Of a stretch of 64,000 nt of DNA, positions 1 to 64,000 are shown piece by piece. The notes below the pieces were generated by a model. It was not told the DNA's origin and ran no database searches. It saw only the letters and a list, made by a program, of their open reading frames with translations. Source of the DNA: Candidatus Aminicenantes bacterium (lineage in GTDB: Bacteria; Acidobacteriota; Aminicenantia; Aminicenantales; UBA4085). Each line of letters opens with the position of its first letter. Position 1 is the first letter of the stretch. A program made the position numbers and the translations under genes. Where the stretch lies: the NCBI GenBank assembly GCA_003141555.1, contig PLMN01000023.1:79916-143915 (forward strand), read 5' to 3'.

Positions 1-1
1 C

Positions 2-79
2 GTCATCGACCACGCGCTCTGCATCAAGTGCGGCAAGTGCATCACGAGCTGCACGTTCGGCGCGGTGTACAAGGATTAG
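2..79 (+). CDS. 3' end of upstream gene: C-terminal 4Fe-4S ferredoxin-type domain (NuoF/HndC-like Fe-S subunit), truncated by window edge
   Basis: Frame 2 translates to VIDHALCIKCGKCITSCTFGAVYKD*. This is a CxxCxxCxxxC-type cluster motif, with stop at 77-79. An AAGGA RBS for the next gene follows. Confidence 0.5.
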   Translation, partial: VIDHALCIKCGKCITSCTFGAVYKD

Positions 80-87
80 GTGCTCTC

Positions 88-3000
88 ATGGCGACCCTCA
101 CCCTCGAAATCAACGGCCGCAAGATCCAGGCCGACTCCGAGCGGACGATCCTCGAAGTCGTCACCGCCCACCAGCTGGATGCGATCCCGACGCTCTGCCA
201 CTCTCCCGAGCTCAAGCCTTACGGCTCGTGCTTCCTCTGCGTGGTGGAGGTGGCCGGGAAGCCGAACCTCCTGCCCGCCTGCGCGACCCGCGTGGCCGAG
301 GGGATGAAGATCACGACCCGGAACGAGCGCATCGTCGCCTCGCGGCGCACCGCCCTGGAGCTCCTCCTCTCGAACCACTACGCCGACTGCGTCTCCCCCT
401 GCGCCATGGCCTGCCCGGCGGGCGTGGACTGCCAGGGCTACGTCGCCCTGGCGGCCATGGGTGAATTCGGGCTCGCGGCGGACGTCATCCGCGAGATGAA
501 CCCCCTGCCCGCGGTCTGCGGCCGGGTCTGCGTCCGCAAGTGCGAGATCGAATGCCGCCGGTCCGACATCGACGAGCCCGTGGGGATCAACGCCATCAAG
601 CGCTTCGTGACCGACCAGCCGGGCGCCTACGACGCCGCCCCTAAGCGCCAGCCCTCGCGCGGCCAATCGGTGGGCATCGTCGGCTCGGGCCCGGCCGGCC
701 TGACGGCCGCCTGGTACCTAGGCCTGTACGGCTACGACCCGATCATCTACGAAGCCCTGCCCAAGCCGGGCGGCATGCTCCGCTATGGCATCCCCGAATA
801 CCGGCTGCCCAATGAGGTCCTCGACCGCGAAATCGGGCACATCAAGCGCGCCGGCGCCGAGATCAAGACGGGCGTGCGGATCGGCTCGGACGTCAGCCTG
901 ACCGAGCTCATGAAGACCCATGCCGCGGTGTTCATCGCCGCGGGGGCCATGGGCAGCAAGGGCATGGGCGTCGAAGGCGAGGATTCGACCGAGGGCGTCG
1001 TCAGGGGCGCCGATTTCCTCATGGAGAAAGCCGAGACGCGCACGCCCGTGAAAGGCATCGTGGTCGTCGTCGGCGGCGGGAACACGGCCATGGATGTCGC
1101 CCGCTCCTCGTGGCGCCTTGGGGCGGACCGGGTCATCATCCTCTACCGCCGGACCAAGGCCGAGATGCCGGCCGACAAGGTGGAGATCGAGGACTGCCTC
1201 AAGGAAGGCATCGAGATCATGGAGCTCGCCGCGCCCGTCGGCCTCGTGACCGAAAACGGCCTGCTCAAGGGTCTGCGCTGCATCCGGATGAAGCTCGGCG
1301 AGCCCGACAAGTCCGGCCGCCGCAGGCCCGTCCCCCAAGAGGGCTCGGAGTTCGTCCTCCCCTGCGACCTGGCCGTCTCGGCCATCGGCCAGGAGCCCGT
1401 GCTGGCCGGCCTGGCGGGCGGCCCCGACGAGCCGAAGGCCTCGCGCTGGAACACCATCGTCATCGACCAGGCCACGATGCGGACGAACGTCCCCGGCCTC
1501 TACGCCGGCGGCGACGTGGCCGACGACGGCCCGACGGTCGTGGTCGACGCCATCCGCGACGGCCACCAGGCCGCGCTCTCGATCCACGAGCAGCTCAGCG
1601 GCGAAAAGGTCGCCCGCAAACCGTTCATCGTCCAGAAGAGCCTCTGGGCCAAGCCCGGCGCGTCCGAGCTCGGCGAGGTCAAGGAAGCCCCGCGCCACGA
1701 GGTCCACGAAATCCCGATCGACGCCCGGCGGGGCAGCTACGCCGAGGTCTCGACCGGCTATGAGTTCGAGGACGTCGCCTACGAATCGGCCCGCTGCCTC
1801 TCCTGCGGCTGCGTGGTCTACGACCACTGCGCCCTGCGGCTCTACGCCCAGGAGTACGACGTCGACATCAAGCGCTACTTCGGCCGCATCCGCAAGCACA
1901 AGGTCGATGAGCGCCACCCCCACATCATCTACGACCCCAACAAGTGCATCCTCTGCGCCCGCTGCATCCGGACCTGCGCCCGCGTCCTCCCGATCTCGGC
2001 CCTCGGCCTGGTCGGCCGCGGGTTCAAGACCGAGGTCCGCCCGGCGATGAACGACCCGCTCGTCGAGACGAACTGCATCAGCTGCGGCAACTGCGTCGAC
2101 GCCTGCCCGACGGGGGCCCTGACGGTGAAGTTCCCCTTCCCCGGCCGCGCCTGCCTGCCGACCGAGGATGTGGAAACGCACTGCGCCTTCTGCTCCATCG
2201 CCTGCCCGCTCGCCGTCAAGAAGATCGACGCCGACCGCTACTACGTCGCGAAGGGCGAACGGCCGGAGAACGACCTCTGCCGCTACGGCCGCTTCGGAGC
2301 GGAGCTCTTTGCCGGCCGGCGCCGGATCGGGCAGCCGACGGCCCGCGAAAACGGCAAACCCAAGGCGGTCGCCCTCGAGGACGCTTATGCCCGGATCACG
2401 GCCGGCCTGCGGAGCGCGGCCCGGACGCACGGGGCCGAGGCGGTCGGCGTGTTCCTTTCGCCCGACCTCTCGAACGAGGAGATGTTCCTGGCGACCCGGA
2501 TCGCCCGCGAGGGCGTCGGGACCAACAACGTCGCCTCGCTCTCGCTCCTCGCCTCGGGCGCCGCGGCGGGCGCCCTGGACGCCTCGTTCGGCCTCACGGC
2601 CTCCACGGCCGACCGGACCGCCCTGAAGGCGGCGGACCTGATCGTCTGCAACAACACCGACCTCCAGAACGACCACCTGATCCTGAGCATCGGGATCCTC
2701 GCCGCCGCCGGCGAAGGGGCCAAGCTCATCCTCGCCGGCTCGGCCGGGGACGCCCTGGCGGCCCGGGCGACGCTCGCCCTCGACCCGATGCGCGGCCGCT
2801 CCGCGCTGCTCTGGAACGGGGTGATGCAGGTCCTCCTCGACCGCGGCTTCTTCAGCCGCGACGCCGTCCGCGCCCTCCCGGGCGGGGAGGAATTTCTGAG
2901 CGATCTCTTCGATTACAGCTTGAAAGCGATCTCCGAGCTGACGGGCGTCGAGGCCCCGAAGATCGTCGCCGCGGCCGACGAGCTGGCCGCCGCCAAGAAG

Positions 3001-3789
3001 GTCGTCTTCGTCCATAGCCCCGACCGGACGCAGGACCAGGCCCCCGGCAACGCCGCGGCCCTGGCGAACATGGTCATCCTTCTCCGGTCCAAGGGCATCG
3101 GGGCCGAGCTCATCCTCCCCTTTGTCGGGGCCAACGGGGCGGCCGTGGAAATCATCGGGGCCGACCCGGGCTTCCTCGCCGGCCGGATGCCGGTCAACGG
3201 CCTCCCGGGGGCTAAGAACCGGGCCGACCTTCTGGCCCTCCTCAAGGACGGCCGCCTCAAGGCGGCGCTCATCATTGGCGAGGACCCGATGGGAGACGAC
3301 AAGGTCGCCTCGTATTTCGGCAATGCCGAGTTCCTGGCGGTCGTGGACTGGACCCCCACCGAAACCGCGGCTTACGCCGACGTCGTCCTGCCCGGCTCCA
3401 CGTTCCTGGAGAGCGGCGGGACGCGCATCAACTTCGAGGGCCGCCTCACCCGCTATACGCCGGCCCTCCGCCCGCCCTTTGGGAAGACCACGGCCGAGGT
3501 CCTGGCGGGCCTGGCCCGGGCGTTCGGGATCGCCGACGCCGGCGGGACGATGGACGACATCTCGGCCGGGCTCGACCGGCTGATGCGGGCCAAGCTCGGG
3601 GACCGGGTGAAATTCTGCTGGAACACGGGTGAGGAGCGCGGCGGAATCGGCGTCGGCCGGCTGACCGTCGCCGACGTCCGGACCAAGCCGAACCCGATCG
3701 CCCCCGCGCTCACGGTCGGCGAGCGCTACAAGCGCCAGGTCCGTGATGTGGGCGTCGCCCATTATCGCGTGCAGGAAGCGAAGCCGTAA
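88..3789 (+). CDS. Multidomain Fe-S flavoprotein fused to a molybdopterin (bis-PGD) oxidoreductase-like domain; putative NAD(P)H-linked formate-dehydrogenase/NuoG-like catalytic subunit
   Basis: ATG at 88 after AAGGA RBS; the ORF track has an upstream in-frame extension to 28. Domain order is: NuoG-like 2Fe-2S (CHSPELKPYGSCFLC); GltD-like FAD/NAD(P) folds (GIVGSGPAGLTAAWY; VVVVGGGNTAMDVA); two 4Fe-4S ferredoxin motifs (CILCARCIRTC; CISCGNCVDACP); MoPGD N-terminal cluster (HCAFCSIACP); then a long MoPGD-like domain. Confidence 0.85.
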   Translation: MATLTLEINGRKIQADSERTILEVVTAHQLDAIPTLCHSPELKPYGSCFLCVVEVAGKPNLLPACATRVAEGMKITTRNERIVASRRTALELLLSNHYADCVSPCAMACPAGVDCQGYVALAAMGEFGLAADVIREMNPLPAVCGRVCVRKCEIECRRSDIDEPVGINAIKRFVTDQPGAYDAAPKRQPSRGQSVGIVGSGPAGLTAAWYLGLYGYDPIIYEALPKPGGMLRYGIPEYRLPNEVLDREIGHIKRAGAEIKTGVRIGSDVSLTELMKTHAAVFIAAGAMGSKGMGVEGEDSTEGVVRGADFLMEKAETRTPVKGIVVVVGGGNTAMDVARSSWRLGADRVIILYRRTKAEMPADKVEIEDCLKEGIEIMELAAPVGLVTENGLLKGLRCIRMKLGEPDKSGRRRPVPQEGSEFVLPCDLAVSAIGQEPVLAGLAGGPDEPKASRWNTIVIDQATMRTNVPGLYAGGDVADDGPTVVVDAIRDGHQAALSIHEQLSGEKVARKPFIVQKSLWAKPGASELGEVKEAPRHEVHEIPIDARRGSYAEVSTGYEFEDVAYESARCLSCGCVVYDHCALRLYAQEYDVDIKRYFGRIRKHKVDERHPHIIYDPNKCILCARCIRTCARVLPISALGLVGRGFKTEVRPAMNDPLVETNCISCGNCVDACPTGALTVKFPFPGRACLPTEDVETHCAFCSIACPLAVKKIDADRYYVAKGERPENDLCRYGRFGAELFAGRRRIGQPTARENGKPKAVALEDAYARITAGLRSAARTHGAEAVGVFLSPDLSNEEMFLATRIAREGVGTNNVASLSLLASGAAAGALDASFGLTASTADRTALKAADLIVCNNTDLQNDHLILSIGILAAAGEGAKLILAGSAGDALAARATLALDPMRGRSALLWNGVMQVLLDRGFFSRDAVRALPGGEEFLSDLFDYSLKAISELTGVEAPKIVAAADELAAAKKVVFVHSPDRTQDQAPGNAAALANMVILLRSKGIGAELILPFVGANGAAVEIIGADPGFLAGRMPVNGLPGAKNRADLLALLKDGRLKAALIIGEDPMGDDKVASYFGNAEFLAVVDWTPTETAAYADVVLPGSTFLESGGTRINFEGRLTRYTPALRPPFGKTTAEVLAGLARAFGIADAGGTMDDISAGLDRLMRAKLGDRVKFCWNTGEERGGIGVGRLTVADVRTKPNPIAPALTVGERYKRQVRDVGVAHYRVQEAKP

Positions 3790-3794
3790 GCCCC

Positions 3795-5807
3795 ATGCCC
3801 AGCCTACCCGACGCCGTCCTCACCCTCCTCGAAAAGAGCTTTCCCTGCGTCCTCCTGACCGACGAGAAGGGCCGGATCTCGCACGCGAGCCGCGCCCTCC
3901 GAACGGAATGCGGACTGGACCCGGCGGCGGTCATGGGCCGGAACATCGTGGCCGTCGTCGCCCCCGAGTCCGCGGAGGACCTGGCGGCCTCCATGAAGAG
4001 GGCCAAGGGCGGCGTCGCGGCCAAGACGAGCGTCCTCTGCGCCGGCCCGTCACGGCGGCCGCTGGAGATAAACATCAACTACACCGAAGGGCCGGACGGC
4101 GGCCTGTTCCTTTTCTTCGGCTACTTCGGCCCGCTCGGCAACGGCCTGGCCGCGAGGGCGGAATGGGAGAAGGATGAGCGGATCAAGGAGCTCTCGTGCG
4201 TCTACGCCGTCGCCGAGTGGATCGAGGCTTCACGCTCGATCAAGGAGTTCTTCGAAGAGCTGCCCAAGTATCTCAGCCCGGGGATGCGCTACCCGGACCG
4301 GGCGATCATCTCTTCCTCCTACAGCGGAGTCGAATACGGCGATAAAGGCCGCCTCATCAGCTTCATCCGGACCGAGCTGAAGGTCGCCCACCAGCCCATG
4401 GGCGAGATCCGGGTCGGTTACGGGAGCCCGGAGTACGACCTGCTCCCCGAAGAGCAGAAGATGCTCGACGAGATCGGGCGCACCCTCAACCTGGCCCTGG
4501 AGCGCAAGTCGCTCGAGGAGAAGCTCGCCTTTAAGCAGACCGAAGTGGGCGAATCCACCGAGCGCCTGAAGGAGCTCGAGCGCCAGATCGACTCCCGGAC
4601 GCGCGAGGTCGAAGAGCAGCGCCAGAAGCTCGGCACGGTCAACGCCTATCTCGACCGGACGAAGGGCGAGTGGGAGGAGTCCAAGGCCCGGCTCGAGACG
4701 ATCTTCGCCGCCATCCCCGACACCGTGGCCCTCATCGACCGCCAGCACAGCCTGGTGATGACGAACCGCAAGAACGTCGCCGAGGGCAACACTTGCTACA
4801 AGACCTTCTTCAACCGGGATACCCCCTGCAAGGACTGCCGCATGTCGCGCGTCGCGCGGACGAAGACGCCGATCACGCTCGAGATCAGGCACGAGGACGT
4901 GTACTACGAGGTCAACGCCCAGCCCATCTTCAACAGGGAGCACGAGGTCGAAGGCATCATCGAGTTCTTCCGGGACATCACCCTGGAGAAGACCTACGAG
5001 CAGCAGCTCCAGCAGGCCGACAAGCTGGCCTCCCTGGGCCAGCTGGTGAGCGGCATCGGCCACGAGATCAACAACCCGAATCAGTTCATCCGGGGCAATG
5101 TCAAGATCATCCAGCAAGCCTTCGAGGGGATCCTGCCCATCCTCGATGAGTACTACGCCTCCCACCCCGATCTGAAGATCGCCCGCCTCAAGTACGATTT
5201 CTTCCGGGAGCACATCCTGGTGCTCATCAACGACATGGCCCACGGCTCCGAGCGGATCAAGGAGATCGTCGAGGGCCTCAAGCGCTTCGCCCGCCGCGAC
5301 GAGGGCCTCCTCATCGACGCCGTGGACGTGAACACGATCCTGGACGCCTCGCGGCGCCTGGTCCACAACGCGGTGAGCAAGAACGCGGACATCGAGCTCG
5401 ACCTCGCCCCGGACCTGCCCATCCTCACCGGCAACGCCCAGAAGATCGAGCAGGTTATCGTCAATCTCCTGATCAACGCCGGGCAGGCCATGCCCGAGGG
5501 CCGGCGCGGCCGGATCGTGGCCTCGACCCGCGTCGAAGGCGGTTCGGTCGTCATCGAGGTCCGGGACAACGGCAAGGGCATGAGCGAGCAGACGATGAAG
5601 CGCATCTACGAGCCGTTCTTCACCACCCGGCGGGCCGGAGGCGGCACCGGCCTGGGGTTGGCCATTGCCTATCGGATCATCGAGGAGCACGGCGGCTCCA
5701 TCGCGGTGACGAGCAAGCTCGACGTCGGCACGACGTTCAAGATCTCTCTCCCGATGAAGCCGGCGGGGACCGGGGCCGGCGCCAAGGCGGCCGGCGAACC
5801 CGCGTGA
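3795..5807 (+). CDS. PAS-domain sensor histidine kinase
   Basis: H-box GIGHEINNPNQF; HATPase_c G-boxes (RDNGKGM; GTGLGLAIAYRIIEEHGG). PAS-like segments with a coiled-coil linker. Start is 5 nt after the upstream stop. Confidence 0.9.
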   Translation: MPSLPDAVLTLLEKSFPCVLLTDEKGRISHASRALRTECGLDPAAVMGRNIVAVVAPESAEDLAASMKRAKGGVAAKTSVLCAGPSRRPLEININYTEGPDGGLFLFFGYFGPLGNGLAARAEWEKDERIKELSCVYAVAEWIEASRSIKEFFEELPKYLSPGMRYPDRAIISSSYSGVEYGDKGRLISFIRTELKVAHQPMGEIRVGYGSPEYDLLPEEQKMLDEIGRTLNLALERKSLEEKLAFKQTEVGESTERLKELERQIDSRTREVEEQRQKLGTVNAYLDRTKGEWEESKARLETIFAAIPDTVALIDRQHSLVMTNRKNVAEGNTCYKTFFNRDTPCKDCRMSRVARTKTPITLEIRHEDVYYEVNAQPIFNREHEVEGIIEFFRDITLEKTYEQQLQQADKLASLGQLVSGIGHEINNPNQFIRGNVKIIQQAFEGILPILDEYYASHPDLKIARLKYDFFREHILVLINDMAHGSERIKEIVEGLKRFARRDEGLLIDAVDVNTILDASRRLVHNAVSKNADIELDLAPDLPILTGNAQKIEQVIVNLLINAGQAMPEGRRGRIVASTRVEGGSVVIEVRDNGKGMSEQTMKRIYEPFFTTRRAGGGTGLGLAIAYRIIEEHGGSIAVTSKLDVGTTFKISLPMKPAGTGAGAKAAGEPA

Positions 5808-5844
5808 CCGGCGGCCGTCGGGCCGCCGAAGGGGGGCGACAGCC

Positions 5845-7215
5845 ATGAACAAGATCCTCATCGTCGACGACGACATCGCCGTCACCAACCACTTGAAGGT
5901 CTTCATGATGCAGACCGAGCGCTATGAAAGCACGGTGATCAACGACTCGCGCAAAGCCCTGGACGCGCTCCACGGGGAGCCGTTCGATGCCGTCCTGCTC
6001 GACATGGACATGCCGAACGTGAGCGGCATCGACATCCTCCAGGCCGTGCACGACCAGGCGCTCGACGTGGCCGTCGTCATCCTGACCGGCGTCGGCGACG
6101 TGGAGCTGGCCGTCCGGGCGATGAAGCTCGGAGCGTTCGACTATCTCACCAAGCCCGTGGACGAGGACACGCTCCTCAAGGTCCTCGACGACGCGATCCA
6201 ACATAAGATCATCCGGCAGTCGATCAGCCGCCTTCCGGCGAGGCTCAGCCGGGAGGACCTGACCTACGGCGAGGCGTTCGCCCAATTCCCCACCCAGGAC
6301 CCCGCCCTGATCCGCTGCTTTCACGAGGCCGAGCGGATGGCGGAGGGCGACTCCTGCATCTTCATTTGGGGCGAGCGCGGCACCTACAAGGAGATGCTCG
6401 CCCGGGCGATCCACAGCGCCAGCCCGCGGCGCAGCGGGCCGTTCGTCTCGGTCGACGTGGCGGCCCGCGAGCCGGGCCGGTTCGCCGCGGAGTTCTTCGG
6501 ACAGGGGCGGGACTGGAGCGGCGCCCGCGAGGAGGCGCCCGGCCTGGTGGAGCAGGCCGCCGGCGGGACGCTCTTCCTCGACGAGATCGACCTCCTTTCG
6601 ATCCCGGTCCAGGTCCGGCTCCTCCGCCTGATCCAGGCGGGCGATTTCTACCGCGAAAACTCAACGACGGCCGTGACGGCCGACGTCCGCATCATCGCCG
6701 CTTCGCACCACGACCTGACCCAGGAATATTACAAGAAGATGTTCTCTCGCGACCTCCTCTATCACCTGATGACGAACTCGCTGCGCATCCCCTCCCTCGC
6801 CGAGCGCCCCGGGGACATCCCCCTCCTGGCCGATTACTTCCTCAAAAGCGAAGCGAAAGCCCGGGGGAAGAAGATCGCGGGCTTCTCGCCGGAGCTCCTC
6901 GGGCTTCTCGAGCAATACGAATTCCCGGACAACGTCCGGGAGCTCAAGAACATCATCGAGCGGGCGGTGGAGGAAGAACGCGGCGAGGTTCTGACCGAGG
7001 ATTCGCTCCCGCCCCATATGAGGGACATCCTGACCCGGTCGCTCGACGACAAGGCCGAGGGGTTCCGCCCGCGCAAGCTCGCCGAAATCCAGCGCGAGCA
7101 TGTGGCTAAGATGCTCACTTATTTCAATGGAAACAGGGAAAAAGCCGCGGAGGCGCTGGGAATGGGCGAAGAGGAGATAGAAAACGTCCTCGGCGGCGCG
7201 ACGAAAGGGTCGTAA
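5845..7215 (+). CDS. NtrC-family (sigma-54 activator-like) response regulator: REC + AAA+ + Fis-type HTH, with degenerate Walker A and GAFTGA motifs
   Basis: REC domain (MNKILIVDDD ... D52-like LLDMDMP). AAA+ core with GGTLFLDEID Walker B and RELKNIIERA. C-terminal HTH (REHVAKMLTYFNGNREKAAEALGM). Walker A reads GERGTYKE instead of GESGTGKE; the GAFTGA loop reads DWSGAR. Confidence 0.85.
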   Translation: MNKILIVDDDIAVTNHLKVFMMQTERYESTVINDSRKALDALHGEPFDAVLLDMDMPNVSGIDILQAVHDQALDVAVVILTGVGDVELAVRAMKLGAFDYLTKPVDEDTLLKVLDDAIQHKIIRQSISRLPARLSREDLTYGEAFAQFPTQDPALIRCFHEAERMAEGDSCIFIWGERGTYKEMLARAIHSASPRRSGPFVSVDVAAREPGRFAAEFFGQGRDWSGAREEAPGLVEQAAGGTLFLDEIDLLSIPVQVRLLRLIQAGDFYRENSTTAVTADVRIIAASHHDLTQEYYKKMFSRDLLYHLMTNSLRIPSLAERPGDIPLLADYFLKSEAKARGKKIAGFSPELLGLLEQYEFPDNVRELKNIIERAVEEERGEVLTEDSLPPHMRDILTRSLDDKAEGFRPRKLAEIQREHVAKMLTYFNGNREKAAEALGMGEEEIENVLGGATKGS

Positions 7216-7267
7216 CGACCCTCCGCCCTCATCCTAAACCTTTTTATAACGGCTCAGTTTGTTTATC

Positions 7268-7312
7268 AATTTCCTGAAGCATAATATTTTCTCGGAGCAG
7301 CGACAGGAAATT
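7268..7312. promoter_or_regulatory. Perfect 9-bp inverted repeat AATTTCCTG-N27-CAGGAAATT in the intergenic region downstream of the response regulator and upstream of kinase 1
   Basis: Read directly from the sequence. Arms at 7268-7276 and 7304-7312. Confidence 0.3.
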
Positions 7313-7356
7313 ATGCGCTTAGGATAAGCCTGAGTTGACCCGCGGATCCACGCTTG

Positions 7357-7386
7357 TTGACACTAACTCTTTGCTTTCATTATGAT
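7357..7386 (+). promoter_or_regulatory. Sigma-70-like promoter: TTGACA-N18-TATGAT, immediately upstream of ATG 7397 (possible leaderless transcript)
   Basis: Perfect -35 hexamer at 7357-7362 and a 5/6 -10 at 7381-7386, in an AT-rich intergenic region. The predicted TSS is about 7393-7395. Confidence 0.3.
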
Positions 7387-7396
7387 TACAGGCGCC

Positions 7397-10300
7397 ATGG
7401 GGGATATCGTCGATAACATTCCGTGCCCGCATTGTCATGCCCCGAATCCGGCGAACGGCAGTTTCTGCAACAAATGCGGCAAGGCCATGGACAACAGGCC
7501 TGCCACTCTGACCTATCCTCCATCCTTCCAAACCACGCTCCGAGAAGAGCTTTCGTTTTCTCCCGGAGAAAGCTTCGGAAAGAGATACCGAATCATTGAA
7601 GAGATCGGACGGGGCGGCATGGGCCGGGTCTATAAGGCTCAAGACCTGGACCTCGGGATCACTGTGGCCCTGAAGATGATCCAGCCGAAATACTCTTCGA
7701 GCCGGACGATGATCGAACAATTCAAGAAGGAAACTCTTTTGGCCAGGTCCATCTCCCAAGAGAACGTCGTCCGGACTTATGATTTCGGGGAAATCAATCA
7801 CATCAAGTATATCTCGATGGACTACATCAAAGGGGGCAATCTCAGCGATCTGATCCAGACTTCGGGACGGCTGAGCCTGGAGACCTGTCTTCGCATCATG
7901 GTCCAGATCTGCGAAGCACTGAAGGCCGCCCATCATAAGGGGATCATTCACCGGGATCTGAAACCCCAAAACATCATGATCGATCGTTCCGGCAAGGTCT
8001 ATGTCACGGACTTCGGCCTGGCCAAGTCCCTCGCCGCCCAAGAAACGCCCGGCTTCAAAAAAGTTTATGGGACCCCGCCATATTTTTCGCCGGAGCAGGC
8101 ACGCGGGGAGGACGCCGACGAACGGTCCGATATCTATTCCCTGGGCGTCATCCTCTTCGAGATGATCACGGGACAACTGCCCTTTCAAGCCAAGACGATC
8201 GAGGGCTATATCCAAAGGCACACCTCGGAGAACGCCGTCTCCCCGTCGAAAATCAACCCTGGCATCCCTGCCCCCCTAGAAAAAATCATCATGACCTGCC
8301 TAGAAAAGAAGAAGGAAAACCGATACCAGAGCGTCGACGCGCTTCTCAAGGATCTGGATGTTCAAAAAAACGCCTACGAACAGAGCTACGCCAAGACCCG
8401 GAGGAAGCGCTTCGGGCGAGCGGCCCTGGCCGGAGGGCTGATTCTCGCGTTCATGATCGGCGTCTATTTCATAAGTCTGAAGAAACGGGCCGCCGGACCC
8501 GCCGCTTCTCAAGAGCGAAGAACCGCCGTCGCCGTTCTGTACGCGGTCAACACGTCCGAGGATCGAGAGTTGAACCAATATCGGTGGGTGATCACGGATC
8601 TCATGATCACCGGGCTGGCCCAATCGAAATATCTCAGCCTCCTGCCTATGGATCGGCTTATCCAGATCCTGACGAAGATGAAGCAGCAGGACGCCGGCCA
8701 ACACGTTTCAGAGACGCTCGATAAGATCGGATCAGCCGAGAACGTCGAATATTTTATCCTGCCTAGCCTCGTCAAAGCGGGCGGAAATCTTTGGATCAGC
8801 GCCAAAATCCGAAAAGCAGGCGACAAAGGCATCGTCGACACGACCAAGGTCCAGGGAAAGCTCGAGGACCTCCTGACCATGGTCGAAGATCTGAATACGC
8901 AGGTCAAATCGAAATTGGTTTCGTCCGCCGAAGACATCGCCGGTGATTATCACCAGGACTTGGGCAAGATCACGACTACGTCACTCGAAGCACTTGGCTA
9001 TTATGTCGAAGGAGAACGGCTCTATGCCCTTGAAGACTTTAAGGGCAGCGTCCGGGCCTTGGAAGAGGCCGTCAAATTGGACGCCAACTATGGGCTGGCG
9101 TATTGGAAATTGGCCGAGAATTACGATTATCTGGGATCTACAGATCTGGCCAATAAGAACCTCGAAAAGGCCTTAGCTTTGCTGGATCGCTTTTCCGTGC
9201 GGGATCGTTATCTTGTCCGGGGATATGCGGCCATTCATCTGGATGAACCCCCGGCCAAGGCCATCGAAAGCTATAAGAAATTGCTGGCGCTTTATCCCAA
9301 TGACGAGATGGGCCTAGCCTATCTCGGCTCGCTTTATCGGAACATGGAGGAATGGGAGGCGGCCTTAGAGCAGTTCGAGAAAATCTTGAAGATCAACCAA
9401 AGATTCCAGTTTGCCTATGTCAATCTGGCCTTTATTTACACGGCGAAGGGCTGGTATGCAAAAGCCCTTGATCTCATCCAAGCGAGCGAACGTATTTTCC
9501 CCGAAATGCAGTTCTTCCCCAAGCAAATGTCGCTGATCTACCTGGTCCAAGGCAGATTCGATGAAGCCGCCGCCTTGGTTCAAAAAGCCTTGACCCGCGC
9601 GCCCGACGACAACGCTAGCCTAGAATTTTACGGGATCATCGAACATCTTCGGGGAAATTTTGTTTCCGCCCGGAACATCTACGAACAGCTCCGAAAAAGA
9701 GAGGAAGGGACCGGCGGGCTGCGCGGTCAAATTTGGATGGGACTTCTTTATTTATTGCAGGGTGAGTTCCATCAAAGCGAGGGCGAGTTTCAGGAGGGGC
9801 TGAAGATCGCCCATCGGTTGAAGATGGAAGACGAAGAGCTGGAATTTCGTCGGCTGCAGGCGTATCTCTATCTCCAAAGGAAGCGCTTTGCCGAAGCTGC
9901 CGAAACAGTAGGAGCCTTAGTCACGATCTGTAAAAATGCCAAGAGATCCGATTTCCTGAAATCAGCCCTGCTCCTGCAGGGGATCATCGAGCTTGGGCTG
10001 GGGCGGATCGAGGAAGCCAAAAACACGTCCCGTCAGCTCCGGCAGGTGATCGAAAAAATAGGCTGTCCTAAATACATGAGATATTCTTATTATCTCCTGG
10101 GCAAGATCGCTTTGACCGAAGGCCGGCCCGCGGAGGCCCTCGATGATCTGGGAAAAGCCTTGGCCTTTCTTCCTCATCAACGGGAACAACGGGACGAGCA
10201 TGCCTTCTTCATGGAGGTTCTGGCCGAAGCCTTTGAGCAGGCCGGGGATCTCGGAAAGGCCACGGAGACGTATCAGAATATTCTGACGCTCACGACCGGG

Positions 10301-10504
10301 CGGTTGTGGTGGGGCGACATTTATGCGCGAAGCCACTACCAGTTGGGATGCCTCTATCAGAAAAAAGGATCCTCGGCGGAAGCGGTGTCCCATTTCGAGA
10401 AGTTCCTCGAGCTATGGAAAAACGCCGACCCCGGCCTGCCGGAGATTGAAGATGCGAAAAAACAGGTAGCCCTTCTCAAGAAAGGGCCGCCGCCTTGGTC
10501 TTGA
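7397..10504 (+). CDS. Zinc-ribbon / Ser-Thr protein kinase / TM / TPR-repeat protein (kinase 1)
   Basis: N-terminal CPHCHAPNPANGSFCNKCG zinc ribbon. Hanks kinase motifs (VALK; HRDLKPQNIMID; DFGLAK; GTPPYFSPE). TM helix around FGRAALAGGLILAFMIGVYF. Long C-terminal TPR array. Alternative start ATG 7382 overlaps the predicted -10. Markedly lower GC than flanking genes. Confidence 0.85.
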   Translation: MGDIVDNIPCPHCHAPNPANGSFCNKCGKAMDNRPATLTYPPSFQTTLREELSFSPGESFGKRYRIIEEIGRGGMGRVYKAQDLDLGITVALKMIQPKYSSSRTMIEQFKKETLLARSISQENVVRTYDFGEINHIKYISMDYIKGGNLSDLIQTSGRLSLETCLRIMVQICEALKAAHHKGIIHRDLKPQNIMIDRSGKVYVTDFGLAKSLAAQETPGFKKVYGTPPYFSPEQARGEDADERSDIYSLGVILFEMITGQLPFQAKTIEGYIQRHTSENAVSPSKINPGIPAPLEKIIMTCLEKKKENRYQSVDALLKDLDVQKNAYEQSYAKTRRKRFGRAALAGGLILAFMIGVYFISLKKRAAGPAASQERRTAVAVLYAVNTSEDRELNQYRWVITDLMITGLAQSKYLSLLPMDRLIQILTKMKQQDAGQHVSETLDKIGSAENVEYFILPSLVKAGGNLWISAKIRKAGDKGIVDTTKVQGKLEDLLTMVEDLNTQVKSKLVSSAEDIAGDYHQDLGKITTTSLEALGYYVEGERLYALEDFKGSVRALEEAVKLDANYGLAYWKLAENYDYLGSTDLANKNLEKALALLDRFSVRDRYLVRGYAAIHLDEPPAKAIESYKKLLALYPNDEMGLAYLGSLYRNMEEWEAALEQFEKILKINQRFQFAYVNLAFIYTAKGWYAKALDLIQASERIFPEMQFFPKQMSLIYLVQGRFDEAAALVQKALTRAPDDNASLEFYGIIEHLRGNFVSARNIYEQLRKREEGTGGLRGQIWMGLLYLLQGEFHQSEGEFQEGLKIAHRLKMEDEELEFRRLQAYLYLQRKRFAEAAETVGALVTICKNAKRSDFLKSALLLQGIIELGLGRIEEAKNTSRQLRQVIEKIGCPKYMRYSYYLLGKIALTEGRPAEALDDLGKALAFLPHQREQRDEHAFFMEVLAEAFEQAGDLGKATETYQNILTLTTGRLWWGDIYARSHYQLGCLYQKKGSSAEAVSHFEKFLELWKNADPGLPEIEDAKKQVALLKKGPPPWS

Positions 10505-11651
10505 GGAACCGCTTTCTCTTTTTGTTTTCGAACCCACTTATGAAAAGCTCTCTTTCTCTCCTCATCAGCCCCGCCATCCGGCACGTCTGAGGAGTGATCT
10601 TGCCGATCGCCCGACTGGATAAGGCGGCCACGACGGGACAGACCCGGCACGATTCGACCTCCTCGCACATGACGCAACGCCTCCCTGGCGTATAAAAATT
10701 GTCCATTGCCAAACCGGCGATGGCCGTAATGGTTCGGGCGTAGATCGCCTTAGGATCGCGGAGGAATGAATCGACCTTTCCAAAACCATATTTTCCCCTC
10801 TCGAGTTCCCCCTCTCTCCCATCGAAATAATGAGGGAAGAGGAAACATCCCCAAAGGTTTCCATCCGCCGCCAAGGCCATCCGGTCCTGACCTGCGGCGC
10901 AACTGAAGACGGCTTTCTTATGCGTTCTTTTCATATCATCCCAGGGGATATCTTCGAGCCGCTCATACGTTGCGAGGAAAAATTTTCGGACGGCTGCGAT
11001 CTCCTTTTTCATGCGGACCAGGGAGGATGGCGTCCATCGCCGTTGGGAGGAGAAGCCGATCCGGATCTTGCGAACGTCGAGGTGGATGATAAGCTCGATG
11101 GATTTCGATAAGAGCCCGACCGTCTCTGCCGTGAAGACGCTGTTCGTTTCGAGCGATATCCTCCGCCGTTTCAACATCTCGGGGATAAGCGAAATGAAGT
11201 AATCAAAGGTGCCTTTTTTTCTGGAAACGTCCTGGGCCCAACCGTCGAAGCTTAAGAGGAGGGAAAACGCGTGTTCGTCCAGGAACTGCAGAATTTCCTC
11301 GGTCAGGAGACTGCCGTTGGTGGTAATGGCGTAATGGATCTTGCGCTTTCGCGCCCGGTTCAGACGTTCGAGATAAGCGACCGTTTCGCTGATTTGATCG
11401 AAGGCCAGAAGAGGTTCCCCGCCGTAAAAATTGATATAACACTCCTCCGTCAGGCACGGCCAGAAAAAATCAAGCGCCTTCTTGATCGTCCGGATGTCCA
11501 GCCACCGATCCGCTTTTTTCTGATAACAATACGAACAACGAAAATTGCAGCGGTCGGTCAGGATGATCGTGAAGGCAGAAAACTCCCTCTTGTTTGGATC
11601 GCCGCCGCGAATTGCGTTGATTTGCTCAGAGAGGAACGCTCGCTCCTCCAT
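10476..11651 (-). CDS. Radical SAM enzyme with C-terminal SPASM domain (anSME/peptide-maturase class)
   Basis: CNFRCSYCYQ is a CxxxCxxC near the N-terminus. C-terminal Cys-rich SPASM pattern (CAAGQDRM...GCFLF...CVMCEEVESCRVCPVVA...C). GGCGGAG RBS. ATG at 11651 lies 23 nt downstream of the small ORF's stop. Confidence 0.9.
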   Translation of the reverse strand: MEERAFLSEQINAIRGGDPNKREFSAFTIILTDRCNFRCSYCYQKKADRWLDIRTIKKALDFFWPCLTEECYINFYGGEPLLAFDQISETVAYLERLNRARKRKIHYAITTNGSLLTEEILQFLDEHAFSLLLSFDGWAQDVSRKKGTFDYFISLIPEMLKRRRISLETNSVFTAETVGLLSKSIELIIHLDVRKIRIGFSSQRRWTPSSLVRMKKEIAAVRKFFLATYERLEDIPWDDMKRTHKKAVFSCAAGQDRMALAADGNLWGCFLFPHYFDGREGELERGKYGFGKVDSFLRDPKAIYARTITAIAGLAMDNFYTPGRRCVMCEEVESCRVCPVVAALSSRAIGKITPQTCRMAGLMRRERELFISGFENKKRKRFLKTKAAALS

Positions 11652-11674
11652 CTCCGCCGAAGATCAACTAAGCT

Positions 11675-11875
11675 TCAACCGCTTATGCTCGGGATTAGCC
11701 CTGTACACTGAATGCCTTCCGGGCCATAGAGGACTTGGATGATTTCATCTAGTGCCTTTCTCGCCAAATCCAGCTCTCCCGCCTGCGCCGGCTTCACTTT
11801 GACACCATCCAGGAACGCGTCAAGTCTTTTAAAACAGAGAGGCAGGTTCGGCGTTTCGACTACTTTCTTTTTCAT
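11675..11875 (-). CDS. 66-aa small peptide directly upstream of the SPASM radical-SAM gene: candidate RiPP precursor
   Basis: Sequence MKKKVVETPNLPLCFKRLDAFLDGVKVKPAQAGELDLARKALDEIIQVLYGPEGIQCTGLIPSISG. AAGGAGGGG RBS 4 nt before the ATG; own promoter-like element upstream. Low GC like the maturase. Confidence 0.5.
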   Translation of the reverse strand: MKKKVVETPNLPLCFKRLDAFLDGVKVKPAQAGELDLARKALDEIIQVLYGPEGIQCTGLIPSISG

Positions 11876-11908
11876 AACCCCTCCTTATCAAGGAAAAATA
11901 CTTTTTCT

Positions 11909-11940
11909 ATTATAGTTAAACAAAAAAAATTCTAAGTCAA
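11909..11940 (-). promoter_or_regulatory. Promoter-like element for the small peptide gene: TTGACT-N20-TATAAT (minus strand), in an AT-rich intergenic region
   Basis: Consensus -10 TATAAT (revcomp of 11909-11914) and TTGACT (revcomp of 11935-11940). The spacer is longer than optimal. Confidence 0.35.
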
Positions 11941-12007
11941 ATGGAATTTCAGCGGAAACGAAGACTGTTTTTTGGCTTTGTCAGGCGCTTCGGCGTCGCG
12001 ATGACCG

Positions 12008-13219
12008 CTATGTTTTCCACAGCGTAAGCGCTGGGTCGGGCAGAAAAACGCCCGACCGCGCCTCATCGATCATCTGGGCCACGAGCAGGTTCCAGCTGAT
12101 AAAATCGGGCGCGGCGAGCGGCGCGCCGGTGTCGCCGTGGTAATTCTCATGCATCATCCCATTCCTCTCGAGATCGGCGAGGCAGAGGCGCGTGACGCGC
12201 ACCGCGACGTCCAGCGCCTCGGGGCGATATCCGTAGCGCATCAAGGCGTGCATGAACATCCAGTTGGCGTGCGGCCAGATCGGCCCCTGCCAGTTCGAGT
12301 AGGGCTTGATCACGTTCTCGTTGTTATAAGCGGGGTCGTCGGCAGCGAGCGAACGGATCCCATACGGCGACCACAACTCGCGCGGCTGGAGGACGTGGCG
12401 CTCGATCATGGCCCGCCCCTGCTCCGGCGAGGCCAGCCCCGCCCAGAGCGGGACCATGTCGCTGTAGGTGACGTTCCGGGCCAGCACCCGCTCGACCGCA
12501 TCATAATCCGAATAGATCGGCGCCTCGTCGACCCACAGATGCGTTTGGATCGCCGCGGCCAGCCGCGCGGCGCGCTCCTTGAACGCGGCCGCTTCGGCCG
12601 CCTTCCCCAATTTCGCCGCGATCTCGGCCATCGCCCGGTAGTCGAGGACCATGAAGGCGTTGACGTCGGCCGCGGCCATGCTGTTGTGATAGCGCCGCAC
12701 CAGGACCGCGTTGTTGTCCGCGCCCGATTCCAATCCGTCCCACCACTTGACCAGCCCGGTCACCGCGTCGCTCATCTTCCGCTCGCGGTAGGTGACGCAG
12801 GCCGCCATCTTGTCCCAGACGGGCGCGATCCAGCCAAAATCGCCCAGCGCGGCGGACGCGTAGAACGCGGCTTGGCCCATGAGCGGCTTGATGTGGTAGA
12901 GGCGCGCGTCGCGGCCCGCCCAGGGCCGGATGCCGCCCGGCGTCTGGCCGTCCGGCTCGGTGTAGCGCAGGAAATTGAGGCACCAGTTGCGCAGATAGAC
13001 GCCGTCCGCCCGGTCGTGCGAAATCAGATGGAGCCCGACGAAGAACGCGTCCCAGTCCCATTGCTCCTCGTAGACGCCGCTCGGGACGATGTAATCGTAA
13101 GGCAAGGCGCCGTTGGCCTTGCGTAGCACCCGCGTCCGCAATCCGCCGATCTTTTCGCGCGCCGCGGCCGCGAGCCCGTCCAACTCGGCTTCGGAATATG
13201 ACCCTTGATGATCCGTCAT
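12008..13219 (-). CDS. (alpha/alpha)6-barrel glycoside hydrolase, GH63/GH37-like (mannosyl-/glucosylglycerate hydrolase or amylo-1,6-glucosidase-like)
   Basis: WQGPIWPHANWMFMHALMRYGY and other six-hairpin glycosidase features. ATG 13219 has a GGGAGA RBS; the ORF track extends to a TTG at 13276, abutting the methyltransferase stop. Confidence 0.75.
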   Translation of the reverse strand: MTDHQGSYSEAELDGLAAAAREKIGGLRTRVLRKANGALPYDYIVPSGVYEEQWDWDAFFVGLHLISHDRADGVYLRNWCLNFLRYTEPDGQTPGGIRPWAGRDARLYHIKPLMGQAAFYASAALGDFGWIAPVWDKMAACVTYRERKMSDAVTGLVKWWDGLESGADNNAVLVRRYHNSMAAADVNAFMVLDYRAMAEIAAKLGKAAEAAAFKERAARLAAAIQTHLWVDEAPIYSDYDAVERVLARNVTYSDMVPLWAGLASPEQGRAMIERHVLQPRELWSPYGIRSLAADDPAYNNENVIKPYSNWQGPIWPHANWMFMHALMRYGYRPEALDVAVRVTRLCLADLERNGMMHENYHGDTGAPLAAPDFISWNLLVAQMIDEARSGVFLPDPALTLWKT

Positions 13220-13277
13220 GAGGATGTCTCCCGCTTTCCTGCTCGAGCCCGTAGCGCCCAACCGGCCGCCCGGCAAG

Positions 13278-14090
13278 CTAGCCTTTCTTTGCGATCGCCA
13301 GCAGGTGGTAGCTCGCGCCGAGGAGGCTTTCCTCCTCTTCGACGCGCTTCATATACTTGAGGGCGAATTCGTAACAGGCATCCTTCCTGTCGAGCCAGCC
13401 GTTGAGCTCGCTCATGAGCCCGACCGGCCCCTCGACGCCGATCAGCTTCTCGCAGGCCAGGCCGGCCCCGACGATCTCCTCGCGAAGCTCCGCCGGCTGG
13501 TGGAAATAGGCCGTCGTCCAGTAATCCTTGTCCGGGGCGATGTTCTCGTGCCTCCCGTCCCGAAGGTCCCGGTCCACGATCGCTTCGAATCTCGGGTCAT
13601 CCAGGAGATTCAGCTGGAATCCGCTGAAGAGCGAGCCGAAACGCGAGATGGCCGCGCAGAATACCCGGCCGCCCGGTTTCAGCACCCGGGCGCTCTCCCT
13701 CAGAACCCGCTCTCGATCCGCCCGCTCCTGGAGGTGATAGAGCGGTCCCATCAGCAGGACTAAATCGGCGAAGCCGTCGGGATACGGCAGCGAACGGGCG
13801 TCGCCGATCTCCATCGATTCGAGCGCGATCGACAGTTCGCGGGCCCGCGCCCGGGCGGTCTCGATGTGCGCGGGGACGAGATCGCGGAGGTGGACGCGGT
13901 GCCCCAGCCCGGCCAGCCAGAAGGCGTAGGCGCCGGTGGCGCCCGCCACATCCGCGATCACGAGCGGGCCCGCCGTCAAATACCGCCCGATGATCTCCTT
14001 GGTCCGGACGAACTCGAACCGGGCGACGGTCGAGAGGCGGGCATCCTCGATCTTCTCTTTTTCGTAATATTCGACGATTCTTCGACTCAT
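13278..14090 (-). CDS. Class I SAM-dependent methyltransferase
   Basis: Motif I VIADVAGATGAYAFWLAGLG; methyltransferase type-11-like fold; 270 aa. Confidence 0.85.
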   Translation of the reverse strand: MSRRIVEYYEKEKIEDARLSTVARFEFVRTKEIIGRYLTAGPLVIADVAGATGAYAFWLAGLGHRVHLRDLVPAHIETARARARELSIALESMEIGDARSLPYPDGFADLVLLMGPLYHLQERADRERVLRESARVLKPGGRVFCAAISRFGSLFSGFQLNLLDDPRFEAIVDRDLRDGRHENIAPDKDYWTTAYFHQPAELREEIVGAGLACEKLIGVEGPVGLMSELNGWLDRKDACYEFALKYMKRVEEEESLLGASYHLLAIAKKG

Positions 14091-14256
14091 GGCCTTTTTA
14101 ATATCTCAAAGCCCGCCCCGTTTTTCAATCACATAATCTTTACAATTTCTTGACATCTCTTTAACAACTCCCGATCCCCCTTCGGCTATCGTGTCATCGG
14201 GAGCCCAAAATGACGCAACAAGCCGCGCGCCGGAATTACCCGGCGAGGAGGGGATC

Positions 14257-15498
14257 ATGAAGAACATCCTGAAGCGAATCGCCATCCTGTTTCTCACGTC
14301 GGCCGCCGCTCTCTCGGCGGCCGTCCAAGAACCCGGCCCGACGCCAGGCCGGACATCGGCCGCGCCGGACCGCCTGTTCAGCCAGGTCGTCCTCCGCCTC
14401 CGGGATGGGCGTTTCGTGACGGGGCTGCTTCTCGGCTTCGAAGATGACGCCATCGTCCTCCGCGTCGGGAAAAACGACGTCAAGACTCCTCGAACCGACC
14501 TGGCCCAGGTCACCATCGAGCGAGAAAGAAAGGCCACCGGATTTCTGCTCAACGGCATGCTGCTCGGATTCCTGGCCGGAAATCTATTTTTTTCCCACGG
14601 CAGCGGCAATCCGACCGGCTATGTCGGGTATGGGTCCGCGTTCAGCGCTTTCCTCTCGAACGTGGTCTATTTGGGCGCGGGCGGAGCCGTCGGCTATCTG
14701 GCCGGCCTGATCGGCGATCCCACGCACGTCCTATTCACCTTTCCGGACCTCGCCCCCGAGCGCAACGCAGAATGGGAAAGCCTGAAGAAATATGCCCTCG
14801 CCGGCGACACCGCCGCCGGCAACGACGCCCGGTGGCGCCTGTCTGTCCAATCGGCCTACGTGTTTCCCAGGGTGTCGAGCCGTTATCGAAGCGTGATCCG
14901 GGCCGCCGGCTACGAGACCTTCGACCAATACTACGGCTCCTGGGCGGATTCGAACCTCGCCATTTTGCGCCGCGTCGGCCTGTCCTACGCCGCGGGCAAG
15001 CGCCTCGAAATCGGCGCATCGATCATGCCCTTGGGAGAGCGGAGCAACTACGGCTGGAGCTACGAATCCTCGAGCGACAACGCCTGGGCTGAACGGCAGG
15101 TCGAACAATCTCTGTCGGGAACGGGCTATTATCTGACCGGGAGCTGGCAGGTCCTGGATTCGAAAGCCGCGGGCGGCGTGCATTGGAAGATCGGCGGGGG
15201 TCTGGGCGCGGCTCACGTCCGCTTCGGCATGACCGGCAGCGGCGAATCCTACAGCAACGATCCTTACTATTTCAACACGTTCGAATATTCGATCTCCGTC
15301 TCCAAGACGGTCGCCGGCGGCCTGGCGTTCACGGAATTCGATTGCCGCCTTTATGGCGGAATTTCCCTGGGCGTGATGGCCGATTTTGCCGTCACCATGC
15401 CGGTGTCCATTCCCGGGATTCCGGCGGCCGGCATCCCCGCTCAAAAGCTGCCTATCGGCAACGGCTCCCTGGGAATCGGTATCACTTGGATTTTTTAG
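14257..15498 (+). CDS. Secreted hypothetical protein (signal peptide; N-terminal beta-module + glycine-zipper hydrophobic segment; C-terminal aromatic residue, beta-barrel-like)
   Basis: GAGGAGGGG RBS. MKNILKRIAILFLTSAAALSAA signal peptide. Ends ...GIGITWIF. Confidence 0.7.
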   Translation: MKNILKRIAILFLTSAAALSAAVQEPGPTPGRTSAAPDRLFSQVVLRLRDGRFVTGLLLGFEDDAIVLRVGKNDVKTPRTDLAQVTIERERKATGFLLNGMLLGFLAGNLFFSHGSGNPTGYVGYGSAFSAFLSNVVYLGAGGAVGYLAGLIGDPTHVLFTFPDLAPERNAEWESLKKYALAGDTAAGNDARWRLSVQSAYVFPRVSSRYRSVIRAAGYETFDQYYGSWADSNLAILRRVGLSYAAGKRLEIGASIMPLGERSNYGWSYESSSDNAWAERQVEQSLSGTGYYLTGSWQVLDSKAAGGVHWKIGGGLGAAHVRFGMTGSGESYSNDPYYFNTFEYSISVSKTVAGGLAFTEFDCRLYGGISLGVMADFAVTMPVSIPGIPAAGIPAQKLPIGNGSLGIGITWIF

Positions 15499-15513
15499 AT
15501 GAACGGAATAGCT

Positions 15514-15540
15514 GGCCCGCGGCATCCGAGGCCGCGGGCC
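15514..15540 (+). other. Intergenic stem-loop GGCCCGCGGC-7nt-GCCGCGGGCC with no U-tract (possible RNA processing/stability element)
   Basis: Perfect 10-bp inverted repeat between the stop at 15498 and the RBS of the next gene. Confidence 0.3.
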
Positions 15541-15551
15541 GAGGAGGAGCC

Positions 15552-16121
15552 ATGAAAAAGATCATTGCCGCGGCAACCCTGATCGCTCTCGTGAACCTGC
15601 TCACGGGCTGCGCGTCCACAGGAGGAACGGGCGACCTGTTCAACTCGTCCGGCGCCCCGCACGTGGACGTCCAGGCGGAGGATTTCCCGGAGCTGAGGTT
15701 CGTCACGACCGGCGGGGAATCCTTTCGGGGAAAGCTGACCCGGGTCGAGGGAGACATTGTGACCCTTAAACCCTTTCCCTATTGGAACATTCCGGACGTC
15801 CGGATCCCTCTGGACGACATTCATCAGATCGAGCTGACGGGATCCAAAAGCCACACCGACACCGGTTTCCTTGCGGGCTTCAGCGTCCTGTTCATCCCCG
15901 TAGGAGCCATCGGCGCGGCGAAGAGCAAATACGACGTCGACTTTTCAAATTGGCTGCTCGGAAGCGCGATTGTGGGCGCGGTCGGCGGGCTGCTCGGCCT
16001 GGTCATCGCCGCCGTCAGCGATACGGGGAAAACCTCGAAATTCAAATTCTACGCCATGTCCGCGCCGGAAAAAATAGCCGCGCTCCTGAAGATCATGGGC
16101 CGCGCCGGCTCGCGGCCCTGA
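15552..16121 (+). CDS. Lipoprotein, hypothetical (N-terminal beta-module + glycine-zipper segment)
   Basis: GAGGAGGAG RBS. Lipobox LLTGC. GxxxG-rich hydrophobic region GAIGAA...GAVGGLLGLVIAAV. Confidence 0.7.
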   Translation: MKKIIAAATLIALVNLLTGCASTGGTGDLFNSSGAPHVDVQAEDFPELRFVTTGGESFRGKLTRVEGDIVTLKPFPYWNIPDVRIPLDDIHQIELTGSKSHTDTGFLAGFSVLFIPVGAIGAAKSKYDVDFSNWLLGSAIVGAVGGLLGLVIAAVSDTGKTSKFKFYAMSAPEKIAALLKIMGRAGSRP

Positions 16122-16143
16122 AAGGCACGCAAGGAGAACCGCC

Positions 16144-17736
16144 ATGAACAAGAACCTCTGGAAAATTACCGCCCTCCTTCTCATCCCGGCCCTGGCCGTC
16201 GCCTGCGGGGGGGCCTTGGTCAACGTGGCGCCGGACGAATCGGCCCGGATCGCAGCCGCAAAATCCGTGACCGTCAGGACGACGGACGGCCGCGAATTGA
16301 CCTTCGGAAGCGCGAGGATCGAAAACGAAACGATCATCGGCGTCCTGGAAAACGGCGAGAAGATGGAGATCGCTTTCTCCGCCGTCCAAGCCGTCAAGGC
16401 CAAGGATCGCGGAGTAAATCTCACGATTCCCGTCTTGATCCTCGATTTCGCGGTCGCCGCCTGGCTGGGAATCGGCGCCGCGACCGCTCCCTCGCCGCCG
16501 CCGACCAATTCCTGCCCGCTGATCTATTCCTTCGACGGGCAGGCGTTCGTCCTCGAGGCCGAGCCCTACGGCGGGGCGGTCGTCAAGGGCCTGCAGCGGA
16601 CCGAATGGATCGGCCTCGACCGCCTGGCCGAGATCGGAGGCACCTTCAAGCTCCGCGCGGCCAACGATCTCAGCGAGTCCGAATACCTCGACGAGCTGAA
16701 GCTCGTGGTCGTGGACCACGCGCCCGGGGCGCGCGCCCTTCCCGACCCGAACGGACGCATCCACATCATCTCCGATCCTATCCCACCGTCGAGCGCCGTC
16801 ACGAAGGGCGGCCTCGATGTCCGCGCGGCTCTATCACAAAATGACCGCTCGTTCTGGGAGCCGGCTTATCCGGCGCCTTCCGCCGTCTCCTCCGCGCCCT
16901 CCCACCCCGCCGGCCCCGCCCCCTCGCCCGAGGAAATCGCCGAAGCCACGCCCATCGACTCGCTCCGCGACGAGCTGATCCTCGAATTCCCAAAGCCGGC
17001 CGGCGCCCGGACGGCCGCCCTCGTGGCCAACGCCTGGACGACATTCTGGGGATCGGACATCGCCAAAAGCATCATCTCGCTCCACGGCCGCGATCTGCCC
17101 CAATGGACGGCCGCGGTCAACGCCCACGGCCCCGAATATCGCGAGATCATGAGCTGGTTCCTGACCGAGGAGCTCTACATGCTCAAGGTCGAGGTCGAGA
17201 CCACGGCGGGCTGGAAGCCCAGGACCATGATTTTCGGCGGCGGACCCATCGTCGCCCGCGACAAGGCCTATCTGATGGACATCTCCGACGCGGCGGGCGG
17301 CACGCTGAAGCTCCGCCTCCGGCCGCCCGCCGGATTCTGGCGGTTCAATTCGTTCGCCATCGATTACGGCGATGCCGCGCCCCTGCGCGTCACGGAAATC
17401 GCCCCCGCCCGGGCCCGCGACGCCGCCGGGCGCGACGTCCGCCAGAACCTCGCGGCGAACGATGGGGACTATTTCGTCATGCCCCATACCGGGGACTACG
17501 CCGAGCTGCTGTTCGCGGCGCCCCCCGCTCCTACGCGGTCCGCGCGGAGCGTCATCCTCAAAGCGTCGGGCTACTACGATCCGCGTCTCTCCGCCGACGG
17601 CGAGCCGCGCCTTGATCTGCTCCGCCGGATCCACTCCGAGGCGGGCGCGACGCTGCGCTTCGCCTACGCGGAACATCTGAGGCGACTCGCGGCGGCCGCC
17701 GCGGCGCCCCCCGCACACGCACCCGCACTCCGATGA
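16144..17736 (+). CDS. Lipoprotein, hypothetical (530 aa); its stop overlaps the start of the downstream radical-SAM gene
   Basis: AAGGAGAA RBS. Lipobox LAVAC. ATGATGA overlap with the next gene at 17733. Confidence 0.7.
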   Translation: MNKNLWKITALLLIPALAVACGGALVNVAPDESARIAAAKSVTVRTTDGRELTFGSARIENETIIGVLENGEKMEIAFSAVQAVKAKDRGVNLTIPVLILDFAVAAWLGIGAATAPSPPPTNSCPLIYSFDGQAFVLEAEPYGGAVVKGLQRTEWIGLDRLAEIGGTFKLRAANDLSESEYLDELKLVVVDHAPGARALPDPNGRIHIISDPIPPSSAVTKGGLDVRAALSQNDRSFWEPAYPAPSAVSSAPSHPAGPAPSPEEIAEATPIDSLRDELILEFPKPAGARTAALVANAWTTFWGSDIAKSIISLHGRDLPQWTAAVNAHGPEYREIMSWFLTEELYMLKVEVETTAGWKPRTMIFGGGPIVARDKAYLMDISDAAGGTLKLRLRPPAGFWRFNSFAIDYGDAAPLRVTEIAPARARDAAGRDVRQNLAANDGDYFVMPHTGDYAELLFAAPPAPTRSARSVILKASGYYDPRLSADGEPRLDLLRRIHSEAGATLRFAYAEHLRRLAAAAAAPPAHAPALR

Positions 17737-18959
17737 TGACCAGCGACAGGTTTCCGCGGAGCCTGGGAATCAAGCCCCTGAAGTTCCCCCGCTTTGACAC
17801 ACCGCACGCCACGATCGAGACGAACCGCACCTGCGACATCCGCTGCTCCGCCTGTTACAACCTGAACCGGACCCACGTCAAGACGATCGCCGAAATCCGG
17901 GCCGAGATCGATCTGGCCCTGTCCCTGCGCAACCTGGCGATGATCACCCTCCTCGGCGGGGAGCCGACGCTCCATCCCGGGCTGGCGGAGATCGCGGCTT
18001 ACGTAAAAAGCAAGGGCCTGACCTGCCAGATCCTGACGAACGGGCTGACCATTCTCAAAGACGAAAGCGGCCGCTACCTCGCCGGGCTGGCCGCCGCGGG
18101 CGTGGACCGGATCGTCCTCCACGTGGATTCGGGCCAGAGCCACGTCCACGGCGACATCGAGGCAGCGCGGTGCGCCCTGTTCGCCAAGCTCGAGGCGGCC
18201 AAGATCCGCTTTTCCCTGTCGCTCACGATCTACGACGGCCGGCAGGGAGAGATTCCGGACCTTGTCCGCCGCTACGCGTCCTACCGGTATTTCGACGGCA
18301 TTCTGGCGATCCTGGCCCGCGACGCCCCTCCCGTCAAGATCCAACATCCCGAGCTCGCCCTCGAATACGACGCCCTCGCGCGATCGCTCGCCGTTCAGCC
18401 CGTGGCTTACGTGCCGTCGAGCCTGAGCGATACCGACGTCCACTGGCTCGTCTATTTCTATTTCATGGACGCCGGGACCGGCGAAGCGTTCGCCCTTTCC
18501 CCCCTCGCCTATCGGATCTTTCTGCGGGCCCACAAGCTCCTTCGCGGCCGGAATCTGCTCAATGCGGCCATCCCGCCGCGCCTGACGCCGCTCCTCGCCG
18601 CGGCCGCGGGCGCGGGCGAGGTCCTGCTCCATCCCGGGCGCCTGTCCGCCTTCGCCGCGTTCCTGGCGCGCCCGGCCCGCTCGCAGGCGCAGGAAGCTCC
18701 TCGTCCGCGCCGCCCGCGGCGATCACGGCTCCGCTTCCACTACATCGCCATCCAGACGCCGCCCGAGTTCAACGAGCGGCGGGGAATCCATCAGTTTTGC
18801 TACAGCTGTCCGGATGCGACGATCCGGAACGGGAAATTGACGCCCGTCTGCGTGGCGGACCGGGTGAGCCCGCTCCCGGGCGAAGCACGGGCCGTAGACG
18901 CCGCGTTGGCGCGCGCCGTCTACGGTCCCATGCGGGAGCCGGCCGGGCTTACAGCTTGA
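17733..18959 (+). CDS. Radical SAM enzyme with a C-terminal cysteine-containing auxiliary region
   Basis: CDIRCSACY CxxxCxxC motif. C-terminal CYSCPD...PVC. Translationally coupled to the upstream lipoprotein gene. Confidence 0.8.
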
Positions 18960-20112
18960 ACCAGCTCTTCAGGACGTCGGCCTTGTCGGTCCGCTCCCAG
19001 GTGAACTCGGGGAGCTCGCGGCCGAAGTGGCCGTAGGCGGCCGTCTTCTGGTAAATCGGCCGGCGCAGGTCGAGCATGTCGATCATGCCCTTGGGCGTGA
19101 CCTTGAAGATCTCGCGCACGGCGTTCTCGGCCTGGTGCTCCTCCACCTTGCGGCCGCCGTGGAGGCTGATCATCAGGGACGTGGGATCGACGACGCCGAT
19201 GGCGTAGGACAGCTGCACGGTGCAGCGCTCGGCCAGGCCGGCGGCGACGATGTTCTTGGCGATGTAGCGGGCCATGTAGGCCGCGGAGCGATCGACCTTC
19301 GTGGGGTCTTTCCCGGAGAAGGCGCCGCCGCCGTGGGGGCAGCTGCCGCCGTAGGTGTCGACGATGATCTTCCGGCCGGTCAGTCCGGTGTCGCCGGCCG
19401 GGCCGCCGATGTAGAAGTTGCCCGAGGGGTTGATGAGGTAAACGATGTCCTGGGGCAGAAGGTTCGCCGGAATGATCGGGTCGATGATGTGGGCCCGGAC
19501 CGCGGCCTCGATGTCCTTGTGGGAGACGCCCTTCGTGTGCTGGGTGGAGAGCACGACGCGCTCCACGGCCACCGGGCGGTGGCCGACGTAGCGGATGGAG
19601 ACCTGGGACTTGGCGTCGGGCAGGAGCCAGGGGATGAGGCCGGCCTTCCGGACCTCGGACTGCTTCTGGAGCAGCTTGTGAGCGAGCATGATCGGGAGGG
19701 GCATGAGCTCGGGCGTTTCGGTGCAGGCGTAGCCGAACATCAGGCCCTGGTCGCCGGCGCCGATCTCGCCGTCCTTCTTCTCGACGGCTTCGTTGATGTT
19801 GGCCGATTGGCCGTGCATCAGGTTCTCGACGTCGCAGGTCTTGTAGTCGAAGCCGCAGCCCGCGTCGCAGTAGCCGATGTTCTTGGCCGTCTCGCGGACG
19901 ATCGCCTCGACATCGAATTTGACGCCCTGCTTCGCCTGGAATTCCCCAGCTACGACGGCCTTATTTTCCGTCAGCAGGGTCTCGCAGGCCACGTGGCCGT
20001 GGGGATCCTGCTTGAAGATCGCGTCCAGCACCGCGTCCGAGACCTGGTCGGCCATCTTGTCGGGATGGCCTTCGGACACGGATTCCGAAGTAAAAAGATA
20101 ATCTCTTTCCAT
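18949..20112 (-). CDS. metK: S-adenosylmethionine synthetase
   Basis: [35 protein letters not shown] and other hallmark MetK motifs. ATG at 20112 has an AAAGGAGG RBS. The ORF track's upstream extension to 20148 lacks an RBS. Confidence 0.95.
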
Positions 20113-20150
20113 CTCACGAACCTCCTTTCGTTCAGGATGAAAATCCAATA

Positions 20151-20245
20151 AAAAAGCCCGGCGCTAGAGGGCCGGGCTTGGTTTAATTCTTGTCTTGAGG
20201 AGACAAAAAAAGCCTGGGCTAAATTCCTTCTAGCTCAGGCTACCG
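20151..20245 (-). promoter_or_regulatory. metK 5' leader carrying two consecutive hairpin+U-tract (terminator-like) structures; candidate SAM-responsive riboswitch/attenuator expression platform
   Basis: On the minus strand: GCCUGAGCU-11nt-AGCCCAGGC followed by UUUUUUU (20240-20204). Then AAGCCCGGC-8nt-GCCGGGCUU followed by UUUUAUU (20180-20146). This lies about 35-130 nt upstream of the metK ATG. Confidence 0.35.
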
Positions 20246-20409
20246 GTTTTTTTAGCACCTTGTTTTTCGCGGCTGCAATAGACCTCAAATCAGTCCCGCG
20301 TTCGGTTCTCAAAGATCGTGTCCACGGATCACGCGATCCGGGAAGCGAGAAAAATAGCACCGATAGGCCGGGAAGTCAAGAAAAAATTGCGGCACCGCGC
20401 CCATTCAAT

Positions 20410-20437
20410 TTGATTTTATGGCGTCCGACTATATATT
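20410..20437 (+). promoter_or_regulatory. Possible sigma-70-like promoter TTGATT-N16-TATATT for the secreted-protein gene at 20465
   Basis: AT-rich intergenic hexamers read from the sequence. Confidence 0.2.
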
Positions 20438-20464
20438 GTGTCCAGCTTCCTTTTGGGGGGAACC

Positions 20465-21508
20465 ATGAAAAAGATCGCCATTTTGGCCCTCGTGCTCGCC
20501 GGACTGTTTTCGCAGGCCGCCGCCCAAGCAGACAAAAATAAGACATCGACGGCTGCCAAAGAACTCAAAATTAGTATGAACAGCAAAGGAACGGTAAGCG
20601 AGATATCCTGGAACGCGAAAACGATTTATCCCCCTTCGATTAACGACCAACCCTTCCCCCTCGACACGTCATTGGATCCTTTTATTGTCCGCTTGCCGGG
20701 TGGAGACGCTTTCCCAAAAGAGCTGAACGTCGGGACCACGGTCACGATCATGATCTTTATGGCCAAAGATATGGCTAAGCATGAATTCAAAATCACGGTC
20801 ACTCCCAAGAAAAGCAAGTATGAATTGGTCCCGATTTTCACGGGAGAAACGAAACCGGCCATGAAGTATGCCGCTGACGGCACCAAGATAATTCCGCCCC
20901 CTCCCGATTTCGTGTCTTCGTTCATCCTCGACGAAAGCGGGACAACCTACGAGATTAAAGTCACTCGATTGGGAACTGACCCGGAAAAAGACAAAGACAA
21001 GGATATTTTCACGGAGAATCTGCAGACCCGGGCCCGTTACCGCTTCGGCTCGCACGTAGGAGTATTCATTCCATTCGGGCAGTCAAGCGAATACAGCCTG
21101 GGGTATGCGACTCCCGCCGACGCCAACGCCACCATCATGGAAAGCAACCGGCGGAACGTGACCATGATCTTCATCGGCTCGTTCTATCCATTCAACTTCG
21201 AGCCGGATGGCGAGTGCTTATCCTATCGGCGCATTCAGCTGAATCTGGCCACCGAGTTGTCCAGCTCTATATTCAAGAAGATCTATTTCGGGCTCGGCTA
21301 CGATCTCACCTATGCTTCGATCAGCCTCCTGGGCCGTTTCGCCACGGTCCAGGAGCTCCAGAGCGGATTCAAGCCGGGCGACCAGATCACAGGCGGCCTC
21401 AAATCCGTGCCCACCGTCTCCAGGAACAAATTGGACTGGGGACTGACGATCTGCATGCCGATGAACTTGATTATCGCCTGGCTGGGCAAATCGCTGGGGT
21501 TGAAATAG
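20465..21508 (+). CDS. Secreted hypothetical protein (signal peptide), low-GC gene
   Basis: MKKIAILALVLAGLFSQAAAQA signal peptide. G-rich RBS. Lower GC than flanking genes. Confidence 0.7.
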   Translation: MKKIAILALVLAGLFSQAAAQADKNKTSTAAKELKISMNSKGTVSEISWNAKTIYPPSINDQPFPLDTSLDPFIVRLPGGDAFPKELNVGTTVTIMIFMAKDMAKHEFKITVTPKKSKYELVPIFTGETKPAMKYAADGTKIIPPPPDFVSSFILDESGTTYEIKVTRLGTDPEKDKDKDIFTENLQTRARYRFGSHVGVFIPFGQSSEYSLGYATPADANATIMESNRRNVTMIFIGSFYPFNFEPDGECLSYRRIQLNLATELSSSIFKKIYFGLGYDLTYASISLLGRFATVQELQSGFKPGDQITGGLKSVPTVSRNKLDWGLTICMPMNLIIAWLGKSLGLK

Positions 21509-21575
21509 CGAGGATAGATGAGGGGCCGCCCGCGCGCTCCCGGATCAGGATGGCGATGCGCGTGGGATCACATCT

Positions 21576-22103
21576 CTATCGCAGGGGATCATCCGGCATG
21601 CCGAGGAAGCGCCTGACGTTTTCGACCAACCGCGCCACGTCGGCCTCGGTCATCCAGGGGGCCGAGAGGTGGTCGAGGAACTCCTCCCGGCCCAGCCCGA
21701 GGCGGATCGCCTCCCGCATGACGATCGCGTAGCCCTCGATCTCGGTCTCCCGGTCGACGTAGGCCTTCTCCATGTCCCAGAGATTCCGCCCCTCCTCGAG
21801 CTGCCGCAGGTGGGTCAGCTCGTGGAGGATGTCGAGATACAGGTCCCGCGCCTTGCCGTTCTTGTAGTAATCGTAGGCGATGGCGATGCACGGCACGAGC
21901 ACGTCGACGAAGATGTAGCCCTCGCGGGCCCGGACCTGGATCCTGGACTTGCGCAGGAGGCGCAGCAGATCGTCCCGCGAGGCTGAGATGGTCTCGAGCG
22001 CCGGGCTCTCCTCGAGGCCCGGGAAAAGGTCCAGGATCGCGTAATCGCCGAGCCCGTGACCGCGGTCGATCCGCATGTAATCGAAGAGGGGCGTCTCGCT
22101 CAT
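21576..22103 (-). CDS. Small HEXXH-motif protein (putative zinc metallopeptidase-like), hypothetical
   Basis: HELTHLRQ motif. Start was chosen at the internal ATG 22103, because the longer ORF overlaps the upstream gene's 3' end. Confidence 0.55.
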   Translation of the reverse strand: MSETPLFDYMRIDRGHGLGDYAILDLFPGLEESPALETISASRDDLLRLLRKSRIQVRAREGYIFVDVLVPCIAIAYDYYKNGKARDLYLDILHELTHLRQLEEGRNLWDMEKAYVDRETEIEGYAIVMREAIRLGLGREEFLDHLSAPWMTEADVARLVENVRRFLGMPDDPLR

Positions 22104-22120
22104 CGTCGGGATCACGCTTC

Positions 22121-22813
22121 TCAAGCGGTCGGCTTCGGCCCCTTGCACGCCTTCACGCACACCCCGCAGATGTGCTGGCTGACGACGTGCGCTTTCCGCC
22201 ACTCGTCGAGCTTCGCGTAGCAGGCCCGGTGGTCGAAGTCCTCGGGCCGCTCCTTGATCGCCCCGGCCGGACAGGGCGCGATGCAGGCCCGGCACGTCCC
22301 GCAGCCGAAGGCGACGGGGCTCCCCGCCTCGAGCGGCATGTTGGTCAGGACAGTGACCAGCCGGAACCGCGATCCGAGCTCCTTATTCACGAGAAGGTTG
22401 TTCCGCCCGATCCAGCCGAGCCCGGCCAGCACCCCGATCTTCTTGTGGGGCGCGTGGGCCCGCTGGTTTTCCCAGTCCACGATCTGCGAAGCCGCGATCG
22501 GGAGCGCCGCGAAGCCGAAGTCCTGGATGCGCGAGGCGACGAGGAGCGCCCCCCGGTCGAGGAAGAAGTTGAGCTGGCGATAATGGTGGAAGTAGAGCGG
22601 CGTCGGCCTGTCCACGATATCGTCCAGGACGGCGTCGATCGCCCGCACGCCGAGAGAAATGGCGCGGGGGAATTTGGCCTTGGCGGCCTCGGAGAGGAGG
22701 AATTCGCCCCGAATCGACGCAATATCCGCCATGCCGAAGAGCGAGAAGCCGAGGGAGAGGGAGAATTCGCGAATCGAAGACGTGGAACGCGATAAATCCG
22801 GCAGTCCTGACAT
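22121..22813 (-). CDS. QueG-like 4Fe-4S protein (epoxyqueuosine reductase family core), short form
   Basis: GLGWIGRNNLLVNKELGSRFRLVTVLTNMPLEAG followed by CGTCRACIAPCPAGAI and CGVCVKAC. Start is uncertain: ATG 22813 or TTG 22852. Confidence 0.6.
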   Translation of the reverse strand: MSGLPDLSRSTSSIREFSLSLGFSLFGMADIASIRGEFLLSEAAKAKFPRAISLGVRAIDAVLDDIVDRPTPLYFHHYRQLNFFLDRGALLVASRIQDFGFAALPIAASQIVDWENQRAHAPHKKIGVLAGLGWIGRNNLLVNKELGSRFRLVTVLTNMPLEAGSPVAFGCGTCRACIAPCPAGAIKERPEDFDHRACYAKLDEWRKAHVVSQHICGVCVKACKGPKPTA

Positions 22814-22937
22814 GACATAGGGATCATACGGAGGGATGGCAGCGGCTGTCAAATCAAGTCAAGTTCGCCGTCCCGACAGTATCGCACATTTTATGTTGAC
22901 AATTTATCTGACCCTAAATAGATTGAGAACATTCGTG

Positions 22938-25838
22938 ATGGGAAATAATTCTTCGAAGAATTCGTTTTTCATTTTCTTCGCGATGTTGTTGTTCGTTTCA
23001 CTGCGCGCCGGAGGAGCTGATCCAAGAGAAGAAAAACCCATTCAGGTTCCGATCAAGAGTTTACTGGATCAAGCGCAGACGGCAAGGGCTAATGGCGATT
23101 TCGCCAAATCCATGCATATATACCAGGGTCTGAGGGGGCGGGAGAGCGTCCTTTCCGAAGGGGAAAAGCTGACCCTCTTCACCCAACTTGCCGTCCTCGA
23201 GTGGAACATCGGCGAAATGCCAATGTCGAAATCCTATTATGAAAAATCTCGGGAGATCGCGGTATCGTCAGGCGACAACGCTCAGGCCCTATTCTGTGAC
23301 GACGCCATCAAGATTTCCGATCTCTATGCCCGCGCGAAGGATTATCGAATTCACGAAAAATACAAGGATTCCATTTCCTTATTCGCTGAAGCCATCGCCC
23401 TGGCCCAAAAAAACCATAGCCGTGAACATGAGCTCAAGTGTTTGAGACAATTGGGCGCGACATATTGGAATCTCAACCAATTCGACCTCTTCCATGACCT
23501 GAATCTTCAGGCGCTCGAGATTGCCAAGGCCATCCATCATCTGGGGGAACAAGGCGTATGCCATAACAACATCGGCTTGTACCACTGGAAGCGCTCGGAT
23601 TATTCGAACGCCATTAAGCACTTTCAAACGGCTCTCGAGATCGCCGACAAGAATCATTTGGAATATGACAAGTCGGACTGCATGACAAATCTGGGGCTCG
23701 TTTATGCGGAATTCGGAGATTATGAAAACGCAAAAGACTACATTTCGGGCGCGATGGAGGTCGATGCCAAAGCAAGGGACGCGTACAATCTGGCGATTGA
23801 TTACAACAATTACGGCATGATCCAAAAGAATATCGGCCTGTCGTCCCGGCAGATGGATCATGTTTACGCGGCCATAGAAAGCTATGGCAAGTCGTACGCC
23901 CTGGCGAAGGAAATTTCCAATAATAATATCCAATGCATCGCAAGCGCCAACATGGGAGAGGCCTTTGCCAGTCTGGATCAGTATTTCAAGGCCATATTCT
24001 ATTTCAACACCGCCCTGATTCTGGCCTCGGAGATGGGGAATACGGAGTTGGAAGGTCAGATCAACAATAATCTGGGCCGGGTCTATCTGAATCTGTCTCA
24101 GCTTGACGCGGCAATGGCGTTCTATGAAGAAGCAATCCACCTCGCCCTCTCGGGGCCTTATGCCAACCCGCTCTGGGAGGCCTACTTCGGACTGGGCGAG
24201 TGCTACGAAGCGAGGCGTAATGTTCCGCGCGCCTTGAATTGCTACCGCAAGTCCATCGATATCGTCGACGGCATCCGAAACAAGATCCTTTTGGAAACCT
24301 ATAGAATCGGCTTTTCCAGGAATAAGCTCAAGGTCTATGAGCGCCTTATCCATCTGATCTGGGAAAACAAGTCCGCTCGTCCCTACGCCGATGCTGACAA
24401 CGACATCTTCAATCAAATAGAGAAAATCAAAGCAAGATCCTTCTTGGAATGCCTGTCGGAATCGAGCATCGACGTCCTCGAGAACATGGACGACGTGAAA
24501 AAGAAGGAATTGCTCGATTCCTCCGGCAGGACATCCTCCTTGTCCTTCGAGCTGGCGCGCCAAGAAGCCGATGCCGCATCGCGGCAAGACATCGGGAAGA
24601 AGCTGGCGAGAGAAGAAGAAAATTATTTTCGGTTGATGTCGAACTTAAGAACGGATCATCCCGCGTTGGCGAGCCTGGTCTCGCCGAAGCCGGCCAGGCT
24701 GGAGGACGTTCAGAACGTCCTCACCGACGAACATACCGCCCTCATCGATTTTTATTTAGGTGAAAGACGATCCTATCTCATCTATGTCACCCATAAATCC
24801 ATCGAAATCCAGCCGCTCCCGCCGAGAACGGAAATCGAAAAGCTGGTTGCGCCCTATATCAAACTCCTGTCCTCTCCCCGGAGGAACGATCTTGACGGGC
24901 GGAAAGCCGGCAAGCGGCTTTTCCGTCTGCTCTTGTCCGGCCTGGGCTGGGAGCGGCAGCCATTCATCGACAATCTGGTTATCATCCCTGACGGGATCCT
25001 CAATTTCCTTCCTTTCGAGACGCTCATCATCACCCCTCCCTACCAACCGGAGCAATATCTTATCGGCCGATATAGCATCTCGTATGCGCCATCAGCCTCG
25101 GTTCTGATCATGCTGAAGGAGATGGAGCCGAAAACAGGTCCCTATCGAGGAATTCTGGCCTTGGGAAACCCGGACTACGCCGGCGCAAGAGAGAAGGTCC
25201 GCTCATCCTTCGGCCTCAAAGCAGGCACCTATAGCAAATTCGCGAATAGCCTGGCTCCTCTCCCGCTATCCCAGGACGAAATTGAAGCCATCGCGGTATT
25301 CTTTCCCCAGGAACAAAGGAAAATATTCCTTGGATATCAAGCCCGCGAGGATGTTCTCAAGGACAACTCACGCTCGGCATACCAGATCATCCATCTGGCC
25401 TGCCACGGGATCATCGACGAGGCCGTGCCGTATCGATCCTCCTTGATTTTGAGCCCAAACCCCGACACCGGCGATGACGGCATATTGCATGCATGGGAAC
25501 TTTACAACCTGAAGCTTAGGGCCAATCTCGTCGTCCTGTCCGCATGCCAAACGGGCTCCGGGGCGATCGAAAGGGCGGAAGGCGTATTAGGTTTGACAAG
25601 GATCTTCTTCTATGCGGGTGCCAGCTCCATCCTATCCACCCTATGGCCTATAAGCGATAAATCCACGGTCTTCTTCATGAGGAGCTTTTACGGAAATTTA
25701 TCTTCGGGGCTTTCCAAGACCCAAGCGTTGAGAAACGCAAAAATCGCGATGATGAATTCCTCATATTCCGACCCATACTATTGGGCAGGATTCATTCTCA
25801 GCGGAAATGCCTCTTCGAAGATCAAATTCGAAAACTAG
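22938..25838 (+). CDS. Secreted/membrane-anchored TPR-repeat protein with C-terminal CHAT (caspase-like) protease domain
   Basis: N-terminal hydrophobic segment FFIFFAMLLFVSL. Many TPR repeats. CHAT His/Cys dyad context IIHLACHGI ... LVVLSACQTG. Low-GC gene. Confidence 0.85.
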   Translation: MGNNSSKNSFFIFFAMLLFVSLRAGGADPREEKPIQVPIKSLLDQAQTARANGDFAKSMHIYQGLRGRESVLSEGEKLTLFTQLAVLEWNIGEMPMSKSYYEKSREIAVSSGDNAQALFCDDAIKISDLYARAKDYRIHEKYKDSISLFAEAIALAQKNHSREHELKCLRQLGATYWNLNQFDLFHDLNLQALEIAKAIHHLGEQGVCHNNIGLYHWKRSDYSNAIKHFQTALEIADKNHLEYDKSDCMTNLGLVYAEFGDYENAKDYISGAMEVDAKARDAYNLAIDYNNYGMIQKNIGLSSRQMDHVYAAIESYGKSYALAKEISNNNIQCIASANMGEAFASLDQYFKAIFYFNTALILASEMGNTELEGQINNNLGRVYLNLSQLDAAMAFYEEAIHLALSGPYANPLWEAYFGLGECYEARRNVPRALNCYRKSIDIVDGIRNKILLETYRIGFSRNKLKVYERLIHLIWENKSARPYADADNDIFNQIEKIKARSFLECLSESSIDVLENMDDVKKKELLDSSGRTSSLSFELARQEADAASRQDIGKKLAREEENYFRLMSNLRTDHPALASLVSPKPARLEDVQNVLTDEHTALIDFYLGERRSYLIYVTHKSIEIQPLPPRTEIEKLVAPYIKLLSSPRRNDLDGRKAGKRLFRLLLSGLGWERQPFIDNLVIIPDGILNFLPFETLIITPPYQPEQYLIGRYSISYAPSASVLIMLKEMEPKTGPYRGILALGNPDYAGAREKVRSSFGLKAGTYSKFANSLAPLPLSQDEIEAIAVFFPQEQRKIFLGYQAREDVLKDNSRSAYQIIHLACHGIIDEAVPYRSSLILSPNPDTGDDGILHAWELYNLKLRANLVVLSACQTGSGAIERAEGVLGLTRIFFYAGASSILSTLWPISDKSTVFFMRSFYGNLSSGLSKTQALRNAKIAMMNSSYSDPYYWAGFILSGNASSKIKFEN

Positions 25839-25861
25839 AAGCGGAGCGGGGACGTTCCCCC

Positions 25862-28609
25862 TCACTTCTTCTTCGGCGGTTTGGCCGGCGGCTTCGCGGG
25901 AGGCTTGGCCGGCGCTTTCTCCATTTCGGCCGAAAAGCGGCCGAGCGCCTTGATCATCCGGTCGTTCATGGCCCCGGCCAGCTGAGGCTGTTTCAACAGC
26001 AGGTCAAGGCCCGTGGCATTGGCCTTGGAGCAGTCCCGGATGTCCTTGTCGCTGAACCCCGCGTCGCGGAGGACGCGCAGCTCGACATCGGGGAGGTTCC
26101 CGGCGAGAAGGGATTTCTTGACGGAAGCCGTGGTCTCGGACTTGGCCTTCTTGATGACGTCGGGGATCGTCTTCAACAGGGGATCGAGAAGCCGGGCGGA
26201 GGATTCCAGGCTCTTGGCGAACTGGCCGCTCTCCTGGACATGGGTGCGCGCCCATTTCGCATCTTTCTTCTGGACCGCGCCGAGGTATTTGGCGTAGGAC
26301 TCGGACAGGGCGACGGCGTCGGCCGCCATGTCCAGGGCAGCCTGCGCTTGCTTGCGCGACTTCGCGTCCTTGATCCCGTCCAGGGCCGTCGTCTTGATGG
26401 GCTGCGCCTTGACCGGCGTCTGGAAGTCGGCGTCGGGGTCGTAGGCCGCGGTGTAGAGCGCGTGGGAGGTGACGATGAAGGCCGCCTCGGCGACGAACAT
26501 GGCCACGCCCCCGGGTATCGTGGGCGGGAAGGCGACGAGAACCATCCCGGCGGCCGTGGCGAGCCAGCCGGCCACGCCCGCGGAGATGCTCGAATACATG
26601 GCGATCTGCTTGGGGACGGAGACCTTGATGTCCACCTGGACCTGAGGCGGCACGCCCCCGATGTTGGCGCTGAGGCCGTTCGGGACCGTCTGCCAGGACA
26701 CCTTGGGAATGAAGTAATGCTGGGTGTCGCCCCACTGGGTGAACTGCAGGCAGTCGAAGTACTCGTTCATCACCGGGATGTAGGCGGTGACCAGGTCCCA
26801 CAGGAAATCGCTCCAGCCCTGGGGCGGGATCCAATCCCAGCGGTGGCTCCAGGGGATGTTGACCCAGATCGTCTCTTTAGGGTCGAGAGGAAGGGGAGCG
26901 GGAGTGGGGCCCCAGCTGTTGGCCGCGTCCATGTTGTCGGGCCAGTAGTTGTCCCAGCTGGACGACTGCGGCCGCCGGACGATGTTGCACCGGTCGTCCT
27001 TCCAGCCGAACGTGATCGTCTGGGGAAGATCGCTCGGATTCTCGATCTTGAAGCAGAGAAAGTAGGTGTTGTTCATGGTCGGGACACCGTGGTCCGCGGG
27101 CTTCACCTTCGAAATGCCGCTCGGGAAGCTCCCGTCGAGCCAGGAAGTGTCGGTGATGAACGTCTCGAGGATGCGCGGATGGCGCTTGTCGCAGACGACC
27201 TTGCGCTTGTAATAATTCGCCGCGGCGGTGACGTTGCCGGCGTTGTCCTTGCCCCGGACGTAGACCCAGAAAGATTTGTTTTCCTGGTCGGCGCAGGAGG
27301 TGTTCACGGTGAAGCTCCATGAGGCCGTGCCTGTCGCCTGGGTCCACGCCGTCTGGTCCAGGCTCCACTCGACCGACGCCAGGCCGCTCTCCGGATCGGA
27401 CGCCGTGCCGGTGAGCGTGACCGAGATCTGGTCCGTTTTAAGGTCGGCGCCGGGCGACGCCCCGGTGACCGCGGGGGCATTCGGGTCGGTCACGGTCGGC
27501 CCGTGGATGACATAGGTCGAGGCGATGACCGACGTCCCCTGTTTGGCCTCGAAATAATATGTGTGCGCGCCGTAATTCAGAGGGACGGCGTATTTGTAGC
27601 GGAGGCCCTGGGTATAGCTCGTGTCCCGGGTCATCTGATGAGATTGGCTATCGACATAGACCCACAGGCTGTCGGGCGTGACGTTGTCGGCTGAGCTGAA
27701 CGTCGCGTAGAACGTGAACGTGCCGCCGTGCGGCCCGGGATCGGGAGCGACCACCGGGGCGATCGAGCGGTTCTGGTAGGCGACCGTGGTGATCGTATAG
27801 CTGCCCAGCTTGTAGCCCACCGCGGCGGAAACGCCGGCGTTGTCCACGGCGATCCCGTCGTAGGAGTAAAGATGGAAATCGAACCGGTAGGGGCCGGGAA
27901 CCTCCACTTTGAACTCGTGGGTGAAGGCCTTGCTCCGAGTGCCCGAGTTTGCAGAAGAATAGAGCTCGGGGACCGACTCCGACCACGACCAGCCGGCCCG
28001 GGACACGCTCCCCGGCTCGTAGACCGCGACGTAGAGCGTGGCGGCCTTCGTCCTTTTGGCCGAATCGCCGTTGTAAACAGTGATCGTCAAGGTGATCTTG
28101 TCCCGGTGGTCCGGATTCCCCTGGGACGGCATATCGGCGACCGGGCTGGCGGGCGTATGCGTCGCGGTCACGGAGAGGCAGGCCTTGGCCTGATCCACGG
28201 AGGCATATTGGACGCCGACGGAAAAGCTCGTGGATCCGGCGGTTTGCCAGCCGAAGCCGGTGTTCCCGATCCGGACCGTGACCTGCCAGGCGCCCTCGGG
28301 AATGACCTGGCAGGTGCGGGTGAACTCCTGCGAGCTCCCGACCGCGACATTGAACGCATCCTGCTGCGAACACCCGCTGCTGCCGCTCGGCCCCGACCAG
28401 TCGACTTTTAAGAACAGGGGCGACGGGATGGTGGAGGCCGTATCCATTGTGATCTTGAATTTGACGGTCACGGTGTCGCCGTAGACTGCATTCTGGGGAG
28501 TCTGGAGCCATTGGATCTGGACGGCGAGCGCCGGAGCCGGGCGCAGCAGGACCGCAAGCAGGAAAATAGGAATAAGAAGCCGGATTCGACCCGCGATGGA
28601 TTTTCTCAT
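25862..28609 (-). CDS. Large secreted surface protein (915 aa) with Ig-like beta-rich region, C-terminal TM helices and a (PPAK)n tail
   Basis: GGGGAGG RBS. Signal peptide LLIPIFLLAVLLRPAPALA. Ends ...APAKPPAKPPAKPPKKK. Confidence 0.75.
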   Translation of the reverse strand: MRKSIAGRIRLLIPIFLLAVLLRPAPALAVQIQWLQTPQNAVYGDTVTVKFKITMDTASTIPSPLFLKVDWSGPSGSSGCSQQDAFNVAVGSSQEFTRTCQVIPEGAWQVTVRIGNTGFGWQTAGSTSFSVGVQYASVDQAKACLSVTATHTPASPVADMPSQGNPDHRDKITLTITVYNGDSAKRTKAATLYVAVYEPGSVSRAGWSWSESVPELYSSANSGTRSKAFTHEFKVEVPGPYRFDFHLYSYDGIAVDNAGVSAAVGYKLGSYTITTVAYQNRSIAPVVAPDPGPHGGTFTFYATFSSADNVTPDSLWVYVDSQSHQMTRDTSYTQGLRYKYAVPLNYGAHTYYFEAKQGTSVIASTYVIHGPTVTDPNAPAVTGASPGADLKTDQISVTLTGTASDPESGLASVEWSLDQTAWTQATGTASWSFTVNTSCADQENKSFWVYVRGKDNAGNVTAAANYYKRKVVCDKRHPRILETFITDTSWLDGSFPSGISKVKPADHGVPTMNNTYFLCFKIENPSDLPQTITFGWKDDRCNIVRRPQSSSWDNYWPDNMDAANSWGPTPAPLPLDPKETIWVNIPWSHRWDWIPPQGWSDFLWDLVTAYIPVMNEYFDCLQFTQWGDTQHYFIPKVSWQTVPNGLSANIGGVPPQVQVDIKVSVPKQIAMYSSISAGVAGWLATAAGMVLVAFPPTIPGGVAMFVAEAAFIVTSHALYTAAYDPDADFQTPVKAQPIKTTALDGIKDAKSRKQAQAALDMAADAVALSESYAKYLGAVQKKDAKWARTHVQESGQFAKSLESSARLLDPLLKTIPDVIKKAKSETTASVKKSLLAGNLPDVELRVLRDAGFSDKDIRDCSKANATGLDLLLKQPQLAGAMNDRMIKALGRFSAEMEKAPAKPPAKPPAKPPKKK

Positions 28610-28852
28610 GGGCCTCCCCTATCCGCGCGTATGCGTTACCGCCCTTTGGCCCAAGAATACGCGCGGCGGCGCGGGGGTGTCAAGACGCGGAGGAGATCCC
28701 TCGCTTCGCTCGCAACGACGTTTTGGCCATGAGATTGCTTCGCTCCCAAGGGTCGCTCGCAATGACAATCGTGTTATAATACCGCGACGCGCCGGGCGCG
28801 CGAAACGCGGGGGCGACAGGCCCCAAGGGGCCGCTTTCCACGAGGAGGTTAC

Positions 28853-29575
28853 ATGGCTACGGTACTTCAAGTCGATAATCTGCGGAAGACCTACGGGAGC
28901 TTCCAGGCCGTCAAGGGCGTGAGCTTCCAGGTCGCCGAGGGCGAGGTCTTCGCCCTGATCGGCCCGAATGGGGCCGGCAAGACGACCACGCTCCGGGTCA
29001 TCGCTACGCTGCTCACCCTCTCGGGCGGCGACGTGACGATGGACGGCTTCGACCTCAAGAAGCACCCCGACAAGTTCCGCGAGCGCATCAGCTACCTGCC
29101 GGAAGAGGCGGGCGCCTACAAGAACCTGAAGGGCATCGATTACCTCAAGTTCATGGCCCGCTTCTACGCTTCGACGGACGCCCAGTACGACGAGATCATC
29201 AAGCGGGCCGAGGGGATCGCCGACCTGGGCGACCGGCTCTACGTCAAGGTCGGGACCTACAGCAAGGGCATGGTCCGCAAGCTCCTGCTCGCCCGGGCCC
29301 TGATGACAAAGCCCCGCCTGGCCATCCTCGACGAGCCGACCTCGGGGCTCGACGTCATCAACTCGCTCGAGGTGCGGGAGATCATCAAGCGCTATGCGCG
29401 CGAGGGCATCTCGGTCCTCCTCTCCTCGCACAACATGCTCGAGATTGAGTACCTCTCCGACCGGGTGGCCCTGATCGACAAGGGCGTCATCCTCGACGCC
29501 GGCACCCCCGCGTCGCTCAAGGAGAAATACCAGGCCGGCAACCTCGAAGTCGTGTTCAGGAGCGCCCTCCGATGA
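28853..29575 (+). CDS. ABC transporter ATP-binding protein
   Basis: Walker A GPNGAGKTT; signature-like YSKGMVRK; Walker B ILDEPTSGLD. GAGGAGG RBS. Confidence 0.9.
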   Translation: MATVLQVDNLRKTYGSFQAVKGVSFQVAEGEVFALIGPNGAGKTTTLRVIATLLTLSGGDVTMDGFDLKKHPDKFRERISYLPEEAGAYKNLKGIDYLKFMARFYASTDAQYDEIIKRAEGIADLGDRLYVKVGTYSKGMVRKLLLARALMTKPRLAILDEPTSGLDVINSLEVREIIKRYAREGISVLLSSHNMLEIEYLSDRVALIDKGVILDAGTPASLKEKYQAGNLEVVFRSALR

Positions 29576-30858
29576 AAAAATTCCAGAACCTGCTGGTCAA
29601 GGAAGTCCGGGAGCTGGTCACCAAACAGCTCGTCGTCTCGCTCGTCATGACCATGGCTCTCTTCTACTTCATCGGAAACCTGGCCAAGAGCGAGGCCAAG
29701 CGGGCCTCGGCTTCGCAGAAGATCGCCGTCCTCGACCTCGACAAATCCGAGCTCTCCACCGGCCTGCTGGCCAACATGAAGACCATGAATTACGCGGTGG
29801 ACGCGTTCGAGGGCGACAAGGACGCGGCCCTGGCCAAAGCCAAGGCGGGCGAGACGAGCCTCCTGCTCGTCATCCCCCAGGGCTTCGGCACGTCGGTCGC
29901 GAAGTTCGAGACCAAGGAAATCGAATCCTACACGTTCCTGCGCGGCTTCTCGCTCGGCGGGGCGCGGAACTCGGGCATTCTCCAGGCCGTGGTCGGGGCG
30001 ATCAACAATTACCTCTCGAGCGACTTCCTGAAGAAGAAGATCCCCGACCTCGATCCGGACAATATCAAGCATCCGATCAAGACCAAGGATTTCATCATCG
30101 TCAAGGACAAGATGGCCCAGGGCTCGGCCTCGGCCATCTACGGCTTCGTCTTCAGCCAGTCGATCTTCGTCCCGGTCATCCTGATGATGATCATCATCTA
30201 CTCCGCGCAGATGGTCATCTCGGCCATCGCCATGGAAAAGCAGAACAAGACGCTCGAAACGCTCCTGACGGTGCCCATCAAGCGGACCTCCATCGTCACC
30301 ACCAAGATGTTGGCCGCGGGCATCGTCGGCCTCGCTTCGGCCGCCATCTACATGATCGGCTTCAAGTCGTACATGGGCGGTATGACGGGCGGCATGGGTC
30401 AGGCGACGGGCGGCATGCAGAGCGCCATCCAGCAGCTCGGCCTGTCGCTTAACACGGGCGGCTACTTGGTCTTGGGCGCCTCGCTCTTCTTCGCCATCCT
30501 CTGCGGCCTGGCCATGGCCATGATCCTGGGCGTGATGGCCGAGGACTTCCGCAGCGCCCAGATGATGGTCATGCCCATGGTCTTCCTGGTCATGATCCCC
30601 TACTTCATCTCGTTCTTCGCCGACTTCCGGACGCTGAGCCTGCCGGTCAAGATCCTGGTCTGGGTCATCCCCTTCTCTCACCCGTTCCTGGCGACGCAGA
30701 ACATCATCCTCGGTAACACGCAGGGGCTGTTGCTCGGGATCGCATACATGTTCGTCTTTTTCCTGGTCATGGTGGTCATCGCCGCCCGGATCTTCTCCAC
30801 GGACCGCGTCCTGACGATGAAGCTGAGGTGGGGAAAGAAAAAGGGGGCGGCGGCCTGA
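29572..30858 (+). CDS. ABC-2 family transporter permease
   Basis: Start overlaps the ATPase stop (ATGA). N-terminal TM helix, large extracytoplasmic loop, then a multi-TM core. Confidence 0.8.
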   Translation: MKKFQNLLVKEVRELVTKQLVVSLVMTMALFYFIGNLAKSEAKRASASQKIAVLDLDKSELSTGLLANMKTMNYAVDAFEGDKDAALAKAKAGETSLLLVIPQGFGTSVAKFETKEIESYTFLRGFSLGGARNSGILQAVVGAINNYLSSDFLKKKIPDLDPDNIKHPIKTKDFIIVKDKMAQGSASAIYGFVFSQSIFVPVILMMIIIYSAQMVISAIAMEKQNKTLETLLTVPIKRTSIVTTKMLAAGIVGLASAAIYMIGFKSYMGGMTGGMGQATGGMQSAIQQLGLSLNTGGYLVLGASLFFAILCGLAMAMILGVMAEDFRSAQMMVMPMVFLVMIPYFISFFADFRTLSLPVKILVWVIPFSHPFLATQNIILGNTQGLLLGIAYMFVFFLVMVVIAARIFSTDRVLTMKLRWGKKKGAAA

Positions 30859-30939
30859 TCGTCATAAATCGGTGACAGGATACGGATTTCCGAATTCGAT
30901 GACGCGCAACCGTGTCCCAGAAATAGCGAGATCGCGGCG

Positions 30940-31572
30940 ATGATGAGCCTGCCCGCTCCCCTGCTGACCGCCCTCCGTTGGGACGAGGCGCTTTTTAAAT
31001 TCATCAACTCCCACCACTCCGCGGTGTTCGACGCCGTGTTCTGGTCCTTGAGCACGTTCGGCAGCGGCTGGGGAATCATCCCGGCTTATTTCGTCTTTAC
31101 CCTGTTCACGGCCCCCAAGAGGCGCGTCTGGGCGATCATCGCCGCCTCGGGCGTCACCCTGATCGCGGGTGGGATCCTGAGCTCGACGATCAAGGTGCAC
31201 GTGGACCGCTCGCGCCCGACGATCTACTTCAAGGCGCCATCGGCGGAGGAGGCGGCGCAGACCGACGCCTCGCGCGCCTTCATCGTTCGCAACATCGGCC
31301 CGCGCCTGCGCGACCATGCATTTCCATCCGGCCACACATGGACGGCCTTCGCCATCGCCACCCTGATGACGCTCTTTTTCGGGCGAAAATATTGGTGGGC
31401 GTATCTCATCGCGGCGGCCATCGGCTATTCGCGGATCTACGTCGGCGTCCACTTCCCACTGGACGTCCTGGGCGGGGCGGGCTGCGGCGCGCTGCTGGCC
31501 TATCTCGTCTGGCGGGTGACGGCCTGGATCGCGCCCCGCCGGGCGCGCCCGCAGGGGGGGGGAATTCGGTGA
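30940..31572 (+). CDS. PAP2-family (type 2 phosphatidic acid phosphatase) membrane phosphatase
   Basis: Motifs KVHVDRSRP, PSGHT and SRIYVGVHFPLD. Confidence 0.85.
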   Translation: MMSLPAPLLTALRWDEALFKFINSHHSAVFDAVFWSLSTFGSGWGIIPAYFVFTLFTAPKRRVWAIIAASGVTLIAGGILSSTIKVHVDRSRPTIYFKAPSAEEAAQTDASRAFIVRNIGPRLRDHAFPSGHTWTAFAIATLMTLFFGRKYWWAYLIAAAIGYSRIYVGVHFPLDVLGGAGCGALLAYLVWRVTAWIAPRRARPQGGGIR

Positions 31573-31707
31573 CATGACCCAATTCTCTGGAATTGGAATC
31601 GTGTCACCTGAATTCCCCCGGTCCGGAACGTCCTTCCTCGGAAGCCCCGTTGACAAGGAGGACGATTGAGGCCATACTTCTTCCAAGTATTCAGCGAGGA
31701 GAAACCC

Positions 31708-32151
31708 ATGAAAGTCAAATTTGTCGCCGTAGTAGGATTGGCCGCTTTTATCGCCTTCGGGGTGATGACGGCAAGCGCTCAGGGCAACCGGACGGTTCTG
31801 CGCATCGACAGCGTCAAGATCACCAAGACCGAATGCGGGAAGCCGCTGGAATTCCAGATCGTAATCAAGAACGCCGGCGCGCAGGGCTTCAACCGGGAAA
31901 TCGCCGTGGTCATCAAGAACGGCAACAACCATATCGGCCACCAGTTCGTCATGAGCATCGGGGCCGGCCTGACGATCACGGACACGCAGTCCTCCCTCAA
32001 CGCGGACTTCCTGGCCGATTGCTGCAAGCAGGTCTGTTTCGAAGTCAGCCTGGCCGCGACCGTGAACGGCGGCGACGTCGCGGAATGGAACAAGGTGCCC
32101 TTCAAGCTTTGCACCAAGCCCGGGAACGTGGTCGTCGTCCCCGGCCGCTGA
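31708..32151 (+). CDS. Small secreted hypothetical protein (CARDB/Ig-like)
   Basis: GAGGAG RBS. MKVKFVAVVGLAAFIAFGVMTASAQG signal peptide. Confidence 0.6.
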   Translation: MKVKFVAVVGLAAFIAFGVMTASAQGNRTVLRIDSVKITKTECGKPLEFQIVIKNAGAQGFNREIAVVIKNGNNHIGHQFVMSIGAGLTITDTQSSLNADFLADCCKQVCFEVSLAATVNGGDVAEWNKVPFKLCTKPGNVVVVPGR

Positions 32152-32175
32152 GCGCCGCGGCGGTCGCGGCCTCCC

Positions 32176-34341
32176 CTACCACCGCCAGAGATAGCTGACC
32201 TTGAAGAAAAAGCCTCGTTTGGTCTCGAGGAACCGGTCGCTGGCCTCGTATTCGCTCCCGTTCCAGCGGATTTGTTCGAAAGCCGACCCGTAACCGACGT
32301 AGACGACCGTCCCGGGGATGTAGGTGAACGAGGCCAGCGTGTCCACGGTCATGCGCTTGTAGTAGAAGTTGTACTCGACGATCGCCCGCAGGAAGAAGTA
32401 CTTGTTGACCTGGAAGGTGTTGAAGCTGCGGACGATCGTGTAGTCGTAGATCTTCACCCCGTCCGCTCGGCGGTAGAAATCCTGGTAGGCCAGCGCCAGG
32501 CTGAAGTCCAGCTGGTCGATCGGCTGGAGCTCCAAGGAGGCCTGGGCGTTGTTGCCCTGGCCCTGGTAGGGCGCGTCGGGATCGTAGTAGACCTCCCCCC
32601 GGTAGCGGTAGTAGAGGTTCAGGTAGAAATGCTTCGACATCTGCGAGCGGAACTGGAAGCCGATGCCGGTCGTGTCGAAGCTCCGGCTCTGGTAGATCTC
32701 GTTGGCCACGGGGACGTCGATCCGGAACTGGGTCGAGCGCGGAAGCCAGAAGCGGAGAGTGAAGAGGTTGAACGACTCGATCTTGTTGGAGGCGGTGTCC
32801 AGGAGCTGGTAGCTCCAGTAGAAGGGCTCGATGCGCTGGAAGAAGCTCGACTTGGGATAGAACGCGTATTCGGCGAAAATCGCCAGCCGTCGCAGCCCGG
32901 TCCTCTGGAGGAATCCCGTGTCCACCCGGAAGTCCCGGGAGATGTCCTGGTAGCCGATGTCCAGCGAGAGATGCCGGTCGCTATGCGTGTAGTCCAGGCC
33001 GAGGGCATGCCCGTCGAGCGCGTCCGCCTGGCCCGGACTCCGGGAAAACGACCCGAACCAATGGAACGAGACGACGTCGGTGGGGGTGAAGCGAAAGCGC
33101 CCGTCCGCGCCCCCGACCCGGTTGTAGCCACCCTGTTGCTCGCGTCCCGTATAGAAGCCGCCGATGTAGGAGTCTTCATTGAGGGCGTGCTTGACCCGGA
33201 AGATGGAGAAAACGGGATGCTCGTCCAAACCGGTCCCGGGCTCGTTGTCGCGGGCGTAGATGGCCGAGAACGTGTTGGTCGGCCCGATCTTCCCGCCGAG
33301 CTTGAAGCCGTAGTTCGGCGATACGATGGTCCGGGTGTGGACCAGATCCGTGAGCGGGGCTTCCTCGGTGTTGCCGGCGAACTGCCAGATCTCATTGCCC
33401 TCGAGGAAAAACGGCCGCTTCTCCGGATAGTACAGGGCATACCGGAGGTTGATGTCGACCTGCCCGGCGTCGGACTCGACCTGGCTGAAGTCCGGATGGA
33501 CGGCCGCGTCGAGGGTGAGGTCGTTGCTGAGGCCGATCTTGCCGGTCAGGCCGAGGTCGGTCTCGCGCTCATCCGTCCGGAGCCGCCCTCCAGAGGCGGA
33601 GCTTTTGTCGCTGTGGGTGATCGACGGCAGGAGCTCGACCACCCGCTGGAAATGGAGGCCCGTCACCGTGACGGGCTGGGTCTGGGCGATGATGCTTCCT
33701 TTGTCGACATAGATCGGCGGCGCGCTGGCCATTTCCGAGGTCCGGACGAGCTGGCGGAAGTAGCCCAGCCGGATGGTGATGTCCCGGCCGGCCGGGAAGC
33801 GGATGCTCTGGAGCGGGATCCGGTATTCGACGACGTAGCCTTTGTCGTCGATCATGCCCTTGCTGTACCAGACGAAGTCCTGGTCCGCCGTCAGGTTGCC
33901 GTTCGCGTCCATCATGCCGTCCCCCTGGATGCCCAGGGGGTTGACCAGGAAGCCGTAGCCGCTCTGCATGGTATTGTACGTATCGATGACGACGCCCACG
34001 AAATCGTCCGAGAAAATAGCGTCCCACTTGCACATCGAGGCCTTGATCTTGGACGGGTCGGTATCGTAGCAGCGGAAGGCGAAATAGAGGTTGTCCGCGT
34101 CGTAGAGGAAATAGCCCTCGGTCTTCTGGCTGGGCTCCTTGCCGTAATCGGGCTTGAAGGTCTTGAAGTTGTCCATCCGGAGGGCGCCGTCCCACTCGCC
34201 GGGCTCGAGCTTCCCATCGATGACGGGCGGCTTCGGCGCCGGCGCGAGATCCCGGGTGGCCAGGGCGGAGAAGGCAGGGACGGCGAGCAGCACCGCCGCC
34301 AGAAGAGCCGCCGGGATCCGGGATGTCAATCGTTTCTTCAT
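32176..34341 (-). CDS. Outer-membrane-type protein with N-terminal CBM9-like domain and DUF5916-like beta-rich body
   Basis: Signal peptide. DGKLEPGEWDGALRMDNF...YFLYDADNLYFAFRC (CBM9-like). C-terminus ...FFFKVSYLWRW. GTG 34353 is an alternative start. Confidence 0.7.
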   Translation of the reverse strand: MKKRLTSRIPAALLAAVLLAVPAFSALATRDLAPAPKPPVIDGKLEPGEWDGALRMDNFKTFKPDYGKEPSQKTEGYFLYDADNLYFAFRCYDTDPSKIKASMCKWDAIFSDDFVGVVIDTYNTMQSGYGFLVNPLGIQGDGMMDANGNLTADQDFVWYSKGMIDDKGYVVEYRIPLQSIRFPAGRDITIRLGYFRQLVRTSEMASAPPIYVDKGSIIAQTQPVTVTGLHFQRVVELLPSITHSDKSSASGGRLRTDERETDLGLTGKIGLSNDLTLDAAVHPDFSQVESDAGQVDINLRYALYYPEKRPFFLEGNEIWQFAGNTEEAPLTDLVHTRTIVSPNYGFKLGGKIGPTNTFSAIYARDNEPGTGLDEHPVFSIFRVKHALNEDSYIGGFYTGREQQGGYNRVGGADGRFRFTPTDVVSFHWFGSFSRSPGQADALDGHALGLDYTHSDRHLSLDIGYQDISRDFRVDTGFLQRTGLRRLAIFAEYAFYPKSSFFQRIEPFYWSYQLLDTASNKIESFNLFTLRFWLPRSTQFRIDVPVANEIYQSRSFDTTGIGFQFRSQMSKHFYLNLYYRYRGEVYYDPDAPYQGQGNNAQASLELQPIDQLDFSLALAYQDFYRRADGVKIYDYTIVRSFNTFQVNKYFFLRAIVEYNFYYKRMTVDTLASFTYIPGTVVYVGYGSAFEQIRWNGSEYEASDRFLETKRGFFFKVSYLWRW

Positions 34342-34520
34342 GTCAACGCTCACTTTATGAAAACCGGTAAGAAGCTTAACTTTGCCCCTCCGCTATTAAA
34401 GACGAAAAATGGGCGAAGAAAGTTTGCGTGGGATGGAACTCCGCATCTCGAGGAGGGATACGGACTCTTATCTTTCAGGAAGCTCGACGTGCCCGCGGGC
34501 GCGGACCGCCGCTTCCTTAC

Positions 34521-35822
34521 CTATTTTTTCTTGGGTGCGGGACCCGGCGCGGGCGCCGTTTCCGCACTCTTCAACGGGACGTCGCGCTTTTCCGCAAGGA
34601 GCAACGCGTCGCGGCTGTCGCGCCAGTGATAGCCGAGGTGGAAGGGCAGCTTCGGGATGATCTCCGCCCCCTCGGCATAGGCCTTCTGCAGGTCGGGCTG
34701 GTCGACCCCCGAGAAATCCCGGATGGGCTTGGCGTATTCCCCGTAGAGCCGCACTTGCCACTCCGCCAGCTTGAACTGTTTGTAGGCGATGCCGGTATCG
34801 TCCTCGAGGATGAACTTGCTCCGGGACAAGACCAACTCGCGCATGTGGGAGAACTCGGCGTAGTGCAGCAGGTAGGACCCCGACTTGATGTACGTCGTCG
34901 CGGGCGGCATGACGAGCTTGTCGAGATACATGTAGAACGACGATTCTTTGGCGAAGATCTTGTTCTGGAGATCGCACGAGACGTAGATGATCGTCTTGGG
35001 CTGGGGCATGCCCGGCCGCACGAACCGGATATTGAGGCCGTAGGGCCGGAAGGCCTTCTTGGCCTGGTCGTAGGGCGATTCCACCGCCTCGCCCAGCCCT
35101 TCGAACTCGAGGCGCTTCACGTCGATGATCGTATGGCCCGTCCGCTTGAGGAAGACGGCGATGACCGGCAGGACGCCCTCCAATTGGCCGTAGAGAGTCG
35201 CGTCCATGTGCGAGGTGATGAAATAGCTCTTCTCGAAGAAATCCTTGAGAGAAGAGGCCAGGCTGTTCCAGTATGTTTCGGCCTGGGCCCCCTTCCACTC
35301 GGTCGGGCGGGGGAGCCGGCCGCAGAATTCGAGCCCGAGCAGGACATAGGTCTCGGCGTCGGGGAAGAACTCGAAGGCGGACATGAAGTCGGGCCCGCCG
35401 AAAGGATAGAAGAGGAACTTGCCCCAGATGCGGGCATCGAAGAGCTCCTTTTCGGCCCAGAGGCGCATCGGGGCGAGGCGCTTCGCCTCGAGCTCGGCCC
35501 AGCTCTTGTCCATCGACTCGGCGAACTTCGTCCAAGCCGGCGATTCGCGGAGCGCCTTGAGGGCCGGCGCGTCCCCGGGCAGGCCGGCGAGGAGGGCCGC
35601 GATCTCGTCGAGCGACGGTTCGGGGAGCGGCGCGGGCTTCTCCGCCGCGGGTTTCTCGGCGGCCGGAACGGCCTTTTGAGCCGCGTGCTTGGCCGCCGGC
35701 TTGGCCGCCTGCCCCGTCGCCGGGGAGGCGGATAAGGACGGAGCGACGGCCGCGACGATCAGGCCGGCGGCAAGCAGGAGGGCGGCGGTAGATTTGCGAT
35801 GACCGATCATTCTCAAGACCAT
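34521..35822 (-). CDS. Secreted hypothetical protein
   Basis: Signal peptide MIGHRKSTAALLLAAGLIVAAVAPSLSA. Normal amino-acid composition, whereas the overlapping alternative-frame ORF 34468..35868 is R/G/P-rich. Confidence 0.65.
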   Translation of the reverse strand: MVLRMIGHRKSTAALLLAAGLIVAAVAPSLSASPATGQAAKPAAKHAAQKAVPAAEKPAAEKPAPLPEPSLDEIAALLAGLPGDAPALKALRESPAWTKFAESMDKSWAELEAKRLAPMRLWAEKELFDARIWGKFLFYPFGGPDFMSAFEFFPDAETYVLLGLEFCGRLPRPTEWKGAQAETYWNSLASSLKDFFEKSYFITSHMDATLYGQLEGVLPVIAVFLKRTGHTIIDVKRLEFEGLGEAVESPYDQAKKAFRPYGLNIRFVRPGMPQPKTIIYVSCDLQNKIFAKESSFYMYLDKLVMPPATTYIKSGSYLLHYAEFSHMRELVLSRSKFILEDDTGIAYKQFKLAEWQVRLYGEYAKPIRDFSGVDQPDLQKAYAEGAEIIPKLPFHLGYHWRDSRDALLLAEKRDVPLKSAETAPAPGPAPKKK

Positions 35823-35986
35823 GTTCCCTTCTCCGGGGCGGCCCTCTCTGGGGCCGCGCAAAATCCATACTACAGCCCGCTATTATATACGATTTCGGGC
35901 TTATCTAAAAAAAGGGGACGGTTCTATTTTTTTCCGCGCCTTCGCCCGAACCGCCCGGAAGCGCTAAAAAATAGAACCGTCCCCTT

Positions 35987-36364
35987 TTATTTCAGGATGA
36001 CGATGGTCGCGCCCCAGCCGCCCTCGGAGGCGTCGGCCAGGGCGAACGATTCGACGCCGGGAGTCCGGCCGAGGATCGCATGGACGGTCTGGAGCAGCGC
36101 GCCCGTCCCCTTCCCGTGGACGATCCGGACGCGCAGGATGCCAGCCGCACGGCAGGCTTCGAGGTACTCGGGCACGAGGTTCTTGACGTCCGCGGGCAGG
36201 AATGTATGGAGATCGAGCGTCCCGTCGATGGGGAGCTCGACGGGCTCCTCGCCGCCCTCGCCGAAGGGGTTTACCGTCGCCCCGCAGTCGCAGGCCACAG
36301 TCGTGCCGAACTGGAACAAGGTGACGTCGTATTCGCGGCCGCAGTCGGGACAACGGATGGCCAC
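35987..36364 (-). CDS. Zinc-ribbon + Smr-domain small protein
   Basis: CPDCG...CDCG zinc ribbon. Smr-like LDLHTF...EACRAAGILRVRIVHGKGTGAL. GTG start with GGAGGTG RBS. Confidence 0.75.
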   Translation of the reverse strand: MAIRCPDCGREYDVTLFQFGTTVACDCGATVNPFGEGGEEPVELPIDGTLDLHTFLPADVKNLVPEYLEACRAAGILRVRIVHGKGTGALLQTVHAILGRTPGVESFALADASEGGWGATIVILK

Positions 36365-36367
36365 GGA

Positions 36368-37108
36368 TCACCTCCGGCAGGCTTCGATGAAGCCCCCAAA
36401 GAGCGCTCGGGCGGGGTGGGCGGCGGCGGCATCGTTCGAGACGACGAGGTTTTCGGGATGCCACTGGACCGCGACGAGGAAGGGATGGGAAGGAAACTCG
36501 AGGCCTTCGATCAGGCCGTCCGTCACGCGCGCCGTGACGGCGAGCGGGCCGATGCGGCCGGGATATTCCGTGTCGCCCCGGACCGCCTGGTGGTGGCGGC
36601 TGTTCACCATGAAATCGGGCGCACCGGAGATCGCCGCGAGGCGGCTCCCCCGGACGGCAAAGACGCGATGGGCGAGGAAATCCTTGGGGTCCGGAACGCT
36701 GTGGCGGAGCAGGGGCCGCCGCTGGCTCGGGAGGTCCTGATAGAGCGCGCCGCCGGCGGCGACGCCGATGACTTGAAGCCCGCGGCAGATGGCTAGCGCG
36801 GGAAGCGCGCCGGCCAGGACGAAGCGCGCCGCGGCGAATTGCCCCTCGTCCAGCTCGCGGTCGGTCAGCCCGAGCTTGGGGTGCGGCGATTCGCCATAGC
36901 GCGCCGGCTCGACATCCGCGCCGCCGGGAAAGAGGACGCCGCGATATGAAGCGAGGAACGCGCCCAGGGCGCCTTCGTCGGCCCGCGCCGCCGCGGACGG
37001 CAGGTCGAGGGCCGGGTCCCCGCCCGCGCCACGGACGGCGTCGAGGTAAGGCTGATAATAGGCGGCGTTCGACGCGTGGCCGAGGACGAGGATGCGCGGT
37101 GCGGTCAT
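36368..37108 (-). CDS. Class I glutamine amidotransferase-like peptidase C26 (gamma-glutamyl-GABA hydrolase family)
   Basis: Catalytic LAICRGLQV Cys and VQWHPE His motif. Lies 3 nt upstream of the Smr gene. Confidence 0.8.
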   Translation of the reverse strand: MTAPRILVLGHASNAAYYQPYLDAVRGAGGDPALDLPSAAARADEGALGAFLASYRGVLFPGGADVEPARYGESPHPKLGLTDRELDEGQFAAARFVLAGALPALAICRGLQVIGVAAGGALYQDLPSQRRPLLRHSVPDPKDFLAHRVFAVRGSRLAAISGAPDFMVNSRHHQAVRGDTEYPGRIGPLAVTARVTDGLIEGLEFPSHPFLVAVQWHPENLVVSNDAAAAHPARALFGGFIEACRR

Positions 37109-37274
37109 GAGCTCGCCTCTCACTTTACACTCGAACCAAAGGGAGACACAATATCTATTCCCCTAATCTTCCCCATTCTTCCGCATGAAAATGATAGATA
37201 AATTTTGCGCCGATCCGCCTTTTCCCCACCCGGCGATTATGATATAGATACCTCAGCAGATACGGGAGGTCATT

Positions 37275-40200
37275 ATGGGCATCACCTGTCCGCATTGCCA
37301 TCTGGAGAATTCCTCCGACTCCAAATACTGCAAGGCGTGCGCGACGGCGCTGCCTTCTCACGCCGACGTCCCGGCGCCCCCCACCAGAACGATTTCGGCG
37401 CCCCGCGAGGAGCTGACGACGGGGACGCTTTTCGCCGCGCGGTACCAGATCGTCGAAGAGCTCGGCGGCGGTGGAATGGGCAAGGTCTACCGGGCTCTCG
37501 ACACGAAGGTCGGCGAGGAGATCGCCCTCAAGCTCATCAAGCCCGAGATCGCGGCCGATAAGGCGACCATCGAGCGCTTCAAGAACGAGCTCAAGATCGC
37601 CCGAAAGATCGTCCACAAGAGCGTCGGACGGGTCTACGACCTAAACGAGGACCGGGGGACGTTCTACATCACCATGGAGTATGTCCGGGGCGAGGACCTG
37701 AAGGCCTTCATCCACAGCTCCGGCCAGATGGCCGTGGGCACATCGCTCCGGGTCGCCCGACAGGTCGCCGAAGGGCTGGCCGAAGCCCATGCGTTGGGGA
37801 TCGTCCACCGTGACCTCAAGCCCTCGAACATCATGATCGACCGCGAGGGCAACGCCCGGATCATGGATTTCGGGATCGCCCGCCTGGTCGGCACGCGGGA
37901 CAGCACCGGCGGCAACGTGCTGATCGGGACGCCCGAATACATGTCGCCCGAACAGCTCGAGGGGAAGGAGGCCGGCCCGGCGAGTGACCTCTATGCCCTG
38001 GGGATCGTCTTTTTCGAGATGCTGACCGGCCGCCTCCCCTTCGAGGGCGAAACGCCGCTCAGCGTCGCCATCAAGCAAAAGACCGAAGCGCCGCCCGATC
38101 CCAGGAAGCTGAATCCCCAGGTCCCCGACGCCCTGAACCGCATCATTCTCAAGTGCCTGGAGAAATCCAAGGACAAGAGATACCAGGCAACTGCGGAGCT
38201 GCTGGCCGACCTGACCAAGGTCGAACAGTCCCTGCCGACGACATCCCATCCCCTGCCCGCCCGCAAGACGATGACCTCCAAGCAGATCACCGTCCAGCTG
38301 CCGTCCAGGAAGATCTGGATCCCGGCAGCCGTCGTCCTGCTGGCGCTCCTGGACCTCGCCGTCTGGCAGATTATCCCGGAAGCGGACAGCGCAAAGAGGA
38401 CGATCGCGGTCATCGGATTCCAGAACCAGAGCGGCGACCCGGGGCTCGACTATCTCCGGGAAGCCATCCCGAGCCTCCTCATCACGAGCCTCGGCGAGTC
38501 GAAGCGCCTGAGGGTCACGTCCTGGGAGCGGATGAAGGACATCCTGCGCAATGCGGGCCGGGACGCGGGCGCGATCTTCGACGAAGAGGCGGGATTCGAA
38601 GCCTGCCGCAAGGAAGGCATCGAGGCCATCGTCCTCGGGAGCTTCGTCAAAGCGGGAGAGACGTTCGCCACGGACGCCAAAGTCCTGGACGCCTCGACCA
38701 AGAGCCTCCTGAAGAGCGCCTCGGCCAAAGGGACCGGAATCGACAGCATCCTCAAATCCCAGATCGACGAGATCAGCCGGGCGATCCGGCGCGGCATCGC
38801 CCTCCCGCCGCTCAAGATCGAGGCGCCGGCCCGGAAGATCATCGATCTCACCACGAGCTCGATGGAGGCCTACGATAATTACCTGAAGTCCCAGGAAGCC
38901 TTCGACCATTTCTTTTGGGCCGACTCCAGGAGGCTCGCGGAAAAGGCCGTGACGATCGACCCGACCTTCGCTCTCGCTTACTCTCTTCTTTCTCAGGCGG
39001 CCCATAATCTTCTCGACTACCCTGCCCGCGACGCGGCCCTCGAGAAGGCCAAGACCCATGCCGCCAAGGCCACGGAAAGGGAAAGGCTCTTCATCGAAGC
39101 CCGTTTTGCCTCGACCATCGAACACAACCCCGAGGAGCGGGTCCGGCTGTTGAATGAGCTTGTCGAGAAATACCCGGACGACAAACAGGGGCATTACGAG
39201 CTCGGTCAATATTTCATCAACCGTGGCCGCAGCTCGGAAGCGGCAGCGGAGTACGAAAAATCCGTCGCCCTCGACCCCAAGTTCGCCCCAGCCTTCAATA
39301 TGCTCGGCTATTCCCAGGCGAGGCTGGGAGATTTCAGCAAGGCGCTCCAGGCCTTCGAGCGCTATGCCGAGCTGAATCCCGGGCTCCCCAATCCCGTCGA
39401 TTCCATCGCTGAAATGCATCTTTACCAGGGAGACCTGGACGCGGCCGCGGCGAAGTACCGCGAAGCGCTCGCCCTGAAACCCGATTTCTATGCCTCGTGC
39501 TCGGGGCTGTCCTATGTCTACGTCCTGAAGGAGGACTACGCGCAATCCGGACGTTGGCTGGACGAATTTGTGAAGAGGGCGCCGACGCCCCAAGCCAAAA
39601 TGGAGGAACTTTATCAGAAGTGCTATTACGACTATTTTCTCGGCCGCAACGATCGGGCGCTGGCCGGCGGCCTCGCGCTCAAGAGCCAAGGGGAGCAATA
39701 CAAGTTCTTCTACGGCTTGGGAGCTTTGGACTGGCTCATGGGTTTTCTCTATGCGGATAAGGGGGAATTCGACAAGGCCCGCAAGACGCTACGGGACTCG
39801 AACGAATACCTGAATCAGGACAATCCGGCCTCGCGGCCATCCCATGCAGCCTTCATCGCCTTCTACCTCGGCTGGCTTGAGATCCAGGAAGGGCGGATCG
39901 AGGCGGCGAAAGCCCATCGCGCCGAGCTCGAGAATCTTCTCTCCGGCCTAAAGCCGGAAGAACGAGACGTGCTGTTGATCATCCCGCTCCTGCTCGGCTC
40001 CGAAATCGCGCTGGCTGAAAATAATGTGGAGCAGGCCATCAGCCTGGGACAGAAAATCGACTTCGGGAAGCTGCCCTCCGTGAACACGTCCAAAATGGTC
40101 AAGTACAATATGCCGTTCGTTAAGGATGTTCTAGCCCGGGCCTACTGGAAGAAAGGCGAGCTCGACAACGCCGTTTCAGAATACGAGCGGTTGACGACCA

Positions 40201-40394
40201 TCGACCCGAAGAGCCCGACGCTTATGCTCATCTCCCCGTTCTACCACTACCGGCTCGGCCGCGTGCTGGCGCAGAAGGGAGAGAAGGGCCGGGCCCGCCT
40301 CGAATACGAAAAGCTCCTCAAATATTGGGCCGATGCGGATCCGTCCCACCCCGAGCTCAAGGACGCCCGGGCGCGATCGGCCGCGCTCCGGTAA
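37275..40394 (+). CDS. Zinc-ribbon / Ser-Thr protein kinase / TM / TPR-repeat protein (kinase 2, paralog of 7397..10504)
   Basis: GGGAGG RBS. CPHCHLENSSDSKYCKAC zinc ribbon. HRDLKPSNIMID, DFGIAR, GTPEYMSPE. TM helix, then TPRs. Same architecture as kinase 1 but GC-rich. Confidence 0.9.
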   Translation: MGITCPHCHLENSSDSKYCKACATALPSHADVPAPPTRTISAPREELTTGTLFAARYQIVEELGGGGMGKVYRALDTKVGEEIALKLIKPEIAADKATIERFKNELKIARKIVHKSVGRVYDLNEDRGTFYITMEYVRGEDLKAFIHSSGQMAVGTSLRVARQVAEGLAEAHALGIVHRDLKPSNIMIDREGNARIMDFGIARLVGTRDSTGGNVLIGTPEYMSPEQLEGKEAGPASDLYALGIVFFEMLTGRLPFEGETPLSVAIKQKTEAPPDPRKLNPQVPDALNRIILKCLEKSKDKRYQATAELLADLTKVEQSLPTTSHPLPARKTMTSKQITVQLPSRKIWIPAAVVLLALLDLAVWQIIPEADSAKRTIAVIGFQNQSGDPGLDYLREAIPSLLITSLGESKRLRVTSWERMKDILRNAGRDAGAIFDEEAGFEACRKEGIEAIVLGSFVKAGETFATDAKVLDASTKSLLKSASAKGTGIDSILKSQIDEISRAIRRGIALPPLKIEAPARKIIDLTTSSMEAYDNYLKSQEAFDHFFWADSRRLAEKAVTIDPTFALAYSLLSQAAHNLLDYPARDAALEKAKTHAAKATERERLFIEARFASTIEHNPEERVRLLNELVEKYPDDKQGHYELGQYFINRGRSSEAAAEYEKSVALDPKFAPAFNMLGYSQARLGDFSKALQAFERYAELNPGLPNPVDSIAEMHLYQGDLDAAAAKYREALALKPDFYASCSGLSYVYVLKEDYAQSGRWLDEFVKRAPTPQAKMEELYQKCYYDYFLGRNDRALAGGLALKSQGEQYKFFYGLGALDWLMGFLYADKGEFDKARKTLRDSNEYLNQDNPASRPSHAAFIAFYLGWLEIQEGRIEAAKAHRAELENLLSGLKPEERDVLLIIPLLLGSEIALAENNVEQAISLGQKIDFGKLPSVNTSKMVKYNMPFVKDVLARAYWKKGELDNAVSEYERLTTIDPKSPTLMLISPFYHYRLGRVLAQKGEKGRARLEYEKLLKYWADADPSHPELKDARARSAALR

Positions 40395-40539
40395 AGGCCC
40401 CGATTCTCATCGTTCTTGACTCCCTTCGCCGCCGGGAATATTCTTCCCGCATAGGGTAAGTCCTCGTCAGAGCGAAATGCGGGAAAACGCTCCCGTAAAA
40501 TACGATCCGAATCCGACCCTATCGAAAGGCAGGTCAGCT

Positions 40540-43500
40540 ATGAAATTATCGCAAAAAGGGATGAAGCGACTTTGTCTCGCTGCGGCGGCCGCGGCCCTGT
40601 TGGGGACGTGGATCGCCGCCGCCCAGACCGCCCCGGCTTCGGAGGACGCCCTGGCCAAGGGCTTTCAGAACCCGCCCGACAGCGCCAGCCCGCGCGTCTG
40701 GTGGCATTGGATGAGCGGCAACATCACCAAGGAAGGGATCAAGGCCGACCTCGAATGGATGAAGCGGGCCGGCATCGGCGGCTTCCAGAACTTCGACGCG
40801 GGGCTGAACACGCCCCAGATCGTCGACAAGCGCCTGGTCTTCATGACGCCCGACTGGAAGGACGCCTTCAAATACGCCGCCACGCTGGCCGACCAGCTGG
40901 GCCTGGAAATGGCCATCGCCGGCTCGCCCGGCTGGAGCGAGAGCGGCGGACCGTGGGTCACCCCGGCCCAGGCGATGAAAAAATACGTCTGGAGCGAGAC
41001 GCGCCTCGAGGGCGGCCGCCGGTTCACCGGCGTGCTGCCCAAGCCGCCGGCCTCGACCGGATCCTACCAGAACCTCGCCGAGCGCCATGGAGGGTACGGC
41101 GAAGGCTCGACCGCGGAGCCGCCGCAGTTCTACGCCGACAGCGCCGTCGTCGCCTACCGGGCGCCGGAGCGCGACCGTCCCCTCCCCGAGCTCCAGCCGA
41201 AAGTGACGTCGAGCGGCGGGGATTTCGACCTCGCCTCCCTCACCGACGGCGACCTCTTCAAGACCGCTCTCCTGCCGGCGGCGCCGGAGGGCCAGAAATC
41301 CTGGATCCAATTTGAATTTGCCCAGCCCCAGACGGTTTTCGGGCTCACCCTGGTGACGATCGGGGGCGGGCGCCGCGGCGCGGCCGATCCCGAATTGGAG
41401 ACGAGCGACAACGGCCGGCAATTCCGCACGGTCGCCTCGGTCCCGGCGGAGGCGCGGACGATCGCGTTTCCCGGGGTCACCGCCCGGTTCTTCCGCCTGA
41501 GCATCCTCACTCCGGCCGCCGCCGAAATGCGGCCGGCCGGCGCGCGGGGCGGCGCCCCGGCTTCGCCTACCGGGACGTCGATCGCCGAGCTTGTCCTCCA
41601 CACCTCGGCCGTCGTCAACCGGTTCCAGGACAAGGCCGGCTTCTCAACGGCGACGGGGCTTTACGGCCTGGCGACACCCGCCGCCCCGGCCGGCAACGTC
41701 GTGCCCAAGGCGGACGTCGTCGACCTCACGGCCAAGATGCAGCCCGACGGCACGCTCGACTGGACGCCGCCCGCGGGACGCTGGGTCGTCCTGCGCTTCG
41801 GCTATTCCCTCACCGGCGCGCGCAATTCTCCGGCGTCGCCGGAGGCCACCGGGCTCGAAGTGGACAAGCTCAGCCGGGCCCATGTCAAAGCCTACTTCGA
41901 CAATTACCTCAGCCAATACAAGGACACCGTCGGCCCCCTCATGGGCAAGCGCGGCCTCCAATATGTGATCACCGACAGCTGGGAAGCCGGCGTCGCCAAC
42001 TGGACCGACGCGATGCTCGCCGAGTTCGCCAAGCACCGCGGCTACGACATGAAGACCTGGCTGCCCGTCCTCGCCGGCCGGGTGGTGGAGAGCGCCGAAG
42101 CGAGCGACCGGTTCCTGTGGGACTTCCGCAAGACCCTGGGCGAGCTGGTCGCCGAGAATCACTATGACCAGCTCACGACCCTCCTCCACGAGCGGGGCAT
42201 GGGCCGCTACACCGAATCCCACGAGTCCGGCCGGGCGTTCATCGGCGACGGCATGGAGGTCAAACGGAACGCCGACGTGCCGATGAGCGCCATGTGGATC
42301 CAGCAGCCCGGCCGGACGACCGGGCAATACGACGCCGACGTCCGCGAATCCGCCTCCGTCGCCCACATCTACGGCCAGAACCTGGTCGCCGCCGAGTCCC
42401 TTACCGCGGGCAGCGGCGCGTGGTCATATTCCCCCGAAACCCTCAAGCCCACCGCCGACCGCCTGCTGGCCATGGGACTGAACCGGTTCGTCATCCATAC
42501 CTCGGTCCACCAGCCCGTCAACGACAAGATCCCGGGCCTGGGGCTCGGACCCTTCGGCCAGTGGTTCACCCGCCATGAAACCTGGGCGGAATCGGCCAAG
42601 CCCTGGACGACCTACCTGGCCCGCAGCTCCTACCTGCTCCAACAGGGGACGTTCGCGGCCGACATCGCCTACTTCTACGGCGAAGATTCGAACATCACGG
42701 CGCTGTTCCCCGAAAGACTGCCGGACCTCCCGGCCGGATACAATTTCGACTTCGTCAACGCCGACGCCCTGCTGAACCGCCTCTCGGCGGCCGACGGGAA
42801 GATCGTCACCGCGACCGGCATGAGCTACCGGCTGCTCGCGCTCGATCCCAACAGCCGGCACATGTCCCTCGCCGTGCTGCGGAAGATCCGCGACCTGGTC
42901 GGCGCCGGGGCCGTGGTCGTGGGCCCCAAGCCCGTCGATAGCCCCAGCCTGGCCGACGATCAGGCCGAGTTCCGGGCCCTCGCGGACCGGCTCTGGGGCT
43001 CCGGCATCGCCAAGGGCAAGGTGGACGGCGATCAGACGGTCGCCCAGGCGCTCGGCGCCCTCGGGGTCGACCCGGATTTCAAGTATACCAAGCCGCGCCA
43101 GGACACGACGCTCCTGTTCGTCCACCGGAAGCTCGCGGACGGAGACGTCTACTGGATCGGCGATTCCGACAGCCGCCCGGAAATCCTCGAGGCCAGCTTC
43201 CGGGTGCAGGGCAAGGCCCCCGAGCTGTGGCACGCGGATACCGGGCTCATCGAGCCCGCGACCTACAGCATCGCCGACGGCCGGACCGCGGTGACGCTGC
43301 GCCTCGATCCCCACGACGCGGTGTTCGTGGTCTTCCGCAATCCGGCCGCAGCGCCGGCGCGCGCGCTGCCCGTCCGGGCCGAGGCGCTTCTCGCGGACCT
43401 CACCGGCGCCTGGAACGTCTCGTTCCAGCCCCGCCGGGGAGCGCCGCCGAGGCTCGTGCTCGACGCCCTGGGCACGTGGAGCGACAGCCCCGTCCCCGGC

Positions 43501-43872
43501 GTGAAGTATTTTTCCGGGACGGCGACTTACACCAAGACCGTCCAGGCCCCCGCGGACTGGTTCAAGCCCGGAACGAAGCTGTGGCTCGACCTGGGCGACG
43601 TGAAGAACATCGCCGAGGTCTCGGTCAACGGCGCGCCGCTCGGCATCCTCTGGAAGCCTCCGTTCCGCGTGGACGCGACCGCCGCGCTCAAGCCCGGAGC
43701 CAACGCGCTGGTCATCAAGGTGACCAATCTCTGGGTCAACCGCCTGATCGGCGACGAGCAGCCCGGCACGCTGAAGAAGTACACGTACACGGCCCAGCAG
43801 TTCTACCGGGCCGAGTCTCCCCTGCTTCCCTCGGGGCTCATCGGCCCGGTCGTGATCGTGAGGACCGAGTAA
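40540..43872 (+). CDS. Large secreted glycoside hydrolase, GH106-like (alpha-L-rhamnosidase family candidate)
   Basis: Signal peptide. N-terminal FQNPPDSASPRVWWHWMSGN...LEWMKRAGIGGFQNFD motif typical of this hydrolase family. About 1110 aa. Confidence 0.6.
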   Translation: MKLSQKGMKRLCLAAAAAALLGTWIAAAQTAPASEDALAKGFQNPPDSASPRVWWHWMSGNITKEGIKADLEWMKRAGIGGFQNFDAGLNTPQIVDKRLVFMTPDWKDAFKYAATLADQLGLEMAIAGSPGWSESGGPWVTPAQAMKKYVWSETRLEGGRRFTGVLPKPPASTGSYQNLAERHGGYGEGSTAEPPQFYADSAVVAYRAPERDRPLPELQPKVTSSGGDFDLASLTDGDLFKTALLPAAPEGQKSWIQFEFAQPQTVFGLTLVTIGGGRRGAADPELETSDNGRQFRTVASVPAEARTIAFPGVTARFFRLSILTPAAAEMRPAGARGGAPASPTGTSIAELVLHTSAVVNRFQDKAGFSTATGLYGLATPAAPAGNVVPKADVVDLTAKMQPDGTLDWTPPAGRWVVLRFGYSLTGARNSPASPEATGLEVDKLSRAHVKAYFDNYLSQYKDTVGPLMGKRGLQYVITDSWEAGVANWTDAMLAEFAKHRGYDMKTWLPVLAGRVVESAEASDRFLWDFRKTLGELVAENHYDQLTTLLHERGMGRYTESHESGRAFIGDGMEVKRNADVPMSAMWIQQPGRTTGQYDADVRESASVAHIYGQNLVAAESLTAGSGAWSYSPETLKPTADRLLAMGLNRFVIHTSVHQPVNDKIPGLGLGPFGQWFTRHETWAESAKPWTTYLARSSYLLQQGTFAADIAYFYGEDSNITALFPERLPDLPAGYNFDFVNADALLNRLSAADGKIVTATGMSYRLLALDPNSRHMSLAVLRKIRDLVGAGAVVVGPKPVDSPSLADDQAEFRALADRLWGSGIAKGKVDGDQTVAQALGALGVDPDFKYTKPRQDTTLLFVHRKLADGDVYWIGDSDSRPEILEASFRVQGKAPELWHADTGLIEPATYSIADGRTAVTLRLDPHDAVFVVFRNPAAAPARALPVRAEALLADLTGAWNVSFQPRRGAPPRLVLDALGTWSDSPVPGVKYFSGTATYTKTVQAPADWFKPGTKLWLDLGDVKNIAEVSVNGAPLGILWKPPFRVDATAALKPGANALVIKVTNLWVNRLIGDEQPGTLKKYTYTAQQFYRAESPLLPSGLIGPVVIVRTE

Positions 43873-43992
43873 AGAAAAGGAGTCACCGAGCCCTCCCTCG
43901 CGTCCCCGTTCTCCGAATTGACGCCGCCAGGCGCTTGGCTTAAGATTATGGCGATCCTTCCGGGAAGCGAGGAAGGGCGAGGGAGGCATGTC

Positions 43993-45036
43993 ATGGCCAA
44001 TGCTTCGAAGACCGCCAAATTGACGGTTGTCGACAAGAATATCCAGATCGTCATCGCCGGCGCCGGCGGCTTCATCGGCGGATCGCTGGCCCGCTACTTC
44101 AGCGGCAAGGGCTTCACCCGCATCCGGGCCGTCGACAAGAAGCCGCTCAGCGAATGGTATCAGCGCACGCCGGGCGTCGAGTGCCTCTGCCTCGACCTGA
44201 GCCAGGAACAGAACTGCCGCCGGGCGGTCGAGGGCGCGACCGAGGTCTATCAGCTCGCGGCCGACATGGGCGGCATGGGCTTCATCGAAAAGTTCCGGAT
44301 CGAGTGCCTCCGGAGCGTTTTGATCAACACCCACATGGTCGAGTCCGCCTACCGGGCCGGCGTCGACCGCTATTTCTACTCGTCCTCGGCCTGCGTCTAC
44401 AACACCGACCTCCAGAAGGACCCGAACGTCCGGGCCCTCAAGGAGTCGGATGCCTACCCGGCCATGTCCGAGCGGGGCTACGGCTGGGAGAAGCTCATCT
44501 CGGAGATGTTCTGCCAGGAATACTGGGCCGAGCGCAAGATGAAGACGTTCATGGCCCGGTTCCACAACGTCTATGGCCCGTGGGGCACGTGGGACGGCGG
44601 GCGGGAGAAGGCCCCGGCGGCCCTCTGCCGCAAGGTCATCGCCGCCAAGGACAAGAACGACCTGAGGATCGACGTCTGGGGCGACGGGACGCAGACCCGG
44701 AGCTACATGTTCATCGACGACTGCGTCAAGGGCATCGACATGATCACCCACTGCGACACGCTGATCGCCACGCCCATCAACCTGGGGACGAGCGAGCTGA
44801 TTTCGGTCAAGGACCTGGTGACGCTCTGCGAGACGATCGGCGGCGTGACGCTCAAGCGGACCTATGACCCGGCGGCCCCGAAAGGCGTCGCCGGGCGAAA
44901 CAGCGACAACACGATGATCCGCCGGATCCTGGGCTGGGAGCCGGCGACGCCGCTCAAGGACGGCATGCGCAAGACGTACGCCTGGATCGAGCAGCAATAC
45001 AAGCTTCGCAAGGCGGGCAAACGGACCGTCGAATGA
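43993..45036 (+). CDS. GDP-mannose 3,5-epimerase-like NAD-dependent epimerase/dehydratase
   Basis: GAGGFIGGSLARYF Rossmann motif. FHNVYGPWGTWDGGREKAPAALCRK matches the GME signature region. Confidence 0.8.
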   Translation: MANASKTAKLTVVDKNIQIVIAGAGGFIGGSLARYFSGKGFTRIRAVDKKPLSEWYQRTPGVECLCLDLSQEQNCRRAVEGATEVYQLAADMGGMGFIEKFRIECLRSVLINTHMVESAYRAGVDRYFYSSSACVYNTDLQKDPNVRALKESDAYPAMSERGYGWEKLISEMFCQEYWAERKMKTFMARFHNVYGPWGTWDGGREKAPAALCRKVIAAKDKNDLRIDVWGDGTQTRSYMFIDDCVKGIDMITHCDTLIATPINLGTSELISVKDLVTLCETIGGVTLKRTYDPAAPKGVAGRNSDNTMIRRILGWEPATPLKDGMRKTYAWIEQQYKLRKAGKRTVE

Positions 45037-45062
45037 TATCGGTCATTTTTGTGAGGGGCAGG

Positions 45063-45098
45063 CTTAATTAAAGCATCGCCTTGCCTGTCGCCTGAATA
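45063..45098. repeat. Intergenic copy of a short repeated motif (AATTAARG...GCCTTGCCTGTCRCC), also present at 62270-62305
   Basis: About 22/27 identity to the element after the GH78 gene. Both copies sit immediately downstream of a plus-strand stop codon. Confidence 0.3.
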
Positions 45099-45131
45099 AA
45101 AACCGGGCGCGGCGGCGCCGCGAGGGGGGAC

Positions 45132-46814
45132 ATGATGCCGAACCGTCTTATGGCCAACTTTCTAGCCATCCTCCTTCTCATCCCGGTCATCGCCGCCGCC
45201 GTCGCGGTCCCGCTCATGGCCCAGCCTTCGCAAGAACAGGTCATCGAGGTCCGCGTCGCCCGCGGCGACACGCTCGGCAAGATCTGCCGCGAGTATCTGG
45301 CCGATCCAAAGGACTGGACCGAAGTCGCCCGCGTCAACCGACTGGCGAATTCCGACGTCATCTCCCCCGGGCAAGTCCTCGTCATCCCCGTCCGGCTCCT
45401 CAAATCCGCTCCGAGCGATGGCCGGGCGGACTTCGTCCGCGGCCGCGTCGAAATCCGCCTGGCCGGCGGGCCGGACTGGAAGTCCCTTGCAGCCGGCGAC
45501 CGTATTCCCCAAGGGAGCTTCGTCCGAACCGGGAGAGGGAGCGCCCTCGAAATCACATTCGAGAACGGGGACTCCTGTTTCCTCCGGCCCGACACGACCC
45601 TGGGCCTCACGACGACGGCCAGCGAGGGCGGCGGCTGGGTCAGAAAGTTCTTTCTCGAGCTGGGCAGGGTCATCACCCGAATCCAAAAGGCGACCGGGGT
45701 CCACTCGCGCTTCGAGATCACGACCCCCTCGGCCCAGTGTGCCGCGCGCGGGACGGTGTTCCGGGCCGGGATCGACGCCGAGGGCACGACCCGCTCCGAG
45801 GTCCTCGAGGGCATCGTGGCCGTTTCGGCCATGGGCGCCTCCGTCGACGTCGCCGAAGGCCAGGGCACGGCCGTGCGGAAGGGCGAGCGGCCGCTCCCGC
45901 CGCGCCCGCTCCTTTCGGCGCCCGCGCCGGGAAAGATCGAGGCGCCGTTTCGCCGCATTCCCTTCTCGATTCCTCTCGCGGCGCCCACCGGCGCCGTCTC
46001 GGTCATCGCCGCCCTGACCCACGATCGCGACGGGAAAGATACGGCGGTCGAAGCCGTCCTCAAGCCCGGCGACGCATTTCAGGCGGACGGAATCGGCGAC
46101 GGATCCTACTTCCTCCAAAGCCGGGCCCTCGACGAGCTCGGACTCGAAGGCTTGCCCTCTCTTCCCGTAGAAATCGCGGTCCGAACCCGGCCATACCCTC
46201 CCGCCCTTCTGGGTATGACCGCCGGGGCCCCCTTGAGGAACGGGCCGCCGCGGCTTCACTGGATCGGAGTCGAGGGCGCCGCTCATTACCGGGTTCAGCT
46301 GGCCGCGGATCCCGGGTTCGCTCGGATCATCGACCAGGCCGAGATGTCCGGCCTGTCCTGGACGTCCGCCCTTTCCGCCGTCGGCGAATACCACCTCCGG
46401 GCTCGTTCGATCGCCGCGGACGGATTCGAGGGCGATTGGTCCGAGGACCTGAGATTTTTCGTCCTGCCGCCGCTCGTCTCGCCGGTCCTGGAGAAGCCCC
46501 GCCGGTCCGGCGGCTGGGTCAACCTCAAATGGAGCGAGGCCGGACCCGGCGCATTCTACCGGCTTCAGGTCGCCAGGGACAAGGACTTCACGGCGCTCGC
46601 CTATGAAGCGAACGTCGTCCCCCCCGCCCTCCGCCTCGCCGAGCCCGCCGACTCCGGTCTCTACTACGTACGGGTGAAGGCGGCCGACGCAGCGGGCGCG
46701 GAAAGCGCATTTTCCAACCCGCGGACATTCCGGATCGGCGGATTCTGGGCGGTCGTCCTGAGCCCGTGCTCCCTGGTCCCCTTGGCCACGATCCTCTACC
46801 TTCTCTTCAAATGA
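45132..46814 (+). CDS. LysM + FecR-domain protein with Fn3/Ig-like repeats and C-terminal TM anchor
   Basis: LysM ([12 protein letters not shown]...[11 protein letters not shown]). FecR-like [29 protein letters not shown]-terminal hydrophobic tail. Confidence 0.75.
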
Positions 46815-48748
46815 GGCCGATCCGCGTCCTTCCCCGCTATCGGGAGCTGTCCGCCGCGGGCGCCGTGCTCGCCCTCCTCCTCGGCGCCGAGGCCCTGGGC
46901 ATGTTCGGAGGCCTGGACCGATCGCTTTACGATCTTGCCTTTCGCCTCCGCGGGCCTATCCCCACGGACCGGTCCATCGTCATCGGGGCCGTCGACGACG
47001 CCTCGCTGGCCAAGCTCGGCCGGTGGCCCATCCCGAGGGAAGCCTATGCCCGGCTTCTCGACGCCCTCGCCGGAGCCCGGGCCGTCGGCCTCGACATCCT
47101 CATGATCGAGCCGTCGCCGGACGACGCGCTCCTGGGCGACGCGATCCGCCGGCACGGCCGGGTGGTGCTCGCCGCCGAAATCCGGCGCGGGCTGGAGCCC
47201 GCCGTCCCGCCCGCGCCCCTCGCGGGCGCCCCCCGCGGGCACGTCTATGTCGAGCCCGGAACGGACGGCATCGCCCGCGAGATCTTCCATACGATCTCCG
47301 CCGCGGGCGCCGTGCTCCCTTCGTTTGCCGCGGCGCTTTACGGGGTCGTCCGCGGGAAGGCGTTCCCGCGCACGACGCTCCCGCCCCGGCCCCGGGGCGC
47401 GGCGACCCTCCTCCAGCGGGATCGGATGGACATCGACTTCTACGGCGGCCCGGGCACGTATGAGGCGATCTCCGTCGGCGACATCATCGCCGGCGTCTAC
47501 CCGCCCTCGTTTTTCAAGGACAAGATCGTCCTCGTCGGCGTCACGGCGGCCGGCCTGGAGGATCGGCTGATGGTCCCCTTTTCCGGCGACCGCAATGCGA
47601 TGGCCGGCGTCGAGATCCACGCCCATATCCTGAACGGCCTCCTGGACGGGCGCCGGATTCGGCGCGCGGGGCGGGGCCTTCTCTGGCCCGCCGTCCTGGC
47701 CGGAGGGCTCCTGTTTTTCGCGTTCCTGCGGCGCCGAAGCGACGGGGGATCGGCCTTGGCCTGGGCTCTCGGCCTGGCCCTGATCGCAGGAGCCTCGTTC
47801 GCCCTCTTCGCCCGCGGGGAGATATGGGTCCAGCCCGGGCTGGTCGCGGCCGCGGCCACGGTCTCCTTCCTGACCGCCTATGCCTTCCGCCTCGACGAGG
47901 CGGCCCGGCAGCTGGACGGCAAATACCGGACGCTCAACGCCCGGCTGCGGGGAACGGCGGCCGCCCAGGATAAGCGGGGGCCCGCCGGCGCCGCGACCGG
48001 CCTTTCCGGGTTCCTGTCCCAGCGGGGCATGCAGGCCAAGATCGGCCGCCTCCTCGGCGCCGAGAAGGAGTACGAGGGCATCCTGGAGGAGACGGTCCGG
48101 CGGCGGACGGAGGAGCTGGCCCGGGCGCTGTCCATGATCAACCAGATGTCGAACGAAATGATCGTCCGGCTCATGAAGGCGGTCGAGTCGAAGGAGCGCG
48201 GCACCGGGGAACACGTCACCCGCATCGGGCAGTACGCCGAGCGCCTGGCCGCCCGGCTGGGCCTGACGGCGGACCGCGTGGAGATGATCTCCTTCGCCAG
48301 CTCCATGCACGACCTGGGGAAGATCGGCATCCCCGACCGGATCCTGCTCAAGAACGCCGCCCTCTCGCCGGAGGAATTCGTGATCATGGAGGACCACACC
48401 CGGATCGGGGGCGACATCCTGGGCTCGTCCGTTCACCCGAAGATTCAAATCTCCGCCGCGATCGCCCTGAACCACCATGAGAAATGGAACGGCGAAGGCT
48501 ACCCGCGCGGGCTCCACGGCGACGAGATCCCCATCGAGGCCCGCATCGTGGCGATCTGCGATCAGTACGATTCGCTGCGCAGCCCGCGGCCCTACAAGCC
48601 CGCTTTCGACCACGCCACGGCGATCCGGATCATCGCCGAAGGGGACGGCCGGACGTCCCCCGGCCATTTCGACCCCGAAGTGCTCAAGGCATTCCTGGAG
48701 CTGGCGCCCGTGTTCCGCGAAATCTACGACCGCCAGCCCTCCCGCTGA
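46811..48748 (+). CDS. CHASE2 sensor domain / HD-GYP phosphodiesterase (c-di-GMP signalling)
   Basis: Start overlaps the upstream stop. CHASE2-like N-terminus with TM segments. HD motif [10 protein letters not shown] and [14 protein letters not shown]. Confidence 0.85.
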
Positions 48749-48832
48749 TCGCCCTCCCCCCTCCGCCCACCGCCCACGGAAACGGGCGAGCCAATCCGAT
48801 TCGCCTGGCATCCCGCCGCGGAGGAGAAGATC

Positions 48833-49880
48833 GTGGCCACGGCCGTGCCCGCGCCCACCTCGCTCTCGCGCAAGTTCTTCGTCTTCTTCGACTTCGCCAA
48901 CAACAACCCAAAGGGCGTCGCCAAGGCCAAGGAGGCCGCTCTCCATTTTCTGGACACCAACATCCTCCCCGGCGACGAGGTCGGATTGAGGTCCTACTCG
49001 ACCGTCAAGGGGCTGTCCATCCACGAGTACCTGACGGCCGACGCGAGGAAGGTCCGGGAAGCGGTCGACGCCCTCAGCGCCAAGGGATTGTCGGGCCGGG
49101 CCGACGACGTCGAGCAGACGTTCGGCTCGCGCTTCAGCCGCGACATCTTCTCCCAAGGGGGCGTCCAGCAGAACTCCAACCTGATTTTCAAGGACGAGAG
49201 CGTCACCGGGCTGGCGTCGCTGACCAAGCTCGCGGTCACGACGGGCGGCAAGTATTTCGGCAACATCAACGAATACGGGCGGAACATGGACCTCCTCCAG
49301 GACCTGACCGGCTCGTACTACTTCCTCGGCTACGCGATCGGCGAGGAATGGGACGGCGCATTCCACGCGATCCGGGTCGAGGTCGGGCGCAAAGGCTGCG
49401 AGGTCCGGGCCCAGGCGGGCTATTTCAACCCCAAGCCCTTCGCCGAGTACTCCGCCATCGAGAAGCAGCTCCATCTGTTCGACCTGGCCCTGTCCGACAA
49501 GCCGCTCCTCCAGACCCCGCTCGCCTTTGCCCTGGGCGCCCTGTCGTACGCCTCCGGAGAGGAGCCGCGGCTCCTTCTGCTGGCCAAGATCCCGAACGCC
49601 GTCCTCGAGAAGTTCGCCGGCCGGAAGGTCGAGATCGTGGCCGTCATCTTCGACGACCGCGTTTCTCGTCCAATCGTCGACCGGGGAGGCGATCCCCCTG
49701 CCGTTGACCGTCCTGAGCAGGACAGGGACCGGAACGAACGAGCAGCGCTTCCTCGAGATCTCTCTCGCCGGAATTCCCGCGGGGAGATACCGCCTCTACC
49801 TCCACGCCGAGGACGCGGCTTCAAAATCGTTGGCCTACGCCCAGACGGCCCTGACTCTGACGAGGGCCCCGGGGGACTGA
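48833..49880 (+). pseudogene. Truncated/frameshifted paralog of the downstream VWFA-related secreted protein
   Basis: Homology to residues ~145-520 of the 49996 gene (KFFVFFDFANN...EVGRKGCEVRAQAGYFNPKPFAEY...). There is no signal peptide or N-terminus. The frame switches near 49660-49700: the C-terminal match (AGRYRLYLHAEDAASKSLAYAQTALTLT) is in a different frame, and about 170 aa are missing. Confidence 0.5.
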
Positions 49881-49995
49881 GCCGGCCCGTTCTCAGCCCG
49901 GCCGAACATCCGCCCCTCCTTTGTCTCGCCCCCGGCCCCTTCCGGATTGACTTTTTCGCGTTACTGGCGTCTTATTAAGAAGGAGGTTGCCGCCG

Positions 49996-52284
49996 ATGAT
50001 CCCTTGGAAACACAGACTTGCCCTCCTTCCGTTGATGGCCTTCTGCCTGTTCGCCGGCCCGCCTCCCGCCCTCAAGTCGGCCCCGCAGGGCGGAGCTGCA
50101 AGCGCCAGGGGCGCGACGATAGCCGCTCCGCAGGGCGGAGCTGCAAGCGCCGGCGGCGCGACAATGGCCGCTCCGCAGGACGCCGTCCGATTCCAGAATC
50201 CCATCGAGCACAATGTTGCCGTCACGTTGAAGCTCGTCCAGGTCTACGTCACCGACAAGAAGGGGAAGCCCGTCCCCGACCTGCGGAAGACGGATTTCCG
50301 GGTGTCCGACAACGGCGCCCCCGTGACGATCACGGAGTTCGAGCGCCACGTCCTCGAGCCTCCCGCGGCCGGCACGCCGGCCTCGGAGCAGGAGAAGCTG
50401 CTTTCGTCCCTGGCGCCGCCGCTCCAGCCCATGAGCCGGAAGTTTTTCATCTTTTTCGATTTCGCCTTCAATACCCAGCGCGGCTTCAACAAATCGAAAG
50501 AAGCCGCCCTTCATTTCATCGACCGCGAGCTGAAGCCCGGCGACGAGGTGGGCCTCGTATCCTACGGGACCTTCGGAGGGCTGGCCATCCATGAATTCCT
50601 GACGACCGACCACAAGAAGGTCCGGGAAGCGGTGGAAAAGATCAGCCCCCAGAGGCTCGCCGGGAGGGCGGACGACATCGAGGAACAGTACTGGCGCAAG
50701 GGCGCCGAGGGACAGCTGGTCCTGCCGACCTATACCGACCTTCACGCGGGCGTCGCGACGAAGATCCCCCAGATTTACGACTGGGAGCGCCAGGCCTCAA
50801 AGAGCCAGTCGGAGAATTTCCTGCTCAAGCTGACCTCGTTCGCCGAGGCGCTGCGCTATGTGCCGGGCCAGAAGCACATCGTCCTGTTCACCACGGGTGT
50901 CCCATCCTCCATGCTTTACGGCTCCCAACACGGCGACCCGATCGAAACTGTCCTGATCAACTCCAAAAACAGGAGCATCTTCGAAACCGGGGACCAGGTT
51001 TTACGGTCGGCCAGCGAGGAGCTGCTCAAGCAGCTGAGTGCGGCCAACTGCACCGTGTTCACGTTCGACACGCGGGAATCGGCCGTCGTCCCCTCGCTCT
51101 TCACCTACGACGACGAGACCTTCGGAGATAGGTACCGCGACCTGTTCTACGACGATGGCGTCCGCCAGGACGTGACGAACCCCCTCAAGGACGACCGGGT
51201 GACGGGCCAATACTCCCTGCGCCGGATGGCGGACGTCACGGGGGGCAAGTACTTCTCCAACATCCTCGATTACGAAAACACCCTGTCCCAGGTCCAGGAC
51301 CTGACGGGGATGTACTATGTCCTGGGTTATTCCCTCAGCGAGCAGCTGGACGGCCAATATCACAACCTCAAGGTCGAAGTCGACCGGAAGGACTGCGTCG
51401 TGCGGGCTCAGGCGGGCTACTACAACCCGAAACCCTACGCCGAATACACGGACCTGGAAAAGCAGCTCCAGCTTTACGACCTGGCCCTGTCCGAGCGGTC
51501 GTTCCTGCGAACGCCGCTCACGTTCTCGATGAGCGCCCTGTCGTTCACGATCAGTGGCGAGAACAGGGTCCAGGTGCTGTCGAAGATCCCGAACCCGGTG
51601 ATGGAGAAATTCTCGGGGAAGAAGTCCGAGCTCGTGGCCCTGATCTTCGACGACCAGGACAACCTCCTGGGCCTCCAGCGCTACGAAAGCGACCTGTCGA
51701 AGTTCAAGGGCATGGATGTCTTCTACACGTCCGGCGCCTGGGTTCCGCCCGGCCGATACAAGGCCCGCCTGGTGATCCGGGACATGGAGAACGGCTCGGC
51801 CGCCGTAGCCTCGACGTGGGTGACCGTGGTCCTCAAGCCGCTCACGGGCCTGGGGCTCAATTCGCCCCTCCTGCTGACCGCCGAAAGCAATTTCGCCTAC
51901 CTCGAATCCGTCGCGGCCAAGAAGGTCGGCCGGGCCGACTGGAAGGACGCCTATCCCTACGAGCGGGCGCGCTATTCGCCCCTCCTCGGGGCGCTGCCGG
52001 AAGGAACGCGGCGGATCTACGCCATCCTCCCCTGTTCGGCGGCGGGGCTGGTCCAGCCCGAGATCGCCGTCTCCGCCTGGCTGATCGATGCCCGGACGGG
52101 TGACAAAGTGCCGGTCCAAACGACCGTCGCGAACAAGACGGTGAACGGGAGCCTGGATATCCTGTTCCTCGAGGTCGATTTGGCCGGCGCGCCCGCGGGC
52201 AAGTACCGGATTTTCTTCAATGTCTGGGACGCGGCCTCGAATTCCATGGCCTACACCCAGACCGGGCTGGTCATCAACCCCTAG
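49996..52284 (+). CDS. Secreted VWFA-related (acidobacterial-type) domain protein
   Basis: AGGAGG RBS. Signal peptide MIPWKHRLALLPLMAFCLFA. KFFIFFDFAFN...PGDEVGLVSYG core. Family assignment is from memory, moderate. Confidence 0.7.
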   Translation: MIPWKHRLALLPLMAFCLFAGPPPALKSAPQGGAASARGATIAAPQGGAASAGGATMAAPQDAVRFQNPIEHNVAVTLKLVQVYVTDKKGKPVPDLRKTDFRVSDNGAPVTITEFERHVLEPPAAGTPASEQEKLLSSLAPPLQPMSRKFFIFFDFAFNTQRGFNKSKEAALHFIDRELKPGDEVGLVSYGTFGGLAIHEFLTTDHKKVREAVEKISPQRLAGRADDIEEQYWRKGAEGQLVLPTYTDLHAGVATKIPQIYDWERQASKSQSENFLLKLTSFAEALRYVPGQKHIVLFTTGVPSSMLYGSQHGDPIETVLINSKNRSIFETGDQVLRSASEELLKQLSAANCTVFTFDTRESAVVPSLFTYDDETFGDRYRDLFYDDGVRQDVTNPLKDDRVTGQYSLRRMADVTGGKYFSNILDYENTLSQVQDLTGMYYVLGYSLSEQLDGQYHNLKVEVDRKDCVVRAQAGYYNPKPYAEYTDLEKQLQLYDLALSERSFLRTPLTFSMSALSFTISGENRVQVLSKIPNPVMEKFSGKKSELVALIFDDQDNLLGLQRYESDLSKFKGMDVFYTSGAWVPPGRYKARLVIRDMENGSAAVASTWVTVVLKPLTGLGLNSPLLLTAESNFAYLESVAAKKVGRADWKDAYPYERARYSPLLGALPEGTRRIYAILPCSAAGLVQPEIAVSAWLIDARTGDKVPVQTTVANKTVNGSLDILFLEVDLAGAPAGKYRIFFNVWDAASNSMAYTQTGLVINP
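50080..50181 (+). repeat. 42-bp in-frame tandem repeat (~2.4 copies) encoding APQGGAASA(R/G)GAT(I/M)A
   Basis: Read directly: gccccgcagggcggagctgcaagcgccaggggcgcgacgata / gccgctccgcagggcggagctgcaagcgccggcggcgcgacaatg / gccgctccgcag... Confidence 0.6.
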
Positions 52285-52338
52285 GCCGCCGTCCGGAAAG
52301 TGCCGCCCGGGGCGCGCTTCGACGGCGAGGCCCGCGAT

Positions 52339-54351
52339 CTATTTCGCCGGGAACCAGACGCGCATTTCGCCAGCGCCCCGATTGGCCCAGGCGTAATACG
52401 GAACCGCCAGGAAATCCCTCTCAGCCTTCGCCGGCCCGCCGCCGGCCGCCGCATCAACCACGGCCTTGCCCTTCAGGACGATGACTCCCTTCAACAGCCC
52501 CGGCCGGAACTCGGCCGTGAACCGCCCGCCGCCGGCCAGGCCCAGGTCGAGCACGCGCCCGCCGTTGTCCACGGCTTCGGCGCAGAAGACGAGCGGGCCG
52601 CGCTGGAGCGCGATTCTCCCGGCGTCCTCCTTCACCGACGGATGAGCCGCCACCTTTCGAATCGGCATCGGGAGCGTGAGCTCCACGGCATCCCCTTTCG
52701 TCCACGTCCGTCGGACCCGGGCATAGCCCTTGTCCATGTCGAGGGCGACCGCCGCGCCGTTGACTTTGAGGACGGGCTTCTCGTCGTTCGCATCGACGAA
52801 TCGGTAAAGGTCCGACGGCACGGGCCGGCCCGCGGCCCAGCCGGGGACGCGGACGTCGAGAGTGAACTCGGCCGGCGTCTCCGGATCGACCGCGATCCGT
52901 ACCGCGCCGTCCCAGGGATAGCGCGTGTCCTGCCGCAAAGCGACCTTCCGCCCGCCCACCTCGACGGCGGCCGTGTTGCCAATGAAGAGGTTCACATAGA
53001 GGACGTCATCCCGCATGGCATAGATATAGCCCGGCACGGATGGGAGGAAGCGGGTGATATTCGGCGGGCAGCAGGCGACCTCGAACCACGGCGCCCGGCC
53101 GACCTGGTCCATGTAGAGCTTCGTCTTGCCGTCGGATTCGAGCGGGTTCTGGTAGAAGAACGACATCCCGTCGAGGGCCACGCCCGAGATCAGGCCGTTG
53201 TACATCACCCGCTCGAGGACGTCGACATATTTCGCCTCGCCGTGGAGGAGGAACAGGCGCTCGTTCCAGAGGGCGTTGCCGACCGCGGCGCAGGTCTCGG
53301 CGTAGGCGGAGGCGTTCGGGAGCTCGTAGGCCTCGCCGAAGCCCTCCGACGTGTCGCGCGCCCCCACCCCGCCGGTCAGGTACATCTTCTTGCCGACGAC
53401 GTTGTCCCACAGCCGGTCGATGGCCGCGGCATATTCCGGCCGGCCGCCGAGGGCCGCGACGTCGGCCATGCCCGAATACATGTACATGGCCCGCACGGCA
53501 TGCCCCACGGCCTCGTCCTGCTCGAGGACGGGCTTGTGATTCTGGAGGTACTCGTCCGAGTTGTAGACGGCGAAATCGTCCTGGGGAGGATACTTCACCC
53601 CTCCGAAGTAATGGCCCCGCTCGTCGAGGAAGAACTTGGCCAGGTCGAGGTAGGCCCGGTTTCCCGTCGCGCGGAACAGCTTCGACAATCCGATTTCGAC
53701 TTCCTGGTGCCCGGGGAACCCATGCCGCCGTCCGGGCCCGAACGTCCGGACGAGGAGGTCGGCGTTCTTGACGGCGATGGCCAGGAAGCTCTTTTCCCCC
53801 GTCGCCTGGAAATGGGCGACGGCGGCCTCGTACATGTGGCCGACGTTGTAGAGTTCGTGGCTGACCCGGAGGTTCGACCAGCGCTCCGGGCCGGCCCCGG
53901 GCGCGGGATTCTTGGGGGCGATCGTCCGGTTCGTATAAAGGTATCCGTCGGACTCCTGGGCCTTGGCGATGATCGCGATCAGGTCGTCAAGCCGCTTTTT
54001 GAGCGGCGGGTCGGGCTTGAGCATCAGGGTGTAGGCGGCGCCTTCCATCGCCTTGTAGATGTCGGAATCGTTGTAGCGCTTGCCCTGATAAGTGCCCTTG
54101 ATCAGCCCCGCGGCCTTGCGGAAATTGTCCACCCGGCCGGTTTCCTCATTCTTGTTCAGGGCGAACGGAACGGTCACGGCCCGGTTGGTTTCGATCTTGG
54201 GCGCCCAGAAGACGTCGTTCACCCGGACGTTGGTGAACGGCACGGGCCGGACGGGGTAGTCGCTTTGGGGAGCGGGCGGACCAGATCGGAGAGGAAGGAT
54301 CATGAGACATAAAAGTAACGCGGCCGATAGAAGGACATTACGGTTGGTCAT
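52339..54351 (-). CDS. GH127 (DUF1680) beta-L-arabinofuranosidase-family glycoside hydrolase, secreted
   Basis: Signal peptide. N-terminal YPVRPVPFTNVRVNDVFWAPKIETNRAVTVPF...GRVDNFRKAAG pattern. Paralogous to 56821..59250. Confidence 0.8.
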   Translation of the reverse strand: MTNRNVLLSAALLLCLMILPLRSGPPAPQSDYPVRPVPFTNVRVNDVFWAPKIETNRAVTVPFALNKNEETGRVDNFRKAAGLIKGTYQGKRYNDSDIYKAMEGAAYTLMLKPDPPLKKRLDDLIAIIAKAQESDGYLYTNRTIAPKNPAPGAGPERWSNLRVSHELYNVGHMYEAAVAHFQATGEKSFLAIAVKNADLLVRTFGPGRRHGFPGHQEVEIGLSKLFRATGNRAYLDLAKFFLDERGHYFGGVKYPPQDDFAVYNSDEYLQNHKPVLEQDEAVGHAVRAMYMYSGMADVAALGGRPEYAAAIDRLWDNVVGKKMYLTGGVGARDTSEGFGEAYELPNASAYAETCAAVGNALWNERLFLLHGEAKYVDVLERVMYNGLISGVALDGMSFFYQNPLESDGKTKLYMDQVGRAPWFEVACCPPNITRFLPSVPGYIYAMRDDVLYVNLFIGNTAAVEVGGRKVALRQDTRYPWDGAVRIAVDPETPAEFTLDVRVPGWAAGRPVPSDLYRFVDANDEKPVLKVNGAAVALDMDKGYARVRRTWTKGDAVELTLPMPIRKVAAHPSVKEDAGRIALQRGPLVFCAEAVDNGGRVLDLGLAGGGRFTAEFRPGLLKGVIVLKGKAVVDAAAGGGPAKAERDFLAVPYYAWANRGAGEMRVWFPAK

Positions 54352-54398
54352 AATCGCGCCTCATATGAACTGATGTTTTGCGCAGCGGGGCAAGATCA

Positions 54399-56792
54399 TT
54401 ATTTCACCCTCACTTCGTACAGCGACACGCTGATGGGGGGAAGGGTCAGGCGGTTCCCGAACGGGGCGTCGGCGATTTCCCGGATTTTGATGACCGGCTC
54501 CTTCCCCGGGTCGTTGTAGGCGTTCGGATCCGTCCCCGTGATCAGGAACAGCCGGGCCGAGTTCGGCGCGCCGACCCCTTTCCAGGAGATCGGGAGCACC
54601 TGCGCTTCGCGCGTCGGATTGACCACGGCCAGGGTCAGCGTCTTCCTCCCGTCCTTCCAGGCGGCCGCGACGTCAAGCGGCTCCGGCGTGCCGCCGACCG
54701 GGATCGGGATCGAGCCGTAATGGGCCCGGTAGAGCTCAAGGACCAGGCCCGTCGATTCGAGCTCCACCGCGGTCTTCGTCGTCTTGACCGCTCCGATGAC
54801 GTTCACCGTCTGGGCGTAGTTGGCCATGGCGATGATGTCGCTCTGCCGGAAATACTCGTGCAACCCCGCTGCGATGCCCAGGCCGTCCTTGAGGAAATAG
54901 CGCGTCCCTATCTCGCCGAAGACGTCCGGCCCATACCAATAGTTCCACTCGTCGAGCGCCACCCGGATATCCTTGCCCTTGAGGGCCGGGATCGTGTCGC
55001 GGTAGCGGCGATGGGCATCGGCGATCCGTTTGACCTCCCGCGGGATCTGGGCGACGTGGCCCATCAGCCCGGGCATCTCCCCGCAGTAGAAGTGTTCGCT
55101 CATGAGATCCATCGCCCCCGCGTCCGCGGCGAGCATGCCCTCGCTCCAGCTTCCGATCGCCCCGACGGCGACGAGGGTGATCGAGGGGTCCTTGGCCCGC
55201 ATCGCTTGGGCAAAGCGGGCGTGCTTCAGGATGTAGTCCTCGAGCGGCATGTGGCCGAGCTGCCAGCCGCCGTACATCTCGTTGCCGATCGACCAGAACT
55301 TGACGCCCCAGGGCTGGGTCCGTCCGTTCGCGGCGCGCAGGCGGCCCATAGGCGTGTCCGCCGCGCCGTTCGCGTATTCAACCTCGTCCGCGGCGAGCTC
55401 GTCGCTGCCCTGGCCGCTGTTGACCGAGATGTAAGCGTCGGTCCCCAGCAGATGGCAGAAGTCCAGGTACTCGTGGAGCCCGACGTCGTTATGCTCGATG
55501 CCGAGCCAGGCGGGGTTTTTGCGCGGAGCGCGGCGGTCCGGGTCGCCCAGGCCCTCCCGCCAGTTGTAACCGCTGACGAAGTTCCCGCCCGGCCAGCGGT
55601 AGACGGGCGAATTGAGATTCTTAAGAACCTTGAGGACGTCGGCCCGGAAACCGTCGACGTTGTCCTCGGGCATCAGGGACACCGTCCCGACGAGGAAGGA
55701 CTCTTTGCCGGCGCTCGTGATCTCGAGGCGAGCGTTGTCGCTCGAGGCGCCGGCCGTGAACGCGAGCGGGATCTTCTTGTAGTCCGTGGTCAGGTCCCCG
55801 GCGGAGACCGTCTGCCGGTCATCCGCGCCCGGGCCCCAGACGAGGGAAATGCGAATGGGCCGGGCGCCAGGATCGGCGGCGAGCACGGCCCGGCCGACGT
55901 AGCGTCGGCCTTTGACGACCGCCAGACCGTCCTGAACGATCCCGCCCGTCTCGCCGTTGCCCCGGAGCCGGATTTCGGGGGCCTGGACGCCGACGTACGG
56001 GAGAACCGGATTCATGCGGACATTGCGCGCATCGCCGACCGGCTTCCAGGGCGATTCCTTGCCGCCGAGGGGATAGAAGAATTTCCGGTCTTCCAGCATC
56101 TCCGCCCAGATGCCCTGGTAGATGCATCGACCGAGGTGCTCGATGAACTGGCCGTAGATGTATTTCGAGATGGGAGCCCCCGTTTTGGACGCGTCGATGA
56201 CCGCGGCCGGGCTCAACGTCCGCGAAGAAAGAAGCTCAAGGGCGACATCGTCGTACCAGGCCGTCCCGGTGGCCCGGCCCCAGCCGCCGAACAGGCAGTT
56301 CACCTGGAGGGCATCGTTGGCCCCCGTGTCGAACACGAGCTCGACCCGGGTCCAATCGCGCGTCCCGGTGACGGGCGGCGTCTGGAGCTCGTCGAGGCCT
56401 TCGAGGTTGAAGAGCGCGCCGCGCGAGCGCCCGAGCGGCTTGACGTCCATGGTCTTGATCCAGCCGCTCAGCCGGTATTTGGAGTAGGGTTTGACCGCCG
56501 CGATTTGGCTCCAGGAGAGGTCGCCGCCTTCGGTCGAGGAGATCTTCGCGCTGCGCCCGCCGCCGTGGGCGGCGGCCCCGTCGATCTCCAGGACGCCCTG
56601 GGGCTGGTGCGTCGCCTTGAACCAACCCCGGGGCGCGCCGGCGTCCAGGTCCTCGAACGACGCGTATGCCAGCGCATTCGCCCCGGCGGCCTTGGACTGG
56701 CCGGCGCCGGACACCGGTCTACCCGTGGAGAACGTTGTCAGAAGAACAAGGCAAGCACAAAAGAGCGCAGGGGAATTTGCTTTTTTATTCAT
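54399..56792 (-). CDS. GH51-family alpha-L-arabinofuranosidase with N-terminal CBM-like domain, secreted
   Basis: GGGAGGGAAAG RBS. Signal peptide. WSIGNEMYGGWQLGHM catalytic-region motif. Confidence 0.75.
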   Translation of the reverse strand: MNKKANSPALFCACLVLLTTFSTGRPVSGAGQSKAAGANALAYASFEDLDAGAPRGWFKATHQPQGVLEIDGAAAHGGGRSAKISSTEGGDLSWSQIAAVKPYSKYRLSGWIKTMDVKPLGRSRGALFNLEGLDELQTPPVTGTRDWTRVELVFDTGANDALQVNCLFGGWGRATGTAWYDDVALELLSSRTLSPAAVIDASKTGAPISKYIYGQFIEHLGRCIYQGIWAEMLEDRKFFYPLGGKESPWKPVGDARNVRMNPVLPYVGVQAPEIRLRGNGETGGIVQDGLAVVKGRRYVGRAVLAADPGARPIRISLVWGPGADDRQTVSAGDLTTDYKKIPLAFTAGASSDNARLEITSAGKESFLVGTVSLMPEDNVDGFRADVLKVLKNLNSPVYRWPGGNFVSGYNWREGLGDPDRRAPRKNPAWLGIEHNDVGLHEYLDFCHLLGTDAYISVNSGQGSDELAADEVEYANGAADTPMGRLRAANGRTQPWGVKFWSIGNEMYGGWQLGHMPLEDYILKHARFAQAMRAKDPSITLVAVGAIGSWSEGMLAADAGAMDLMSEHFYCGEMPGLMGHVAQIPREVKRIADAHRRYRDTIPALKGKDIRVALDEWNYWYGPDVFGEIGTRYFLKDGLGIAAGLHEYFRQSDIIAMANYAQTVNVIGAVKTTKTAVELESTGLVLELYRAHYGSIPIPVGGTPEPLDVAAAWKDGRKTLTLAVVNPTREAQVLPISWKGVGAPNSARLFLITGTDPNAYNDPGKEPVIKIREIADAPFGNRLTLPPISVSLYEVRVK

Positions 56793-56820
56793 CTTTCCCT
56801 CCCATGTCCCGGCCGCGCAA

Positions 56821-59250
56821 TTATTTCACCTTCCACTCCTGGACTCCCGCCGAGAGCTTCTCGGGCAGCTTGACCTCGATCCGCAGGGCCGTGGTCGTCA
56901 CGGGCGCAAATTTCACGGTGTTATAGACGTCCTTGGCCGTGCCGTACGGGCCCGCGGCTTTGACCGGGACCCATTTGTCGCCGTCCTTGTAAAGCGCACC
57001 CCAGAAGGCCGGGACCCGGCATTCGCCTTCGCCCGTGTCGTCGAACCAGTAGACCGACGTCTCGGAAAGCGTCACCGGCGCGCTAAAATCGTACTGGACC
57101 CATTCCGCCGTGCCCTTCTTCGGCCACCAGTGGAGATAGCCGCGGTCGTGGTCGTTCGAGTTACTGGGATCGTACAGGTCGTGGACGGCCTCGACGCCTT
57201 TGCCGCCCGGCGAGCACGTGACCTTGGCCGCCGAGGCCAGGGTCGGCTCGGGGACGGGCGACGCCTTCCCCGGCTCGCGGGCGAACCAGACCTCCATCTC
57301 GCCCCGGCCGCGGTGCGCCCAGGAATAATACGGGATGAGCGTCAGCGCCTTCTTTTCGCCGATGAGCTTGCCGCCTTTGTATCTGTACGCCGTCGCCTCG
57401 CCGCCGATCACGGTGACGCCGTTCAGGAGGTCGGGCTTCGCCGCGGCCGCGAGCGGAGCCTTGTCGTCGAGGACGAGATTGCTCACGGCGCCGCCCTCGT
57501 CCACGCCTTCCGCGCAATAGACGAGCGGCCCGCGCTCGATCGCCGCCCGACCAATGTCGGCCTTGAGGCTGGGATGGGCCAGGACGCGATGGACGGGCAT
57601 CGGGAGGACGACCTCGACCAGGTCGCCCGTCCGCCAGGCGCGGGCGATCGGCGCGTAGCCCTTATCGAGGGCGAAAGCGACCGCCTTGCCGTTGACCTTG
57701 ACGACGGGCTTGTCCTTCGTCTCTTCGGCATAGCGGTAGAGATCGCTTGGCACGGGCCGGCCCTGGGCCCAGCCGGGGATGCGGATCATCAGAGTGAACG
57801 CCGCGTCCTTTTCGGGGGCGACTTTGATCTTGACGTCCCCGTCCCAGGGATAGGCGGTCTCCTGGGCAAGCCCAACTTTGCCGGACGCCGTGGCGAGCTC
57901 CGCCGTCCCCTCGTTGAACATATTCACGTAGATCTTGTCTCCCTGGACGCCGTAGGCGAATCCGCCGAGCTCGGCGATGAAGCGGGCCACGTTCGGGGGG
58001 CAGCAGGCGCAGGTGAACCAGGGCGTGCGCGCTTGCTGGCCGTGCGAGGCGAGCGGGTTGGGATAGAAGAACGCGTCGCCGCTCATCCCGTAGCCCGAAA
58101 GGAAGGCGTTGTACGAGGCGCGCTCGAACATGTCCATGTACTTGCCGTCGCCGTAATAGAGGAACATGCGCCAGTTCCAGAGGGCATAGGCGATCGTGGC
58201 GCAGGTCTCGGCATAGCCGCTCGGATTCGGAAGGTCGTAGGCCGGCCCGAAGCCCTCGATCCCCCCCGCGGCGCCGATGCCGCCGGTGAGGTAGAGCTTC
58301 TTCCCGACGATGTCCTCCCAAATCTTGTCCATGGCGTCCATGTAGCGGCGGTCGCCGGTCAGGGCCGCAATATCGGTTACGCCGGAATAGAGATACGCCG
58401 CCCGGACCGCGTGACCCACGGCCTCGGTCTGTTGGACGACGGGCAGGTGATCCTGGTTGTAGGTGCCGTAGAGCTTGTGGCCGGCCGCGTCTCCCCGCTC
58501 GTCCACGAAGAACTTGGCCAAAGCGAGATAGCGGGCCTCGCCGGTGGCCCGGAAGAGCTTGACCAGGCCCATTTCGATGACCTCGTGGCCGGGGACGGCT
58601 TTGAGCTGGCCCTTGGCCGGACCGAAGGTCTTGTCGATGAAGTCCGCGTTCTTGACGGCCAGGGCGAGGAAATTCTTCTTGCCGGTCGCCTGGAAATGGG
58701 CCACGGCCGCCTCGTACATGTGGCCGGCGCAGTAGAGCTCGTGGCTCTCCTGTTCGTTCACCCAGCGCTTCGGGCCCGACATGCGCGGCGGCTTATCCGG
58801 GTTGATCGTCCGGGCGGTGTAGATGTAGCCGTCGGGCTCCATGGCGGCCGCGATCTTGGCGATCCAGACGTCCAGGTCCTTGTTCAGGGCGGGGTCGGGA
58901 TGAAGCGCCAGGGCATAGGACGCGGCCTCCATGACCTTGTACACGTCGGAATCGTCAAAGGCGTAGGCCGTGGCGAGCTTGCCGCCCCGGGCGCCCTTGA
59001 GGGCGGCGGCCGCCAGCTCGAAGTTGCGGATCCGGCCCGTGTCCTCGCACTCCTTCATGGTGTGGCGGACGGTCACGGCCAGGTCGGTCTTCTGCCGCGC
59101 CCCCCAGAATCCGCCCGTGAAATTCACGGACGTGAGGGGCACGGCCTTGACGGCGTAATCCGGCCGGGGCGCATCCGCGGCGAATCCGATGCCAGCCGCG
59201 AGCGCGACGGCGGCGAGAGGGCGGACCAGGGTTTGAACGGCGGTTTTCAT
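56821..59250 (-). CDS. GH127 (DUF1680) beta-L-arabinofuranosidase-family glycoside hydrolase with extra C-terminal domain, secreted
   Basis: GAGGTGA RBS. Signal peptide. Collinear similarity to 52339..54351. Confidence 0.8.
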   Translation of the reverse strand: MKTAVQTLVRPLAAVALAAGIGFAADAPRPDYAVKAVPLTSVNFTGGFWGARQKTDLAVTVRHTMKECEDTGRIRNFELAAAALKGARGGKLATAYAFDDSDVYKVMEAASYALALHPDPALNKDLDVWIAKIAAAMEPDGYIYTARTINPDKPPRMSGPKRWVNEQESHELYCAGHMYEAAVAHFQATGKKNFLALAVKNADFIDKTFGPAKGQLKAVPGHEVIEMGLVKLFRATGEARYLALAKFFVDERGDAAGHKLYGTYNQDHLPVVQQTEAVGHAVRAAYLYSGVTDIAALTGDRRYMDAMDKIWEDIVGKKLYLTGGIGAAGGIEGFGPAYDLPNPSGYAETCATIAYALWNWRMFLYYGDGKYMDMFERASYNAFLSGYGMSGDAFFYPNPLASHGQQARTPWFTCACCPPNVARFIAELGGFAYGVQGDKIYVNMFNEGTAELATASGKVGLAQETAYPWDGDVKIKVAPEKDAAFTLMIRIPGWAQGRPVPSDLYRYAEETKDKPVVKVNGKAVAFALDKGYAPIARAWRTGDLVEVVLPMPVHRVLAHPSLKADIGRAAIERGPLVYCAEGVDEGGAVSNLVLDDKAPLAAAAKPDLLNGVTVIGGEATAYRYKGGKLIGEKKALTLIPYYSWAHRGRGEMEVWFAREPGKASPVPEPTLASAAKVTCSPGGKGVEAVHDLYDPSNSNDHDRGYLHWWPKKGTAEWVQYDFSAPVTLSETSVYWFDDTGEGECRVPAFWGALYKDGDKWVPVKAAGPYGTAKDVYNTVKFAPVTTTALRIEVKLPEKLSAGVQEWKVK

Positions 59251-59507
59251 GGGTCACCTCACCACGGACATTTCAAAAAAATCAATATAGTACAGCGCCC
59301 CGGAAAAGGAAAGGCGGCGGCCGGGGCGGCCGCTTCGGCCTGCACCCCCGCGCAAGCCGGTGCCCCGGGCTCTTGCCGGGGGATCATTTCCCGCCGTACT
59401 CACTCGCGCCTACAATCGGGAGTGAGTGCGGCGGCAACAGGGGTCTTGTCTCGACGGTCCCATGGAATATAATCCGGATCACGTCCCGCGTTCCGAGGAG
59501 GAATGGC

Positions 59508-62231
59508 ATGAAAAAAGCGGCGGTTCTTCTCGTCCTCGCCCTATTCTCCGGGCGGCTTGCTCCCTCCGCTCCGCCCGCGTTGTCCATCGATCGGCTCCTC
59601 GTCGACGGCGCCGCGAGCCCGCTCGGCGTCGACGCTTCGCCGCCCCGCCTCTCCTGGCAGCTCGAATCCGGGGAGCGCGGCCAGCGCCAGACGGCCTACC
59701 GCGTCCTGGCCGCCTCGACGCGGCCCCTCCTCGATCAAGACAAGGGCGATCTGTGGGACAGCGGCGAGGTGAAATCCGACGAAACCCTCGGCATCCCTTA
59801 CGGCGGCCGTCCCCTGCGCTCTTTCGAACGAGCCTGGTGGAAAGTCCGGGCCTGGGACAAGGACGGCCGGGAGACCTCCTGGAGCGAGGCTGCGACCTGG
59901 ACCATGGGGGTGCTCGCGTCCGGCGATTGGCGCGCGTCGTGGATCGGCGCCCCGCCGGCGGCGCCGGCGGCCGACGCGATGCTCCTCCAGCGCGAGATCG
60001 CCATCCGGCCCGGGCTCGCCCGCGCTCTCATCTTCGTCTGCGGCCTCGGCGTCTACGAGATGACAGTCAACGGCCGTCGGGTCGGCGAGGACCTCCTGAC
60101 GCCGGGCTGGACCAAATTCGACAAGACTTGCCTCTACGACGCCTACGACGCCACATCCCTCTTCAAGGCGGGCCGCAACGGCGTCGGCTTGCACGTCGCC
60201 AACGGCTTTTACAACGTCCGGGCCGGCCGCTACACAAAATTCAAGGGGTCCTTCGGGCCGATCAAGGCCATCGCCCTAGTCCGCCTCGAATATGCCGACG
60301 GCACCGTGGAATATGTCGGCACGGACGCCTCCTGGCGTCACGGCCCGAGCCCGATCACCTTCTCCTGCATGTACGGCGGTGAGGACTACGACGCCCGGCT
60401 CGAGCCGCGCGGCTGGGACGGCCCGGACTTCGATGACGCGGGCTGGGCGGCCGCGGCCGTTGTCCCGGGACCCGGAAGCGACCTCCGCGGCGCCTCGAAC
60501 GCCGCTCCGCCGGTCCGGGCGATCGCCCGCCTGAAGCCCTCCGCCGTCCGCGAAATCCGGCCCGGCACAGCCGTCTACGACCTGGGGCAGAACGCGCCGG
60601 TCATGCTCGCCCTCGAAGCGAGAGGGGCCGCCGGCTCGTCCGTCCGGGTGACGCCCGCCGAGCTCGTCCATGCCGACGGCACGATCGACCGCGTCTCCGT
60701 GGGCGGCGGCGAGGCCTTCTGGCAATACACGCTGGCCGGGCGCGGGCTCGAAGCGTATACGGCCAAGTTCTTTTACCACGGCGCCCGCTATCTTCAAGTC
60801 GAGCGCCGGCCGGCGTCTCCGGGAGGGCCGCTGCCCGAGGTCGCCTCTCTCGAAGGCATCGTCGTCCACACATCCTCGGCCGCCATCGGCGATTTCGCCT
60901 GCTCGAACGGGCTGTTCGACCGCATCCGGACGCTGGTCCGCTGGGCCCAGCGGGCCAACATCATGAGCCTGATCACCGACTGCCCCCACCGCGAGCGGCT
61001 GGGCTGGCTGGAGCAATACCACCTCAACGGGCCGTCGCTGAGGTACGAGTGGGACCTCGGTCGCCTCTTCGCCAAGACGATGGCCGACATGGCCGACTCC
61101 CAGCTTCCGGACGGCCTCGTCCCCGACACCGCGCCCGAATACACGGTCTTTTCGGGCGGCTTCCGCGACTCCCCGGAATGGGGAAGCGCGTACGTCCTCG
61201 TCCCCTGGCAGCAATACGAATGGACGGGCGACGCCGATCTCCTCGGCCGCCACTACGCGGGCATGGCCCGCTACGTCGATTACCTGGCCTCCAAGGCCAA
61301 GGGGCACATCGTCTCGCACGGCCTGGGCGACTGGTACGACCTCGGGCCCAAGCCCCCCGGCGAGGCCCAGCTCACGCCGAAGGCTCTGACCGCGACGGCG
61401 TTCTTTTATGAAGACACGCAGGTCATGGAAAGGGCGGCGGCGCTCCTGGGAAAAGCGGCGGATGCGCAGCTTTACGCCGCGCGCGCCGCGGACATCCGGG
61501 CGGCCTTCAACGCGGCCTTCCTCGACCCCGCGACCGGGATCTACGCCGGCGGCTCGCAGGCGGGAAACGCCATCCCCCTGGTGATGGGGCTCGTCCCGGA
61601 GGCGCGGAGGGCGGGTGTCCTGGCCGCGATCGTGGCCGACATAAGAAAGCGGGGGAACGCCCTGACCGCCGGCGACGTGGGCTATCGCTACCTCCTAAGA
61701 GCCCTGGCCGACGGCGGCCGGTCGGACGTCATCTTCGACATGAACTCCCGGTCCGAGCGGCCGGGCTACGGGTTTCAGCTCAAGGCCGGCGCCACCAGCC
61801 TGACCGAAGCCTGGGATGCGGGCCGGGACTCGTCCCAAAACCACTTCATGCTGGGGCACATCATGGAGTGGTTCTATCATGACCTGGCCGGCATCGGGGG
61901 CGACCCCGAGGGGCCGGGCTACAAGAGGATCCGGATCCGGCCCGAGCCGGTCGGCGACGTGACCTGGGCCCGGGCGAGCCTGGATTCGGTCCGGGGGCGG
62001 ATCGCGTCGGAATGGCGGATCGAGGGCGGCATGTTCAAGCTCACGGTGACGGTCCCGCCCAACACGTCGGCGCGCATCCACATGCCTTCGGCTTCGCCGG
62101 AGGCGGTGAGAGAAAGCGGCCGGCCGGCCGCGGGCAGCCCGGGCATCGCCTTCGCCGGCGTCGAGGCCGGGCGGGCGGTATTCGCCGTCGGCTCGGGGAG
62201 GTATGCGTTCGAAACACCCTGGAAGAATTAA
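59508..62231 (+). CDS. GH78 alpha-L-rhamnosidase, secreted
   Basis: GAGGAGGAATGG RBS. Signal peptide. N-terminal rhamnosidase domain pattern PLGVD...PRLSWQL...QTAYRVLAAS...DLWDSGEV...WKVRAWDKDGRETSWSEAATW. Confidence 0.85.
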   Translation: MKKAAVLLVLALFSGRLAPSAPPALSIDRLLVDGAASPLGVDASPPRLSWQLESGERGQRQTAYRVLAASTRPLLDQDKGDLWDSGEVKSDETLGIPYGGRPLRSFERAWWKVRAWDKDGRETSWSEAATWTMGVLASGDWRASWIGAPPAAPAADAMLLQREIAIRPGLARALIFVCGLGVYEMTVNGRRVGEDLLTPGWTKFDKTCLYDAYDATSLFKAGRNGVGLHVANGFYNVRAGRYTKFKGSFGPIKAIALVRLEYADGTVEYVGTDASWRHGPSPITFSCMYGGEDYDARLEPRGWDGPDFDDAGWAAAAVVPGPGSDLRGASNAAPPVRAIARLKPSAVREIRPGTAVYDLGQNAPVMLALEARGAAGSSVRVTPAELVHADGTIDRVSVGGGEAFWQYTLAGRGLEAYTAKFFYHGARYLQVERRPASPGGPLPEVASLEGIVVHTSSAAIGDFACSNGLFDRIRTLVRWAQRANIMSLITDCPHRERLGWLEQYHLNGPSLRYEWDLGRLFAKTMADMADSQLPDGLVPDTAPEYTVFSGGFRDSPEWGSAYVLVPWQQYEWTGDADLLGRHYAGMARYVDYLASKAKGHIVSHGLGDWYDLGPKPPGEAQLTPKALTATAFFYEDTQVMERAAALLGKAADAQLYAARAADIRAAFNAAFLDPATGIYAGGSQAGNAIPLVMGLVPEARRAGVLAAIVADIRKRGNALTAGDVGYRYLLRALADGGRSDVIFDMNSRSERPGYGFQLKAGATSLTEAWDAGRDSSQNHFMLGHIMEWFYHDLAGIGGDPEGPGYKRIRIRPEPVGDVTWARASLDSVRGRIASEWRIEGGMFKLTVTVPPNTSARIHMPSASPEAVRESGRPAAGSPGIAFAGVEAGRAVFAVGSGRYAFETPWKN

Positions 62232-62305
62232 GGTGACAGGCAAAGCAATACCGAAATTACCGCGCCGCCATCGCCCTGAATTAAGGTATTGCCTTGCCTG
62301 TCACC
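62232..62305. repeat. 21-bp inverted repeat (1 mismatch) with 32-nt spacer immediately after the GH78 stop; second arm shares the GCCTTGCCTGTCACC motif with the 45063-45098 element
   Basis: Arms GGTGACAGGCAAAGCAATACC (62232-62252) and GGTATTGCCTTGCCTGTCACC (62285-62305). Confidence 0.5.
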
Positions 62306-62410
62306 ATAATAATAACTACGCCGCCGGCCGATATTGACACATGTGGGGACAGAGAATAGGATGAGGGGCAATCAGGCCGGTCCCCTATAGGACGCGGCAA
62401 GGAGGACAGC

Positions 62411-62971
62411 ATGAAACGTCGCCTCGCCATAATGGGAGCCGCCGGACTTCTGGCCGTCATTCTCCTGGGCACCCCTCCGGCCTTCGGAGAGGGCGTTTCG
62501 TTCCGGGGCCGGCTGTTTTCGAGCGTCGCGGGGGAAACGCCCTATAACGTCAAGATCGACATCAAGGAATTCACGCTGCTGGAAGAGGCCCAGAGGATCG
62601 TCCAGCTCATGGCCACGGGCGATGAAGACGGCTTCTACAAGCTGATCCGCAGCCTGGACAAGGGCAACATGCAGTTCATCGGCGGCCCGGGTCTCAACAT
62701 CAAGTTCAATATCGCCCAGGAATACGAGACCGAGAAGGGCTATCGGATCGTCCTCGTGACCGAAGGCCGGAGCGTGGAGCCCGGCACATCCAAGTTCCTG
62801 AACATCCCCTGGCGGTTCCTCCTCGTCATCCTGGACCTCGACAAGAAATACACCGGGGCCGGGCGAGTCTATGAGGACGCCGCGATCGGCGCGACACCGA
62901 CCGGCAACATCACCCTAGCCTCCTCTTACACGCTTTCGAAGGAGCTGGTGAACATCCGGCTCGTGAAATAG
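62411..62971 (+). CDS. Secreted hypothetical protein
   Basis: AAGGAGGA RBS. Signal peptide MKRRLAIMGAAGLLAVILLGTPPAFG. Confidence 0.6.
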   Translation: MKRRLAIMGAAGLLAVILLGTPPAFGEGVSFRGRLFSSVAGETPYNVKIDIKEFTLLEEAQRIVQLMATGDEDGFYKLIRSLDKGNMQFIGGPGLNIKFNIAQEYETEKGYRIVLVTEGRSVEPGTSKFLNIPWRFLLVILDLDKKYTGAGRVYEDAAIGATPTGNITLASSYTLSKELVNIRLVK

Positions 62972-63132
62972 CCGCGAATCGTCGACGGCCCAAAAGGCCA
63001 TGGCCCTCTCCAATCCGCCGGGAAAGCCCTATGGCTCGAAGGCCATTCCCGCGCGAGGAGAAGAAAAATTCCTGATTTCATCGAGGTTCTCGACTAAATT
63101 TCTATGACCGTTTCGAGGAACGTTCCCGGAGA

Positions 63133-64000
63133 GTGAAGGCCATGACCTCTAAGCCGAAAAAGGCGAGAAGCAACCCTGAGGCGAAATCCGTCCCCGCGCT
63201 TCTGGCCGAGAACCGCGCCTTCCGGCAGAAGCTGCGGCAGCGGGAGGCGTTCGACGCCCTTCAGAAGAAGAAGGAGGAATCGGCGCGGTCGGGCCGGGCG
63301 CTGTTCAAAAACCTGCTCCAATCCAGTCCCGTGGTCTTCTAGGCCCGGGAGCCGTTCGGCGACTTCGGCTTCACGTACATTTCGGAAAACGTCCGCCAGC
63401 AGCTTGGAGTGCCGACAACCCAATTCATGCGGACGCCGAAATTCTGGGAGTCCCGCATCCATTTCGAAGAGGCCGCGCGAACCCACCGGGTCCTCGCCGA
63501 GCTGCCGGCCCAGGCCCAAGGGCGCCTTTCCCTGGAATACCGCTTTCTCCACGCCGATGGCCGCTACCATTGGCTCAAGGACGACCTCCGGTTGATCCGG
63601 AACGCCGAGGGGCTCCCCCTGGAGATCGAAGGCCATTGGCTCGACGTCACCGACCGGCGGCGGCTCGAGGAGTCGCTGTCGGACGAAGCCGCGCGCTACC
63701 ACAAGCTGGCGGAAACGGTCGGAGAAATCGTCTGGACCCGGGACGCCGAGGGCCATACGATCGCGATCAGCCCCAACGCCAGGGAGATTTTGGGATTCGA
63801 GCCGGGGGAGCTGTTGAACATGCGCCGGCGGCTATGGTGGAAGAGGATCCAACCGGAGGACGCCGTCCGGGTCAGGGCCGCATTTCAGGGGCTGATCCTC
63901 GACGGGCGGCCCTACACCGTAGACTATCGGATCAAGAGATCGGACGAATCCTGGCTCGAGGTCCGTGAAAAAGGCATCGTCCGCCGGAAGAACGACGGGC
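63133..64000 (+). pseudogene. PAS-domain sensor gene (runs off window end) interrupted by an in-frame TAG at 63340-63342
   Basis: Same frame before and after the TAG: ...LFKNLLQSSPVVF*AREPFGDFGFTYISENVRQQLG... followed by PAS-like blocks (YRFLHADGRYHWLKD...; second PAS EIVWTRDAEGHTIAISPNAREILGF...). Confidence 0.5.

Follow-up and report, generated by a model that had tools for sequence, protein, structure and literature searches.

The DNA analysed here (called the window below, 64 kb in full) contains a low-GC island at 7216–12007 that comprises exactly three genes plus the intergenic DNA around them. On the minus strand lie a gene for a putative 66-aa precursor peptide (11675–11875; MKKKVV...QCTGLIPSISG), identified as an ORF and through homologs upstream of relatives of the neighbouring enzyme, and, after a 23-nt gap, a gene for a 391-aa radical-SAM (rSAM)/SPASM enzyme (10476–11651), the same-strand order that the original prediction had described. 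A gene for a 1040-aa Hanks-type Ser/Thr kinase (7382–10504, plus strand; Pfam Pkinase/TPR/DZR) is convergent with the rSAM gene, and the two 3′ ends overlap by 29 nt. GC content is 0.507 in the peptide gene, 0.534 in the rSAM gene, 0.537 in the kinase gene, and 0.39–0.45 in intergenic DNA, versus 0.662 in the GH gene and 0.647 in the methyltransferase gene outside the island, and 0.636 in the window. The predicted compositional difference between the peptide–rSAM pair and the GH and methyltransferase genes thus holds, but the island also includes the convergent kinase, which had gone unmentioned; this third partner is the most unusual feature of the locus. Across 24 loci, module GC is below at least one flank in 23, and below both flanks in 17.

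The GH and methyltransferase genes had been considered probably not to belong to the module, and both can be ruled out as members, since a GH ORF recurs in just 4 loci and the methyltransferase is found in no listed flanking cluster. Any flanking gene family is present in at most 7 of 85 loci. Across these 85 loci, neither the module nor its flanks contain a conserved protease, transporter, or RRE protein, and therefore maturation and export, if any, would depend on unlinked genes. No sulfatase gene had been seen nearby, and we also find none: Pfam scans of neighbouring ORFs in the 64-kb window turned up no sulfatase, nor did a crude signature regex on its ORFs of at least 250 aa, and the flanks of the 85 loci have no recurrent sulfatase-like family. 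For riboswitches or other RNAs, the low-GC island had no Rfam match at E ≤ 1.

Peptide, enzyme, and membrane sensor

The peptide gene starts with an ATG placed 2 nt downstream of the Shine-Dalgarno sequence AAGGAGGGG (11878–11886, minus strand), the strong ribosome-binding site already noted before the small ORF. Its product divides into a leader (aa 1–50, nt 11726–11875) and a core (aa 51–66, nt 11678–11725; GPEGIQC-TGLIP-SISG), the latter with an invariant Cys57 (nt 11705–11707), all on the minus strand. Both Cys residues counted in the original prediction are there, but only C57 is conserved in the alignment of peptides; similarly, the YG motif it pointed out is found in the window’s own clade and not outside that clade. 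Further upstream, a promoter-like element (11909–11940, minus strand) consists of TTGACT (11935–11940), a 17-nt T-rich spacer, and AACTAT/TATAAT (11909–11917). The TATAAT hexamer that had been taken as promoter-like is located at 11909–11914, but a sigma-70 promoter scan called no site on the minus strand at this element, and the conserved box is instead TTGACT-N17-RATGAT, of which the window TATAAT covers the last three bases of the second hexamer and runs 3 nt further downstream. In 12 of 13 clade-A loci, whose upstream genes are unrelated, TTGAC(T/A)-N17-RATGAT is found equally far from the start codon; this box would probably act as a promoter of the peptide genes.

Homologs of the peptide are difficult to find by direct comparison. 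A word search with the single 66-aa sequence matched only itself, and homologs surfaced only via gene neighbourhoods and profiles. A profile search of a 5.8-billion-protein set returned 11 significant peptide matches, a small number because E-values are harsh for short peptides, and an exhaustive profile search of representatives returned 86, nearly all of 57–112 aa. Next to relatives of the rSAM (38–83% identical), a peptide homolog lies upstream in 74 of the 78 loci with enough upstream DNA (61 by iterated HMM and 13 by inspection), these loci being related metagenome fragments rather than independent samples. All 61 HMM-detected genes start with ATG. For 59 of them a perfect GGAGG lies no more than 18 nt from this start, and the remaining two match four of the five GGAGG bases. 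The small ORF is co-conserved with the rSAM, and this positional conservation together with the ATG/GGAGG starts rules out a chance ORF. Three rSAM relatives (L152, L154, L158) have neither peptide nor kinase.

The family combines a conserved leader with a hypervariable core around one invariant Cys. Y50 and C57 are invariant across 31 aligned peptides. The leader is predicted by AF2 to be a helical hairpin (H11–24/H29–50, pLDDT about 88) and the core to be disordered; the leader carries the motif LPNFPLLFxxIxxFL, followed by a helix with a Tyr at its end. In close pairs, divergence of the core outpaces that of the leader and of the rSAM. A core Cys is present in every one of 129 unique peptides (exactly one in 87), most commonly preceded by Pro (−1) and followed by Gly at +2 and Pro at +5, and often within (Y)PCxGxxP. 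C-x3-4-P is found in 36 of 63 peptides versus 14.8 ± 3.2 in shuffles. The residue at +4 from the core Cys is highly variable, and therefore no acceptor residue can be named. Some peptides have 2–4 core repeats, and multi-core precursors are seen in L097, L100, L131, L132, and P0187. A conserved leader, a hypervariable core, an invariant Cys, and repeated core units are, as far as sequence can tell, the signature of a precursor peptide.

The enzyme had been predicted to be an rSAM of the SPASM/anSME class with CxxxCxxC and a C-terminal Cys-rich SPASM region, and both motifs are present. The CX3CX2C (C35/C39/C42) lies at nt 11526–11549 and the seven SPASM Cys within nt 10581–10901 (minus strand), spaced as C251-X12-G-X4-C269, C326-X2-C329-X5-C335-X2-C338, and C357; all are invariant in 17 homologs. 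For SPASM we used the 7-Cys motif CX9-15GX4C...CX2CX5CX2-3C...C. Pfam identifies only Radical_SAM (PF04055, 59 bits vs. a cut-off of 29.5), and because the Pfam SPASM model has no match in the window rSAM, the SPASM call rests on the Cys motif and the fold. The AF2 model (pLDDT 82.5) matches rSAM folds, with CteB, TigE, anSME, and ChlB as top Foldseek matches, and its fold can be aligned with CteB and anSME along the full length. By profile, CteB is the top match in the PDB (7.6e-25), and the best NCBIfam match is the ranthipeptide maturase PapB (NF047865, 149.4 bits, 1.4e-43), below its cut-off of 340. The enzyme scores far under every curated NCBIfam cut-off, anSME included. No eighth conserved Cys is found upstream of C251 in the 17 sequences, which we take to be the CteB-like arrangement, presumably leaving the Aux-I iron open for a substrate Cys.

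An RRE (PqqD-like) domain, which ranthipeptide and sactipeptide synthases use for leader binding in fused or discrete form, is absent from the rSAM, whose core begins at about residue 22. Alignments to the CcpM, nif11, QhpD, HxsB, and SCIFF maturases start at profile positions 75–96, the AF2 model has only one short, low-confidence helix before β-1, and the flanks of relatives contain no conserved PqqD-like gene. In searching for relatives, a profile scan of genome contigs with the full rSAM alignment was dominated by generic patterns of the GGEPLL type, so that all its matches were distant rSAMs, and a metagenome scan with a C-terminal-only alignment retrieved relatives. A second radical-SAM gene in the window, at 17733–18959, is not a paralog of the enzyme.

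The convergent kinase has a Zn-ribbon, a kinase domain at about nt 7586–8341 (PF00069, 187.6 bits; the catalytic motifs can be read as HRDLKPQN and DFG), a single TM segment at about nt 8417–8482, and a TolB-N-like region with TPR repeats, predicted to be extracytoplasmic, at about nt 8483–10501 (all plus strand). It has one hydrophobic segment and is conserved along its entire length in 42 orthologs, with a mean column conservation of 0.61 in the TPR region. A convergent kinase ortholog adjoins the rSAM in 60 of 69 loci. In a kinase-less clade, an HTH-TM-TPR protein collinear with kinase residues 338–771 lies directly upstream of the peptide in all five informative loci. As a phage-defence system the module was rejected, PADLOC having given generic viperin-core and kinase-domain matches only.

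Proposed maturation of the peptide and possible role of the sensor

Because dozens of uncultured sediment bacteria of the Aminicenantes type have the peptide–rSAM pair, almost always beside a sensor kinase, it looks like an undescribed modified-peptide family. Co-conservation, the leader/core pattern, and an enzyme under all curated cut-offs support the earlier suggestion of a candidate undescribed RiPP locus, and from this genomic evidence we infer that the window peptide is a RiPP. Our preferred reading, which we consider fairly probable, is that these loci represent a new rSAM-RiPP family in Aminicenantes-type bacteria, in which the invariant Cys is modified and the product has a functional link to a membrane sensor with a TPR region.

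The 66-aa product would be a RiPP-type precursor with a 50-residue helical-hairpin leader and a short, disordered, fast-evolving core. The rSAM, 23 nt downstream, would be translated from the peptide’s transcript, bind the leader directly, as an RRE-less enzyme, and act on the single invariant Cys of the core by means of a 5′-deoxyadenosyl radical. The most likely reaction, suggested by the nearest enzymes, the thioether formers PapB and CteB, would join the Cys sulfur through an intramolecular thioether to a carbon atom in a residue 3–5 positions further on and so close a small ring in (Y)P-C-x-G-x-x-P; in ranthipeptides and sactipeptides the thioether goes to an α-, β- or γ-carbon. The product may then work together with the co-inherited single-pass membrane protein, with its extracytoplasmic TolB-N-like/TPR region and its cytoplasmic Ser/Thr kinase output, which in one clade would be an HTH DNA-binding domain instead. 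That protein could either sense the exported peptide, as one half of a signal–receptor pair, or control peptide production.

The bolder form of our proposal is that the single-Cys RiPP, once cyclised by the radical-SAM enzyme, serves as cognate ligand for a single-pass receptor with an extracytoplasmic TolB-N-like/TPR sensor and Ser/Thr kinase or HTH output. This would be an unrecognised kind of bacterial peptide signalling, with the three genes moving together as a mobile cassette in Aminicenantes. We regard this as unlikely on present evidence. The near-obligate link to a membrane sensor that has a TPR region and exchangeable outputs suggests peptide–receptor pairing, but the leader bears no resemblance to a secretion signal, and a well-conserved TPR region set against hypervariable cores fits poorly with core-specific recognition. 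That same contrast agrees with a link to the kinase that would be only regulatory or syntenic, with the sensor answering an unrelated external cue and switching on the operon, and the peptide serving as an antimicrobial or stress effector rather than as a ligand. Local regulators beside RiPP operons are common, the partner in one clade is an HTH DNA-binding protein directly upstream, and a paralogous kinase at 37275–40394 exists without an rSAM beside it. We treat this alternative as a doubtful yet serious possibility, and it is compatible with the biosynthetic part of our preferred reading; by sequence alone it looks no different from ligand sensing.

A different chemistry can also be considered, in which the enzyme acts as an anSME does and abstracts the C-β hydrogen of the invariant Cys, producing a formylglycine (aldehyde) in the peptide that possibly reacts further. 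The enzyme’s anSME size and RRE-less architecture, its good fold match to anSMEcpe (TM 0.69/0.73), the ‘AslB’ labels given to its homologs by JGI pipelines, and a single invariant Cys as target all agree with this chemistry, and C-x-[GPA]-x-[RK], which loosely recalls the C-x-P-x-R of sulfatases, occurs in 20 of 129 cores. However, a true C-x-P-x-R is found in only one of the 129 cores, and PapB and CteB are better matches by sequence and by Foldseek E-value. In anSME the Aux I cluster is fully ligated, whereas the family has no conserved eighth Cys upstream of C251. In addition, the enzyme does not cluster with anSMEs, as it reaches 47 bits against the TIGR03942 cut-off of 349; we judge formylglycine formation improbable, and thioether formation remains our preferred chemistry.

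The small protein might instead be a helical accessory or regulator, such as a kinase adaptor or inhibitor, with the kinase or an unlinked protein as the target of the rSAM. This would accommodate a module that has no RRE, protease, or exporter, a leader that AF2 models as a stable-looking helical hairpin, and the position of the kinase as the most constant neighbour. Yet a C-terminal tail that varies strongly around an invariant Cys, together with repeated cores and a conserved leader, is a precursor signature rather than that of an adaptor, and the peptide–rSAM pair is kept where the kinase is absent (L167 and the L157 clade), which makes an accessory role seem quite improbable to us. An ordinary anaerobic sulfatase maturase with a sulfatase elsewhere and an incidental small ORF, as the AslB annotations and SPASM fold might suggest, is very hard to sustain and we reject it, because the anSME model is missed by 300 bits, neither the Pfam scans nor the regex picked up a sulfatase signature in the window, no sulfatase-like family recurs in the flanks of 85 loci, and 74 of 78 loci retain the small ORF, with strong ribosome-binding sites.

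Radical-SAM RiPPs are a main source of new peptide chemistry, and genome mining for them relies mostly on RRE domains, Cys-rich cores, or nearby transporters. As the family described here has no RRE, no Cys-rich core, and no nearby transporter, it slips past these usual filters. The 66-aa precursor and the 391-aa RRE-less maturase would make up a compact, testable two-gene system from an uncultured phylum, with high natural core diversity around one reactive Cys. If the peptide–receptor pairing were also to hold, RiPP biosynthesis would be connected with signalling through Hanks kinases, and a kinase architecture that recurs in these loci would gain a class of ligands.

Comparison with known systems

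No NCBIfam or Pfam family above its cut-off accommodates the module, and we found no paper describing it; a literature search on Aminicenantes radical-SAM RiPPs, or on rSAM RiPPs with a kinase or TPR partner, found nothing relevant. The best-scoring curated family is that of PapB (NF047865), which together with PapA (freyrasin) resembles the putative window system in that a radical-SAM/SPASM enzyme acts on Cys of a leader-bearing precursor. PapAB is not known to include anything that corresponds to the kinase partner. The window peptide differs from PapA in having one core Cys and no CX3D/E, and the window enzyme scores 149 bits vs. the PapB cut-off of 340. Among the relatives, CX3D/N is found only in L131, a precursor with four C-x3-D/N repeats that recall the CX3D of PapA (PMC9413430). 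In addition, an RRE is the expected binding site of the PapA leader (PMC9413430), whereas the window enzyme has no RRE domain.

The CteB/SCIFF maturase (PDB 5WGG/5WHY) shares the seven-Cys SPASM and the fold (E 3.7e-16, TM 0.71), but the window enzyme reaches 76.8 bits against the TIGR03974 cut-off of 425 and lacks the N-terminal extension of about 95 residues of CteB, its alignment beginning at profile position 96. SCIFF precursors have six Cys (six-Cys-in-45), versus one or two in window-type peptides. anSMEcpe (PDB 4K37; TIGR03942) is similar in length, RRE-less architecture, and fold, and acts on a single Cys/Ser, to which the one invariant Cys of the peptides can be likened; the system here differs by a dedicated small precursor gene, by the missing eighth SPASM-region Cys, and by its score (47.1 bits vs. 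349). RRE-independent maturases such as ChlB (PDB 9GM3) and DarE/DynA are likewise small SPASM enzymes with a leader-bearing precursor and no RRE; ChlB is among the fold matches of the window rSAM and DynA among its NCBIfam matches, the similarity to DynA being weak (44 bits vs. a cut-off of 450). ChlB and the darobactin/dynobactin enzymes are known to make C–C or ether crosslinks between aromatic/aliphatic residues that are not Cys-centred, and their operons include transporters.

On the signalling side, the linkage of a short peptide gene to a TPR-containing signalling protein recalls Rgg/SHP-controlled RaS-RiPPs and the RRNPP TPR receptors, and rSAM-modified peptides have been tied to quorum sensing in streptococci (PMC13361665). 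The module has no sequence relationship to peptide-pheromone/receptor cassettes, and any link to them is putative. RRNPP regulators are cytoplasmic, whereas the TPR region in these loci is predicted to be extracytoplasmic and is carried by a single-pass Hanks kinase or an HTH protein.

The peptide and its pairing with a radical-SAM gene

The 66-aa peptide ORF (11675–11875) lies 23 nt before the ORF of the radical-SAM enzyme (rSAM) and follows an AT-rich intergenic region of 132 nt that holds TATAAT (11909–11914) and TTGACT (11935–11940), with AAGGAGGGG directly ahead of the ORF (11878–11886); all are on the minus strand, and the short ORF, ribosome-binding site and TATAAT of the original prediction are all present. 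The peptide gene was also thought to have its own promoter. A consensus scan made no call for the element upstream of the peptide-rSAM pair, but TTGAC(T/A)-N17-RATGAT stands at constant spacing from the ATG in 12 of the 13 loci of clade A. Because these loci share it despite unrelated upstream genes, the element supports a putative promoter belonging to the peptide-rSAM operon. An Rfam search of the low-GC island around the module matched no family.

A word-based search with the window peptide returned only the self-match, and therefore gene neighbourhoods were used instead. Relatives of the rSAM number in the hundreds, and those with a named source are all labelled Candidatus Aminicenantes; three of them (80%, 72%, and 59% identity) have a 67–80-aa ORF directly upstream that can be aligned with the window peptide. 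When metagenomes were scanned with just the C-terminal half of the enzyme, which carries the family-specific stretches (IxLETNSVF, GxLWGCxxF), 80 loci at 38–82% identity were recovered. An iterated peptide HMM, started from four peptides, detected 61 loci with a homolog immediately upstream of the rSAM and co-directional with it, all 61 with an ATG start and 59 with an exact GGAGG ribosome-binding site, and more divergent peptides were recognised by inspection in 13 further loci. The co-conservation proposed as a check is thus borne out, with the pair kept in 74 of the 78 loci that have at least 350 nt of upstream DNA, counting one (L166) where the peptide follows the rSAM instead of preceding it. 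A profile search, run exhaustively over 1.84 billion representatives, identified 86 family members, nearly all of 57–112 aa, none of them named and none with a Pfam domain.

Within the leader (residues 1–50), LPNFPLLFxxIxxFL is followed by a second helix, A..A...I....Y; AF2 models this part with confidence as a helical hairpin (pLDDT about 88) and the core (residues 51–66) as disordered. Only Tyr50 and Cys57 are invariant across 31 aligned peptides. Two Cys had been pointed out in the window peptide: C57 is this invariant residue, whereas C14 is unconserved beyond the nearest clade, and the YG motif fails to extend beyond that clade as well. Divergence of the core outpaces that of leader and enzyme in close pairs (for the loci L083 and L085, identity is 0.76 in the rSAM, 0.75 in the leader, and 0.28 in the core). 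A core Cys is found in 129 of 129 unique peptides, exactly one in 87; the most frequent residues around it are Gly at +2 and Pro at both −1 and +5, which amounts to a loose (Y)P-C-x-G-x-x-P. C-x3-4-P occurs in 36 of 63 peptides, compared with 14.8 ± 3.2 when the tails are shuffled, counts that are uncorrected for phylogeny. The core is repeated two to four times in some precursors (loci L097, L100, and L132, database protein P0187), with two or three copies of AKxYPCxxxxRISxMP or LMGCxxWPKQK. Another multi-core precursor (locus L131, 101–515, plus strand) has four ICPxxDPxRF units, which match the CX3D/N spacing of PapA (PMC9413430). In one database protein of 283 aa (P0160), a unit of about 59 aa occurs five times in tandem, every copy being similar to the second leader helix followed by a 'YFRPPPRQCEEEVP' core. 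The protein may be several precursors joined together or a product of misassembly.

The radical-SAM enzyme and its predicted chemistry

The rSAM (10476–11651, minus strand; 391 aa) has a CX3CX2C motif and a seven-Cys SPASM motif, and C35/C39/C42, C251, C269, C326, C329, C335, C338, and C357 are common to seventeen homologs. Pfam returned Radical_SAM/Fer4_12 only. The best NCBIfam model was the PapB ranthipeptide maturase (149 bits against a cut-off of 340), followed by other peptide maturases, and no curated cut-off was reached among all NCBIfam rSAM models, including PapB, SCIFF, and anSME. With the anaerobic sulfatase maturase (anSME) model at 47 bits against 349, HMM comparison, a check proposed in the original prediction, separates the enzyme from the anSMEs. 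A profile search against the PDB gave CteB (7.6e-25), TigE (1.5e-24), and anSME (9e-16), and Foldseek with the enzyme model gave CteB (TM 0.71), TigE, anSMEcpe (0.69/0.73), ChlB, SkfB, and SuiB. Since the radical-SAM core begins at about residue 22, alignments to maturases bearing the leader-binding RRE domain begin at positions 75–96 of those models, and the AF2 model (pLDDT 82.5) has just one short low-confidence helix before beta-1, the enzyme has no RRE. The flank survey found no conserved PqqD-like gene near the module.

We infer that this RRE-independent SPASM enzyme would be guided by the leader and act on the single invariant Cys within a hypervariable core, most likely closing a small thioether-linked ring. 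Conversion of that Cys to formylglycine is the chief alternative reaction. In anSME, Aux I is fully ligated through an eighth Cys upstream of the SPASM cysteines, while CteB leaves one Aux I iron open for the substrate cysteine. Because the homolog alignment shows no such conserved Cys ahead of C251, this analogy weakly favours thioether chemistry over oxidation of Cys to formylglycine.

Other radical-SAM genes were also seen. One in the window (17733–18959, plus strand) is unrelated, with TrsS as best NCBIfam model (53 bits, far under the cut-off); a 530-aa ORF lacking Pfam or NCBIfam matches extends across its start (pair at 16144–18959, plus strand), and this rSAM gene is convergent with metK, the SAM synthetase gene (18949–20148, minus strand). 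Locus L157 has a second SPASM rSAM (6489–7823, minus strand).

The kinase and its proposed sensor region

Convergent to the rSAM is a kinase gene (7382–10504; 1040 aa) encoding a Zn-ribbon, a Hanks kinase domain, a hydrophobic segment (~residues 346–367), a TolB-N-like region, and TPR repeats. Placing the kinase domain in the cytoplasm puts the C-terminal 670 residues, beyond the one hydrophobic segment, in a predicted extracytoplasmic position. The two coding regions overlap tail to tail by 29 nt (10476–10504), and convergent transcription could couple their expression; close relatives have a similar overlap, distant ones a gap of ~30 nt. Of 69 loci with 600 nt or more of downstream sequence, 60 have a full-length kinase ortholog in convergent orientation to the rSAM. 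One clade (L148, L150, L156, L157, and L160) has no kinase; there, a different gene ends where the peptide gene begins (L157: 556–2469, plus strand), and its product has an HTH-like N-terminus, one TM, a TolB-N-like region with 'LSVLPFKNL', and TPRs, and is collinear with kinase residues 338–771. For this reason the constant partner is the TM and TolB-N/TPR sensor, the cytoplasmic output being variable. L167 has peptide and rSAM without the kinase, three loci (L152, L154, and L158) lack both peptide and kinase, and L159 lacks the peptide, its downstream DNA being too short to judge the kinase.

The window also holds a paralog kinase (37275–40394, plus strand; 1039 aa, 29% identity) of the same Zn-ribbon/kinase/TM/TolB-N-like/TPR layout, with neither rSAM nor peptide beside it and a GH106 rhamnosidase following. 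The architecture is thus a family, of which the rSAM-linked kinases are one subfamily.

Module boundaries and relation to known systems

The low GC noted for peptide and rSAM is real (0.507 and 0.534, against 0.662 for the GH and 0.647 for the methyltransferase gene), and with the kinase they form a single low-GC island with sharp edges at ~7216 and ~12007. Compared with its flanks, the module has lower GC than one or both in 23 of 24 loci, and than both in 17. A flank survey of 85 loci found no further recurring gene family; the maximum, 7 of 85, reflects local synteny. An ORF at 12008–13276 (minus strand), near the module in four loci (the window, L086, L087, and L130), overlaps an MGH1-like/trehalase-type GH gene in an opposite-strand frame, and its cluster tracks the GH region; its high, host-like GC points to lineage synteny rather than membership of the module. 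On the other side, a 1253-aa protein (28–3789, plus strand) fuses a 2Fe-2S domain with pyridine-nucleotide-disulphide oxidoreductase, 4Fe-4S, and molybdopterin-oxidoreductase domains. After it come a PAS histidine kinase (3795–5807) and a sigma-54 response regulator (5845–7215) that abuts the island. Further away lies a 1000-aa TPR and CHAT (caspase-like) protein (22836–25838, plus strand).

Together, these sequence comparisons support a new family of the radical-SAM RiPP type; its gene content and conservation are observed, and all further statements on its function are what we infer. The conserved pairing with a predicted extracytoplasmic TPR sensor suggests ligand-receptor signalling or sensor-controlled production. 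We caution against a simple pheromone model for the peptide, since the TPR region is conserved while the cores vary, and no linked exporter or protease was found in the flanks. PADLOC gave generic domain matches only, and literature searches found no description of such a module, which RRE-based atlases (PMC10288494) would miss by design. What distinguishes it from known rSAM-SPASM RiPPs is an RRE-less enzyme, single-Cys cores, and a fixed sensor-kinase partner.

Follow-up and report, generated by a model that had tools for sequence, protein, structure and literature searches.

A conserved cassette of Aminicenantes-like bacteria combines three predicted envelope proteins, sharing an N-terminal anchor unit, with an uncharacterised radical-SAM enzyme

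Cytoplasmic radical-SAM (rSAM) maturases of exported proteins are represented by AtsB, the anaerobic sulfatase-maturing enzyme (anSME) of the periplasmic sulfatase AtsA, and by QhpD with its client QhpC. In both pairs the rSAM gene is co-transcribed with the gene of the Sec-exported protein, and the mature client has a conserved cysteine close to its N-terminus. The usual substrates of the SPASM-like class of rSAM enzymes are peptides or proteins, and one NCBIfam model, TIGR04133 ('rSAM_w_lipo', rSAM/SPASM), covers rSAM enzymes encoded together with a lipoprotein. MoaA (GTP 3',8-cyclase) carries an N-terminal CX3CX2C and a C-terminal CX2CX13C motif. On the envelope side, YgdI/YgdR (DUF903; 2rb6, 2jn0, 2ra2, 5cai) are small outer-membrane lipoproteins in which the lipobox cysteine stands directly before a five-stranded beta-barrel of ~50 residues, and the SlyB/PCP-type 'glycine-zipper 2TM' outer-membrane lipoproteins combine a lipid anchor, a Gly-rich helical hairpin and a small beta domain. 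The lipid enzymes Tes/GDGT-MAS (7tol) and, by description, Mss are rSAM proteins with hydrophobic elements; for Mss, a criterion of at least 30% identity with E <= 1e-50 to the T. maritima or T. ethanolicus protein has been given (PMC13159169).

The locus described here resembles each of these systems in part. It lies in a stretch of 64,000 nucleotides from a Candidatus Aminicenantes bacterium (the window), where four genes, A, B, C and D, form a single tight plus-strand cassette at 14257-18959:

14257..15498, plus strand: gene A, 413 aa; behind the signal peptide come the beta-module, a pair of Gly-rich hydrophobic helices and a beta-rich C-terminal domain of ~230 aa
14368..14532, plus strand: beta-module of A (aa 38-92), from module-only hhalign to B and C
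14542..14712, plus strand: two moderately hydrophobic Gly-rich segments of A (aa 96-152), from a hydropathy scan and hhalign pairing with the B hairpin
15466..15495, plus strand: C-terminal outer-membrane beta-signal-like motif of A, ...S-L-G-I-G-I-T-W-I-F, read from the sequence
15512..15543, plus strand: GC-rich hairpin between A and B, immediately 5' of the B ribosome-binding site
15552..16121, plus strand: gene B, 189 aa; a predicted lipoprotein (Cys20) whose beta-module bears PxPYWN and precedes a Gly-zipper helical hairpin; its C-terminal ...KIMG is conserved
15675..15845, plus strand: beta-module of B (aa 42-98), from module-only hhalign
15861..16022, plus strand: two hydrophobic Gly-rich helices of B (aa 104-157) with an acidic SKYDxDY loop in between, from alignment and hydropathy scan
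16144..17736, plus strand: gene C, 530 aa; a predicted lipoprotein (Cys21) comprising the beta-module, a single hydrophobic helix, a Pro-rich linker, Cys124 and a pair of jelly-roll beta-sandwich domains that carry helical inserts
16252..16419, plus strand: beta-module of C (aa 37-92), five strands, YgdI/YgdR-like fold (Foldseek, 2rb6)
16426..16494, plus strand: hydrophobic helix of C (aa 95-117), K/R only on the N-terminal side, from the model and hydropathy scan
16510..17703, plus strand: large conserved domain of C (aa 123-520), beginning at the S-C124-P-[FL]-[IV]-Y-S-F-D-G motif
17733..18959, plus strand: gene D, 408 aa; radical-SAM protein (PF04055) of an uncharacterised family of ~390 aa
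17832..17855, plus strand: CX3CX2C rSAM cluster motif of D (C34/C38/C41), from the family alignment
18798..18851, plus strand: C356-X2-C359-X13-C373 of D, a probable auxiliary Fe-S site, from the family alignment
18949..20148, minus strand: metK (context only), convergent, its 3' end sharing 11 nt with the 3' end of D

An independent gene call on the identical public contig returned the same four products and bore out the three successive plus-strand genes for exported proteins that a sequence-only reading had proposed. Shine-Dalgarno-like GGAGG/AAGGAG elements stand at the start sites. The claimed overlap of the third gene with the rSAM gene is a 4-nt ATGA shared by the C stop and the D start; the cassette is predicted to be co-transcribed, with C translationally coupled to the cytoplasmic enzyme D. 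D is indeed the second rSAM gene of the window, the first lying at 10476-11651 on the minus strand. The hairpin in the A-B spacer (-27.4 kcal/mol, z = -2.7) has no counterpart in the relative L082, where it was compared; as a terminator it was rejected, as no T-run follows it. The convergent metK stood as described, but its proposed link to the cassette as SAM supplier is not supported: this adjacency is kept only in the close relative L082; the downstream flank of other cassettes holds a fucosidase, RRM proteins or a beta-lactamase-fold gene.

A, B and C begin with a common unit, in which a signal peptide or lipobox leads into a small beta-barrel of five strands, followed by hydrophobic helices rich in Gly/Ala. 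BLASTP relates A to B only weakly (E = 0.006), the B-C and A-C comparisons being not significant. Whole-family profile-profile alignments relate B to A (probability 97%, E 1.2e-10), B to C (97.5%, E 6.9e-12) and A to C (74%, E 2.8e-5), and with hhalign profiles trimmed to the ~55-residue beta-module all pairs align in register (A-B, 88.6%, E 2.6e-6; B-C, 95.4%, E 2e-8; A-C, 85%, E 6e-6). The anchor units of the three proteins are homologous and constitute a newly recognised membrane-anchor unit; the shared module noticed in the raw sequence thus aligns significantly at profile level. The Gly-rich hydrophobic stretch said to follow it in each protein is found in A and B, with two helices each, whereas C has a single Ala/Gly-rich helix with no clear GxxxG zipper. 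The modelled fold of the beta-module is that of the YgdI/YgdR (DUF903) lipoproteins: the C module matches 2rb6 in Foldseek (probability 1.0, TM 0.71, rmsd 1.6 A over 50 columns), and 2rb6 clusters by sequence with DUF903/YgdR chains. Unlike those small proteins, A, B and C continue from the barrel into hydrophobic helices, and A and C add large domains; unlike in SlyB/PCP, the beta domain precedes the hairpin. Pfam searches at E <= 1 gave no DUF903 match for the three proteins or for their families (best 25 of 26 for the B family), and at the same cut-off Gly-zipper_Omp and Rick_17kDa_Anti were absent for 40 B-family members (best 25 of 26 families) and, in Pfam, for the C family. None of A, B and C has an NCBIfam match. 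A B-like unit serves elsewhere as the N-terminal anchor of Sel1 and MORN repeat proteins.

Beyond the unit, the three proteins differ. The signal peptide of A is of the non-lipoprotein type, and its C-terminus ends in Phe and is hydrophobic at positions -1, -3, -5, -7 and -9, a pattern kept in all A homologues (33-73% identity) and in locus L086, whose 403-aa protein matches the A family with an hhalign probability of 100%. The beta-signal and the beta-rich domain make A a candidate outer-membrane-type protein; searches gave no Pfam, NCBIfam or PDB sequence match for it, and no OMP match in Pfam or PDB sequences. B has no further domain and no match to any family model; its family comprises 108 cluster representatives, mostly of ~185 aa, among 1.84 billion proteins. 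B and C are predicted bacterial lipoproteins, each with a basic N-region, a hydrophobic region and a lipobox (LLTG-C20 and LAVA-C21) whose cysteine is kept in at least 90% of the 40 and 37 family sequences, respectively, so that all three proteins carry the signal peptide or lipobox ascribed to them. None of the 172 C homologues has a Pfam domain. The AlphaFold2 model of C (mean pLDDT 88.6) gave only domain-level Foldseek matches, to CBM61, CBM32 and ephrin-receptor jelly rolls (probability 0.97-1.0) besides 2rb6 for the module, and the large domain contains 26 invariant columns in 37 sequences. Cys124 comes after an internal signal-like segment. The C helix (hydropathy 2.1-3.4) has two to three K/R before it and none or one after it; this reversed charge bias, together with the occurrence of the same unit on the outer-membrane-type A, fits helices embedded in the outer membrane. 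The lipoboxes and signal peptides, the beta-signal of A, the CBM-like folds and Pro-rich linkers of C and the Sel1/MORN anchors all point to A, B and C residing in the envelope.

D is a radical SAM superfamily protein (PF04055, 50.0 bits against a cut-off of 29.5) with the N-terminal Cys cluster and the C-terminal Cys region noted earlier. The six motif cysteines are invariant or nearly so in the family (28 sequences for the C-terminal motif), C98 is invariant too, and so is a binding motif in the family alignment. The CX2CX13C motif is a probable auxiliary Fe-S site, judged from its spacing, which we take to be identical to that of the MoaA auxiliary-cluster motif. All NCBIfam equivalogs, among the best 25 of 43 matches, fall far under their cut-offs, and by these scores D appears to belong to no characterised rSAM subfamily; all four cassette families proved as uncharacterised as supposed, lacking a Pfam or NCBIfam equivalog and a PDB sequence match. 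In the AlphaFold2 model of D (pLDDT 88) only the rSAM core of ~220 residues matches PDB folds, with MoaA at the top (Foldseek 1tv7, E 2.9e-8); unlike in MoaA, the C-terminal half, with a helical insert and a beta-hairpin, is its own, and no PDB fold matched it. A moderately hydrophobic helix with K/R on both flanks occupies approximately residues 275-295 in the family. Several identities were rejected for D: MoaA (TIGR02666, 30.1 bits against 284 needed; core fold only); Tes/GDGT-MAS (NF045702, 34.3 bits against 450 and over residues 30-136 only; 7tol core only, E 3.8e-7 over ~105 residues); a SPASM/twitch maturase (CX2CX13C only, with no PF13186 match in Pfam and no TIGR04085 match among the NCBIfam best 25 of 43); and an anSME (TIGR03942, at least 349 bits, absent from the same best 25 of 43). 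TIGR04133 was absent from the best 25 matches listed for D and for the alternative rSAM of locus L084, and no RRE domain was found in D by Pfam and NCBIfam searches (NCBIfam best 25 of 43).

The cassette is a self-contained, conserved unit typical for Aminicenantes-like bacteria, and its conserved core is C with the downstream rSAM gene. The order A-B-C-D recurs in the window, L082, L086 and L169, B-C-D at about 15 loci and C-D at about 16, with the 4-nt C/D overlap in the window, L082 and L169. Among 78 C genes with sufficient flank, an rSAM gene lies directly 3' in 61, namely D in 36 and an unrelated SPASM-like rSAM (a weak SPASM match, 18.5 bits against 21.5) in 24-25, and 17 have none. In one subclade an anSME-family gene additionally follows D (L006, TIGR03942, 404.7 bits against 349). 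The co-occurrence of the rSAM gene with such lipoproteins, as anticipated, therefore recurs at numerous loci of Aminicenantes type whose flanks are unrelated; it does not extend to other phyla, where no protein resembling A, B or C lies within 8 kb of the D orthologues. It would be most improbable, in our view, that D is a mere operon neighbour of an envelope-protein cluster without functional coupling. The 17 C genes lacking an rSAM gene, the occurrence of D without C in many phyla and a decayed D at L127 would agree with such indifference, but C-D adjacency holds to about 40% identity despite unrelated flanks, C/D start-stop overlaps are frequent, and where D is missing another rSAM usually fills the slot.

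The exchange of rSAM genes behind C bears on the main rival reading, a maturase-client pair in which D or the alternative SPASM-like rSAM would modify C in the cytoplasm before Sec export, probably at Cys124, while A and B would be paralogous envelope partners of mature C. We regard this as possible, if rather doubtful. The minimal conserved unit is C with its rSAM, the same slot is held by two unrelated rSAM families, one of them SPASM/twitch-like, the subclade with the anSME-family gene fits, and the cassettes include no further biosynthetic genes. C also offers one conserved Cys close to where its exported domain starts and has no twin-arginine motif, so that it would be exported as an unfolded chain, compatible with modification before export. 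Unlike AtsB and QhpD, however, D is neither an anSME nor a SPASM protein (NCBIfam best 25 of 43) and has no RRE domain, C lacks the sulfatase fold and the C-x-P-x-R motif, and D also occurs client-free, in small-molecule or lipid-type operons of other phyla. Moreover, Cys124 is present at nearly all C loci and is kept equally in C genes without a neighbouring rSAM gene.

D orthologues of other phyla (40-48% identity, full length, identical C-terminal motif) stand in tight operons with ICMT-like/PlsC acyltransferase and ICMT-like/PAP2/LGT-like fusions, and also with an ABC ATPase/exporter, PLP enzymes and a second SPASM rSAM; a lipid role of these clusters is suggested by the family names. In FCB-group bacteria D has ICMT-like and LGT-like (Cys diacylglyceryl-transferase-like) membrane enzymes as neighbours. 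In a neighbour-joining tree, D sequences linked to C and those linked to lipid clusters are interspersed, and one locus, L129, combines a BioF/Kbl/serine-palmitoyltransferase-family acyltransferase, a sulfotransferase, two D-like rSAMs, C and the alternative rSAM. Outside the clade D almost always adjoins a cytoplasmic protein, c2 (11 loci), which in L003 carries fused ICMT-like and LGT-like membrane domains. The pairing of D with one beta-rich partner, C or c2, never both per locus, would suit a two-subunit inner-membrane enzyme, with the C helix truly transmembrane and strongly hydrophobic, its beta-sandwich domain a cytoplasmic, tethered, substrate-presenting partner of the rSAM analogous to c2, and the modules of A, B and C in the periplasm linking this enzyme to the outer membrane. 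This arrangement seems unlikely: the charge bias of the C helix is contrary to the positive-inside rule, CBM-like jelly rolls and Pro-rich linkers typify extracytoplasmic proteins, c2 and C share no homology (hhalign probability 0.2%), and A has the same anchor unit yet must pass through the inner membrane on its way to the outer one.

The explanation we prefer, although tentatively and at somewhat less than even confidence, is that D modifies a membrane lipid used by the envelope proteins A, B and C. D would be a membrane-associated rSAM enzyme that has the canonical cluster as well as a second, MoaA-like cluster site, and on the cytoplasmic side of the inner membrane it would tailor either a membrane lipid or a small molecule linked to a lipid. 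Its clients A, B and C, probably on the outer-membrane side, would be anchored in, bind or organise the membrane containing the modified lipid, which would explain their production in fixed proportion with D; lipid binding by these proteins is our proposal and may occur. In other phyla D would act with c2, the lipid acyltransferase, phosphatase and LGT-like enzymes and the ABC exporter. The retention of the cassette while its flanks change, the place of D among lipid-type genes outside the clade, the union of elements in L129, the K/R-flanked helix of D and its C-terminal half without a PDB fold match, and the signs that A, B and C reside in the envelope argue for the lipid reading. The swap of D for a SPASM-like rSAM in about a third of C loci and the restriction of its similarity to the lipid rSAMs (Tes, GDGT-MAS) to the core argue against it, and as typical Aminicenantes cassettes adjoin no lipid enzyme, the lipid would need to be a common one.

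We consider it improbable that D or the alternative SPASM-like rSAM installs a new modification on dedicated envelope lipoproteins, at the Cys-linked lipid anchor or at Cys124. Such activity would unify the position of D beside LGT- and ICMT-like enzymes in the FCB group with that beside lipobox proteins in Aminicenantes, and, if true, it would add to lipoprotein maturation a new branch that depends on radical SAM and supplies an A-B-C complex of the outer membrane or surface. The cassette as a whole points to an undescribed envelope or lipid function.

The cassette consists of three genes for exported proteins (A, B and C) and a radical-SAM (rSAM) gene (D), arranged as follows:

14257-15498, plus strand: gene A, 413 aa
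15552-16121, plus strand: gene B, 189 aa
16144-17736, plus strand: gene C, 530 aa
17733-18959, plus strand: gene D, rSAM enzyme, 408 aa
18949-20148, minus strand: metK, convergent on D with an 11-nt overlap

All four cassette products were reproduced by an independent gene call on the identical public contig, and the best public-genome matches of D and C come from Candidatus Aminicenantes MAGs. The genes are separated by 53 nt (A-B) and 22 nt (B-C), while C and D share a 4-nt ATGA overlap, and consensus scans of the plus strand gave neither a convincing intrinsic terminator nor a convincing sigma-70-type promoter inside the cassette. A riboswitch or leader was searched for upstream of A and was not found; the upstream neighbour is a divergent methyltransferase gene (13278-14090). 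The A-B spacer contains a GC-rich hairpin next to the ribosome-binding site of B (15512-15543, plus strand, -27.4 kcal/mol, z -2.7), which was ruled out as a conserved element since it is missing from the homologous spacer of the closely related locus L082. The sequence-only reading had noted that the cluster ends against metK, the SAM supplier. However, metK follows D only in L082 and other cassettes are devoid of it, so metK was rejected as a functional partner on the grounds that the adjacency is confined to close relatives. Upstream of metK, the SAM-II and SAM_alpha riboswitch models reached only a sub-threshold score (20231-20309, minus strand; 23.9 bits where the gathering score is 36, E 0.038), and the gene just past metK (20438-21508, plus strand) encodes a secreted protein of 356 aa that matches neither Pfam nor NCBIfam.

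A, B and C are three envelope proteins with paralogous anchors. Each begins with a unit composed of a signal peptide or lipobox, a beta-module of about 55 residues and hydrophobic helices. Pairwise BLASTP was too weak to decide on their relationship (A-B marginal, E = 0.006; no match for B-C and A-C), and profile-profile tests on family alignments (37 sequences for C, 40 for B and 8 for A) were used instead. Whole-family comparisons gave a probability of 97% for B-A (E 1.2e-10, 168 columns), 97.5% for B-C (E 6.9e-12, 108 columns) and 74% for A-C (E 2.8e-5). Because profile scores can be raised artificially by signal peptides and hydrophobic helices, the alignments were cut to the beta-module, which still aligned in register in all pairs (A-B 88.6%, E 2.6e-6; B-C 95.4%, E 2e-8; A-C 85%, E 6e-6). 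The common N-terminal module proposed earlier is thus borne out, even with the beta-module alone; the HMM of B also matches the N-termini of A homologues directly (E 3e-4 to 7e-4). AlphaFold2 (mean pLDDT 88.6 for C) models the module as a five-stranded small barrel that Foldseek superimposes on PDB 2rb6 (probability 1.0, TM 0.71, rmsd 1.6 A), a structure clustering by sequence with YgdI/YgdR/DUF903 lipoproteins. The likeness to the YgdI/YgdR lipoproteins is one of fold only, and no Pfam match places A, B or C in that group. No further copies of the module were present among the window ORFs. Other proteins combine a B-like unit with Sel1 or MORN-variant repeat domains in one chain, which would fit a role of the unit as a general anchor.

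B represents the unit without an extra domain: lipobox Cys20, a beta-module with a nearly invariant P-x-P-Y-W motif, two Gly-rich hydrophobic helices flanking an acidic SKYDxDY loop, and a short C-terminal tail with a KIMG motif. A starts with an ordinary signal peptide and continues with a complete B-like unit and a beta-rich domain of about 230 residues. Its C-terminus, L-G-I-G-I-T-W-I-F, is hydrophobic at positions -1, -3, -5, -7 and -9 with a terminal Phe, is kept in all homologues and, judged from sequence, has the pattern of an outer-membrane beta-signal. C starts with lipobox Cys21 and one beta-module (two in longer relatives), after which come one strongly hydrophobic helix, a Pro-rich linker, an invariant S-C124-P-F/L-I/V-Y-S-F-D-G motif and a large domain in which 26 columns are invariant (alignment of 37 sequences). 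The large domain is modelled by AlphaFold2 as a pair of jelly-roll sandwiches that carry helical inserts, and its confident PDB matches in Foldseek are only CBM61, CBM32 and ephrin-receptor-type jelly rolls; full-length searches with C returned domain-level matches only, to jelly-roll and DUF903-like structures. By sequence, A, B, C and their families gave nothing above noise against Pfam, NCBIfam and the PDB.

The charges around the helices bear on their location. In C, two to three K/R residues lie on the beta-module side of the helix and none or one after it, and the hairpin of B has basic flanks and an acidic inter-helix loop. A cleaved N-terminal signal would leave the beta-module in the periplasm, and therefore helices spanning the inner membrane would break the positive-inside rule. 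A has the same unit as B and C, yet the outer membrane appears to be its likely destination. The charge bias and the destination of A together favour a placement in which the helices of all three proteins would be embedded on the outer-membrane side, as they are in SlyB-type lipoproteins, which the locus resembles in architecture only and to which it does not belong. In an alternative model, the large domain of C would lie in the cytoplasm, tethered to the membrane, and act as a partner of the rSAM enzyme, analogous to c2, an unannotated cytoplasmic protein encoded beside D in other phyla; this model is at odds with the CBM-like folds of C as well as with the charge bias.

D is an uncharacterised rSAM subfamily. 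The protein contains the C34-x3-C38-x2-C41 and GGEPTLHP motifs and matches PF04055 above threshold, but it falls far under the cut-offs of all NCBIfam equivalogs (best TrsS, 53 vs 490 bits; MoaA, 30 vs 284; Tes, 34 vs 450). Family members, of about 390 aa, are conserved from end to end, with an invariant C98 and an invariant C-terminal CX2CX13C motif, the spacing of which we take to be that of the MoaA auxiliary cluster. PDB matches to the AlphaFold2 model (pLDDT 88) cover only a core of about 220 residues, with MoaA first, followed by viperin, SkfB and HydE; full-length Foldseek matches are generic rSAM cores only, and the helical insert and C-terminal hairpins have no PDB counterpart. The likeness to MoaA is limited to cluster motifs and core fold, and that to the Tes/Mss lipid rSAMs to the core; D belongs to neither the MoaA nor the Tes family. 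In many members of the D family, basic residues flank a moderately hydrophobic helix located around 275-295.

As anticipated from the sequence, D orthologues co-occur with such envelope proteins: in the D-centred genome survey, Aminicenantes-type loci have C directly upstream of D, often with B before C, and C-D, B-C-D and A-B-C-D recur. The full order was found again, between unrelated flanks, in L082, L086 (identity 43% for C and 36% for A) and L169. The D proteins of Bacteroidota, Ignavibacteria, Calditrichota and other bins are 40-48% identical, and their genes stand without A, B or C, in tight operons encoding ICMT-like/PlsC acyltransferase fusions, ICMT-like/PAP2/LGT-like fusions, an ABC ATPase, PLP enzymes and a SPASM rSAM. 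Outside Aminicenantes-type loci D is almost always adjoined by c2 (11 loci: L003, L004, L008, L009, L012, L014, L015, L017, L021-L023), a protein of about 330 aa with an N-terminal KWYFD motif and no Pfam match, which in L003 is part of a fusion with ICMT-like and LGT-like membrane domains. That c2 is a homologue of C was ruled out (hhalign probability 0.2%), and a search of the rest of the window for the lipid-cluster genes c2, c4 and c6 found none. C-linked and c2-linked sequences are intermixed in a poorly resolved neighbour-joining tree of D. Since D is accompanied in other phyla by membrane-lipid-type enzymes and an exporter, and since its C-linked and c2-linked forms are inseparable, we tentatively favour the view that D acts on a lipid or lipid-linked substrate and that A, B and C may be envelope clients of its product.

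The C-centred survey comprised 80 metagenomic loci and the earlier ones, among which 78 C genes with at least 700 nt downstream were counted. The next gene is D in 36 of these, a member of a different, SPASM-like family (rSAM2) in 24-25, and no rSAM in 17. Members of rSAM2 are 46-77% identical to each other but share, over the core, just 23% identity with D; they match PF04055 and weakly SPASM, with GeoRSP and PqqE as the best NCBIfam models, under cut-off. Typical orders are B-C-D, A-B-C-D, C-D and A-C-rSAM2, the last with a third rSAM added in some loci. One subclade (L005, L006, L007, L010, L139) has an anSME-family gene directly after D, in the order C-D-(C)-anSME (L006 9180-10334; TIGR03942 404.7 bits against a cut-off of 349). 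In the low-GC locus L129 (22-8432), genes for a sulfotransferase, two D-like rSAM paralogues, C and rSAM2 follow one another on the plus strand, divergent from the gene of a BioF/Kbl/serine-palmitoyltransferase-family enzyme, and in L127 (7283-7673) C is followed just by short D fragments of a decayed gene. This is a conserved, self-contained cassette with C and an rSAM gene as its core; a chance adjacency of the two is unlikely, as the conservation speaks otherwise.

The self-contained C-rSAM unit, the replacement of D by a SPASM-like enzyme and the invariant Cys124 speak for the strongest rival, maturation of C itself by the rSAM enzyme prior to Sec export, which we regard as somewhat less likely than the lipid model; AtsB/AtsA-type maturase-client pairs are similar in logic only and do not include this locus. 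Cys124 shows no correlation with an adjacent rSAM gene, being retained almost everywhere with or without one, and the single Cys-to-Phe case (L162, C at 861-2516) is without a downstream rSAM. Equal conservation in C proteins lacking an rSAM neighbour means that this residue does not discriminate between maturation and the preferred lipid model.

Another rSAM gene of the window (10476-11651, minus strand) was judged not to be orthologous to the anSME-like gene found after D in part of the loci (28% identity, core only). Among family models, that of the PapB ranthipeptide maturase fits the SPASM-type product (391 aa) of this window gene best (149 bits, with a cut-off of 340), and directly upstream lies a called ORF of 66 aa with two Cys and no family (11675-11875, minus strand); the two (10476-11875) may be a RiPP precursor/maturase pair. 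In several unrelated loci, large genes encoding Ser/Thr kinases are found again and again a few kb or less from the cassette (window 7382-10504, plus strand; L086 1-7691; L084 1-1739; L170 2754-9258). The kinases carry TPR repeats or, in L170, Tricorn/PD40 beta-propeller domains, and their recurrence may reflect mere abundance in these genomes.

The cassette is a genuine, conserved and uncharacterised finding, with two testable models for its function, and a literature search found no description of it. It ties four unannotated protein families into one conserved unit of a widespread uncultured lineage: three envelope families sharing a newly recognised anchor, and a subfamily of rSAM enzymes whose second cluster site is MoaA-like. 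The rule of C plus an rSAM from two interchangeable families, together with that of D plus c2 elsewhere, makes it a tractable question whether a lipid or a protein is changed. Either outcome would mean a new rSAM reaction and would inform envelope building in these bacteria, including a possible class of helix-anchored outer-membrane lipoproteins.
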